Below are positions 1 to 64,000 of a stretch of 64,000 bases of DNA, in pieces; the stretch's first letter is position 1; each line of letters begins with the position of its first letter. Source of the stretch: Paramoeba atlantica (Eukaryota; Protista; Discosea); the NCBI GenBank assembly GCA_977017575.1, contig CDRNVI010000052.1:273346-337345 (forward strand), read 5' to 3'. Position numbers and translations under genes: made by a program. The notes beneath the pieces are model-generated. The model was given only the letters and a program-made list of their open reading frames with translations. It was not told where the DNA came from and made no database searches.

Positions 1-3000
1 AAAAAGTGATCTTAATACAAAAAGTGATCTTAATAAAAAAAGTGATCTTAATACAAAAAGTTATCTTAATACCAAAAGTGATCTTAATACAAAAAGTGAT
101 CTTAATACAAAAAGTGATCTTAAGACAAAAAGTGATCTTAATACAAAAAGTGATCTTAATACAAAAAGTGATCATAATACAAAAAGTGATCTTAATACAA
201 AAAGTGTTCTTAATACAAAAAGTGATCTTAATACAAAAAGTGATCTTAATACAAAAAGTGATCTTAATACAAAAAGTGATCTTAATACAAAAAGTGATCC
301 TAATACAAAAAGTGATCTTAATACAAAAAGTGATCTTAATACAAAAAGTGATCTTAATACAAAAAGTGATCTTAATACAAAAAGTGATCTTAATACAAAA
401 AGTGATCTTAATACAAAAAGTGATCTTAATACAAAAAGTGATCTTAATACAAAAAGTGATCTTAATACAAAAAGTGATCTTAATACAAAAAGTGATCTTA
501 ATACCAAAAGTGATCTTAATGCAAAAAGTGTTCTTAATACAAAAAGTGATCTTAATACAAAAAGTGATCCTAATACAAAAAGTGATCTTAATACAAAAAG
601 TGATCTTAATACAAAAAGTGGTCTTAATACAAAAAGTGATCTTAATACAAAAAGTGATCTTAATACAAAAAGTGATCTTAATACAAATAGTGATCTTAAT
701 ACCAAAAGTGATCTTAATACAAAAAGTGATCTTAATACAAAAAGTGATCTTAATACAAAAAGTGATCTGAATACAAAAAGTGATCTTAATACAAAAAGTG
801 ATCTTAATACAAAAAGTGATCTTAATGCAAAAAGTGATCTTAATACAAAAAGTGATCTTAATACAAAAAGTGATCTTAATACAAAAAGTGATCTTAATAC
901 AAAAAGTGATCTTAATACAAAAAGTTATCTTAATACCAAAAGTGATCTTAATACAAAAAGTGATCTTAATACAAAAAGTGATCTTAAGACAAAAAGTGAT
1001 CTTAATACAAAAAGTGATCTTAATACAAAAAGTGATCTTAATACAAAAAGTGATCATAATACAAAAAGTGATCTTAATACAAAAAGTGTTCTTAATACTA
1101 AAAGTGATCTTAATACAAAAAGCGATCTTAATACAAAAAGTGATCTTAATACAAAAAGTGATCTTAATACAAAAAGTGATCTTAATACAAAAAGTGATCT
1201 TAATACAAAAAGTGATCTTAATACAAAAAGTGATCTTAATACAAAAAGTGATCTTAATACAAAAAGTGATCTTAATACAAAAAGTGATCTTAATACAAAA
1301 AGTGATCTTAATACAAAAAGTGATCTGAATACAAAAAGTGATCTTAATACAAAAAGTGATCTTAATACAAAAAGTGATCTTAATGCAAAAAGTGATCTTA
1401 ATACAAAAAGTGATCTTAATACAAAAAGTGATCTTAATACAAAAAGTGATCTTAATACAAAAAGTGATCTTAATACAAAAAGTTATCTTAATACCAAAAG
1501 TGATCTTAAGACAAAAAGTGATCTTAATACAAAAAGTGATCTTAAGACAAAAAGTGATCTTAATACAAAAAGTGATCTTAATACAAAAAGTGATCATAAT
1601 ACAAAAAGTGATCTTAATACAAAAAGTGTTCTTAATACTAAAAGTGATCTTAATACAAAAAGTGATCTTAATACAAAAAGTGATCTTAATACAAAAAGTG
1701 ATCTTAATACAAAAAGTGATCTTAATACAAAAAGTGATCTTAATACAAAAAGTGATCTTAATACAAAAAGTGATCTTAATACAAAAAGTGATCTTAATAC
1801 AAAAAGTGATCTGAATACAAAAAGTGATCTTAATACAAAAAGTGATCTTAATACAAAAAGTGATCTTAATGCAAAAAGTGATCTTAATACAAAAAGTGAT
1901 CTTAATACAAAAAGTGATCTTAATACAAAAAGTGATCTTAATACAAAAAGTGATCTTAATACAAAAAGTTATCTTAATACCAAAAGTGATCTTAATACAA
2001 AAAGTGATCTTAATACAAAAAGTGATCTTAAGACAAAAAGTGATCTTAATACAAAAAGTGATCTTAATACAAAAAGTGATCATAATACAAAAAGTGATCT
2101 TAATACAAAAAGTGTTCTTAATACTAAAAGTGATCTTAATACAAAAAGTGATCTTAATACAAAAAGTGATCTTAATACAAAAAGTGATCTTAATACAAAA
2201 AGTGATCTTAATACAAAAAGTGATCTTAATACAAAAAGTGATCCTAATACAAAAAGTGATCTTAATACAAAAAGTGATCTTAATACAAAAAGTGATCTTA
2301 ATACAAAAAGTGTTCTTAATACTAAAAGTGATCTTAATACAAAAAGTGATCTTAATACAAAAAGTGATCTTAATACAAAAAGTGATCTTAATACAAAAAG
2401 TGATCTTAATACAAAAAGTGATCTTAATACAAAAAGTGATCCTAATACAAAAATTGATCTTAATACAAAAAGTGATCTTAATACAAAAAGTGATCTTAAT
2501 ACAAAAAGTGATCTTAATACAAAAAGTGATCTTAAGACAAAAAGTGATCTTAATACAAAAAGTGATCTTAATACAAAAAGTGATCATAATACAAAAAGTG
2601 ATCTTAATACAAAAAGTGTTCTTAATACAAAAAGTAATCTTAATACAAAAAGTGATCTTAATACAAAAAGTGATCTTAATACAAAAAGTGATCTTAATAC
2701 AAAAAGTGATCCTAATACAAAAAGTGATCTTAATACAAAAAGTGATCTTAATACAAAAAGTGATCTTAATACAAAAAGTGATCTTAATACAAAAAGTGAT
2801 CTTAATACAAAAAGTGATCTTAATACAAAAAGTGATCTTAATACAAAAAGTGATCTTAATACAAAAAGTGATCTTAATACAAAAAGTGATCTTAATACAA
2901 AAAGTGATCTTAATACAAAAAGTGATCTTAATACAAAAAGTGATCTTAATACAAAAAGTGATCTTAATACAAAAAGTTATCTTAATACCAAAAGTGATCT

Positions 3001-6000
3001 TAATACAAAAAGTGATCTTAATACAAAAAGTGATCTTAAGACAAAAAGTGATCTTAATACAAAAAGTGATCTTAATACAAAAAGTGATCTTAATACAAAA
3101 AGTGATCATAATACAAAAAGTGATCTTAATACAAAAAGTGTTCTTAATACTAAAAGTGATCTTAATACAAAAAGTGATCTTAATACAAAAAGTGATCTTA
3201 ATACAAAAAGTGATCTTAATACAAAAAGTGATCTTAATACAAAAAGTGATCTTAATACAAAAAGTGATCTTAATACAAAAAGTGATCTTAATACAAAAAG
3301 TGATCTTAATACAAAAAGTGATCTTAATACAAAAAGTGATCTTAATACAAAAAGTGATCTTAATACAAAAAGTGATCTGAATACAAAAAGTGATCTTAAT
3401 ACAAAAAGTGATCTTAATACAAAAAGTGATCTTAATGCAAAAAGTGATCTTAATACAAAAAGTGATCTTAATACAAAAAGTGATCTTAATACAAAAAGTT
3501 ATCTTAATACCAAAAGTGATCTTAAGACAAAAAGTGATCTTAATACAAAAAGTGATCTTAAGACAAAAAGTGATCTTAATACAAAAAGTGATCTTAATAC
3601 AAAAAGTGATCATAATACAAAAAGTGATCTTAATACAAAAAGTGTTCTTAATACTAAAAGTGATCTTAATACAAAAAGTGATCTTAATACAAAAAGTGAT
3701 CTTAATACAAAAAGTGATCTTAATACAAAAAGTGATCTTAATACAAAAAGTGATCTTAATACAAAAAGTGATCCTAATACAAAAAGTGATCTTAATACAA
3801 AAAGTGATCTTAATACAAAAAGTGATCTTAATACAAAAAGTGATCTTAATACAAAAAGTGATCTTAATACAAAAAGTGATCTTAATACAAAAAGTGATCT
3901 TAATAAAAAAAGTGATCTTAATACAAAAAGTGATCTTAATACAAAAAGTGATCTTAATACAAAAAGTGATCTTAATACAAAAAGTGATCTTAATACCAAA
4001 AGTGATCTTAATGCAAAAAGTGTTCTTAATACAAAAAGTGATCTTAATACAAAAAGTGATCCTAATACAAAAAGTGATCTTAATACAAAAAGTGATCTTA
4101 ATACAAAAAGTGGTCTTAATACAAAAAGTGATCTTAATACAAAAAGTGATCTTAATACAAAAAGTGATCTTAATACAAAAAGTGATCTTAATACAAAAAG
4201 TGATCTTAATACAAAAAGTGATCTTAATACAAAAAGTGATCTTAATACAAAAAGTGATCTTAATACAAAAAGTGATCTTAATACAAAAGGTGATCTTAAT
4301 ACAAAAAGTGATCTTAATGCAAAAAGTGATCTTAATACAAAAAGTGATTTTAATACCAAAAGTGATCTTAATGCAAAAAGTGATCTTAATACAAAAAGTG
4401 ATCTTAATACAAAAAGTGATCTTAATACAAAAAGTGATCTTAATACAAAAAGTGATCTTAATACAAAAAGTGATCTTAATACAAAAAGTGATCTTAATAC
4501 AAAAAGTGATCTTAATACAAAAAGTGATCTTAATACAAAAAGTGATCTTAATACAAAAAGTGATCTTAATGCAAAAAGTGATCTTAATACAAAAAGTGAT
4601 CTTAATACAAAAAGTGATCTTAATACAAAAAGTGATCTTAATACAAAAAGTGATCTTAATACAAAAAGTGATCTTAATACAAAAAGTGATCTTAATACAA
4701 AAAGTGATCTTAATACAAAAAGTGATCTTAGTACCAAAAGTGATCTTAATCGAAAAAGTGATCTGAATACAAAAAGTGATCTTAATACAAAAAGGTGATC
4801 TTAATACAAAAAGTGATCTTAATACAAAAAGTGATCTTAATACAAAAACTGGTCTTAATACAAAAAGTGATCTTAATACAAAAAGTGATCTTAATACAAA
4901 AAGTGATCTTAATACAAAAGGTGATCTTAATACAAAAAGTGATCTTAATACAAAAAGTGAGCTTAATACAAAAGGTGATCTTAATACAAAAAGTGATCTT
5001 AATACAAAAAGTGATCTTAATACAAAACGTGATCTTAATACAAAAGTGATCTTAATACAAAAAGTGATCTTAATACAAAAAGTGATCCTAATACAAAAAG
5101 TGATCTGAACACAAAAAGTGATCTTAATACAAAAAGTGATCTTAATACAAAAAGTGATCTTAACAAAAAAACTGGTCTTAATACAAAAAGTGATCTTAAT
5201 ACAAAAAGTGATCTTAATACAAAAAGTGATCTTAATACAAAAGGTGATCTTAATACAAAAAGTGATCTTAATACAAAAAGTGAGCTTAATACAAAAGGTG
5301 ATCTTAATACAAAAAGTGATCTTAATACAAAAAGTGATCTTAATACAAAATGTGATCTTAATACAAAAGTGATCTTAATACAAAAAGTGATCTTAATACA
5401 AAAGTGATCTTAATACAAAAAGTGATCTTAATACAAAAAGTGATCTTAATACAAAAAGTGATCCTAATACAAAAAGTGATCTGAACACAAAAAGTGATCT
5501 TAATACAAAAAGTGATCTTAATACAAAAAGTGATCTTAATACAAAAAGTGATCTTAATACAAAAAGTGATCTTAATACAAAAAGTGTTCTTATTCCAAAA
5601 GGTGATCTTAATACAAAAAGTGATCTTAATACAAAAAGTGATCTTAATACAAAAAGTGATCTTAATACAAAAAGTGATCTTAATACAAAAAGTGATCTTA
5701 ATACAAAAAGTGATCTTAATACAAAAAGTGATCTTATTCCAAAAGGTGATCTTAATACAAAAAGTGATCTTAATACAAAAAGTGATCTTAATACAAAAAG
5801 TGATCTTAATACAAAAAGTGATCTTAATACAAAAAGTGATCTTAATACAAAAAGTGATCTTAATACAAAAAGTGATCTTAATACAAAAAGTGATCTTAAT
5901 ACAAAACGTGATCTTAATACAAAAAGTGATCTTAATACAAAAAGTGATCTTAATACAAAAAGTGATCTTAATACAAAAGGTGATCTTAATACAAAAAGTG

Positions 6001-9000
6001 ATCTTAATACAAAAAGTGATCTTAATACAAAAAGTGATCTTAATACAAAAAGTGATCTTAATACAAAAAGTGATCTTAATACAAAAGGTGATCTTAATAC
6101 AAAAGGTGATCTTAATACAAAAAGTGATCTTAATACAAAAAGTGATCTTAATACAAAAAGTGATCTTAATACAAAAAGTGATCTTAATACAAAAAGTGAT
6201 CTTAATACAAAAAGTGATCTCAATACAAAAAGTGTTCTTAATACAAAAAGTGATCTTAATACAAAAAGTGATCTTAATACAAAAAGTGATCTTAATACAA
6301 AAAGTGATCTTAATACAAAAAGTGATCTTAATACAAAAAGTGATCTTAATACAAAAAGTGATCTTAATACAAAAAGGGTCTTAATACAAAACGTGATCTT
6401 AATACAAAAAGTGATCTTAATACAAAAAGTGATCTTAATACAAAAAGTGATCTTAATACCAAAAGGGATCTTAATACAAAAAGTGATCTTAATACAAAAA
6501 GTGATCTTAATACAAAAAGTGATCTTAATACAAAAAGTGATCTTAATACAAAAAGTGATCTTAATACAAAAGGTGATCTTAATACAAAAGGTGATCTTAA
6601 TACAAAAAGTGATCTTAATACAAAAAGTGATCTTAATACAAAAAGTGATCTTAATACAAAAAGTGATCTTAATACAAAAAGTGATCTTAATACAAAAAGT
6701 GATCTTAATACAAAAAGTGATCTTAATACAAAAAGTGTTCTTAATACAAAAAGTGATCTTAATACAAAAAGTGATCTTAATACAAAAAGTGATCTTAATA
6801 CAAAAAGTGATCTTAATACAAAAAGTGGTCTTAATACAAAAAGTGATCTTAATACAAAAAGTGATCTTAATACAAAAAGTGATCTTAATACAAAAAGTGG
6901 TCTTAATACAAAACGTGATCCTAATACAAAAAGTGTTCTTAATGCAAAAAGTGATCTTAATACAAAAAGTGATCTTAATACAAAAAGTGTTCTTAATACA
7001 AAAAGTGATCTTAATACAAAAAGTGATCTTAATACAAAAAGTGATCTTAATACAAAAAGTGATCTTAATACAAAAAGTGATCTTGTTCCAAAAGGTGATC
7101 TTAATACAAAAAGTGATCTTAATACAAAAAGTGATCTTAATACAAAAAGTGATCTTAATACAAAAGGTGATCTTAATACAAAAAGTGATCTTAATACAAA
7201 AAGTGATCTTAATACAAAAAGTGATCTTAATACAAAAAGTGATCTTAATACAAAAAGTTATCTTAATACCAAAAGTGATCTTAAGACAAAAAGTGATCTT
7301 AATACAAAAAGTGATCTTAAGACAAAAAGTGATCTTAATACAAAAAGTGATCTTAATACAAAAAGTGATCATAATACAAAAAGTGATCTTAATACAAAAA
7401 GTGTTCTTAATACTAAAAGTGATCTTAATACAAAAAGTGATCTTAATACAAAAAGTGATCTTAATACAAAAAGTGATCTTAATACAAAAAGTGATCTTAA
7501 TACAAAAAGTGATCTTAATACAAAAAGTGATCCTAATACAAAAAGTGATCTTAATACAAAAAGTGATCTTAATACAAAAAGTGATCTTAATACAAAAAGT
7601 GATCTTAATACAAAAAGTGATCTTAATACAAAAAGTGATCTTAATACAAAAAGTGATCTTAATAAAAAAAGTGATCTTAATACAAAAAGTGATCTTAATA
7701 CAAAAAGTGATCTTAATACAAAAAGTGATCTTAATACAAAAAGTGATCTTAATACCAAAAGTGATCTTAATGCAAAAAGTGTTCTTAATACAAAAAGTGA
7801 TCTTAATACAAAAAGTGATCCTAATACAAAAAGTGATCTTAATACAAAAAGTGATCTTAATACAAAAAGTGGTCTTAATACAAAAAGTGATCTTAATACA
7901 AAAAGTGATCTTAATACAAAAAGTGATCTTAATACAAAAAGTGATCTTAATACAAAAAGTGATCTTAATACAAAAAGTGATCTTAATACAAAAAGTGATC
8001 TTAATACAAAAAGTGATCTTAATACAAAAAGTGATCTTAATACAAAAGGTGATCTTAATACAAAAAGTGATCTTAATGCAAAAAGTGATCTTAATACAAA
8101 AAGTGATTTTAATACCAAAAGTGATCTTAATGCAAAAAGTGATCTTAATACAAAAAGTGATCTTAATACAAAAAGTGATCTTAATACAAAAAGTGATCTT
8201 AATACAAAAAGTGATCTTAATACAAAAAGTGATCTTAATACAAAAAGTGATCTTAATACAAAAAGTGATCTTAATACAAAAAGTGATCTTAATACAAAAA
8301 GTGATCTTAATGCAAAAAGTGATCTTAATACAAAAAGTGATCTTAATACAAAAAGTGATCTTAATACAAAAAGTGATCTTAATACAAAAAGTGATCTTAA
8401 TACAAAAAGTGATCTTAATACAAAAAGTGATCTTAATACAAAAAGTGATCTTAATACAAAAAGTGATCTTAGTACCAAAAGTGATCTTAATCGAAAAAGT
8501 GATCTGAATACAAAAAGTGATCTTAATACAAAAAGGTGATCTTAATACAAAAAGTGATCTTAATACAAAAAGTGATCTTAATACAAAAACTGGTCTTAAT
8601 ACAAAAAGTGATCTTAATACAAAAAGTGATCTTAATACAAAAAGTGATCTTAATACAAAAGGTGATCTTAATACAAAAAGTGATCTTAATACAAAAAGTG
8701 AGCTTAATACAAAAGGTGATCTTAATACAAAAAGTGATCTTAATACAAAAAGTGATCTTAATACAAAACGTGATCTTAATACAAAAGTGATCTTAATACA
8801 AAAAGTGATCTTAATACAAAAAGTGATCCTAATACAAAAAGTGATCTGAACACAAAAAGTGATCTTAATACAAAAAGTGATCTTAATACAAAAAGTGATC
8901 TTAACAAAAAAACTGGTCTTAATACAAAAAGTGATCTTAATACAAAAAGTGATCTTAATACAAAAAGTGATCTTAATACAAAAGGTGATCTTAATACAAA

Positions 9001-12000
9001 AAGTGATCTTAATACAAAAAGTGAGCTTAATACAAAAGGTGATCTTAATACAAAAAGTGATCTTAATACAAAAAGTGATCTTAATACAAAATGTGATCTT
9101 AATACAAAAGTGATCTTAATACAAAAAGTGATCTTAATACAAAAGTGATCTTAATACAAAAAGTGATCTTAATACAAAAAGTGATCTTAATACAAAAAGT
9201 GATCCTAATACAAAAAGTGATCTGAACACAAAAAGTGATCTTAATACAAAAAGTGATCTTAATACAAAAAGTGATCTTAATACAAAAAGTGATCTTAATA
9301 CAAAAAGTGATCTTAATACAAAAAGTGTTCTTATTCCAAAAGGTGATCTTAATACAAAAAGTGATCTTAATACAAAAAGTGATCTTAATACAAAAAGTGA
9401 TCTTAATACAAAAAGTGATCTTAATACAAAAAGTGATCTTAATACAAAAAGTGATCTTAATACAAAAAGTGATCTTATTCCAAAAGGTGATCTTAATACA
9501 AAAAGTGATCTTAATACAAAAAGTGATCTTAATACAAAAAGTGATCTTAATACAAAAAGTGATCTTAATACAAAAAGTGATCTTAATACAAAAAGTGATC
9601 TTAATACAAAAAGTGATCTTAATACAAAAAGTGATCTTAATACAAAACGTGATCTTAATACAAAAAGTGATCTTAATACAAAAAGTGATCTTAATACAAA
9701 AAGTGATCTTAATACAAAAGGTGATCTTAATACAAAAAGTGATCTTAATACAAAAAGTGATCTTAATACAAAAAGTGATCTTAATACAAAAAGTGATCTT
9801 AATACAAAAAGTGATCTTAATACAAAAGGTGATCTTAATACAAAAGGTGATCTTAATACAAAAAGTGATCTTAATACAAAAAGTGATCTTAATACAAAAA
9901 GTGATCTTAATACAAAAAGTGATCTTAATACAAAAAGTGATCTTAATACAAAAAGTGATCTCAATACAAAAAGTGTTCTTAATACAAAAAGTGATCTTAA
10001 TACAAAAAGTGATCTTAATACAAAAAGTGATCTTAATACAAAAAGTGATCTTAATACAAAAAGTGATCTTAATACAAAAAGTGATCTTAATACAAAAAGT
10101 GATCTTAATACAAAAAGGGTCTTAATACAAAACGTGATCTTAATACAAAAAGTGATCTTAATACAAAAAGTGATCTTAATACAAAAAGTGATCTTAATAC
10201 CAAAAGGGATCTTAATACAAAAAGTGATCTTAATACAAAAAGTGATCTTAATACAAAAAGTGATCTTAATACAAAAAGTGATCTTAATACAAAAAGTGAT
10301 CTTAATACAAAAGGTGATCTTAATACAAAAGGTGATCTTAATACAAAAAGTGATCTTAATACAAAAAGTGATCTTAATACAAAAAGTGATCTTAATACAA
10401 AAAGTGATCTTAATACAAAAAGTGATCTTAATACAAAAAGTGATCTTAATACAAAAAGTGATCTTAATACAAAAAGTGATCTTAATACAAAAAGTGATCT
10501 TAATACAAAAAGTGTTCTTAATACAAAAAGTGATCTTAATACAAAAAGTGATCTTAATACAAAAAGTGATCTTAATACAAAAAGTGATCTTAATACAAAA
10601 AGTGGTCTTAATACAAAAAGTGATCTTAATACAAAAAGTGATCTTAATACAAAAAGTGATCTTAATACAAAAAGTGGTCTTAATACAAAACGTGATCCTA
10701 ATACAAAAAGTGTTCTTAATGCAAAAAGTGATCTTAATACAAAAAGTGATCTTAATACAAAAAGTGTTCTTAATACAAAAAGTGATCTTAATACAAAAAG
10801 TGATCTTAATACAAAAAGTGATCTTAATACAAAAAGTGATCTTAATACAAAAAGTGATCTTGTTCCAAAAGGTGATCTTAATACAAAAAGTGATCTTAAT
10901 ACAAAAAGTGATCTTAATACAAAAAGTGATCTTAATACAAAAGGTGATCTTAATACAAAAAGTGATCTTAATACAAAAAGTGATCTTAATACGAAAAGTG
11001 ATCTTAATACAAAAAGTGATCTTAATACAAAAAGTGATCTTAATACAAAACGTGATCTTATTACAAAAGGTGATCTTAATGCAAAAAGTGATCTTAATAC
11101 AAAAAGTGATCTTAATACAAAAAGTGATCTTAATACAAAAAGTGATCTTAATACAAAAAGTGATCTTAATACAAAAAGTGATCTTAATACAAAAAGTCAT
11201 CTTAATACAAAAAGTGATCTTAATACAAAAAGTGATCTTAATACAAAAAGTGATCTTAATACAAAAAGTGATCTTAATACAAAAAGTGATCTTAATACAA
11301 AAAGTGATCTTAATACAAAAAGTGATCTTAATACAAAACGTGATCTTAATACAAAAAGTGATCTTAATACAAAAAGTGATCTTAATACAAAAAGTGATCT
11401 TAATACAAAAGGTGATCTTAATACAAAAGGTGATCTTAATACAAAAAGTGATCTTAATACAAAAAGTGATCTTAATACAAAAAGTGATCTTAATAGAAAA
11501 GTGATCTTAATACAAAAAGTGATCTTAATACAAAAGTGATCTTAATACAAAAAGTGATCTGAATACAAAAAGTGATCTTAATACAAAACGTGATCTTAAT
11601 ACAAAAAGTGATCTTAATACAAAAAGTGATCTTAATACAAAAAGTGATCTTAATACAAAAAGTGATCTTAATACAAAAAGTGATCTTAATACAAAAAGTG
11701 ATCTTAATACAAAATGTGATCTTAATACAAAAAGTGATCTTAATACAAAAAGTGATCTTAATACAAAAAGTGATCTTAATACAAAACGTGATCTTAATAC
11801 AAAAAGTGATCTTAATACAAAAGGTGATCTTAATACAAAAAGTGATCTTAATACAAAAGGTGATCTTAATACAAAAGGTGATCTTAATACAAAAAGTGAT
11901 CTTAATACAAAAAGTGATCTTAATACAAAAAGTGGTCTTAATACAAAAAGTGATCTTAATACAAAAAGTGATCTTAATACAAAAAGTGTTCTTAATACAA

Positions 12001-12997
12001 AAAGTGATCTTAATACAAAAAGTGATCTTAATACAAAAAGTGATCTTAATACAAAATGTGATCTTAATACAAAAAGTGATCTTAATACAAAAAGTGATCT
12101 TAATACAAAAAGTGATCTTAATACAAAAAGTGATCTTAATACAAAAAGTGATCTTAATACAAAAAGTGATCTTAATACAAAAAGTGATCTTAATACAAAA
12201 AGTGATCTTAATACAAAAAGTGATCTTAATACAAAAAGTGATCTTAATACAAAAAGTGATCTTAATACAAAACGTGATCTTAATACAAAAAGTGATCTTA
12301 ATACAAAAAGTGATCTTAATACAAAAAGTGATCTTAATACAAAAGGTGATCTTAATACAAAAAGTGATCTTAATACAAAAAGTGATCTTAATACAAAACG
12401 TGATCTTAATACAAAAGGTGATCTTAATACAAAAAGTGATCTTAATACAAAAAGTGATCTTAATACAAAAAGTGATCTTAATACAAAAAGTGATCTTAAT
12501 ACAAAAAGTGATCTTAATGCAAAAAGTGATCTTAATACAAAAAGTGATCTTAATACAAAAAGTGATCTTAATACAAAAAGTGATCTTAATACAAAAAGTG
12601 ATCGTAATACAAAAAGTGATCTTAATACAAAAAGTGATCTTAATACAAAAAGTGGTCTTAATACAAAAAGTGATCTTAATACAAAAAGTGATCTTAATAC
12701 AAAAAGTGATCTTAATACAAAAAGTGATCTTAATACAAAAAGTGATCTTAATACAAAACGTGATCTTAATACAAAAAGTGATCTTAATACAAAAAGTGAT
12801 CTTAATACAAAAAGTGATCTTAATACAAAAGGTGATCTTAATACAAAAAGTGATCTTAATACAAAAAGTGATCTTAATACAAAAAGTGATCTTAATACCA
12901 AAAGTGATCTTAATGCAAAAAGTGATCTTAATACAAAAAGTGATCTTAATACAAAAAGTGATCTTAATACAAAAAGTGATCTTAATACAAAAAGTGA
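1..12997. repeat. 18-bp tandem satellite, consensus AAAAAGTGATCTTAATAC, ~720 units, with higher-order structure
   Basis: Continuous 18-bp periodicity from base 1 to ~12997 with sparse point variants and occasional 1-bp indels. Variant patterns recur with an offset of ~3.74 kb (ORF-track boundaries 4776/8517, 5118/8859, 5494/9235, 6393/10134 all differ by 3741). Confidence 0.99.
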
Positions 12998-13370
12998 AAA
13001 TCCAAAATCCGAATCATTCCGGATCGCTCAATGTTTCAAATAATTTGCAGAATTTTGACCCTTCTTTTCCTTAAAAATCTTTCCTATAGCCATCTGGTGT
13101 TTTATGAAGCTTTTTATGCAGCAAATCAGCTTAGAATTTCGAGATCTGTTGAATGCCGAAGGAATGAGATCACAAGCTCTCACGACACAAATTTTATACT
13201 CCAGGTTATGCAAGACCTGGGTGCTATAATCCGAAATGCTCTGATCATGTTCTTAAACCCTTGGTAGGATGCACCTTGACAGGTTTTGTTTGTTTTTTTG
13301 GTAACGAACTTTATCGCAGGGCATCTTCAGATGCCGTGATTCAGGACTGGCATTCTTTCCTTCCTTTCTG

Positions 13371-13750
13371 AAAACATCCAATCCAAATCATTCCGGATTG
13401 CTCCGGATGGTCACTGGCAAGCCAGACCCTTCACAGACAGATTTGGAAGTTCCGAGGCCGACGTCCTCTACCAGTTTCCGCTTGCCCAAGGCGGCACCAA
13501 CGTGATGTTGCCAACACGCTGCGTCGACGAACTGTACGTCAACACGGCTTACCCAAGAGGTGTAAGCCGGGTAAGGGAGCTGGTTCCCTGAGGGGAGGGT
13601 CCGGGACGGTCCTCCGAGTACTGGACCTATTCGGTTATCAGCCAGCCTCTTAGAGTGAGGCCGCCGGGAATATTGCGATGAGCGGGTTTGAACTCGCCGT
13701 CTGAGCACCATGTGCTTCAAACTTTGAATTCTTGCCACTCCGCCACCTCC
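13371..13750 (-). mobile_element. SINE-like family S2, full length (~380 bp, tRNA-like head, TTGGATTT-type tail)
   Basis: Minus strand begins GGAGGTGGCGGAGTGG (A-box-like), contains GAGTTCAAACCC (B-box-like) and ends CCGGAATGATTTGGATT. Near-identical copies at 20774, 22145, 35667 and 61837. Confidence 0.8.
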
Positions 13751-13758
13751 GCCCTAAA

Positions 13759-13872
13759 GAGTACAACGCTCAGGGTTCCCGAGCGATCGCTCACCTCAGT
13801 ACTAACTGAGCCTGGCGGTGCTTAACCTCACAAAGAACAGGATGTGGTGTTTTCACCGTAGTATGGCCGTAC
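13759..13872 (-). rRNA. 5S rRNA: 5S rRNA gene or pseudogene (first 2-3 nt lost at junction with SINE S1)
   Basis: Reverse complement reads GTACGGCCATACTACGGTGAAAACACCACATCCTGTTCTTTGTGAGGTTAAGCACCGCCAGGCTCAGTTAGTACTGAGGTGAGCGATCGCTCGGGAACCCTGAGCGTTGTACTC, then TTT. It has the eukaryotic 5S landmarks GGCCATAC, GTTAAGC and AGTTAGTACT, and the termini pair (GTACGGC/GTTGTAC). It appears ~2 nt short in loop B. Confidence 0.9.
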
Positions 13873-14312
13873 AACCTGCAGGTTGGTGGTTAGATTCCCG
13901 CTATCGACAAAACTCGCAACCTGGCGGCCTCACTCAAGGGGAAGCGATCAGGAGTTCCTCCAAGGCCCATACTCAACCCCGCTCCCCTGGAGGACCGATC
14001 TGGAACCGCCGAGCTGAACCAGGCTCCGGCGCAACCGCTAAATTGCGATCTGCCTACGCAAAGGAGGCTTGAGACACAGCCTAAACGATTCGAGGCGGTT
14101 GGACGCCCGTCCTGGTAGCTACGGTTGCGTAGCCGTTCTCGGGCTGCAAGGCGTCGAGTGCCGTCTTGGAAGGGGGTAGCAAGACAATGAAGGTCAGTGA
14201 CCTGAAACTCTACCCTAACGGTTGGCGCTGCAGAGCCCTCCGTGTCTTCTTCTTTTTCTTCTTCTTCATCTTCTTCTTTTTCTTCTTCTTCATCTTCTTC
14301 TTCTTCTTCTTC
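13872..14312 (+). mobile_element. SINE-like family S1, 5'-truncated, (TCT)n tail
   Basis: Matches the TSD-flanked copy at 58532-58970 from TACAACCTGCAGG onward; ends GCCCTCCGTGTCTTCTTC... Confidence 0.8.
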
Positions 14313-16548
14313 TGCAAGGAATACATAGATGCATTCCTTGGCAATGTTGTGCCACATGTTTGGTCATAGCCTCTTTTTCAAGAGGTGTTTCGGAACACCT
14401 GGTATGTGTTTTCCGTTTCAAGGACGTTTTCTGTCCAAAGAAAAGCTGTCCAAAAAAAGCTTCTGCGGGTTTTGTTCGAAAAAAAATTCGTGCGGTATCC
14501 CCCCCCCCACTAGAGCCCCCCCATGGACGCCCCCCATGGACCCACCATTTTTTTCATTTTTTTTTTTTTTGGCCCTTTTTGATCTTTTGCACAAAGTTGA
14601 GCTTCGGGATTCGGAAGGTCACTTTCGAGAAGAATAACTTTACAAGAATCACCAATTGTAATAAGTTGATCGTCATTCGTTCGCTTTTTGTACCTTTTCA
14701 TGCACTCTTCTTGAGCTTCCGTACTGACTGAAAAATCTTAAAAAGGAAGACGATCAATGTAGGAAGACTCATAGAAGTATTTTAGTGTGTCTTCTGGATT
14801 GCGCTCAGATGAAGAGAAGAAGAAGAAGACACTGAGGGCTCTGCAGCGCCAACCGTTAGGGTAGATCCATACTGATTTTAGTGGATGATCTATCCTTGTG
14901 AAGGCGTCTTTGGTACGCTTTTCTGGTGGATACAAAGTGAAGGGTATATCCACCAATTCGCCATTTTCCAGTGATTTTCGTTGATGCGCTCGGGAACTGG
15001 ATGCAAGCCTTCCCGATACATATGAAAATATCTAGGGGATAGTCCTTGGTAAAGATCAAGTGCCCAGTTAGGAAGCTTGGCATGAATCGTGCTTTCCAAT
15101 GCTCTGGTTAACTCTTCCCGTTGTTGCGTGATATGTGTAACCCTAGAAACTGAGTGAGGGCTCAGTTCCGTCCACAGAAGACAATGATAGTGCAGTGCGC
15201 CTCCTTTTTGACATTCTACTACACCGAAAAAGGCACGAGGAGCGCCGAAGATACCAATACGAACTTCCTGTTCCTTCTGTAAGACTAGTCGACAGCAGCG
15301 TGTTGTCAGGACTAGTCGACAGCAGCTTCTAGTCGACGCATCGTGTTGGTAACAGCACGTGGTGCCGCCTTGGACAAGCGGAAACTGGTAGAGGACGTCG
15401 GCCTCGGAACTTCCAAATCTGTCTGTGAAGGGTCTGGCTTGCGAGCGACCATCCGGAGCAACCCGGAATGATTATCATCCTCAGTAATAATGCGAAGCCC
15501 GAGAATATTGTCATTCATGTTTGGACTTATGGTAATCCAAAACGATGGCAATCCCAATCTTCTTTAAAGTGCCCATATAAGAGCTTGCGAAGCTTTTCGT
15601 TTCCCAGGGGAGAAAGGAAGAGACTGGCTTCACACTTAAACGTAAGGTAAAAAAGCGTCTTCGAGTATTTTGGATTCCCTTCCGTTTGGATTACGTGCTG
15701 CATTTTCCACAAGATCTTGAAAATCAGCCCGGGAACAAAAGTGCATCAGACTTTGCTGCATATCGCGGTGCATAAGCTTGTGCAGTCGCACTTGATACCG
15801 CGGGGCGGAGGAGTACGTAAAACGTAAAAAAGGAATGCAGGACAAAAGAAGGGTTCATTTCGTAGTCTTGGAAAGTGTTTCCCTTGAAACAAAATTTTTG
15901 CATGAGATCAGGAAAACTTCCCAACAAGATCTCTCTCATATCTGCATTGAGAAGACCCGGGCGCATGGTCATGAGCGGTGCACGTGAAAGATAAGTCTTT
16001 GCACTAGTGGCTAGCGAGGGACTATGGTCACCCACAAACGTGTGAGTTACTCTTCCTCGAGGGTCGCTATGGAGTGTGCTCTATAGCGCCACGTACAACC
16101 ATGCTGCGCGTCGCATCTTCCCTACCTTCATACAAGGCGCGATCCCAAATTGACTCCGCAATTCTTTCGCATTGCACATCAGTGGCAACGTTGATCTTTC
16201 CTCGCTCCTTGAGACTTCGTTGTGCTCGGCAAGCCAATTGACCCAGGTGTTAATAGTCGTGGCGTTGACTGAAAAATATCGGCTCAATTGTGCGGCGCAC
16301 AATCTTTGAGAGCGTTTGGTTCTCTTACCGTTCGATACCCATACAATCTGAACATACGTACTTGCTCTCTCAAGATCCGGAACGCGGTCGAGACTCAGAA
16401 GCTCAACCGTGTCGCGTGCAGCTGCTGTGTCGTGACCCATAAATTTTGCATCACCTCCTAACGAAGCAGCGTAAGCCCCACCAAACTTGTTTACTTCGAC
16501 ATACGTACAATGTACTAATATCTTGCAAAGCAAGATTCTTTCTATAAT
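14313..16548 (-). pseudogene. Fragmented, partly scrambled relic of a second Helitron Rep/helicase gene, interrupted by S1, S2 and family-A fragments
   Basis: Translated pieces align by eye with the 42289-50651 gene: LPSFWITISPNMNDN vs LPSYWITVSPNMNDN; RAFFGVVECQKGGALHYH vs RAFFGVVECQKRGALHFH; CKVILLESDLPNPEAQLCA identical; GGAYAASL. Confidence 0.85.
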
Positions 16549-17865
16549 CCAGGCTAAAGTGGACGAGGGAGATACTAAAGGCACCTTTGGAAAACCACCA
16601 CAAAACTGGAACGGTATCACCCGTTAAATACCCTTTTGCCACATCAGAATGCTCTACAAACCGGGAGATACCGTTCCAGTTTCGAGGTCGTTTCCCAAAG
16701 GTGCCATTAGTATCTCCCTCGTCCACTTTAGCCTGGATTACATAGCCATCCGAACATGTTCCCTATGGCGCTTTACTGTTTCCCACGCGAGGGAGTCGTC
16801 GTCGCCGCCGGAAAAAGAAAATATAAAGGGGAGTCTAAAGCAACAGTATCTCCCGTTAAAGATTCTTTTGTCCCATTAGAAACCTTTACAAATCGGGAGA
16901 TACCGTTCCAGTTTCGAGGTGGTTTTCCAAAGGTGCCTTTAGTATCTCCCTCGTCCACTTTAGCCTGGATTACATAGCCATCCGAACATGCTCCCTATGG
17001 CGCTTTACAGCTTCCCATGCGAGGAAGTCGTCGTCGCCGCGGCAAAAAGACAGAAGGCACCGCCTTCTGCCTTTTTGCCTTGCGCCTCCTCCTTCCTCTA
17101 CGGCCTTGCGTGTCACACACTTCCAGGTAAATTTTGGATTTTGTAGGTGTATTATCGGAACAGGGTGGAGAAATATCGAATGAAGCCAAAGCGTATACAC
17201 GTATATAAGGCCCGAAACTCTCAAAAAACGGTCTAGGAGTTGATTTGGGAAAAATATATTTTTTGACTTTCACCCATAATTTTTCAGTTTTTTTTTTCAA
17301 AATTTCAAAAATTGCTATGATCACGCTGGTGGGGAGGGGGGCAGGGGTACCCATCGGAATTGTTGACTCGGAATTTTTAGTGATCTCGTCACTCAATTCG
17401 ATTCATACGTCTTCCTTTTTTCCTTGCGCCTCCTCCTTCCTCATCGGCCTTGCGTGTCACACACTTCCGGGCAAATTTTGGATTATGTAGGTGTATTATC
17501 GGCACCGGGTGGAGAAATATCGAATGAAATCAAAGGGTATGCAGGTATAGAAGGCTCCAAACTCTCAAAAAACGCTCTAGGAGTTGATTTGGGAAAAATA
17601 TATTTTTTCACTTTCACCCATAAATTCTTATTTTTTTTGCAAAATTTCAAAAATAGATATGATCACCCTGGTGGGGATGGGTGGGGTGGCAAGGGGTACC
17701 CATCGGAGTTGTTGAAAAACTAGTCATCTTGTCATTAAATACGATTCATACGTCTTTGTAAACTTTTTTTTCGAAAACTCACCTGAAACGATATCGGGCA
17801 CGAAATCGGGCCACAAATCGGGCACGAAATCGGGCACGGCGAATTAACCTATGGTAGCGAGGGGG
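16549..17865 (-). mobile_element. Hairpin-ended non-coding unit, family B (copy 1)
   Basis: ~190-bp foldback at 16549-16738 (CCAGGCTAAAGTGGACGAGGGAGATACTAAAGGCACCTTTGG...CCAAAGGTGCCATTAGTATCTCCCTCGTCCACTTTAGCCTGG), an internal ~340-bp dimer (17083-17420/17425-17760) and ATCGGGCACGAA-type short repeats. An inverted copy lies at 31545-32646. Confidence 0.7.
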
Positions 17866-18299
17866 TTTTATCTCCCTCAATAAACTAATAATAAACTCGA
17901 GGTAGGCTGTCAACTGGAGGCTGCGAAGGGATTGGTTCCGGTAGCCTCTCGTTTTTACATTCAGAGCGTTCACACCGACCGCAGAGAACCTGTATACGAT
18001 CAGCTATTTCAGATACAAGGAGAAGGGTAACACACCCATTACAATGCGCGAGACGCTGGAAATTGTCAACGGCTTTTTTGAAGTTTTCCATGCACTTCTC
18101 CTTAGATTCTTCACTGACTGAATGGTTTCAAAGTATTGAAGCCCCTGAGGTGCGTGAGTGGAAACACTCATTCATCTCGCCACTGGAAGGTGGCCAGCTC
18201 ACTCGACCAAGAAAAGCCTGCCGGTTGGACACCGGGTGGTGGTCGAGGCGGCTGTGGCAAAGATTTCTCCATAAAATAAAAAATAAAATAAAAATCTTT

Positions 18300-18331
18300 A
18301 ACGATAAAGATACAGTTTCTGTACCTTGTTG
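18300..18331 (+). other. Spliced-leader exon-like sequence followed by a ~20-nt CRE 5' stub
   Basis: AACGATAAAGATACAGTTTCTGTACCTTGTTG carries the CAGTTTCTGTAC...TTG core conserved in kinetoplastid and diplonemid SL exons. It is followed by AATTATTTTC, as at 28436 and 56982. Confidence 0.8.
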
Positions 18332-20773
18332 AATTATTTTCCTTATCTCATACCTTTCCATATGATACCATATATGGTGTTTCCTCTTCAGCCCTCACCT
18401 GTGTAAATGCAAAAACTGGCAACGTCCGTTTTTGTAACGATTTGAACTTTTTGTCTGTGTTCAGTGGGGTCATGTTTCGTCTTTTGGAGCAGGATTTTTC
18501 TTCCAAACCACGGAAAAAAAAGGAGGCGTTTCCGTCAGACTGTTGAGAAGCTTTTTTCGCAAGCCAGTCCGATGTGTCATTATGTGGGTTCCCTTCATGC
18601 CCCCTAACCTTGATGATGAACACGCGTCGGTCAGCTTCTAATTGAAAGCAGACACGATGTATCTTTGATAAGAGGTCCGAATTTTCAAATTGGTGAAACC
18701 CGAATAGAGAAAACCTGTTCCGAATCACATGGAAAAATTCCCATACATACGCAGAGCCTGTGTGAATGATAATATCCTTCTCATGCTTCATTGCCATCTG
18801 CAGAGCCTCATAGACAGCATAAAGTTCCGCAGCTGTTATTGTGAGTGATATTTCTGACGGAGGTTTTAGTCCTACAAGTGTCTTTTCTACCCGATTGCCC
18901 AATAACACAATACCGCAACCTGATGAAATTCCTGTTTTCGTTGTTCTTAATGCGCCGTCTGTGTATAAATGCAAGGAAGTGAAAAGGCACCGCACCTTCT
19001 TCTACGAATTGTAATGACGAGTAGACTTTTTGCTTCATTGAATCCTGTTTGGTTTTTTCCCATCTTGGAGATTCTATAGGAAGATAATTCGGACGTGGCT
19101 CAAGGCGCGCCTTTAAACGATCAACATTAGAGCGCCAGCGTGTTCTGTCTTTAGAAATTTGAATAACATCGGGAACAGACAAGCCTAGATCATCGGAACA
19201 AGATTCAGACAGACAGGTTTGCGTCTTTCGTTTACGTTCTCGCCAGAGAATCGCCACACTGAAAGGAGAATCGTGTCGAAGAAGATGGCCTATAAGCTGC
19301 GCTCTCTGCATTTTCGCCACCGTGCTAAGCTTTGAATCATTTTGGTACAGAGCTTCTGTTCGAATACCCCTTTTCCCATCCCAAGTACGGCCTACACCAC
19401 ACACCATTCTGCGCATTTTGTTTACCTCAATATCTAATTCCCGGAGCCTATTGGTTGATATATCCCATGTTCCTAAATTATATTGCACTACTGGCATCAC
19501 AAGTGTACGGAATACTGTCATACGGCTCGAGATTGGCAAAGGTGATTTCCAGATCGGCCTAAGTTTATGCATCAATGCCCACCCAAGTCTCATTCGTTCA
19601 TTGGGTGCAACATTTCGATCTTCGCTTTCTTGCTTGTTTCCTAGGTAGCGGTATTTGTAAACTCTGGGGATATGCCCTATACTCGGTATTATGAGTTCGC
19701 CCCCGCTATCAGAAACCTTTCCAACAGTCATCCAAGCAGTTTTATTGACCCCCAAGTTAATACTGAGGTTTGCGTTCCGAGCAGTTTTTGGATTTGGATT
19801 TTTGGTTCCGAGCAGCTCGGTAAAGACTCTCTAACATGTCAGCGAGTTCTACTTTAGATGAGGCAAATAAGACTATATCATCGGCGTAGTCGATATCCGA
19901 GATACGCAAATGTTTCTCACCACGGCTTTTCGATCCTGTAGAATATGTTATTAAACCAGACCCTTTAGCATCGAGCGCTTCTGCCAATATCCGATCGAGT
20001 ACCATGATAAACAGATAGGGTGCGAGAAAGTCTCCTTGCAGAGTACCATTGCTAATTGAAAAAGATTCCGTGTTTCCGTACGGTGTCCTTACGAATGATT
20101 TTAGACCGTCATACATACTCATAATCACTTTCGAAACGTTTTCCGGTATATGGAAAGAATGAAGTGCTTCGCGTATGGCAGAAAAAGAAACTGATGGGAA
20201 AGCTTGTTTAAAATCCACAAATGACCGCAACTCCTTCACCCCTCAAGGCCTTGGCGGTGATTTCCACGAAAGTAGCTTGAGCACCAGCAGTCGACCTATG
20301 TGGACGAAAACCGAACTGATTCGGCCTAAGCATGTTTTCTACCGCTGGTTGGATTCGTTCGAGTACCATCCGATTCATTATCTTTACCACGTGATTAACA
20401 ATGCACACCGGCCGCCAGTTAGATAGAATACCCAAATTTCCCTTTTTTGGAAGCGGAACTTGAAGTATCGTTTTCCACTTATCTGAAACAGCCCCCGTTT
20501 CTCGGACATCATTTATTATTTGAAGTAACGTCCCCATCAATCCGTCATGCGAGTTCAAAGATCGTAAAGCTTCGACTGGGATGTCGTCGGAAACAGCCGC
20601 CTTTCCGCCCTTTACCTTCTGCAGAGCTTTGCGCAGCTCATGGAGGTTGAACTCTTTATCATTTATCACAATCATGCTCTTTGTCGATAGGGGAAAATTC
20701 AAATTTTCTACCTTTGTCAGCTCTTGCTTTCCAATTGGGGGAGGTGGCGGAGTGGCACCCCCCATTGTCCAAT

Positions 20774-21155
20774 GGGGGAGGTGGCGGAGTGGCAAGAACT
20801 CAAAGTTTGAAGCACATGGTGCTTAGACGGCGAGTTCAAACCCGCTCATCGCAATATTCCCGGCGGCCTCACTCTAAAAGGCTGGGCTGATAACCGACTA
20901 GGCCCAGTACTCGGAGGACCGTTCCGGACCCTCCCCTCAGGGAACCAGCTCCCTTACCCGGCTTACACCTCTTGGGTAAGCCGTGTTGGCGTACAGTTCG
21001 TCGACGCAGCGTGTTGGTAACCGCACGTTTGTGCCGCCTTGGACAAGCGGAAACTGGTAGAGGACGTCGGCCTCGGAACTTCCAAATCTGTCTGTGAAGG
21101 GTCTGGCTTGCCAGTGACCATCCGGAGCAATCCGGAATGATTTGGATTTTTGGAT
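20774..21155 (+). mobile_element. SINE S2 full copy, 9-bp TSD TTGTCCAAT
   Basis: TTGTCCAAT at 20765-20773 and 21156-21164; interrupts the LINE between endonuclease and RT. Confidence 0.85.
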
Positions 21156-22144
21156 TTGTCCAATTGCCTGAAAATGATTCTTTACAGTAGAAAGGCTATC
21201 CTGAGCAGTATCCCCAAACAAAGAAAATTCCTTACGATTGTCTCCTACAATGTTACGTATGGTGCGATATGCGCTCTTTGGGCGTTTGCATAAATCTTCT
21301 TCTAGGACTTTACATTCCTCCGTTATGCTTTTATAGATCTGTTCTGCATGTGCTTTCGCAAAATTATCAAATTTGCGCTGATTCCTAGACACCCTTAATA
21401 TAGTTTTCATGACAAAACTCCAGGGATCAGACGTATCATTCGCAGCTCTATTTATATTGTTATCAGTAACGCGTAGAGGTAGTTTTCCGGAAGCTTCCTT
21501 CACAGCCGTAGATAATTTATCCCACAGTAATGGCCCAATCTCATCATCTCTCGATCTCTTGTTTCCCCCATCCATTGCCACCTCCACATTTTTGATGAAG
21601 GCATCTTTCATGCCCTCATTTCGAAGAGATCCCCAAAACGGTTTTCGGTTTCCCGCATTACTTTTGGCTTTCCATCGTATTTTTAGATCCGCAATCACAA
21701 CACAATGTCGCGTGGTGCCAGTAGCACCTTCTGAGAACGAATGGGAGAACAAAAGCGATTGTTTGTAATAATATGATCCATCTGCTTCGTGAGTCCAAGT
21801 GGATGCTTCGAAGTAGGGGGAAACCGATACGTCCATTTTCTCTCCGCACTGCAACATTCATGTGCGGATTTCGCTCCAATTCATAGTAGAAACTTCTTAA
21901 ATTCTCGTGTTCGTTTAGAAGAACGCTTTTTCCCCATAGATGTTTGCAGGGGAGAGTTCATATCCCCACAGATGATTTTCAGCGAGCTTTCGGAGTCATG
22001 CCATGCGTCAAAGAGTTCTTCATCAAACTCAGATTGCGTAGTTTTCTTTGCTCCTGCTGTAGGGGAATAAACGTTGAATACGCTTGCATTAATATCTCGA
22101 ACTTTCATTGTACCCCGCATTATTCGATCATTGATTTTGTCAAC

Positions 22145-22531
22145 GGGGAGGTGGCGGAGTGGCAAGAACTCAAAGTTTGTAGCACATGGTGCTCAGACGG
22201 CGAGTTCAAACCCGCTCATCGCAATATTCCCGGCGGCCTCACTCTAAGAGGCTGGGCTGATAACCGACTAGGCCCAGTACTCGGAGGACCGTCCCGGACC
22301 CTCCCCTCAGGGAACCAGCTCCCTTACCCGGCTTACACCTCTTGGGTAAGCCGTGTTGACGTACAGTTTGTCGACGCAGCATGTTGGTAACAGCACGTTG
22401 TTGCCGCCTTGGACAAGCGGAAACTGGTAGAGGACGTCGGCCTCGGAACTTCCAAATCTTTCTGTGAAGGATCTGGCTTGCCAGTGACCATCCGGAGCAA
22501 TCCGGAATGATTTGGATTTTTTTTGGATTTG
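22145..22531 (+). mobile_element. SINE S2 full copy, 12-bp TSD GATTTTGTCAAC
   Basis: TSD at 22133-22144 and 22532-22543; splits the APE domain. Confidence 0.9.
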
Positions 22532-24660
22532 GATTTTGTCAACATTCATTGGTAAAAGACTTAAAATCGCCATCCCGTTATACCCCTTAACGGCACTCAT
22601 AAAATATAGATGAATATTCATGTCACCCAGATAGAGCCGACAGTGGATAACGGCTCTTCGCTTTCAAACGACAAACGCGTTTCCTGCAGGGTCATTATGG
22701 TAACACCGTAACTCCGCATGAATGCCACGGCCTGGTGTAGACGATAACTGCGACGTAGAGCAAATGCGTCCGCGGACTTGCATTTCAATGTGTCCACATT
22801 TAGGGTGCTTACCACAAACCCCACTCTCATAGCTTGAATCTTGGGTCTCTGCTCTCGGGCGCCACGCCGAAAACAGGTTTTGAGCTTCCGATTGCGTCCG
22901 TGCAATGATTTTGGGAGTATTCCAACCCTGCCGCCCAGCACATGGACACGTTCATCTCTCGGTGGAAACGGGAGGAGCCGTCCATTCATCAAGTCGTACT
23001 TAACAAGCCAATTAGACCCGCCAAGCGAAGAATGAACAACCCCTTCCCAAAGTGCAATGCGTTCGCGGTAGGCCATGCGCCAAACAACAGCCACACGTTT
23101 TCCAACTCCAAAAACCATCGACATCTGCAAAAGGGCCTGCTGCCGGAGTTTTATTACACCACCCCTCTGCTTTGGTTGCAAAAAGAGGTTGCCCCGACCA
23201 CACCTGGCCGTTAGGAGTTTGTCACGAACTTCCAACAAACCATCGAACGGTCCGGAGGCCTCCGCCATTTTGTATCAACGTATTAATACAAAAAGTGATC
23301 TTAATACAAAAAGTGATGAACAACCTAGGGAGTGATAACCTCGCGTTCTGTAAGATGGACCCGCGAAACGCATTTAACAACGTAAATAAAAGACTTTCCA
23401 GAGTTATCGCCATGGGTAGAATGGTGCTCCAAATCCAATCCAAATCATTCCGGATTGCTCCGGATGTTCACTGGCAAGCCAGACCCTTCACAGACAGATT
23501 TGGAAGTTCCGAGGCCGACGTCCTCTACCAGTTTCCGCTTTTCCAAGGCGGCACCAACGTGCTGTTGCCAACACGCTGCGTCGGTGGAAGTATAGGAATA
23601 TTGCATAAGTATACGAATATTGCATAAGTATAGGAAAATTGTATAAGATACCTTCTTATATATAATCCTTCTTAAGGAAGAAGGAGGTTAGAATGGTGCT
23701 ACTCACACCCGAGCGTTCTCACCTACGGAAATCACTTCATATCATCTGCGGAAGGTGTGCAACAGGGCTACCCCCTAGGTCCACTCTTATTCTCCCTAGT
23801 CCTCTCGAACGCCACCGAACAAATAGCATCACGGGCTAACCTAGACTCGCAGCTCTTTAGTATTTGTATGACGGGATCCTTATGGGGTAGGCGGGTGAAG
23901 TCAGAAAGGCATTGGACGTGTTTTCTGAGTTCGGCCCTAAATGCGGTTTGTTCTAAAATCCAAAAAAGCCCATGTCACTGAACAATTCCCTGAAATCCCA
24001 GCGGAGAAAATCCATGTTGACGGAAACTTTGATATCCTCGGAAGTCCGATTGGATCTGCAGAGCATTGCGCGGAATTCCTTCTCTTAAACGCAATAGAAC
24101 CAGCATTTTATTATTTTTTGTGTGATTATTTTTTTTTTTGTTTTTTTTTAAGGGGGGAGAAGTATGAATCGCGGCATTGCCTCTATATTTTGACCCAGTA
24201 GACGAACCAAGTAGGTCCATTGGGGGGGTATACGAGTTGAAAACAAGCAATCAAATTAGCAATTCTTTTTGTTTCCACAGATGTACCTTTTGTTTTTTCT
24301 CAGCCCAAAACTAGCAATTTAATCTCCCCTAAGTATATACTACAAACAAGAAACAGTAAAAACTAAAACAAGCAATACAGACCCAATCCATTCGCGCGTT
24401 CCGGACCGGGTCTTTCGACCACTCCACGGCCTGACTTGTGAACCCTTCCCTTGCTATATGGGAGGGCGCAGGCGCGGGCCTGTGTCGACAGCGACACGGT
24501 CGCGAAACAGGATGCTGGCCGACGGGGAGGAGATTCACTACCCGTGTACTACCTCACTTGGGGTACCTAGCCCTCGCGGGCTAGGCGTGAGCATAGACTC
24601 TGTCGACCCGACCAGCACCCGTGGCCTATGTCACCACCATAGGATCCGTTGGGTCCGACA

Positions 24661-27600
24661 CTATCCTTCCGTGATGGGCTCGTTCGGGTCGGGCACAGCC
24701 ATGCGTGTAACCATCATACGAGCCTGTGCTCGCATGAGGGTCACATTCAATTCGGCATACAATTTATTTGTAGCCTGCTCTTCCGTAAGGGTCCCATTTG
24801 AGGCCTGTGCCCGCCTCTTTCCGACTCCCTTTAGAACGGACGTTGCGCTCACGCTCCAGGAGCCATAGCTCTCTACCACCATGGCTGTGAATTCATGGCC
24901 TGCTTCCTCAGCCTCCAACCGTTGGTGCACCTTTTTTTCCGCGGCGTAGTGCTCGGCGAATGATCCTGCAGCTACCCAGCTAGCGTTACGAACTTTGTCC
25001 GTGTATTTAGTTTGCTGAGCGTGGGTAACTGCAAAATCAAGGACCATGCCTTTAGCCTTGGAATACGTGGGGAGAAACACATCGCCTGGCCTGGTGAGCC
25101 CCCCTCCGGGACCTCGATTGCCAAGACTGTGCTCTCGTTGGGGTGCCAAAGAGGCATGCCCGCAGAAGGAGGAAAAATGTTCAACCAGGGAATTGTGCCG
25201 GTTTATTATACCTTGTCCATGTTTGCACACGAGTGCGTGATCCCCTTCAGGACCCAGAGGGAGTTTGCATTCATCCGAGGGACATGGACGAGTTTCTCCG
25301 TATACATCCACCCCCAACCACCATCGACACAAGGTTCGAAACTCCGCGGGTTTGAATGCATAGCCCAGGTCCTTCGATGGGGTGACGAATTCCCAGCTGC
25401 TAGCCCCTTTCCTTGATTGTGATACCCATCTGGTTCGCGTTCGCGTATCAGCGGAACAGTATGCTATATTAAACTCCCTTTCCCCTATAGCGCGGATGAT
25501 ATCTTTCTGACGTGGGATGATACTTTCGTCCCATTCTGGCGGGTCAATATCTATGTCAAGGTCAGCGCTCAACGGCGGGTCAGCATCTAAAAAAGGTCCG
25601 GTGTCTGATGGCTCGCGGGCTGTATCGACCTGTGTGGAAGAGTGAATGGGTGGCTTTGGGGGAAAAGAGGGATGTGATCGGTCGCGCTGTTGGGTGGTGG
25701 GGCAAAGGAAACGACCCGTTTCGGGATCTACGAGAGTGCCTCCGGCTTTTGCGTTCACGTCGTTGACGGCTGGTGAAAAGCCTTCCGCGTCCAGTGGATT
25801 CCATCCGTTCTTGCTTGCTGCGAACACCACAGATGCTACGTAAGCTGAAGACGAGTACATTTCCGATGAACGCAGACCGAAACCTCCGTGTCTCTTCAGG
25901 CGTTGGATCTGAGCGCGGGAAGGGGCGTTCAGTGGGCAAAGTATTTCTTCTGCTGTGCTCAACAGTGAATTGTCTAGATGTTCGCAAACGCGTTGTATGC
26001 ATTGTGGGGGTGTTGTACGTAGGGCGTAGACCAGTTGACAAAAGCCAGCACATTGTCGTATCAGTGCCATGGCGACCTGCGGGTCCTCAATTAAACTGGA
26101 AGCAACTAAAGTTTCTTCTGCTGGTTCGATCGCATTGGTCATGAGGTATTCGGCGCAGTGTTTGTTGGATCCGATAGGGCTTCCTAGGATGTCGAAATTT
26201 CCTTCTGTGTTTTGCTTGTCTTTTGGTATATCTGGGAAAAGAGATGTTTGGTGTGCAGATGAGGGTAGTGTGATGATCTCGCATTTCTTGCTATTGAGGT
26301 GTAGTCCCTGACCTGGTCCGAGGTGATCAAGTATGTCGAGGGCTTTTCTTACTTCTTCTGCTTTCCCTATAAAAACTCCATCGTCTAAGTACCACAGGTT
26401 TAGAAGAAGTTCCGTGTACGACTGAATTTGTTTGGTAACCTCCAACATGACTAAGGAAAAGAGAAGAGGACCGAGGGGATCGCCCTGTTGTACCCCTTCC
26501 GAGGACGGTACGAAACGGTGCCCGTAAGTTAAGCTACTGGTTTCGACGTAGCACCATTCTACCTATCTGGACAATTCCGGGAAGTGCTCTCTGGTGAGAC
26601 TGATGAATGCGTCACGGCTAACGTTGTTAAATGCGTTGGACAAATCAACTTTGCATAAAACTATATCGGAATTTGTTGTGTCAGTGTCCATTGCAAGCCT
26701 ACAAAGGTGAATGATACGTTCTGCCCCTGCTCGGGTGGCCACTCCATATTGTTGTGCTTCAAAGTATTTCCCCGCTTTCATTCGGACACTACTGCATGCG
26801 GCCTTGCTCACTAACCGACGAATAGTCTCCCCCGCTGCGATAGGGCGAACGTCGTTTTCCCCCTTCTTGAGCGCACATAGTCGCGCACCTGCGAAATATG
26901 CTTGTACTTCGATGGGTGCTTTGCCAGAAAGAAGATGATTAGCTAGGTTTGTGAGTTCCTGAAGCGGGTGAACATTCTTGTCTTCGTAGGAAAGAAGCGC
27001 GGATTGTAAGTGTTCCGGGCGGAGACCCATCGTACCTGCTGAAGATCCTCGACGAAAACTGTTTATGGCTACTTTAATATCGGATTCTTCGAGGTTCAAA
27101 TGTTTGACATGTGGTGGAGGGTCGGCGAGGGCTTCCGTAGTAGTTTGACGTGCCGGATGCTTCTCCAACAGCTTCGCATATGTTTCTTCGTTTTCATCTG
27201 CCATCGGCGCTGCGGTTAAGGCAGCCATACCTCTAGAGAATTCACCTTGTCTGACTAGAAGTTCTGCGCGGATGACGGCTTTCTGGGCCTCATGTTGTTC
27301 CGAAATGGGGTCAGGGTTTCGTTGTCGTCTATTAGCGGCTGCCTCTTTCCACAACTGAGTGTATTCCTTTGCCATCCATCGCTCCATGCACTTTCGAACG
27401 TGGGATGAGTATGCCATGTAGCCTTTACGCCCTCCGCGTCGAGGGGCCGGTAACACACACTTTGGGAGCATGGCAAGGAGTGTCCATGTCGCTACTGAGT
27501 TTTCTTGTACTGCTGCCTTCAAAGCGCTAGTTAAGATCTCCGCCCACAGCTGACGGCATCGGTGGGGCACGTCTTTACATGTGCTCTTCGCGAGTGTGCA

Positions 27601-28149
27601 GACACTTGCCAAAGTAGGTAATTCGGCGGTTTCTGTTACGATGGAGTGCTGCGAAAAAATATCTACTGACATTTGTGCTGCTTGACTTGATTGACCGATG
27701 CAGGTCTTCGGGTGCGTAGTTTTACGGTTGAGCGTGTAGTGTTTGCCGCACGTTTCACAAAGGAACTTGCCTTCCGCTGCCCACCATGCAGCCGGGACGC
27801 CGGTACTGTGGTGGTACGCTACGTGGTTATAATATGCTTGCCAAGACCCTCCATGTGCAATCGTGCGCCAAGCGCATCCTTCAGCAGGACAGATGCGGTG
27901 TTTGGGAGCGCTCTGCGGAAGTGGCGGGGGCTTGTCGCTTCCGTTTCGTGGGGCATATCTGTTGCCAAAGTCTTCGCGCCTACCGTCCGATTGTGCTTCG
28001 GAACAACCAGTTTCGCTAGTCATGGGTTTTGTGCCGGAGGAATGCTTTGGAGGTGATTGGATCTGGTGGGCTGGCTGAGAGCGTGTCGGCGTTTGTTCGC
28101 CGAGGGTGCCGTCCTTAATAGTCTGTTGGTGTTGCCTTCGTGTTTCCAA
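24661..28149 (-). CDS. CRE-like polyprotein (~1160 codons): N-terminal Zn fingers, reverse transcriptase, C-terminal Zn knuckle and PD-(D/E)xK restriction-like endonuclease; one in-frame TAG at 26563-26565
   Basis: CPAEGC..YYNHVAYHH, CETCGKH, PIAAGETIRRL, QYGV, KVDLSNAFN, GVQQGDPLGPLLF, WYLDDG, CKHGQGIINRHN, RPGDVF..LDFAVTH, VVESYG. ORFs 26563-28149 and 24661-26448 are in the same frame. Confidence 0.9.
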
Positions 28150-28435
28150 GGGTCGCCTAGGTGATCGGTTATCCGTCTTTGAAACTCCTTTGATCCCATC
28201 CGCATTGCGCTGTTGACGTGATATTGCATCCTTCAGTGCAGCGTTGATTGCTGGCCCTGATTTCAGAGTAGAAATACTAGCTGCAAGGTTGGCTGTCGTA
28301 CCCTTTCGTTGTACTGCGCAGTGTTGTATTTCCTCATTCTCGGCTAGGTGGTGTCCCGTGTCCGGTGTTTCGCGGTCGTCTGATTTTTTTTCAGCGAGGC
28401 GTAGCCTAAAGGGGAAAGGAAAAAAGAAAATAATT

Positions 28436-28467
28436 CAACAAGGTACAGAAACTGTATCTTTATCGTT
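28436..28467 (-). other. Spliced-leader exon-like sequence at the 5' end of element 1
   Basis: Exact 32-nt AACGATAAAGATACAGTTTCTGTACCTTGTTG, joined to AATT instead of a GT donor. Confidence 0.85.
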
Positions 28468-29752
28468 AAAGATCCTTATTTTTTGTGTGATTATTTTTTA
28501 TTTTTTATTTTTTAGAACCAGCACGTGAGACCCTTTCCGCTGTTGGAATAACCCCTCAAGTCGCTATGGCCTTAATTCGCCAGTGCACGGTCTTTTGCCA
28601 AATGGTCTATGCCCTTCGAACTACGTCTCCGCAAGCCCTACCCCATCTGTGCAGTCTTCTAGACGATAGCGCCCTCACTGCTGTAGAGCTCGCACTCTTT
28701 CCTTTGGACCCGCAAGCACGTGACCAAATTCAAAGTCGGAAACGCCAGGGGGGCTTTGGTCTCAGATCTGCCTCTCTCCAAGCAACATCGGCTTATGTTG
28801 CTTCTGTAGCACACGCTGCCGAGGAGGACAACTGGGACCCTACAGACGCCGAAGGTTTCGCCGCCTCGGCGCAGGACTTCAACAACAAAATAGGAGTGAC
28901 CCTTGTGTACCCCAGCACAGGTCGCATACCCAAACAAAACCCGCGACCGGACTCCGGCTCACAACGCATCTCACCCCCGAACAGGAGACGTCGAAGAAAA
29001 TGCTACGCAGCATGGCGGTAGACGGCTCCACGGAACCGGAACTGGTGATTCCCAAGCAACAGCAATTGAGTCAGGCAATTGCCGAACGTTATCACGCTGG
29101 TGGTTGGGAGTGGATATTTGCCCAGAGGATAGTCCTTGTCCGGCAAAAGGATGCACGCTACCCCTTCAGAGAAACGGAGAACACGCGCTTTGTTGTAAAA
29201 ACGGTCATGGCCTGATCACCAGACGTAACGCCATTTGCGATCAATTTTCTTCTTTCTGCAGCAAGGCAGACATTGCGCCCCAGAGGGAAAAAAGCTTGGG
29301 AAACCGAGGCCCAGGCGGTGCCCTCACCAGACCCCCGCGACCTCTTTATTCCCAACGACGCTCTCGGAAATGGTATGGTGTTGGACTTTGCAGTCACCCA
29401 TGCCCAGCAAATAAAGTATCTGGACTCCGTCCGTATTGCTAGCTTGGTGGCTGCAGGATCCTTCGCTGACCATTTTTCCGAATCTAAGAAGAAACAACGC
29501 CAGGAAGCGGAGGAGGCCCGGTTACTTTTCACTTCCATGATCGTTGAGTCCTTTGGCTCGTGGAGCAGTAGCGCCATGTCGGTCCTGTGGAAGGTCGGAG
29601 CGCAGCGCGCAAATCGCCGAAAGGTCTGCTCACTGAAACAAAAGCTCGGAATGACTTGCTCAACGAGCTCAATATCACACTCATGCGATCCCAGGCGAGG
29701 ATGATGGTCTCTCGAATGACTGTAATCGATCCCAACACGCCCTCAGAAGGGC

Positions 29753-29756
<4 letters not shown>

Positions 29757-29785
<29 letters not shown>

Positions 29786-30300
29786 ACACGGAGGGCTCTG
29801 CAGCGCCAACCGTTAGGGTAGAGTCTCATGTCACCGACCTTCATTGTCTTGCCACCCCCTTCCCAGACGGCACTCGACGCCTTGCGGCCCGAGCGCGGCT
29901 ACCCAACCGTAGCTACCAGGACGGGCGCCCACCTCGTCGGCCTCGGAACTTCCAAATCTGTCTGTGAAGGGTCTCGCTTGCCAGTGACCATCCGGAGCAA
30001 TCCGGAATGATTTGGATTTTTTTTGGATTTTTGGCGCCCACCCCTTTGCATCGTGTAGGCTGTGTCTCAAGCCTTCTTTGCGTAAGCAGCTCGCAATTTA
30101 GCGGCTGCGCTGGAGCCTGGTTCAGCTCTGCGGTTCCGGGTCGGTCCTCCAGGGGAGCGGGGTTGGGTGTGGGCCTTGAAGGCACTCCTGATCGCTTTCC
30201 CTTTGTAGTGAGGCCGCCAGATTGCGAGTTTTGTCGATAGCGGGAATCGAACCAACAACCTGCAGGTTGTAAGGCTCACCGTCTACCAACAACCACCGCT
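29757..30300 (-). mobile_element. SINE S1 near-full copy with a nested S2 fragment (~29930-30035)
   Basis: (GAA)n tail at 29757-29783 on the + strand; head AGCGGTGGTTGTTGGTAGACGG...GGTTCGATTCCCGC on the minus strand. Confidence 0.8.
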
Positions 30301-30329
30301 TTTTGACGAAGCAGCTACATATATGCAAA

Positions 30330-31240
30330 TGCGGAGCCACTTTATCATTAGTTCGGCCGCTTTCTTACCACCTATTTTTCTGTTTCCCGCCATCACCCAC
30401 GGATCATAGCAGTTCGTTGCATAGTTAAGTCGCAAGCGGGCTACATATGGTACGTCTACTGCTTGAACAAATTGAGTCATACCTTGAGGCGCAACTGCGA
30501 GAGCGCTAAATGTCGATAAGGCGTGCTTGGAGATGGTCGTTGTGTGCCCGTTGGCTCTTCCCAGGATAGTTAGGCAGGTGTCCGTTTCAGGGGGTAAGGC
30601 AGTTACTTGACTCCGAATGAAAGGAATTATGCGGCTAGCCATGAGTTTTCCTGTGATTACACCGCTTGCATTCTCAATAATTTGCCACCCAAACGGATTG
30701 GATAGTGTCCACGTCGAAGCAAAACTACGCATCGAAGAAAGAGAGGCTCAAAACATGAAGCTCGCTTAATTACCACAAGGATGGCAATATATGAAGCACA
30801 TCTTTTGGTCCATGCAGGGTCCTCCGTAACAATAATGTCTCTGCACCCTCGAGCTGAAAGAGCAAAGAAGGACGTGGAATTCATGGAGCCGCTGAAAGGA
30901 AACGGGATCATGTCAAGGTTGATTATGATTGAAACAATTCTTGAAAGACGAATATTGTACAGGAATTCGTGGAAAGATTGCAGAGACTTAGAAATATCTT
31001 CAGAGGTACGCGTAGTCGTGCGTTGGGTGGAACGAAGAACTATTCCGTATCTTTTTTTCCATCGATAAAACCATATGCGAGGTACTGGGGAACCTTTGCG
31101 ACACGAGGCCTTCCGCTTTGCTGAGGCAACGGAAACCCGCATGTTGCGTGAACGCAATTCAACAAGCCATATAATTCTCCGAGATTGTTAGTCTCAGAGC
31201 TCTGCTTCCGCATGCGTTTTCTTTTCCCATCTCCACGAAC
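30330..31240 (-). pseudogene. pogo/Tigger-type DDE transposase remnant (3' part duplicated at ~34345-34735)
   Basis: WFYRWKKRYGIVLR resembles the CENP-B-type HTH; IINLDMIP resembles the first catalytic NxDET motif; PQGMTQFVQAVDV resembles the PxxxTxxxQPxDV motif. Frameshifted; no TIRs recognised. Confidence 0.6.
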
Positions 31241-31544
31241 ACTGGTTTCGACCAACGCTTTCCCCCCCCCCTCCCCCCCCCTCCCCCCCCCTGGACCCCC
31301 CCCTAGACCCTCAATTTTTTTTATTTTTTTTCAGGGGTCTGAAAATATATTACTGTCCCCCCCCCCCGTTTAAGAGCGAAAAGTGCGCTTAAACGGGGGG
31401 GTCTGAATCACTACATAAAAAAAAAATTGGCGCCGCTTCGCGGCGCCGGGCTCTTTCCTTCAACTCTATGTGCGCTTAAACGTGGGGGTCTGACCGGGTG
31501 CGCTTCAAGTGGGGGGGGCAGTATATCTATATTGAGGGAGATGC

Positions 31545-32646
31545 TACTCCCTCGCTACCGTAGGTTAATTCGACGTGCCCGATTTCATGCCCGATTTCGA
31601 GCCCGATTTGTGGCCCGATATCGTGCCCGATATCGTTTCAGGTGAGTTTTCGAAAAAAATGTATACAAAGACGTATGAATCGAATTTAGTGACAAGATTA
31701 CTAGTTTTTCAACAATTCCGATGGGTACCCCCTGCCCCCCCCACGTCCCCACCAGGGTGATCATAGCAATTTTTGAAATTTTGCAAAAAAAAACTAAAAA
31801 TTTGTGGGTGAAAGTGAAAAAACATATTTTTCCAAAATCAACTCCTAGATCGTTTTTTGAGAGTTTGGAGCCTTCTATACCTGTATACCCTTTGATTTCA
31901 TTCGATATTTCTCCACCCTGTTCCGATAATACACCTACATAGTACACAATTTACCCGGAAGTGTGTGACACGCAAGGCCGATGAGGAAGGAGGAGGCGCA
32001 AGGAAAAAAGGAAGACGTATGAATCGAATTGAGTGACGAGATCACTAGTTTTCCAACAATTCCGACGGGTATCCCCTGCTCCCCCCCCTCCCCACCAGGG
32101 TAATCATAGCAATTTTTGAAATTTTTGAAAAACAAAACTGAAAAATTATGGGTGAAAGTAAAAAAATATATTTATCCGAAATCAACTCCTAGACCGTTTT
32201 TTGAGAGTTCGGGACCTGATGTACCTGATATACGCTTTGGTTTCATTCGATAGTTCTCCACCCTGTTCCGGTAATACACCTATAAAGGCCAAAATTTACC
32301 TGGAAGCGTGTGACACGCAAGGCCGTAGAGGAAGGAGGAGGCGCAAGACAAAAAGGCAGAAGGCGGAGCTTTTTGTCTTTTTGCCGCGGCGACGACGACT
32401 CCCTCGCGTGGGAAGCTGTAAGGGGTCCCAGGTAGCATGTTTCGATGGCTATGTAACCCAGGCTAAAGTGGACGAGGGAGATACTAAAGGCACCTTTGGA
32501 AGACGCCCACAAAACTGGAACGGTATCTCCCGTTAAAGACCCTTTTGTCACATCAGAATGCTCTACAAACCGGGAGATACCGTTCCAGTTTTGTGGCGGT
32601 CTTCCAAAGGTGCCTTTAGTATCTCCCTCGTCCACTTTAGCCTGGG
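31545..32646 (+). mobile_element. Hairpin-ended non-coding unit, family B (copy 2, inverted relative to copy 1)
   Basis: Reverse-complement match to 16549-17865; terminal foldback at ~32457-32646. Confidence 0.7.
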
Positions 32647-32815
32647 TTTATAGTATTTGAAAAAAAACTATTGTACTATATAGTATAGTATTAGTATAGT
32701 ATAGTAGTAGTATAGTATTATAACACTATAAAAATCTATAACAAGAAAAATTGATCAAAAACGTTTTGACGCTCTCTTTTAGCACGAATGGCATCAGGTA
32801 CATAGTCAATTTATT

Positions 32816-33744
32816 GCGGTGGTTGTAAAACTACCGCTCTACACTCGATTATTGAAAAAAAAGTGAACAAAAACAGTGAAAATATAAAGAGGAACACAGT
32901 AATATAATAGAAGAAAAAAATATAAAAGGGGGCTCCGGTGGTCCAAAACTGAAAATTTTTTTTGAAAAAAATGGGGGGTCCATGGGGGGGGTCCATGGGG
33001 GGGGTCCAGGGGGGGGGTCCAGGGGGGGGGTCCAGGGGGGGGGGGCATGGTCGATCAAATTTTTTCGAAAAAATTAGTTTTCGAAAAAAAACCGCAGAAA
33101 GGGTAGCCGGGGTCTTGGCGCGCATTTTCCACCCCCCTACCCTGGGGTGACCCCCCCGCGTATCCGCAGGACGGGTCCGCCAAGTTCGGATTTTTTCGGA
33201 AAAATTTTTTCGAAAAAAAATTCAACTTGGCGAAAAAAATGACAAAAAAAATATTTTTCCAAAATCGTTTCCCCTATTGTATTTTGATAGTTTGGGACCT
33301 ACACTAGCTTTCTCCGCAGTTGTTTTCGCAAGGTATCACTTCTTCGAACTGTGGTGCGCCCCTCAAAATGACCCACTTTTGACTAAAAAAGGTGAAAAAG
33401 TATTTTTCGGACCTAAAGGGGCATTTTTGTGTCGAAAGAATGGTATGGTTGGAGTCGTATTCTCTACCCAATACGTTCGGTAGGCTTTCATTCATGCCTG
33501 CGAGTGATTTCCCACGCGCAAATGTCGGATTTAGTGCTCTGAGAGCAAAAATATGCGAAAATGACCCCATTTGTACCCGAAATTCGGCTATTTTTGGCTA
33601 TAATCTTTCCGTTTTCCAGGCTAAATTTTCTTTTTTAGGCTCTTCGTTAAACGCGGCGGTAGTTTTCAACGCGAAGTGCGCAGCATGAGTGACTTCTAAG
33701 TTGAAAGCAACCACCGCGTTTAACGAAGAGCCTAAAAAAGAAAA
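32816..33744 (+). mobile_element. Hairpin-ended non-coding unit, family A (putative non-autonomous Helitron/Helentron); extra partial copy at ~33910-34180
   Basis: 5' hairpin GCGGTGGTT-GTAA-AACTACCGC, (GGGGGGGTCCA)n tract, and a 3' ~45-bp-arm foldback (33626-33744) containing CAACCACCGC, the inverse of the 5' terminus. No TSD seen. Confidence 0.75.
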
Positions 33745-34919
33745 TGACAGGCTTAATCAAGTTTCTTATGTTTCGCGGAAGAAAACGTAGTTTTCAGTTT
33801 TGTGCTTTTGCATGTTCCGCCAAAGGAGAAAAAAGAAGCTACAAGGACTATCTTTTGAGGGAAAAAATCATCCAAACCCGCTAAAAATCCTTCAAAAAAA
33901 TTATAGAATGACCCCCCCGCGTATCCGCAGGACGGGTCCGCCAAGTTCGGATTGTTTCGGAAAAAAAATTTTCAAAAAAAATTCAACTTGGCGAAAAAAA
34001 TGACAAAAACAATATTTTTCCAAAATCGTTTCCCCTATTGTATTTTGATAGTTTGGGACCTACACTAGCTTTCTACGCAGTTGTTTTCGCAAGGTATCAC
34101 TTCTTCGAACCGTGGTGCGCCACTCAAAATGACCCAGTTTTGACTAAAAAAGGTGAAAAAGTATTTTTCGGACCTAAAGGTCGGTCCTCCAGGGGAGCGG
34201 GGTTGGGTGTGGGCCTTGAAGGCACTCCTGATCGCTTTCCCTTTGTAGTGAGGCCGCCAGATTGCGAGTTTTGTCGATAGCGGGAATCGAACCAACAACC
34301 TGCAGGTTGTAAGGCTCACCGTCTACCAACAACCACCGCTTTTTGACGAAGCAGCTACATATATGCAAATGCGGAGCCACTTTATCATTAGTTCGGCCGC
34401 TTTCTTACCACCTATTTTTCTGTTTCCCGCCATCACCCACGGATCATAGCAGTTCGTTGCATAGTTAAGTCGCAAGCGGGCTGTATATGATACGTCTACT
34501 GCTTGAACAAATTGAGTCATACCTTGAGGCGCAACTGCGAGAGCGCTAAATGTCGATAAGGCGTGCTTGGAGATGGTCGTTGTGTGCCCGTTGGCTCTTC
34601 CCAGGATAGTTAGGCAGGTGTCCGTTTCAGGGGGTAAGGCAGTTACTTGGCTCCGAATGAAAGGAATTGTGCGGCTAGCCATGAGTTTTCCTGTGATTAC
34701 ACCGCTTGCATTCTCAATAATTTGCCACCCAAAGGGATTTTTTTGGGAATCGAACCAACAACCTGCAGGTTGTAAGGCCCGCCGTCTACCACCTACGCCC
34801 GCACCGACCCGAAATTTGTCTTCCAAATCTGTCTGTGAAGGGTCTGGCTTGCCAGTGACCATCCGGAGCAATCCGGAATGATTTCGATTTTTTTTTTTGG
34901 ATTTTTGGAAAAGGAAGCA

Positions 34920-35666
34920 CATGTGAAATCCGTTGTGGATTCGACGAGAAAGAAGTATACAATAGCGTAGGGACGGTGACTAAGAGAACTGTACGTCGAG
35001 GTTTTTTTGGATTGGGTATCTCAATCTGGAAAAGGGGCAGGTGACTCGCTGTTTGTCACGCCCTCCAGGGAAAAGGTGCACGCCTTTACTAAAACGGAGT
35101 TCCGCACCCTGTGCACCTGGTTGATAGGACAAAAAGTATATCCAGAAACACACCCCTGTCCCGTCTCAGGCTGCACGCTTCCGATGGGACCACGAGGAGA
35201 CCACGCATTGGTCTGTAAACACGACTACGGGATCTCGGCAAGGCATAATGCCTTGACCCTCCAGTTCTTTGATGTTTGCCAAAAGCCCAATTTGTCTCCG
35301 AAAAGGGAGCACAGCTTCGGCAACAGAGGTCCAGGGAGGGCACTCACAAGACCAGGGGATGTGTTCCTTCCGAGCTACACGCTCGGTAAAGGCCTTGTCT
35401 TTGATTTTGCGGTGACCCACGTCCAGCAACAGAAATATACGGACCTGGTCCGTTCTGCTGGCATGGTAGCTGCAGGGGCCTTCGCAGAGAAATATGCGAC
35501 GAACTACAAGCGTGGACAAAGGCAAGAGGCTTTAGAGGCCGGACATGATTTCACCGCCATGGTAGTGGAATCGTACGGATCATGGAGTCCGACGTCCCTC
35601 CATATACTGAAGAAGATAGCGGGAAAAAGAGCCGCAGCATGTAAGGGTGATATGTCCGTGCGGCGG
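34920..35666 (+). pseudogene. CRE-like endonuclease-domain fragment
   Basis: EFRTLCTWLIG, HALVCKHDYG, RPGDVFLP, FDFAVTH, AMVVESYGSW. Confidence 0.85.
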
Positions 35667-36058
35667 AGGTGGCGGAGTGGCAAGAATTCAAAGTTTGAAG
35701 CACATGGTGCTCAGACGGCGAGTTCAAACCCGCTCATCGCAATATTCCCGGCGGCCTCACTCTAAGAGGCTGGGCTGATAACCGACTAGGCCCAGTACTC
35801 GGAGGACCGTCCCGGACCCTCCCCTCAGGGAACCAGCTCCCTTACCCGGATTACACCTCTTGGGTAAGCCGTGTTGACGTACAGTTCGTCGACGCAGCGT
35901 GTTGGCAACATCACGTTGGTGCCGCCTTGGAAAAGCGGAAACTGGTAGAGGACGTCGGCCTCGGAATTTCCAAATCTGTCTGTGAAGGGTCTGGATTGCC
36001 AGTGACCATCCGGAGCAATCCGGAATGATTCGGATTTTTTTTTTTTTGGATTTTTGGA
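35667..36058 (+). mobile_element. SINE S2 full copy
   Basis: Head GGAGGTGGCGGAGTGG through tail GATTCGGATTTTT...GGATTTTTGG. Confidence 0.85.
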
Positions 36059-36199
36059 AAAGGAAGCACATGTGAAATCCGTTGGGGATTCGACGAGAAA
36101 CAAGTATACAATAGCGTAGGGACGGTGACTAAGAGAACTGTACGTCGAGGAGCGGTAAAGCTCAGAATATCATACAAACCAAAAGATGCTAGTGAAGGT

Positions 36200-36592
36200 C
36201 CTACCCCCTTCCCAGACGGCATTCGACGCCTTGCAGCCCGAGAACGGCTACGCAACCGTAGCTACCAGGACGGGCGTCCAACCCCGTTGCATCGTGTAGG
36301 CTGTGTTTCAAGCCTCCTTTGCGTAAGAAGCTCGCAATTTAGCGGCTGCGCTGGAGCCTGGTTCAGCTCGACGGTTCCGGGTCAGTCCTCCAGGGGAGCG
36401 GGGTTGGGTGTGGGCCTTGAAGGCACTCCTGATCGCTTTCGCTATAACAATTTTTATTAAGATAACAATTTTTATTAAGATAACAATTTTTAATAAGATA
36501 ACAATTTTTATTAAGATAACAATTTTAGTGAGGCCGCCAGGTTGCGAGTCTTGTCGATAGCGGGAATCGAACCCACAACCTGCAGGTTGTAA
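36200..36592 (-). mobile_element. SINE S1 carrying ~4.5 units of an 18-bp repeat (AAAATTGTTATCTTAATA) at 36443-36525
   Basis: S1 body on both sides; the repeat replaces the few bases after GGCGGCCTCACT. Confidence 0.8.
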
Positions 36593-36914
36593 GGTGGCGG
36601 GCATATTTTCCTTTGATCTACTTTGCGAGACGAACCTTCGTCGCTAGTTGGTATTTTCTTCCGTCTGCTACTCCGCGATACGGACCCTCCCCTCAGGGAA
36701 CCAGCTCCCTTACCCGGCTTACACCTCTTGGGTAAGCCGTGTTGACGTACAGTTCGTCGACGCAGCGTGTTGGCAACAGCACGTTGGTGCCGCCTTGGAA
36801 AAGCGGAAACTAGTAGAGGACGTCGGCCTCGGAACTTCCAAATCTGTCTGTGAAGGGTCTGGCTTGCCAGTGACCATCCGGAGCAATCCGGAATGATTTG
36901 GATTTTAGAAGATT

Positions 36915-37105
36915 TTAGAAGATACGGCGCTAAAACATCACCCTGGAGAATTCCAGTTGCGATCGGAAAAGGATCCGTGTTCCCATGCGGCGTCCGAACA
37001 ATTCCCATCAACCCAGTATATATAGACATAATTGTTCGAGTCAGAAGGGGCCCGACGTGAAAAGAATTTAGTGCAGCTCTAATGGCTTGAAAGGAAACTG
37101 ATGGG
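36915..37105 (-). pseudogene. RT fragment of the APE-RT-RNH LINE family
   Basis: FPSVSFQAIRAAL...IVRTPHGNTDPFPIATGILQGDVLAPYL parallels 19757-20239. Confidence 0.8.
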
Positions 37106-38260
37106 AAACCATCTTAACTATATGGAAACCAACTTATCGCTCGCGATTCTCAAGAGATGCACATTACCGCGCCACGGCTACCATCTGCGAGTCCACAAAC
37201 CTGGAGCCTCTATTCTCCTAGCACAGACCTTTGATGAAGAAATACACAAGATTCTAAAGAAATGGTGTGGTGCTGACAGTGAAGCCCTCAAACTCGCCGC
37301 CCTTCCATGTAAAATGGGAGGCCTTGGAATTACCTCAACGGTTCTAAAACAACGTTACTTTCTCGAAGCCTCACGCAAATCTATTGAAGAGCGAAATCAG
37401 CCCTCTAATGCTCCAGTAGATAGCGCAGCCAAGAAACAAGTAAGTAGTCCTGGATCGAAAGCTCAGGGTACGTACCCAGCTGTCAAAGAATATGAAGAGT
37501 GAACATGAAAAGGTAGCAATGGATTTGAACGAGAATCCCAGATTTCAAGATATCACGAAACGCACAAAAGAAGCGAGCACACATTTAGACTCGACGAACA
37601 ATCACGTGCAATATCACATGCCCGGGATGTGGAATTGTAGAGTCGGCATGCAAAATCATTCCTCACGTAGCCGGTTGCTCACGATGCGCTGTAATGAACT
37701 GTACACGCAAACACTCTCATTTGGTGCGATATCTTTCCGATCTGTGTTCCAAAGCCAGTCTCCCTTGTGCAATCGAGCCACGAATTCACACGTCATTCTT
37801 CTGCACTAAGTGCAAATGTTCAATTCCCCAGAAGCAGCAGAACAACACCCATGCCGAGCTCGTAGAATCAGATCCGGACCAGACCTTGCGATCTTGTGGC
37901 CCGACGTTGGTGAAATTTTATACGATTTAACCGTAGTTCATACGCGTTGCAGTAGCTACCGAAAGAAAAGTAGCAATGCCTTGCTCCAGAGTGCCCAAGA
38001 CAGAAAGAATAATAAATACGTGAAGGAGAAAGGCTTAGATCCCGAAAGTTTCCGTTGCATTGCGATTACTGATTGTGGGGTCTTACACGAGTAGACTAAA
38101 CAGCCAAGAGGGCAGGTCTAGATTATACGCCAACACGGGAAGCCTTTCAGCTTGAGTTAGAGAAATATTCTGCATACGCAGTAGTTTCTCAATTGCGGCA
38201 ATATATTCAAGCTGAAAAATGGGTTGGAGGTCTACGGCTATGATTAGCTTTTGCTTCAAG
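37106..38260 (+). pseudogene. 3' fragment of a second CRE-like lineage (as 57020-61546)
   Basis: LPCKMGGLGIT, PDLAILWPDVGEILYDLTVVH, CIAITDCG; homologous to 57186-58523. Confidence 0.75.
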
Positions 38261-38800
38261 TCAAAGCTTCAAAAATAGTACATTATGTAGTTGATATTAT
38301 GCACGCCAGATACTGCACGCCAGATATTATGCACGCCTTGAATTGCACGCCAGATCTTGTTCGTTTTTCCTGCTGTTTTTTCCTGCTGTCTTATGAAATG
38401 GATTCTATCACCACCTGGTAACAAATATAACAAGGTACTAAACAACTAGGGTGAGTGATGTGTCTGTTTTTTTTTATAAGACGTCTGTTTCTTCTTCCTT
38501 TCTCTGAAGATCCTTTGAACTGCCTGCTAGTGTTTTGAGGGTGGCACCATCCGGCACCAAATATAACAAGGTACTAAATAACTAGGATGAGTGCCATGCG
38601 GGCTTGTTTTCTTTTCTTTTCTTTTCCTTATTGTAAAAAAGAAAGTTGTTTGGAAATACTGAGTTGATTTATACTGAGGGTCCTCCCATTATTATGTCAT
38701 GGTTGCAGCGCCTCCGTACCGTTTATTAGTTTCTGTACCTTGTTGGTTTTTACTACTTTACCTTTAAAAAAAGCCCTCGTATGTGTAAGGATTGGAACCC

Positions 38801-38917
38801 TTTTTGTTTCATACCCCCTTTTCGTTTTCATACCCCCTTTTTGTTTCATACCCCCTTTTTGTTTCATACCCCCTTTTTGTTTCATACCCCCTTTTTGTTT
38901 CATACCCCCTTTTTGTT
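38801..38917. repeat. 18-bp tandem repeat TTTTTGTTTCATACCCCC x ~6
   Basis: Direct reading. Confidence 0.95.
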
Positions 38918-39341
38918 GGTCTTCCAGAGGAGACAACTGTTCCGAAGATCCTTTATGTAAAAAAAAAAAACGAATTCGGGCACGAAAATCGGGCCACAAA
39001 TCGGGCACGACGAACCCAGGTTAAGTGGACGAGGGAATTGTTGGGCTTCGAAAATTGCTTCCCGATAACAACTCACATTTTTATCTTGCAGGGGTTGGGC
39101 ATGGTGGAATTGTTGGGCTTCGCAAATTGCTTCCCATTAACGACTCCCATTTTTATCTTGCAGACGGGTAAACAAGGTCATGGCTTTGCATGAAAGCGGT
39201 GCGGGCGTAGTTGTTAGACGGTGGGCCTTACAACCTGCAGGTTGTGGGTTCGATTCCCGCTATCGACAAAACTCGCAACCTGGCGGCCTCACTAAAATTG
39301 TTATCTTAATAAAAATTGTTATCTTATTAAAAATTGTTATT

Positions 39342-40293
39342 GCGGTGGTTGTAAAACTACCGCTCTACACTCGATTATTGAAAAAAAAGTGAACAAAAAC
39401 AGTGAAAATATAAAGAGGAACACAGTAATATAATAGAAGAAAAAAATCTAAAAGGGGGCTCCGGTGGTCCAAAACTGAAAAAAAAATTTGAAAAAAATGG
39501 GGGGTCCATGGGGGGGGTCCATGGGGGGGGTCCAGGGGGGGGGTCCAGGGGGGGGGTCCAGGGGGGGGGGGGCATGGTCGATCAAATTTTTTCGAAAAAA
39601 TTAGTTTTCGAAAAAAAACTGCAGAAAGGGTAGCCGGGGTCTTGGCGCGCATTTTCCACCCCCCTACCCGGGGGTGACCCCCCCGCGTATCCGCAGGACG
39701 GGTCCGCCAAGTTCGGATTTTTTCGGAAAAAAATTTTTGAAAAAAAATTCAACTTGGCGAAAAAAATGACAAAAAACATATTTTTCCAAAATCGTTTCCC
39801 CTATTGTATTTTGATAGTTTGGGACCTACACTAGCTTTCTACGCAGTTGTTTTCGCAAGGTATCACTTCTTCGAACTGTGGTGCGCCCCCCAAAATGACC
39901 CATTTTTGACTAAAAAAGGTGAAAAAGTATTTTTCGGACCTAAAGGGGCATTTTTGTGTCGAAAGAATGGTATGGTTGGAGTCGTATTCTCTACCCAATA
40001 CGTTCGGTAGGCTTTCATTCATGCCTGCGAGTGATTTCCCACGCGCAAATGTCGGATTTAGTGCTCTGACAGCAAAAATACACGAAAATGACCCCATTTG
40101 TACCCGAAATTCGGCTATTTTTGGCTATAATCTTTCCGTTTTCCAGGCTAAAGTTTCTTTTTTAGGCTCTTCCTTAAACGCGGCGGTAGTTTTCAACGCG
40201 AAGCGCGCAGCATGAGTGACTTCTAAGTTGAAAGCAACCACCGCGTTTAACGAAGAGCCTAAAAAAGAAACTTTAGCCTGTAAAACGGAAAGA
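39342..40293 (+). mobile_element. Family A hairpin unit, inserted within the variant 18-bp repeat
   Basis: Same termini as the 32816 copy; foldback extended to 40131-40293; repeat units on both sides. Confidence 0.75.
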
Positions 40294-40295
40294 CT

Positions 40296-40490
40296 ATCTT
40301 AATAAAAATTGTTATCTTAATAAAAATTGTTATCTTAATAAAAATTGTTGTCTTAATAAAAATTGTTATCTTAATAAAAATTGTTGTCTTAATAAAAATT
40401 GTTATCTCAATAAAAATTGTTGTCTTAATAAAAAAAGTTGTCTTAATAAAAATTGTTATCTTAATAAAAATTGTTATCTTAATAAAAATT
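40296..40490. repeat. Variant 18-bp repeat AAAAATTGTTATCTTAAT x ~11
   Basis: Direct reading; same unit at 36443-36525 and 39295-39338. Confidence 0.95.
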
Positions 40491-42159
40491 GCGGTGGTTG
40501 TAAAACTACCGCTCTACACTCGATTATTGAAAAAAAAGTGAGCAAAAAAAGTAACGTACTAGGATAAAAGTGAACAAAAACAGTGAAAATATAAAGGGGA
40601 ACACAGTAATATAATAGAAGAAAAAAATATAAAAGGGGGCTCCGGTGGACCAAAACTGAAAAAAAAATTTGAAAAAAATGGGGGGTCCATGGGGGGGGGT
40701 CCATGGGGGGATCCAGGGGGGGGTCCAGGGGGGTCATGGTCGAGCAAATTTTTTCGAAAAAATTAGTTTTCGAAAAAAAACCGCTGAAAGGGTAGCCGGG
40801 GTCTTGGCTCGCATTTTCCACCCCCCTACCCGGGGGTGACCCCCCCGCGTATCCGCAGGACGGGTCTGCCAAGTTCGGATTTTTTTGGAAAAAATTTTTT
40901 GAAAAAAATTTCAACTTGGCGAAAAAAATGACAAAAAAAATATTTTTCCAAAATCGTTTCCCCTATTGTATTTTGAGAGTTTGGGACCTACACTAGCTTT
41001 CTACGCAGTTGTTTTCGCAAGGTATCACTTCTTCGAACTGTGGTACGCCCCCCAAAATGACCCAATTTTGACTAAAAAAGGTGAAAAAGTATTTTTCGGA
41101 CCTAAAGGGGCATTTTTGTGTCGAAAGAATGGTATGGTTGGAGTCGTATTCTCTACCCAATACGTTCGGTAGGCTTTCATTCATGCCTACTAGTGATTTC
41201 CCACGTGCAAATGTCGGATTTAGTGCTCTGAGAGCAAAAATATGCGAAAATGACCCCATTTGTACCCGAAATTCGGCTATTTTTGGCTATAATCTTTCCG
41301 TTTTCTTCAGCTTTACAGGCCAAATTTTCTTTTTCAGGCTCTTCGTTAAACGCGGCGGTAGTTTTCAACGTTGAAAAAATGTGAACAAAAACAGTGAAAA
41401 TATAAAGAGGAACACAGTAATATAATAAAGGAAAAAAATATAAAAGGGGGCTCCGGTGGTCCAAAATAGAAAAAAAAAATTGAAAAAAATGGGGGGTCCA
41501 GGGGGGGGGGTCATGGTCGAGCAAATTTTCGAAACAAAACCGCAGGAGGGGTACCGGGGTCTTGGCGCGCATTTTCCACCCCACTACCCGGGGGTGACCC
41601 CCCCGCGTATCCGCAGGACGGGTCCGCCAAGTTTAGGTTTTTTCAAAAAAAAAAATTGAGAAAAAATTCAACTTGGCGGAAAAAATGGTAAAAAAAATAT
41701 TTTTTCAATTTTTTTTTCGCTATTGTATTTTGAGAGTTTGGAACCTATACTAGCCATCTACACCGTTGTTTTCGCAAGTTACCCCATCTTCTAGCCGTGG
41801 CACGCCTCCCAAAATGGCCCATTTTTGACCAAAAATTGCGGAAAAGTAATTTTCGAACCCAAAGGGGTCTTTTTATGTCGAAAGAATGGTGTGGTTGGAG
41901 TCGTATTCTATACCCAATACGTTCAGTAGGCTTCCATTCACACCTACGAGTGATTTCTCACACGCAAATGTCAGATTTAGCGCTCTGAGAGCAAAAATAC
42001 CCAAAACTTTTACCCTAAAAATTTTACCCTAAAATCGGCTATTTTTGGCTATAATCTTTGTTTTACTTTAGCTGTCCAGGCCGAAGTTTCTTTTTTAGGC
42101 TCTTCGTTAAACGCGGTGGTAGTTTTGAACGCGAAGCGCTCAGCATGAGTGACTTCTAA
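40491..42159 (+). mobile_element. Two tandem family A units lacking the right arm of the 3' foldback; left boundary region of the Helitron
   Basis: First unit 40491-41370, second 41371-42159. The second stops at ...CATGAGTGACTTCTAAG (the hairpin loop) and runs into the gene's upstream region. Confidence 0.7.
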
Positions 42160-42288
42160 GATCCTCTAAAAAATGATCCTCTAAAATGAGATGAAAATCA
42201 CATGTTCTTATTTTTGTGCTTCGAATTTTTTTGTTCATACATTTTTTTCACTGTTTAGCGCTTTTTTATTCATACTATTATTCTTCTC

Positions 42289-45200
42289 ATGTCTTCTGAT
42301 TCGTCGTGGTCCGTGTCGTCGGCGTCGTTGGAGGTGTCGCTTGCTGGAGCCGGGGGTGGGGGAAGCCAACTGAGCTCTAACAAAGCTCTGGGCGAAGCAT
42401 ATCGCGACTGCGAATGCTGCACTTTCTTTCAAAGAAAGAAAGGAAAGAAAAGGGTGCGCATGACCCTTAATCACAGTGCTAGCAAAGCACATAAAAGCTC
42501 AGCTCAAATATACGAGCTATGGCAACAGCATGTTGCTGAAGAAGGTGAATTTTACACCTGCCGAGAATGTGCTAACGCGAACATTCGGGTGGAATTGACA
42601 GCTCCCCTGATGAAGCGGCACGTAAATGAACATTTAAAAGGGTTGCATATCATTTGTGAACCTTGTTCGTTCTTCCAAGAGCTCATGGGAAAACCCCCCG
42701 TTTTGAGCGTACAAAAGCACGACGAGCGTGTGAAACACAAGCGTGAAAAAGAGATTTTTAACGCGTGGAAAGTCCTTCAAATTGAAGGAAGCATTGTCAA
42801 TGGCTTTACATGCACGAAATGTGCCACAACACAGGGCGATCAAAACCATGAACATCGTACTTTCAAGTATGATGACATGCGCAAAAATGTTTTCGAACAT
42901 GGGCGCGGGGATCATTCCCATTGCAAAGAGTGCTCCTTCTTCGAGGAGTTGCAAGGGAAACCCCCCATAAGACGTACTCGAGAGCATCTCTCGAGTGCGA
43001 ATCACAAAACCGAGAAGGAGATGTACGACATGTGGATGGACCTTGAGGTGCAAGGTACCGTGTCTGCAGGCTTTCGGCGCACGAAATGTGCCACAGCACA
43101 GGGCGATCAAAACCCTGAACATCGTACTTTCAAGTATGATGACATGCGCAAACATGTTTTCGAACATGGGCGCGGGGATCATTCCCATTGCAAAGAGTGC
43201 TCCTTCTTCGAGGAGTTGCAAGGGAAACCCCCCATAAGACGTACTCGAGAGCATCTCTCGAGTGCGAATCACAAAACCGAGAAGGAGATGTACGACATGT
43301 GGATGGACTTTGAGGTGCAAGGTACCATGTCTGCAGGCTTTCGGTGCACAAAATGTGCAGAATCACGGGGTAAAGCAAACCCTTCGTCGTACACGTTTAT
43401 GTACTACTACATGCGCAAACATGTTTTCGAACATGGGCGCGGAGATCACGACATTTGTGAAGCATGCTCCTTTTTTTCGAGTATGCATGGACAGCGTCCT
43501 ATCTTGAAAACTCGAGAGCATATTTCGAGTATCAGCCACGAACACGAACAGCAACTGTTCGAACTATGGCACGAGCTTCCCATAGCTCACGCAAGCGCAG
43601 GGACAGAATCCGGTTACAAGTGTGTTGCGGACGCTTGTTCCGGTGAAGTGATGAGCCTCGGCGCTGCAAGAAAGCACGTCGAAAAAAAGCATATGAAAAC
43701 AAGTGAACAAAGCTGTGAAGCTTGTTCATTCTTTGATGCGGGGCGTATGCCCAAGAAGCACAATCCTGCGAAGTGCTCTGAGCACAAGCAGTGGTACGCA
43801 TTTTGGACAGAAAACGTCCTTGAAACAGAAAACATATACCAGTGCAAACTGCCTGGGTGTTCTGAAACACCTCTTGAAAAAGAGGCTATAACGAAGCATG
43901 TAGCACAACATTGCGAAGGAATGCATTTATGTATTCCTTGCAATTACTTTGCTATCTTGCAAGATTTCCCGCCAGTCATGGTGAATACTAATCACGCGAA
44001 TTCTCTGAAACATCGGGAAATGGCGTATCTACATCCGAAATGGGAGCTTCACGTAAGTTTCTCTGATGGATCGTATGTATGCGCACTGCACGCCATACGC
44101 AAACTAAGTGTCAAATCTATGATGCGACACATACTCAGTATGGGACACCCTTCACAGGTGCTCCTAACTGATATGAATGTTCCTCTGTGCGAAGTATGTA
44201 CGTATTTCGCACAGATTCAAGGAACAACGGGTATTATCCCGGCAGATGAATACCATTTGGTGTCAAGTGAGCATAAACGTTATGTTCAAACAAAAGTCGA
44301 CTGGATCGAATTTGCCCTCCACTGCGAACAGAACAAGTTCAAATGCACTTTGTGCGCTACCGAACAAATGTTCACGTTTAAGGGGCTTCAAAAGCATTTT
44401 TACCGCCATCCGCGGCATGCTGAAGCTCGGGCTTTTCGACTTCGGATCACACAAGCTGAGCGCAACAGAGCTCATGCAGTATCGCAGGATGATGAGCTGG
44501 AACGTGTGAAGCAATGCTCCACGCTAACACTCACATCTTTTCAACTGATTGAGAATATTCTCATCAATTCACACATTGTTTGTGATGAAACCCTCCAAAG
44601 CGATGGAGATAAAAGATGCTCTATTCAGAGACATCGTGATGGACATAACGTCGTTTACGTTAAAGGCAATGGCGATTCTCTCGCCATGGTATGTCTGACT
44701 AAACGACGAGTGTTCACATATAATTGCGCAGCTTCTATGGAAACACAGATAGCGGCAATTCGAACCGTCTACAATATTGGAAACATGGCTACTACGCCAG
44801 TTCCTTTAGTAGGAAACGATGAAGGTGAGCTCTCCCTGGGAGCGATAGCCTACACTATCACGCAAGACCGTGATTGGCCGAAACTGACAGAACGTGATAA
44901 ACTTTTATCACTCTGGAAGTGGCTCGAAGCTTCACCGGAAAAAGGCGAAGTGGGGGTTATACCCCTCACTTTGTATCCACAAGAAAAGCGTACCAAAGAA
45001 GCATTCACAAGGCTAGATCATCCACTAAAATCAGTAGAGATTCTCTACTTTGTGGAAAATGTATTATGTAAAACCATTAACACACGACGATTTCCTGTGA
45101 AAGTATGTCCATTCAATGAATGTGACAAGTTCACTTCAAGGAACCGTGTGGGTTTACACATATTTACATACTTGGAAACAGATGAATCATCGGGGCCCAT

Positions 45201-48200
45201 ATGGGTCCTTGTTTCCTTGAAAAAGAAGGGTGAAAAGAACGTTTATACGTTTATTACGAGTCCCTCTCTTGAAAATGAAATTGTTTCAATTTTGAATCAA
45301 GCAACTGTCACGAATGTGACGAATGCTAGCACTATTGACAGTGCAGCATATGCTATCATGCAGATGTGTGAAAATACCATCTTTCACACAAACGAAATAT
45401 GCAAAGAATCTTCAGCCAATGAACTTCGGTACTGGCTTGAACGATGTTGCATCGCGAAATGTATTGTCAATTTTGACACATACGAAGTCAATGGAGATGG
45501 CTCACGTCGAACACGTTTTGACATTGAGCGCAATCCAAAAGACGCACTAAAATACTTCTATGAGACTTCCTACATTGATCGTCTTCCTTTGGAAGATTTT
45601 TCAGTCAGTACGGAAGCTCAAGAAGAGTGCATGAAAAGGTACAAAAAGAGAATGAACGACGACCAACGTATCACAAGTTGTGATTCTTGTAAAGTTATTC
45701 TTCTCGAAAGTGACCTTCCGAATCCCGAAGCGCAACTTTGTGCAAGGGATCAAAGAATAATGGACAAAAAAGGGAGAATTCCCCGCGGTCCAGTAGAACA
45801 ACCTTCTACAAATCACCTTCCAGTACCCACGCTGGTAGAAGAGATCCTTCTTCAAAAGGTGTTTTTACACTGCACAATCATCAGTGTACATAGGAAAGGT
45901 GGCGCATATGCCGCATCCTTAAGGCCAGACACGAAGTTCACTGGACACGTGACGGCTACAGCACGCGAAACCCTTGAGCTCTTGCAACTCGAAAGAGTTC
46001 CTGATCTCGAGGGCGCGATTAAGAACATCCAAATTGTTTGGATAGCCAACGAACGGAGAACGAAACGTAGTCAAAGACTATGTTCTGCACAGCTGAGTGG
46101 CATATTCGGCGTGAAATCAGAGACCCTGAACACCTGGGTACACTTCCTCTGTGAGCATAACCACGTGTATGCTCAACTGAAAGAGGAAGGAAAGATCAAC
46201 GTTGTTACCGAACAACGTTGTAGAGACGTTGTCTCACATCTTTGGGATAGATCTGTTTCCCAGGAGGGTGAAAACGCCATCAACAGTATGGTCACCCAAG
46301 CAGTGGCTTCCGATACGTTACATCGCGATCCTCGCGGTGAGATCACACGATCTTTTGTAACTGATCACAGCCCTGTAAGTAATGCGCCGGCGGGTGCGCA
46401 AATTACGCATGCCGTGGCGATGCAACTGAAACAAAAAGAAGGTTTACTCAATGAGTATACCGACATGGAAAACATCTTGCTCGGAGCATTTCCGACGCTG
46501 ATGCAAAAGTACCCTTTTAAGGGTTCAACGTTTGAACTATATGAAATCAAGGAAATTCTAGAGCAATCGGATTCCCGATTTGCAAAGAATGCTGGATTCA
46601 TATTTTACTGCTACGATGTGCTTCGGCGCCGTGCAGTCTCATCAGCAGTAGTGCAAAATCTGAAGTATAACAAAGATATGCACAGAAGCCTCATGAATTT
46701 TTGCAATGATGATGCTTTCTATCACATTGTGCAACAGGCTATAAGGAACCCAAACAGTTCCGAGGCGAAACTTCTGGAAACAAAGTTTCTGCCATTTGTG
46801 CAAGTATGCGCAAAAAAGATACCCTTTTCGCCAGCAAAGCGAAAGGCATCACAAGGCCAGATCTACGCCTTATACAGGCGATACGGACTGCCAAGTTACT
46901 GGATCACAGTGAGTCCAAACATGAACGATAACGTTCTAGCTCTAAGAATCATCACAAATGATGAGAGCGAAAAAATGCAGGAAATGCGGGCCACCTTCTC
47001 AAGCGATCTGAGCTTGTGCAAGGGAATCCTGTCAGATCCACTAGCATTTTCGAACGGCAAATCCGTACTCTTCTTACCGAATTGTACGGAATGTCGAATG
47101 TAGATGAGGTAAAGAAGGAACGTGACGTTCTTGAAGGCCTCTTTGGTCGCCCTCGAGCATTTTTTGGTGTTGTAGAATGCCAGAAAAGAGGTGCGCTACA
47201 CTTTCATAGTGTGCTATGGACGAATCTTAGTCCACATTACGTCTCCGAATTAATTCACATTGTGAAGGAGCACGATGGTCTCGCGAAGTCTTTGGGTACG
47301 ACGATGCGCGCTGATCTGCCCGAGTGGGCGCAAAGGATCAGTAAGGAGCTTTACGGCCATGCAACGCTCGACTACTCAAAGATGTATCGCGGAGGTCTAC
47401 ATATCATTCCTGATGAAAAGGATGATTATTTCAGGGAACATGTGGCCAAATGTGCTGTTGATGTTCAGCAGCATGTTGGTCACAGACCCATGTGTTTCAA
47501 AATGAAAGGAAACATTGGCAAGAACAAATGCCGATATGGCATTCCATCCGTACTTCATGAAAATGAAACGGAAGTTAGAGAGGTTGAGGTTCAGATGGAT
47601 GAATCCGGACAACCGGAATTCCGGCTCAAGGCTCCAACACGGCCGATTAAAAATGATACCATTTGGCCAGTACTTGATGAAAGGTCTCTGATTGTGCTTC
47701 TGCGCAATAACCAGGACCCGACACAACACACTAAACGGGGATCCATCACCGTTCCGTACAATGAAACACTCACTGCTTGCGTAAGATGCAATACATGTGT
47801 AGTTTTCATTGGGAGCGAAGGTCCAGGCATAAAAATTATGCAATTTCTCATAAAATATATGAGCAAGGACATTGGTCCACCTGTGTACATTGTACCAGCA
47901 CTTCGCGCAGCCAATGACCACCTTCAAATGGGTCTGAATTCAGAGAACAGAGTGCAAACTGACATTCCGATGGCACGCTTAGTTCTACAGAAATTGTCGA
48001 ACATGACACATCGAAAGATAGAAGTTTCAATCGAAATGGCAACTGCCTTTTGTCTCGGCCAATCCTCCGAGTATATGAGCCATAACTTCACATGGATCAA
48101 TATGAACCGTGTAATGAAGTTCCTGGCAAATATCCCAAGTGAGTCTGATCACAGAGATCCAGAAATCAGTGACGAGGATTCGTCACAAGACTCTGATATG

Positions 48201-50651
48201 GAGTTCGACAACGGTATCTTAGAGGCTCCTCTAATGATCACCGAACATGATTGTGCAGTTCTTGCAACACTCCATGTGCGTTACATGCACAGGGGCGAAG
48301 ATCTTCAAGACCTTGACCTGTATTCCTATGCAGGCATTGTCAGCGTAAAGAAGAAAAGAGCTGAACTAGCTCAAGAAGAGCCCGATCATGATTCAGATTT
48401 TGAGTCAGGGACAAATCGAAGACGTCGTCGCGGACGTCGTGCTAATGGGAGATACGCCTTTGAGGACATTGAAGGCCTCCCGGAATTTGAGCCTGGAGAT
48501 ATTGTTGAGCAACAGTTGCGCTCTTTGCACACTGTGCCAGCTATACCAGGTTTTACCATATTGAGTTCTTCAAAAGAACCTGGGGCACGAGCTCGAAGCC
48601 ATCTTCGAGTAGCGAAACACATGGTGGCATTGTTTTCCCCATGGACGAAAGGCTCACCGAGCCATGAAATGACCCTAGAAGGGTTTGAAAAGCTTCTCAA
48701 TGAAGCGAAAATAAATACGCCTGGAAAGTATGACATAATGTGCAACTTTCTTCGGCTTTTACATGCTTCGAAGAATACAGAGAACGCGGCAGATTTGTAT
48801 CGACGCAAAGATGCTTGCACTCTGGAAGAAGCAAGATTAGCACGCAACATTGCGTACGAAAATGAGCTTGAAGTGCGAGAGGTTGAAGCTCATCTTCAAG
48901 ATGCTCTTGAAGCACAGCAGAACACTGCAGTGGTTAATGAAGAGCGATTGGTTCAGCAGAATGCATACTGCGAACTACAAACGCGAGCTTTAACGGCCGC
49001 GTTGGGAGGTTCTACTGAGAACTCCTCTGAAGAAAATGTTGATCTTGCATCGACAATGACAAGGACGAGGTCCAATATTTCAGTCATAAATGCGCGAGAG
49101 CGCTATGCTGAAATGATCCAAAACGAACGATTTGCAACTTCGGCTCAATCTGAGCCAAGTGCACCAGTGGACAGAGCTCATTTTAATGAGGATCGTCCAC
49201 TGGCTCGCAGTAATCAATACGAAGAGATTACGTTCGATCGCAGCTACATATTGCGCGAAGACAACAATTCCATTGAACTGAACCAAGCACAGAAACAGTG
49301 CGTAAATCAAATTGAAGATTTACTAAACGGGAAACTAGACCCCGAGCGGAAATGTATGTTTCTGCTCGGTGGCCCCGGAACCGGGAAAAGTCTAGTTTCC
49401 CGTTTCATAATGCAAGAACTGGGAAGCCAATGTATTGCAATGGCGCCCACTGGGATCGCCGCATCAGTACTGCACTGTTGCACAATACACGCTTCCCTCT
49501 GCATACCGATAGGGGCTACTGCAAGAAATTTGAAACATCTTTCAAGCAGTAGCCTTCTACCATACCAACAAAGGTATGAGAAATGTCGATTAATCATAGT
49601 CGACGAAGTGTCAATGATCAGCAAGTGTTTCCTTGCCTGTATCAACACTAGACTGCAGCAAATCAAAGGAAATGAGCAGCTTCCCTATGGAGGCATCAAC
49701 ATGCTCTTTGTTGGAGATTTTTATCAGCTGAGACCAGTACAAGGAGCGTCTCTTACCATAGAAGATAGCTCTCTTGGTAATAATCCCATTTTTGAGAATA
49801 TTTTTCAAGTCTCGTATGTGTTTGAACTCAAACAGCAAATGCGAGCACGACAAGATACTGTATTTTCAGATATCTTGCGTCTTCTTCGAAAAGCTCCCAA
49901 TGAGGGGTTGAAGAAGTTCATCCAATTGGTAAAACCTCTTACCTCTGAGGACCAAGAAAAGTTCCGCAATGCAATTGTCATTGTTGGAACAAATATTGAA
50001 CGGCACAAGATTAATGTCGCAATGGCAAGAAATTTTGCCAGACGTCACAATTGCCCATTGTTCGCATGGACAGGCGATAACGTCCAAGGTAAACTCATTG
50101 ACACACACCCTGAAGCATTTTCTGTATTTGTAAAAGGAGCACCCGGTGTAATCACCGAGAACATTGCTCCTTATACAATGAAAATTGCGAATGGGACAGT
50201 GATTGAAATGAGAGACCTTGTGTCAGACGATTTGTCATACGACACTATTGATGGTGTTCGTTATCTACGAAAAGCCCCTTCTTTTATGCAATGCATTGAG
50301 AAGGGGTCAGGTGTAGAATTTTACGCCAAAAAGGCGCAGCACCATGATAAGGCTTCCCAAGGAAACTTTCAAGTGGAATTGGGATTTGCCTATACGTATC
50401 ACAAAGTACAAGGTATCACCGTGAAGAAAGGTGTTATTCTTGACTTGAATGATAAGGCGTGGTCCAAGAGACCGGAACTCGCCAAGCTCACAGTAGCAAT
50501 ATCCAGGGCACAATGCCTCGATGATATTCGAGTGCTCCCTGGCATGGGCACAGATCGCCCAGGAACACACCTGACTTCAGGTTACCATAGGCCTAAATTT
50601 CCGGCCATGGAAAAAGCAAATCGGCTTACCGATTTGACTTATCAATTCTAA
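42289..50651 (+). CDS. Helitron-type Rep/PIF1 helicase transposase (~2,790 codons) with N-terminal Zn-finger repeats; one frameshift near 47010-47045
   Basis: Repeated CxxC..H..H modules; RFAKNAGFIFYCYD and LPSYWITVSPN (Helitron N-terminal motifs); HUH motif VECQKRGALHFHSVLW; KYMSK; PIF1 motifs GGPGTGKS, IIVDEVSMIS, GGINMLFVGDFYQLRPV, QQMRA, FAYTYHKVQG, VAISRA. The two ORFs overlap (47016-47103) and one base would join them. Confidence 0.92.
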
Positions 50652-51143
50652 GAAATTAGATTGAAACGATCTTCTTAGGAAGACCTCTCTAGGGGGGAAG
50701 CACGCTTGATACCGGTCACAAGCCCGGCGTCTTCAGCTTCGGCAGAAGAAGTGCGAGTGACCCCAACGCTCACGCGCCCTCTACCAAAAAAAGATGTCTC
50801 CATCATAGCTGCAGAATTACGCTCCGTCAAAATTGCTTTCAATTTTTTTTATCGAAATTTCAGAAGCTTGTTTGCTTCAAAAGCACCCACCGCGGCAGCG
50901 GGCCTGTACCCTCTCGAAGGGCGCTCCGGGCGGGCCCTTCAAAAAAAGATATCAGAAGCTTGTTTCCTTCAAAATTTCATGTCACGAGGTAAAGCACCCC
51001 CCGCGGCAGCGGGTCTGCACCCTCTCGAAGGGCCCTCCGGGCAGGCCCTTCAAAAACAAGACTTCTACGTTCATGTATTGCTTTTTAAGTTGAATGTTTC
51101 TAGACTCAGCTTGATTTTTTTAAAAACTTTCTTTGAATTTACT

Positions 51144-51485
51144 ATGGCCTCGGCGGAGAATCAATCAACCAATGGTAACGACATTTCCGACAAGGAAAGA
51201 GATACAAAGCGCAAAAGAGATGATTACTTAGAATCTCTACACGTTTTGCGCTCTGCGCGCGAAGAGCGTGACGAGCGCTCAATCACAATAGAACACCTTC
51301 CCTCCTCTACGACTAAAGAAGACCTTACCAAGCATTACGCTTCGTATGGTGAAATCGATTGCATAACAATCGTATCAAAAAAAGGACTGGCGCACGTGTG
51401 TTTTAGCACTACGGAAGAAGCGAAGCGCGCATCGAGCGTTTACTTCAAAGGGAAAAAGAAGAGAAACAGATACTTAAATTTCTGA
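51144..51485 (+). CDS. Small RRM-domain protein (113 aa)
   Basis: SITIEHLPSSTTKEDLTKHYASYGEIDCITIVSKKGLAHVCFSTTEEAKRA fits the RNP2/RNP1 RRM pattern. The ATG follows a T-rich tract; the upstream TTG-started extension in the ORF track is doubtful. Confidence 0.65.
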   Translation: MASAENQSTNGNDISDKERDTKRKRDDYLESLHVLRSAREERDERSITIEHLPSSTTKEDLTKHYASYGEIDCITIVSKKGLAHVCFSTTEEAKRASSVYFKGKKKRNRYLNF

Positions 51486-52109
51486 ATAAGTGTGTAAGAA
51501 GACGTTTGGAAGTGAAAGTTGGTTTAAAATTTTGAATTCATGATTCGAAGGTTGGAGAAGGAAATAAAACACTTTTCTTTCGAGAAATTTTCGGCTTAAA
51601 TTCGTCCACAGCACCGTTTTTTTACGATTCATCGCATCAAAGTTTTTCTGTGGTTTTACTTTGTGTCTCGGAAACCCTCTGTAAGTATTTGTAACTTCGC
51701 ATTTTCTAAACTCAAATAAATACAATTGAAACTAAATTTGTTAAAAAAATGTTTACATTTACATAGCAGATCTACAGTTGCAGTCATCACTTCTTCTATT
51801 TTTAGCCTGATCATTCAACAAATATGCTTTTGATGACTGAATTAGTGCATATCCAACTTACTGTCAGAAAAGCGTTCCGACATGGCATTAACTGCACCCC
51901 TGGCGTAAACCAAATGAATCAAAACGAAGAAGTAAACCCACGAAGTAAATCCCCCCCCCTTCAAAAGCCGGGGTGAATTCAAGGGCCTTTCAAAAAAAGA
52001 GGTCTCCACCCTGCTTCGTTCAAAATCGTGCGAACCGAAGGAAAACACATGTGAGCGGAAATATGCAAAAACAAACCTATTTTTGCCCAACAATCTATGG
52101 GGGGGGCAT

Positions 52110-52658
52110 ACCCTACCCGGGGGTGACCCCCCCTCGTATCCGCAAGACGGGTCCGTCAAGTTCCGATTTTTTCGGAAAAAAATTTTGAAAAAATTTTCAA
52201 CTTGACGAAAAAATTGGTAAAAAGAATATTTTTCCAAATTTGTTTTGCCTATTGTATTTTTATAGTTCGTGGCCTATTCTAGCTTTTTACGTCATTGGTT
52301 TTGCGAGGTGTCGCTTCTTGAAGCCGTGGTACGCCTCCCAAAATGTCCCATTTTTGATCAAAAAATGCGAAAAAGTAATTTTTGGACACCAAGAGGTCTT
52401 TTTGAGTCGTACGAATCGTGTGGTTGGAGTCGCATTCTCGACTTTAGTGCTCTATATACAAAAATCACCCCATTTTTACCAAAACATCGGCTATTTTTGG
52501 CTCAAATTCTTCCGTTTTCTTCCGCGTCCCTGGCCAATTTTCTTTTTTAGGCTCTTCTTTAAACGCGGCGGTAGTTTTCAACGCGAATAGCGCAGCATGA
52601 GTGACTTCTAAGTTGAAAGCAACCACCGCGTTTAACGAAGAGCCTAAAAAAGAAAATT
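52110..52658 (+). mobile_element. 3' half of a family A unit with complete foldback; putative 3' terminus of the Helitron
   Basis: Direct repeat of ~41580-42159, plus GTTGAAAGCAACCACCGCGTTTAACGAAGAGCC. Confidence 0.7.
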
Positions 52659-52659
52659 A

Positions 52660-55600
52660 TAACAATAACAATAAAATCAAGCAATCCACGCCCAATCCAT
52701 TCGCGCGTTCCGGGCCGGGTCTTTCGACCTCTCCACGGCCTGACTTGTGAACCCTTCCCTTGCTATATGGGAGGGCGCAGGCGCGGGCCTGTGTCGACAG
52801 CGACACGGTCGCGAAACAGGATGCTGGTCGACGGGGAGGAGATTCACTTCCCGTGTACCTCACTTGGGGTACCTAGCCCTCGCGGGCTAGGCGTGAGCAT
52901 AGACTCTGTCGACTCGACCAACATCCAGGCCAGAAGTTTTCCTTACTCTTCTTTGCCATACCCCACAAGTGCAGGGCCTGTGTTCGCCGAGGGGAGGCGA
53001 AGAACGAGCATACGCGCCTGGGAGCGCATGATGGTGACGTTCAGACTTGTTAGTATTTGCTGTAACGCCCCCCTTGCGAAAGTGTTCCTCCTGAGGTCGC
53101 AGCTTGGCCTTTCGAGACTTCCCGCAAGACCGATATAGCGGCCGGACTCCAGCATCCGTATGTTTCGACAGCCATAGCTGTGAACTTGGTCTTCGCTTCT
53201 TCAGCTTCCTCCCGTTGCTTCCGCTTGTGTTCGACGGCGTACCTCTCGGCGAATGACCCGGCTGCCACCATGTTAGCATCACGGACCAGGTCCGTATACT
53301 TTTGTTGCTGAACATGTGTGACAGCGAAATCAAGGACGAGGGCCTGACCGAGACCACCGTTCCGGACATAGACATCTGCGGGTCGCGTGAGGGCGCCGCC
53401 CGGACCCCTGTTTCCCAGAGAGACTTCTCTCTGTGGGCTCAACCCGGCCTTGCTGCATTCAGCGGAGAACTGTTCCGCTAGGGCGTTGTGCCTTGTAATG
53501 ATTCCGTGGCCGCACTTGCAGGCTAGCGCATGGTCCACCCCAGGGCCGAGTGGGAGGCGACAATTCGGAATCGGGCAGTTGTGACCTTGAGGGTATATAC
53601 TCCCCCCGAGCCACCAACGAATCAGAGTCCGAAATTCAGTAGGGGTGTAGGCATGACCGCAGAGAGTTGAGGGAACCGTGAAGGCCCAGTTGGATGCCCC
53701 GTCGCCCGTTTGTGAGAGCCACCTAGCCCGAGTGCGGGGATCCGCTCTTGCGTAATCTTCCTCAAAGTCTCTCGCTGAAATCGCATGACTGAGATCGCGT
53801 TGTCGAAGAATCGCCAAATCTTGAGAAAGGTCAATATCGGGGGAGGGCGAGAAGGGGCATCTCTTTATGACGGAGTCCTTGTGGATTTTCCCGGTAGATT
53901 TGTCCACCATACACCCCCCTACACGCCGGTTAATGTCCTCCACGGCGTAAGAAAAGCCCTCAGCCTCATTTGCATCCCATCGATCCTTGTCGGAAGCGAA
54001 AGCTACTGAAGCTACGTACGCTGAGGTGGCATGCATTTCCGCTGAGCGAAGGCCGAGACCGCCGAACTGTTTATTTCTTTGTGCTTGTCGTCGAGCCATG
54101 TCACTCAGTGGGCGACAAAACGTTTCAACCGTACGCTGAACGGCGTTGTCGAGTCTGCGACATAAGTCCAGTAGTTCGTCCGTCGGCGTCGTGCGAAGGG
54201 AGTAAACCATCTGGCAAAACCCTGTGCACTGTCGGATGAGAGAGAAAGCGATCTGAGGGTCCTCCAGTTTCTCGATCGCTTCAAGGGATTCCTCCTCCTG
54301 GGAAATCGCGCTGTCGAGGAGGAACTGACGGCTGTACGTCGTAGATCCGATGGGGCTTCCCAAGATGCTCAGATTACCTTCCATGTTGATGTTGAGCCCG
54401 GGGATGTCAGGAAAGTGGGTAGTTTGATGAGATGAGGAAGGGTGTGCGATTATTTCGCACTTGGACGGATTGAGGTTCAGACCCCACTTTGGCCCTCCAA
54501 TTTCGATGATATCTAGTGCGTGACGTAAATCAGAAGCCTGGCCTGCAAGGACGCCATCATCAAGGTACCAGAGATTGAGATGAAGATCAGGAGCTCCGGC
54601 CTTAATTTCTGCGGCCATTTCTCTCATGACGAGCGAGAACAAAAGGGGTCAGAGCGGGTCTCCTTGTTGTACGCCTTCAGAGGATTGAACTACACGTGCG
54701 CCGAATGTCAGGTTACTGTCCGAACTGTTGCACCATTCCACGAACGGGCTCAACTCAGGGAAATGATGCCGTGTCAAGGCCATAAAGCTATTTCTTGAAA
54801 TGTGATTGAAAGCGTTGCGAAGGTCAACCTTGCATAGCACAAAATCCTCGTTATTGATGTGGTGCGCAACCAGGCGCCTGCAAATGTGGATAACGCGTTC
54901 GGCTCCTTCGGGCGTCGCCACTCCATATTGTTGATCTTTGAAGAGCGTTCTGGATTTAGCCTTTGCAGACAGACATCCTATCTTGCTCGCTAGTCGGCGG
55001 AAGGTTTCCCCTGCGGCAATGGGGTGGACATCACCCTGACCCTTGTGTAAAGCACATAAGCGTCCGCCGGCGAAGCAGTGTTGGACTTCAAGTGGTACTT
55101 TGCCCGCTAGCATATGACTAATAAGTTTCGTGAGTATACCGAGCGGATCTGTCCTGGCGTCGTGATGGAATTGCACTGCTACTTGTAGGTGCTCAGGCCG
55201 AAGTCCGAGAGCTCCCCCTGAGGAACCTCGGTGAAAGCTGGAAGGCGCCGTAATGATGTCCTCTTCGGTTGCGGTGATCGGTTTAATATCCAAAGAAGGC
55301 GTGGCAATCGGACTTGGACCCAGAAGTCGAGACGGGTGTTTCGCCTGGAGCTTTTGATAAGTCGTGTCATCGTTTGGGGCAAGTGGTTCGGATGTCAACG
55401 CAGTCATTGCGCGGGAAAGTTCACCATCTCGCACGAGGCGTACTGCTCGGAGCGCAGCTTTCTGATCCTCCTCTTCAATGCTCTGAGCCTGTGGAGAACT
55501 TTTCCGCTTACGCTTCAGGCTTGACAACGCCTCGTTCCAAAGTGGTAGAAATTCCTTGTTCTTCCATCTGGAAAGGCCTTTGCGGACGTGGGAGGCGTAT

Positions 55601-56981
55601 GAGGCTTTACCCTTGTCCCCGCCGCGTCGTGGTGCTGGAATTACACATTTAGGTAACATAGCCAGCAGGGTCCAAGCCTCGATGGTGTTGTCACGTACGG
55701 CCGCCGCCATGCATTCGGTACGTGTTTTCGCCCATTCAGGCTTACAGCTGTTTGGGATATTTTTGCAGGTATTAACGGACAAGGCGCATACTGATGATAG
55801 GGACGGCAGATCTTCCACTGTTAGGGCGCCTTGCATAGTGTTCTCGCTAAGCTCCTGCTCAGTAACGGAATTTGGGGGCGGGACGGGGTAATCTTTGGAG
55901 CCAGCGGAGGAACCATGCGAAGGTTTGGGTGACGGCGTGCGAAACCTGCAGTGCATCTTGTGTGTTGCTTGCTTGCGCATGGAGTAGTGCTTTTTGCAAC
56001 CCGGGCATAGGAATCTTCCCTCCTCTGTCCACCATGATTCCGCCACTTCTTCCCCATGTCTGTTAGCCACGTGGTTGTAAAAGGCTTGCCATTGATCGCC
56101 GTGCGGCCCTGTTTCCCAGGTACATGAATCCAAGGGGCATTTCCTGGGCCGACTTGGTGTGCTAATAATGGGGGCGGGCGTGCTTTTAGATGACTCGGCG
56201 TTTCGGGGGGTTAATGGGCGTCGGTGTCGCTTGAGACTTACTGAAGTGTCCGCATGGGGCTTTGTGTCCGGTTTTTTCGGAGATGATGCCGCAGACAGAT
56301 TGCTGTCACTTTCAGCCTCAGGAGTGTATGGCCTAGGGGAGTTGGAACTTGATTGTGCGGTGTCACGGTCGTCGCTGTCGGTCCCGGACTCAGCACACAA
56401 TTGGGAAAGGGAGATGCTCTTGGGTCGATTCTTCTTTTTCCGTCCTTTTCCGCATCCATTCACAGACACAGTAAGGTCTTCAGGAGTGAGATCGGGGAAG
56501 AGCAATTTATCTTTTTCGTAATTATATTCGTGTCGTATGACCTCCGGATATGTCGTTCGCACCTCTCCTTCACAGCCTTATTTGTGGTTTTTGATAGGCT
56601 GAGTGAAGAAGATTTTGCTCCCGCAAACTGGAATTCGAAGTCCTCAGTTGGACGGACACTGGAGAAAAGTTCCTCTTCCGTGCTTGTCTGCTGTTGCCCT
56701 GTATCTGGGGTCTCACCTTCCACAGAGTTCGTAATGCTGAGTGCAATCTCGTCCGCTCGCCGTAAAGATTCAGCTGAAGGATTAGGTGGGAGGGGGGTGT
56801 TGTATAAGTCTACATGGTACGCACTCTTGCCTTCAACAAGGTCCTTGTTTGCGTCGAATTGGTCCCAGCAGCCGAGTGTGTGTGCTTTCACCTCGCGCTC
56901 GAAGTTCGAGACCTGCTTCGCCTTAGATCTAGTTAAAACAACCATGGGGCGTAAGAGTGAGATAAAGAAAAGAAAATAATT
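52660..56981 (-). mobile_element. Near full-length CRE-like retrotransposon (element 2); ORF from 56945 with a frameshift near 56500 and an in-frame TGA at 54649-54651
   Basis: CPLDSC..FYNHVANRH, CPGCKKH, PIAAGETFRRL, QYGV, KVDLRNAFN, GVQQGDPL*PLLF, WYLDDG, CKCGHG, RPADVY..LDFAVTH, AVETYG. The 3' UTR matches that of element 1; SL exon at the 5' end. Confidence 0.9.
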
Positions 56982-57013
56982 CAACAAGGTACAGAAACTT
57001 TATCTTTATCGTT
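56982..57013 (-). other. Spliced-leader exon-like sequence (1 mismatch) between the poly(A) of element 3 and the 5' end of element 2
   Basis: Minus strand: A17-GTTCCGTTT-AACGATAAAGATAAAGTTTCTGTACCTTGTTG-AATTATTTTC. Confidence 0.85.
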
Positions 57014-57748
57014 AAACGGAACTTTTTTTTTTTTTTTTTAAAGGTCTAAAAAACAAAAAACGATGGTCGTAAATCAGACTTCTTTTTTTTCTTCTTCTGT
57101 ATAATCAGGTACATTCATCAAATTTCGCATTTCTGAAACACCAACAAAAAAGATTATCACGCAAACTTGTGTCCTATCGTTCTTTTCAAGATTTCATTGA
57201 ACCGAGCCATGAAGCTCGCGGTAGGAGTTCACGGAGCTTTGAGCCAATTGTATAAGCGTTGAGTTTTTCAATCTCAAGCTGAAATGCCTCACGAACTTCA
57301 GGAACGTTAAGGTTCGCTCTCTTAGCGAGGGAGGCTAGGAGATTCCGTGTGTGTTCGTGCAAAGAACCACTTTCGGTCATTGCAATGCACTTAAAGTAAT
57401 CTTCTTCGATCCCACCGGATTCAACGTACTTTTTCCTTTTCCTCTCAATCGCATTTTGCAACAGCTGTGTTTCAGTCATCTTCCGATAGCTTGAGCTTCC
57501 GGTGTGAACTACGGTGATGCCATACAGTACTTCACCCATGTGTGGCCACATAATAATAATAAACATATCCGCTAGTGGATTGTAGGTGTCGAAATGACGT
57601 CGTGGTTCGCTTCAGAATGGAGTCCAATCGTGGGTCTTTGCGTAGGTCTGTTGCTAGATCTTTTTGTTCTTTTTTTATGGCTTTGGATGCATGTACTCGA
57701 GCTGTTTGCTGCATGGGTTTCGTGTCTCTGTTTTGATCTTTCGACATG

Positions 57749-57870
57749 CGAATAAAGATACAGTTTCTGTACCTTGTTGGTACATTTTGCTAGACCTTCC
57801 TTTCATTTCCCGGAAACGGGCATACATTTTCCTTTTAAATGCCCGTTTCCGGCTGACGGCTAGCAGGGGC
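57749..57870 (+). ncRNA. Probable SL RNA gene (exon 3' part + GT donor + structured intron); 3' limit uncertain
   Basis: ATAAAGATACAGTTTCTGTACCTTGTTG|GTACATTTTG. It is the only near-complete copy followed by a GTA donor. Downstream is a 14-bp perfect stem CCGGAAACGGGCAT/ATGCCCGTTTCCGG. Confidence 0.6.
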
Positions 57871-58531
57871 TGTCCCTCTTGTCGTGGAAGTAGGGGGCGT
57901 ACTTCCGACTTTTCACCCCTCCCCGGCTCACTCCTTGAGTGAGTTTTCTTCCCTCCCCGGCTTTCTTCCTCTCGCGCCCGTCTCTTTCCGGGAGCTATGC
58001 GCCATGGTGGCCTCCCTTGAGGACCACTGGGCGTGACTCCGTCTCGCATTATCGCGAGGCAGCGGTCGGTTGCAGTGCGCCCCTCCGGCTGCGTAAAGAG
58101 GTGGTGAGTTGCCTGGGCCGCCTCTACCGACTGGGGCCGAGTCGGTTGCAGTACGCCCCTCCGGCTGCGTAAAGAGAGGGAGTTGCCTGGACCTCTCTAC
58201 CGACCGAGTCCGTGTCGAACCCCCTTTGGAGACATCCGTTGTGGGCGGATTATGTGCCGATGATATCGGCCGTCGCATTAAGGGGATTATCTCTGCGCCA
58301 AAGAGCGCATGATAAACAAACCTTCCGGAGCTTTAGGGGTAATTAGTTGCTCATCAATAGATTTTCGTGCGGTGTCAAAATAGTATCGCTGCTTCAGAGT
58401 AGAAGGGGTTAGCCCAAGGCCACCCAAGTGTTGCGGTAGTGACACTAGTTGAATGGAAGTGTCATCTGCGAAGAACCAATATTTTACAATATCAGCAATT
58501 TCTGTGTCAAATCTTTGTGCCATATCCAGGG

Positions 58532-58970
58532 AGCGGTGCGATCGTAGTTGGTAGACGGTGGGCCTTACAACCTGCAGGTTGTGGGTTCGATTCCCGCTAT
58601 CGACAAAACTCGCAACCTGGCGGCCTCACTACAAAGGGAAAGCGATCAGGAGTGCCTTCAAGGCCCACACCCAACCCCGCTCCCCTGGAGGACCGACCCG
58701 GGACCTCCGAGCTGAACCAGGCTCCGGCGCAGCCGATAAATTGCGATCTGCCTACGCAAAGGAGGCTTGAGACACAGCCTAAACGATTCGAGGCGGTTGG
58801 ACGCCCGTCCTGGTAGCTACGGTTGCGTAGCCGTTCTCGGGCTGCAAGGCGTCGAGTGCCGTATGGGAAGGGGGTAGCAAGACGATGAAGGTCGGAGGCC
58901 TTAGACTCTACCCTAGCGGTTGGCGCTGCAGAGCCCTCCGTGTCTTCTTCTTCTTCTTCTTCTTCTTCTT
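58532..58970 (+). mobile_element. SINE S1 full copy (~440 bp), 11-bp TSD CATATCCAGGG
   Basis: TSD at 58521-58531 and 58971-58981. tRNA-like head with T-arm GTGGG-TTCGATT-CCCGC and stem GTGGG/CCTGC around loop CCTTACAA; (TCT)n tail. Confidence 0.9.
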
Positions 58971-61546
58971 CATATCCAGGGTTTCTGCCGGTCGGTGAAC
59001 TCGAAGGTGATAATCGTTTCGCGGGAGTGCACATCGTTGCAGCATGGAGAGGGAGATGTTGCTAGTACCCATTTTTCGTAGCCTGCGGAATAAACATTGA
59101 TGTTTCTCAAGTTTTCGGACGAGAAGAGCACTTATCTCTGCACGTTGCCCAATGTAGGCGCCGAGAATTTTGATAGTTTTGTCACACTTGGATACCCCTA
59201 AAGAACTGAGAGCCAATGATTGTTCGTTGTTTTGCTTAGTAGCTTCGTGATCAAACCATTCTGATTTCGAGAAGTTGATATTGAGGCCAATGTCGGACGA
59301 TAATTCACGCAGCTGCAGGAAGGCTGCTTCTAGGGAAAGAAGGTTTTTCGACGACATCGTCACATCATCCATATAGTCGCGGATTTTAACCTCGGGGAAT
59401 AACTCGGCGACTTCCACCAACGCTCCTTGTAGTAGTGCACAAAAGTAAAGAGAGGAAAGCGCAGAGCCTTGCCGTACCCCGGGCGTGCTCTTTATCGTAG
59501 TGTGGAGGCGGTTGTTCGCAAAGAAAAGCAAGTCCGAGGGGTCGCCGTATTCGCAGTAGAACATCCGCATGAATGGTTTGAAAGCGCTGTTTTGCTGCAG
59601 TGCCCGTGCAATGGCCGCTCTTTGTGGAGTGTTATACGCGTTCGAGTAGTCTACTGTCAGGATAGTGTGTCCGGAATCGCGGTCCTTGAGGAGTTCGTGA
59701 ACAATGCTTTCGCACGCGTTTTTCTGTAGGACTCCACGTTGGATGGGATAGAAGAAGCCTTTTAGAGATGCCTCTTGGCGTTGCAACAGAATGGAACCGC
59801 ATATTTTTAGCACTGTATCACCCATCGCGATTGGTCGTGTGCCGTTTTGTGGTTTCGAAAGGGCAATAATTCTACATCGAGTTAATCTGTTGCTTACCGA
59901 TGCGCATACATCACCATTGATGACTTCCCTGAGCATGTGACATAGCGCGGTACAGGATTCGTTGTCGTCGGCTAATAGGCGGAGGATAATCTCACCGAGG
60001 CCTGTCGGCCCCGGGGCCGCTCCATGGGCAAGCTTGCTTATAGCCATCCGGACTTCTTCCAACTCAACCACACCGGCTGGCGGATATTCCGAAGTAGGTG
60101 CAGGGGGCGGGTCGCCAGGAGGGTGTAATTCTTTCAGCCGTCGTACCTTGTCGTCCAAACTTAGTGAGGAGTCGAGATAGACGTTGTCCAGAACCCTGGT
60201 TGCTTTGCCAAGGTTCCCTGCGCGAGCTGCCTTTAGAGCGTTCCGGGTTGAGCGCCGGTCAATTTCGAGTTCCTTCTATTCTTCTTCGGTCAGATTGTCC
60301 ACTGCTTCGGGTTTCGCGTTCTTTGGCAAGTGTGGTACACTTTCGCGTCGACGTATAGCTTTCCGGACTGTGAGTAGCGAATCGCGGGGCGCGTTCAGAA
60401 ATTTATGCCAGACTGCTTCCTTCTCCGATGTCAGTTCTAGTCTTGGATAGTGTTTGATGATGGAACGGAAAATGGCAACTACGTGCACAGAGAAAGCCGA
60501 GTCAATTTGCGCGAAAGGCGGTAGCGGTTCTAAATCAACTCCGTGGTCAACTTCTTCAGCATCACCTGCTGCACTCTCCATGGTTTGAGGTTCGTACCTA
60601 GGGACTCGGTGGAGTTTCGTGGCTTCAATGCTGAGGATCCTGATCTTGGGCGAATGAGGCAAATAAAGATTTCCTGAGGGACCTGTCGCCCCGGGGGCGG
60701 GCTTGTACGAGAGATTGATGCTCAGTGTTTTCTTTCTCACCTTCCGTGAGACAACTTCGCCGATCGAATCGTAAACCAAGTTCTGGGAGCTGCGGAAAGA
60801 CCATCCAAAAAAAAAAGGGGAAGACCATCGTACGCTGCATTCGGTGCCTTTTCCCCAGTTCGAGATTTAGTCGACGACGTAGTCTGGGGATATGGGGGAA
60901 TTTTCTTCCGTGACGGTTTCCGCACCAGCTCTATCATAATCAGCGTCGGCCTCCGTGTCCAACTTGGGGAAGTGGCGCGGCAATGTTTCTTTGGCAGAGG
61001 GTTTCTGTTCATCGCACCGCTTTTTTGACATGGATTTATGAGCTTGTGATTCTTTCTTCGAGTGGGCGTTCGGGCCGTTTGTGAGTTGGCAGGGGTTATG
61101 AACAAAGGATCTTCGTTCGTTTTTCAGTGCGTAGCTCGCTTTATCTTGGGAAAGCGAGATCTTGGCAGGTTCATGACGTTGGGCCTCACGGCTCTGGGAG
61201 GCTTTCCGTGGCGGATCGCGCTTCTCGCTTTCGGAGCCGGATGATTCGCCTTCCTGTTTCCCTTGAATCAAACGGCGCCAGGTTGGACGTCGATGCTTTT
61301 TTTGCGTCTACCAAAGCCGATATCGTCTAGCGTTTCAACAACTATGGGTCCGGAACTTCGGTTGTGTGGTTTGGATGACTTTCGGGCTTCGCTTTCGAGG
61401 CGCTCCTTCGATGTTGTATCTGGCTCCGTGGGCTTTTCTTCGGCCTGTACAAAGGTGAATACTGGTGCACTTGTCTGTGAAGTTTCGCTGTGGATGACTA
61501 GAACTCGCTGCTGCATAAAGGTTGAGAGTAGTAGGAAAAAAAAATT

Positions 61547-61578
61547 CAACAAGGTACAGAAACTGTATCCTTATCGTT
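61547..61578 (-). other. Spliced-leader exon-like sequence (1 mismatch) at the 5' end of element 3
   Basis: AACGATAAGGATACAGTTTCTGTACCTTGTTG-AATTTTTTTTCC. Confidence 0.85.
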
Positions 61579-61836
61579 AGCAAGACGATCGGGGTAGCAA
61601 GGCGATGAAGGTCGGTGGCCTGAGACTCTACCCTAACGGTTGGCGCTGCAGAGCCCTCCGTGTCTTCTTCTTCTTCTTCTTCTCTTCTTCTTCTGGCTTT
61701 GCTAGTGGTTGGGCATGGTGGAATTGTTGGGCTTCGCAAATTGCTTCCCACCAATATCACGTGCTGTAACCGTAACTTTGGCCCTATGATGACCAAATTG
61801 TCGCCTACTATGCATCTTCCTCTCAAGTTGAACCCA

Positions 61837-62216
61837 AAAAAATCCAAATCATTCCGGATTGCTCCGGATGGTCACTGGCAAGCCAGACCCTTCACAGACA
61901 GATTTGGAAGTTCCGAAGCCGACGTCCTCTACCAGTTTCCGCTTGTCCAAGGTGGCACCAACGTGCTGTTACCAACACGCTGCGTCGACGAACTGTACGT
62001 CAACACGGCTTACCCAAGAGGTGTAAGCCGGGTAAGGGAGCTGGTTCCCCGAGGGGAGGGTCCGGGACGGTCCTCCGAGTACTGGGCCTATTCGGTTATC
62101 AGCCCAGCCTCTTAGATTGAGGCCGCCGGGAATATTGCGATGAGCGGGTTTGAACTCGCCGTCTGAGCACCATGTGCTTCAAACTTTGAATTCTTGCCAC
62201 TCCGCCACCTCCGCAA
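61837..62216 (-). mobile_element. SINE S2 full copy, 12-bp TSD AAGTTGAACCCA
   Basis: TSD at 61825-61836 and 62217-62228. Confidence 0.9.
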
Positions 62217-62430
62217 AAGTTGAACCCATTTTTCTCTTGAACCCATTTTTAAAAAATGTCAGTGAGGCCTCAAAAAAAAATTTACGCCTCAGACTAAAAT
62301 TCCAGAAATACGCATCATCAACGTGCCGTATGCATTATCAACGTGCCGGATTTATGCATTATCAATGTGCCTCAATTATGCATCATAAATGTGCCGTATG
62401 CAATATCAATGTGCCGCTCAGCATGCAATT

Positions 62431-63290
62431 GCGGTGGTTGTAAAACTACCGCTCTACACTCGATTACTGAAAAAAAAGTGAATAAAAACAGTGAAAATAT
62501 AAAGGGGAGCACAGTAATATAATAGAAAAAAAAATATAAAAGGGGGCTCCGGTTGACCAAAACTGAAAAACAAAATTGAAAAAAATGGGGTGTCCATGGG
62601 GGGGGTCCAGGGGGGGTCCAGGGGGGGGTCATGGTCGAGAAATTTTTTCAAAAAAATTAGTTTTCGAAAAAAAACCGCAGAAAGAGTAGCCGGGGTCTTG
62701 GCGCGCATTTTCCACCCCCCTACCCGGGGGTGACCCCCCCGCGTATCCGCAGGACGGGTCCGCCTAGTTCGGATTTTTTCGGAAAAAGAATTTCAACTTG
62801 GCGAAAAAAATGGCAAAAAAAATATTTTTCCAAAATCGTTTCCCTATTGTATTTTGATAGTTTCGGACCTACACTAGCTTTCTACGGAGTTATTTTCGCA
62901 AGGTATCCCTTCTTCGAACCGTGGTGCGCCACTCAAAATGACCCATTTTTGACTAAAAAAGGTGAAAAAGTATTTTTCGGACCTAAAGGGGCATTTTTGT
63001 GTCGAAAGAATGGCATGGTTGGAGTCGCATTCTCTAACCAATACGTTCGGTAGGCTTCCATTCATGCCTACGAGTGATTTACCACGCGCAAATGTCGGAT
63101 TTAGTGCTCTGACAGCAAAAATATGCGAAAATCACCCCATTTGTACCCGAAATTCGGCTATTTTTGACTATAATCTTTCCGTTTTCCAGGCCAAATTTAA
63201 TAGGCGAATTTATAGGCGAAGCGCGCAGCATGAGTGACTTCTAAGTTGAAAACAACCACCGCGTTTAACGAAGAGCCTAAAAAAGAAATT
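62431..63290 (+). mobile_element. Family A unit (left arm of the 3' foldback deleted)
   Basis: Same 5' hairpin and 3' CAACCACCGCGTTTAACGAAGAGCC. Confidence 0.75.
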
Positions 63291-63773
63291 AAGCTGCACC
63301 TTTATATTGCATAAATTCTGCACCTCTATTTGGCATAAAAGTTGAAAAAAAAAATCGAGCCGATAAATTTTTTTCGAGCCCTTAAAAAAATTTTGACCCC
63401 TTAAAAAATATGATCATTTTTGGTTGGTGTTCGCGAAATTTGAGGTTGACAAGAAATTTTAGGCTCTTAACATTGCCAGAAAATGGAATTAAATAAATTC
63501 ACGTTTCCTCCCGGTGAGGCCCCGGAGTTGCGAGAGGCCACCATACCCCACAACTAGGTCGCTCGCGCGACCCCCGCTAAATAGGGGGGAAGGTGGTAGT
63601 TGTTTTGGGGAATATGAGAGGCCGAACGCACAGAGGGGCCGGCCGGGCCAATGAACCCAGATCTTGTCTACCCGTCTGCTACGGAAACATACGACAACGA
63701 GAACTAGTTTACCTGTCGGGAGTAAAATCCCACCTGTGCTTTTCTTAATTCTCTGATGTACTTACAAGTAATT

Positions 63774-64000
63774 GCGGTGGTTGTAAAACTACCGCTCTAC
63801 ACTCGATTATTGAAAAAGAAGTGAACAAAAACAGTGAAAATATAAAGAGGAACACAGTAATATAATAGAAGAAAAAAATATAAAAGGGGGCTCCGGTGGT
63901 CCAAAACTGAAAAAAAATTTTGAAAAAAATTGGGGGTCCATGGGGGGGGTCCATGGGGGGGGTCCAGGGGGGGGGTCCAGGGGGGGGGTCCAGGGGGGGG
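63774..64000 (+). mobile_element. Family A unit, 5' part, running off the window
   Basis: ATT-GCGGTGGTTGTAAAACTACCGC start and the G-tract. Confidence 0.75.

Follow-up and report, generated by a model that had tools for sequence, protein, structure and literature searches.

The window analysed here is a stretch of 64,000 nt from Paramoeba atlantica (GCA_977017575.1, contig CDRNVI010000052.1, positions 273,346-337,345, forward strand), in which positions 40488-52658 are occupied by a single mobile element of 12 kb, the "master" of a family of shorter units. From 5' to 3', the master consists of a family-A-type unit (A2), a unit of another subfamily (A3), a leader, a Rep/helicase gene, an RRM ORF, the tail of a fourth unit (Ax) and a last unit (A4) (Table 1). 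The sequence-only reading had set its limits at 40491-52658, and comparison with the C43, C41 and C47 copies shows this to be correct within 3 bp. A complete family A unit (A1) lies just upstream, and the satellite between the two does not occur in the 5' flanks of the C43, C41 and C47 masters. Satellites were also seen upstream of the older master lineages (C19 and C43:166k), together with a ~150-bp unique stretch where the 5' piece of a unit would be expected, which may be either a different 5' end or an insertion.

Table 1 Features of the master and its upstream neighbours, in window positions.
Feature	Position	Strand	Description
A1	39339..40297	+	Free complete family A unit, outside the master; hairpin arms 40127-40197 / 40227-40297
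18-bp satellite	40295..40491	+	10.9 copies between A1 and the master; local flank, outside the element
5' terminus of master	40488..40513	+	ATT, then a mini-hairpin; fold -8.0 kcal/mol, z = -4.65
A2	40488..41376	+	Family-A-type unit; stops directly after the hairpin left arm, without loop or right arm
A3	41377..42160	+	Unit of another subfamily, without its first ~42 bp; contains R1 (41584-42160)
Leader	42161..42288	+	From the A3 hairpin loop to the ATG; pyrimidine-rich, AG shortly upstream of the start codon
Rep/helicase gene	42289..50651	+	Two frames, 42289-47103 and 47016-50651
Accessory ORF	51144..51485	+	113 aa, RRM domain (Pfam RRM_1)
Ax remnant	52040..52094	+	Tail of a fourth unit, from alignment with the C43 copy
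A4	52094..52658	+	Last unit, third subfamily; includes R2 (52111-52612) and the element's sole intact hairpin
Terminal 3' hairpin	52536-52582 / 52612-52658		Fold -43.8 kcal/mol, z = -9.2

The gene module and the ends of the element

The gene module comprises the leader, a zinc-finger/Rep/PIF1-helicase gene of ~2,800 aa and the small RRM ORF. Profile searches had been proposed for the Rep/PIF1 gene; Pfam recovered DUF6570, Helitron_like_N and PIF1 (2.7e-25) in it and RRM_1 in the RRM ORF, and both are present as described. The protein carries an HFH motif and the Walker A motif GGPGTGKS, and has an N-terminal zinc-finger-like array that includes 267-bp tandem repeats at 42812-43448. An HUH Rep thus precedes a PIF1-like SF1 helicase within a single protein, the arrangement that marks a Helitron; no endonuclease family was found among the Pfam matches of the master. 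The two frames of the window copy result from a private loss of 1 bp at 46992/3, where eight other copies have one extra base, and not from a lesion at 47010-47045, where the break had first been placed. Helitron_like_N matches fall on either side of it (2.5e-08 and 7.7e-07), and the gene is a single open frame of 2975 aa in the C43 copy; six-frame matches alone served to judge the interior of the C43, C41 and C47 copies. The RRM ORF is intact in at least nine master copies (97-100% aa identity), and relatives with 50% aa identity adjoin diverged masters on C62 and C50. The junction between A3 and the leader has been preserved both in young masters and in older lineages, where the leader shows 92-94% identity, and no terminus-like sequence was found within the 128 bp of the leader.

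The C43, C41 and C47 copies start at the equivalent of window position 40487/8 and end at 52649-52661. Identical ends beside unrelated flanks at four loci (C43, C41, C47 and C52) show that the composite moves as one unit, and the same flanks exclude a segmental duplication or an assembly artefact as the source of the common layout. Eleven copies with differing flanks share the same 5' terminus; the 3' end is ragged from copy to copy. The two halves of the 5' mini-hairpin are complementary to the cores of both 3' hairpin arms, giving asymmetric inverted ends, and the 5' GCGGTGGTTG of the master is complementary to the core of the right arm. The 3' foldback, which the sequence-only reading had called complete, indeed folds strongly (Table 1), as does the hairpin of A1 (-45.2 kcal/mol, z = -9.3). 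The flanks of the C43, C41 and C47 copies show no target-site duplication. A search for an empty site recovered none: the C47 flanks consist of rearranged pieces of older masters, and the C43 flanks have no usable paralogue.

Units, junctions and the R repeats

The layout first described, with R on both sides of the gene, is borne out, but the segment taken for a mere family A 5' end (40488-41376) is nearly a whole unit with its own R at 40824-41370, bringing the R copies in the window master to three. In a tree of R cores, A2 nests inside family A. It carries a 32-bp insertion (40538-40569), which is private to the window copy and therefore uninformative as a marker of polarity. A3 ends at the last base of its hairpin loop, as had been noticed for the first R segment; it has no right arm, and its fold has a z of only -0.7. 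The A2/A3 junction string occurs at only four loci, all of them masters. Downstream of the gene, R2 and the 3' foldback are present as reported, but other copies hold 163 bp more before R2, namely the tail of a fourth unit and more of A4. The window copy has lost this segment, made up of the remaining Ax left arm and a 5' piece of A4, directly after the Ax remnant, while all six copies that cover the region (C109, C20, C21, C43, C41 and C47) keep it at 163-170 bp. The private lesions of the window copy are thus three: the 1-bp loss, the 32-bp insertion and the 163-bp deletion.

None of the A2, A3 and Ax ends has a right arm, and their folds are no stronger than those of shuffled sequence. The internal terminators are therefore disabled, and an intact 5' terminus and an intact 3' hairpin remain at the extremes of the element, the configuration expected of a compound Helitron formed by terminator bypass. 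At the A2/A3 and Ax/A4 junctions, a left arm leads directly into the interior of the following unit, the pattern that a head-to-tail dimer with a junction deletion would give.

The direct repeats on either side of the gene are genuine: R1 at 41584-41909 and 42022-42160 aligns with R2 at 52113-52438 and 52474-52612 with 81-83% identity and an E of about 1e-87, and in the pairwise comparison of A3 with A4 identity is 80-83%. Other copies were checked for flanking R segments, a test set in advance by the sequence-only reading, and R was kept: the junction of the R1 loop with the leader is found at eight loci (C52, C43, C41, C38, C47 and three older lineages) as well as in short derivatives, R2 lies downstream of the 3' UTR of the gene at at least 13 loci, and every copy that retains an end retains the R segment of that end. 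Since R is retained on both sides in other copies, the repeats belong to the element. R1 and R2 are nevertheless not sisters in the tree. The A4-position units form a clade (SH-aLRT 100) within a group that holds complete free units, and the A3-position units join two other free units (98), so that the two repeats fall in separate subfamilies, each with complete free members; the free units in these clades were fetched through a match to R1 or R2 and are a non-random sample. A given R differs by less than 1% between the window and C43 copies (A3 99.2%, A4 99.8% identical). These results suggest that R1 and R2 are probably paralogous bodies of two different units, and not repeats made at integration.

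Free units of A3-like and A4-like type are whole elements of 0.9 kb, each with a 5' terminus of its own and a full hairpin. Family A itself is abundant, with at least 60 full-length copies of A1 elsewhere at 93-98% identity; units of all types number about 450 or more in the genome. Family A forms arrays of its own, and at C41, C21, C20 and C109 masters lie directly against family A units in head-to-tail orientation.

How the composite ends may have formed

We propose that head-to-tail units were fused by junction deletions and that the product moves whole by terminator bypass, a reading to which we give a probability of about 0.7. The layout of the element, the constancy of its ends, the subfamilies of its units and the failure of the internal hairpins to fold are shown by the data; the order of events and the read-through mechanism given here are inferred. 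The starting point would be a head-to-tail array of ~0.9-kb non-autonomous hairpin units of different subfamilies, with the gene module inside. Three junction deletions, each taking the right arm of an internal 3' hairpin, would then have fused its members: that at A2/A3 would also have removed the A2 loop and the first ~42 bp of A3, that at A3/leader the right arm of A3, and that at Ax/A4 the rest of the Ax hairpin with the first ~85 bp of A4. What remained would be one 5' terminus (40488) and one foldable terminator (52536-52658). Rep would nick the 5' terminus, the helicase would run 5'->3' through the three crippled terminators, and transfer would stop at the first intact hairpin, so that the entire 12 kb moves as one unit. 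Published work describes the 3' hairpin as a terminator whose loss leads to read-through to a downstream end (PMC4778049), and terminator bypass as giving rise to tandem arrays (PMC4067079). Read-through at the crippled hairpins of the master would follow by analogy with Helraiser, which belongs to Helitron1 and has a much shorter hairpin. A2 appears to be a late addition to the master. On C47, a short derivative joins an A3-type unit that has a 5' terminus of its own to the same leader. Neither an array-stage ancestor nor a master with a unit-free 5' end was found among the copies examined. The second option of the sequence-only reading, in which a gene module between tandem units is mobilised by end bypass, fits this anatomy.

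The strongest competitor, which we nevertheless consider unlikely, reverses the order: an ancestral R-gene-R master would have arisen by internal terminal duplication, and family A, the A3-like and the A4-like units would be its successive internal-deletion derivatives. Non-autonomous Helitrons commonly are internal-deletion derivatives of masters, and this family has such cases in L052, a short derivative that combines a 5' terminus of its own and an A3-type unit with 108 bp of leader and the 3' hairpin, and in C38, where two tandem deletion derivatives share the 5' layout of the master. The R1/leader junction is also older than the split of the master lineages, and the A2 of the master carries the ancestral state of a 10-bp indel. 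However, the A2/A3 and Ax/A4 junctions look like deleted junctions between head-to-tail units, and free units of A3-like and A4-like type fall outside the master clades in the tree and retain about 72-86 bp that the A4 units of young masters have lost. This route moreover requires four partial units of at least three subfamilies to arise within one element. The ancestral-looking 10-bp segment, which family A lacks, also counts against one part of the fusion reading, in that the A2 of the master may descend from the founder of family A instead of having been captured from that family.

Somewhat less probable still is that units inserted singly into or beside the ends of the master by terminus targeting and were trimmed by later deletions. 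Exact end-to-end abutment of units and masters is frequent, and insertion of Helitrons beside resident Helitrons is documented (PMC4778049, PMC4067079), but this account departs from the fusion of head-to-tail units only in how the array forms, by adjacent insertion or as rolling-circle concatemers, and needs the same three right-arm deletions and the same read-through.

The first option of the sequence-only reading, that the repeats are LTR-like, made or homogenised as a pair, with unequal recombination shedding family A as solo products, is very improbable. R does flank the gene wherever a copy retains its ends, the master is of family A type over its first ~880 bp, and a crossover between A2 and A4 confined to the hairpin left arm would give nearly a family A unit; it is possible that family A was born once from a master in this way. 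Deletion between the two R copies that flank the gene would not yield a family A unit, as had been claimed, but a 1.7-kb dimer with an A3/A4 chimera. Repeats formed or homogenised together should not be non-sister and 80-83% identical when one and the same R reaches 99% identity between the window and C43 copies. When R was scored in six bins against the A2, A3 and A4 of the master, family A was A2-type in 6/6, with no family A unit changing type along R, and none of 29 free units, in a sample that was not exhaustive, was an A2/A3-to-A4 mosaic. A 10-bp deletion, which is derived, is common to about 378 family A units (by string count in the genome) and absent from all master units; the string retaining the 10 bp occurs 65 times, its exact master form only in four masters. 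The known short derivatives, L052 and C38, arose by deletions outside R. The C91/C47 locus pair, which shares a 3' flank, was considered as a master and its solo and rejected, since the 5' flanks and the unit and hairpin types differ.

Beyond the single event, we posited that end shuffling might be a regular part of the life cycle of the family and not a one-off accident, which for now is a tentative suggestion of low probability. Hairpin-centred deletions would then repeatedly fuse array neighbours, masters and passenger units alike, and the transposase gene would keep gaining whichever 5' unit is currently most successful, with A2 the latest and dead terminators left behind. The stacked unit bodies might provide extra sequence for transposase binding or for promoting read-through.

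Comparison with known elements

The resemblance to LTR retrotransposons and solo LTRs, a coding region between long direct repeats with abundant short relatives, is one of picture only. Here the repeats are non-identical at insertion and non-sister, no solo-type mosaic was seen among the 29 free units, the enzyme belongs to the HUH Rep/helicase type and target-site duplications are not evident. A Helitron behaving as an LTR element, the source of the initial interest in the locus, is unsupported here: the repeats are real, but the ends probably are fused, crippled copies of the element's own short passengers, so that the repeats are not LTR-like and probably not the source of family A.

By its end structure and the lack of an endonuclease the master would class as Helitron2-type, an assignment that rests on ends and domains, and it is likely to be an autonomous, Helitron2-like rolling-circle transposon with composite ends. 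Helitron2 is a Helitron variant without an endonuclease, in which both ends bear palindromes and the terminal inverted repeats are asymmetric. The master shares with this type a single Rep/PIF1-helicase ORF in which Pfam finds no endonuclease domain. Its 5' mini-hairpin, its long 3' hairpin and the complementarity of its 5' end to the arm cores agree with the published description of Helitron2 (PMC4067079). Tandem arrays are reported to be commoner for Helitron2 (PMC12001565), and the master family is likewise found in frequent arrays. In contrast to that type, the 3' hairpin is very long (47-71 nt arms) and ragged, the zinc-finger array at the N-terminus is giant, there is an RRM accessory ORF, and the host looks kinetoplastid-like as judged by the spliced-leader motif only. 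Spliced-leader motifs of kinetoplastid type occur in the genome that carries the master; according to published surveys, Helitron transposases are absent from kinetoplastids (PMC8788227, PMC12278014).

In compound Helitrons, such as HelibatN539 or those formed by read-through after deletion of the Helraiser hairpin, one element likewise supplies the 5' end and a second the 3' end that together move the DNA between them, and loss of the hairpin terminator allows read-through in compound and chimeric elements (PMC4224331, PMC4778049). Here, however, the "captured" DNA is the transposase gene itself, three dead terminators of different subfamilies stand in series, and in multiple lineages it is the composite that now serves the family as its standard master. 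The locus is a clear natural example of the rebuilding of rolling-circle transposon ends, in which three serial terminators are each missing one and the same hairpin half and the product has gone on to be the standard master. These serial losses of the right arm support the role of the hairpin as a stop signal, and suggest that an autonomous element is able to borrow ends from its own passengers.

Heli2Xen, a Helitron2 of Xenopus, has a master with homologous end repeats that are also present in its non-autonomous partners (PMC12001565). In that element short arrays of a 166-bp minisatellite lie at both ends of the autonomous copy (PMC12001565), whereas the P. atlantica master carries partial units of 0.55-0.9 kb, single at each position and 17-20% diverged.

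Gene content and structure of the ends

Repeat finding, ORF listing and Pfam searches agree on the outline of the ~12-kb Helitron-type element (the master): a Rep/PIF1 gene and an RRM ORF, with sequence on both sides related to family A, the abundant ~0.93-kb hairpin-ended non-autonomous units. The sequence-only reading had proposed this outline with two copies of R, the unit body; the outline holds, but self-comparison and alignment, which gave the unit order, revealed three R bodies.

Features of the master and its 5' neighbourhood (window coordinates)
Feature	Position	Description
A1	39339-40297	complete free unit
18-bp satellite	40295-40491	
A2	40488-41376	family-A-type, nearly whole; ends straight after the hairpin left arm
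A3	41377-42160	lacks first ~42 bp; ends on last hairpin-loop base
Leader	42161-42288	128 bp, between A3 and gene
Very large gene	42289-47103 and 47016-50651	two overlapping frames; DUF6570, Helitron_like_N, PIF1 (ORF listing, Pfam)
Small RRM ORF	51144-51485	113 aa, after the large gene (Pfam)
Ax		tail of a fourth unit in six other copies, cut mid left arm and continuing into the 5' interior of A4
A4	52094-52658	sole complete hairpin of the element

A profile check of the gene detected all three predicted domains, with an HFH motif in the Rep and a Walker A motif (GGPGTGKS) in the helicase. What breaks the frame of the window gene is a single missing base at 46992/3, which eight other copies retain; a 32-bp insertion at 40538-40569 and a 163-bp deletion are also private to this copy. 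The interiors of other masters were judged by six-frame matching, which revealed a single uninterrupted 2975-aa frame in the copy on contig C43, and a nearly intact copy on C41. The RRM ORF is intact, at 97-100% amino acid identity, in nine or more masters. Relatives with 50% amino acid identity (G000:C62:24875-25180 and C50:74620-74925) adjoin diverged masters, so the ORF has long belonged to the family. Its product may be a single-strand-binding accessory protein, in a role like that proposed for RPA-like proteins in plant Helitrons.

The leader before the ATG is a long stretch rich in pyrimidines with an AG after it; this would suit a spliced-leader acceptor, given a trans-splicing host. 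The window has a spliced-leader core of kinetoplastid type (CAGTTTCTGTACC) at four positions (18313, 28442, 57761 and 61553; 0.09 expected by chance); as evidence for the host assignment, this motif is a lead only.

Folding gives the 3' hairpins of A1 and A4 a very high stability (-45.2 and -43.8 kcal/mol; z about -9), while the stumps of A2, A3 and Ax fold no better than shuffled sequence. At the A2/A3 and Ax/A4 junctions the left arm reads directly into the interior of the following unit, and at each of the three internal junctions the right arm has been removed. The 5' terminus forms a small hairpin, with halves that match the core sequences of the 3' arms. The putative Helitron subtype is assigned from the structure of the ends. 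Elsewhere, a 38-bp 5' terminus (mini-hairpin plus ~16 bp) is present in two or three tandem copies (L019:3222-3340, L021:3093-3210, and L015 near 709 on the minus strand), giving those units multiple candidate start sites.

Conservation of the layout and insertion site

The 45.7-Mb eukaryotic assembly, including the window (G000:C52:273346-337345), was searched genome-wide with the A3-to-gene junction and the 3' region, yielding copies missed by a first gene search. The ends of the C43, C41 and C47 copies align collinearly with the window between 40487/8 and 52649-52661, and beyond these points meet unrelated flanks: the window element is one mobile element. The junction of the R1 loop (R1 being the R of A3) with the leader is preserved in three older lineages (leader 92-94%, R 84-90% identical), and R2, the R of A4, lies behind the 3' UTR of the gene at no fewer than 13 loci. 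The refuting case named in the sequence-only reading, copies of the gene without flanking R, was thus not borne out: other copies keep R, and the repeats belong to the element. All six other copies with the region (C109, C20, C21, C43, C41 and C47) carry an extra 163 bp at window 52094/5, consisting of the Ax tail joined to A4.

An empty site for the master was sought and none was recovered. The insertion site in the window is a nest of other repeats rather than a simple target. On the 5' side the master is bordered by a SINE's 18-bp satellite, and on the 3' side (52661-52926) by sequence 93% identical to part (24352-24620) of the CRE-type retrotransposon copy that occupies 24.1-28.5 kb. Another satellite, of ~20 bp and with a unit close to TATGCATTATCAATGTGC, immediately precedes the A3-type R of two older masters (satellite at L055:1180-1420 and L056:830-980); in the window it also immediately precedes one copy of family A (satellite at 62297-62429). 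Window 1-12000 (~12 kb, 23% G+C, strong AT skew of +0.27 to +0.29) looks like a giant satellite block.

Relationship of the internal repeats to family A

One option in the sequence-only reading was that R forms LTR-like direct repeats and that family A is their solo recombination product. The repeats are not LTR-like: A3 and A4 are 80-83% identical over aligned columns, whereas the window and C43 copies are 99.2% identical in A3 and 99.8% in A4. A maximum-likelihood tree was built from 46 R cores, with free A3-like and A4-like units chosen by similarity to R1 or R2. In it R1 and R2 are not sisters: the units at the A4 position make up a clade (support 100) that lies within a set of complete free units, A3-position units cluster with two other free units (support 98), and A2-position units fall inside family A. 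Each of the free relatives is a whole 0.9-kb element that has a 5' terminus of its own and the full hairpin. They keep ~72-86 bp now missing from A4 in young masters but still present in the older C21 master.

A solo origin of family A likewise found no support. Every family A unit examined is of A2 type throughout R, scored in six bins (identity 92-100%, compared with 70-91% to A3 or A4), and a switch from A2 or A3 to A4, sought across these bins, was seen in 0 of 29 free units. Master A2, A3 and A4, as well as the A4-like free units, have a 10-bp segment immediately ahead of the left arm that family A lacks; across the genome, the string of family A type, without this segment, occurs 378 times and the string with it 65 times, its exact master form being confined to four masters. 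The A2/A3 junction is likewise found at four loci only, all masters, so dimers are not shed either. Family A could possibly have arisen once, through a crossover limited to the left arm of the hairpin.

Those short derivatives that could be read came from deletions elsewhere. On C38, two tandem derivatives keep the 5' layout of the master and join 46602 to 52512; in L052, a piece of C47, a T run marks the joint between leader base 108 and the 3' hairpin. Since L052 lacks A2, and the A3-type unit on the same leader has a 5' terminus of its own, A2 appears to be a late addition. The 5' piece of L052 also carries a ~320-bp insertion (L052:248-585; G000:C47:174648-174985) flanked by a 17-bp direct duplication (ATGGTCGAGCAAATTTT), which looks like a different transposon family making target-site duplications.

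Tandem arrays and proposed terminator read-through

Family A forms head-to-tail arrays, and masters and units abut exactly end to end on C41, C21, C20 and C109. The form of the A2/A3 and Ax/A4 junctions is the remainder expected from deletion across a head-to-tail junction. For the only Helitron examined at the bench, the terminator is the 3' hairpin, and once that is lost the transposase continues to the next usable end (PMC4778049); bypassed terminators have been held responsible for tandem arrays (PMC4067079), and a Xenopus Helitron2 master has repeat arrays at both ends (PMC12001565). Taken together, these arrays, junctions and reports lead us to read the element as a compound Helitron. 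On this reading, transfer would begin at 40488, read through three dead terminators and halt at 52536-52658. The anatomy and its conservation are directly observed, whereas the order of events and the read-through are inferred.

Behind the C21 master, a five-unit array (L033, G000:C21:734001-744000, at 1154-4871) runs a-b-a-b, with units 2 and 4 identical and 1 and 3 nearly so, and G000:C32:34626-39868 has a 1,875-bp period with at least three repeats; dimers seem to have been amplified as blocks.
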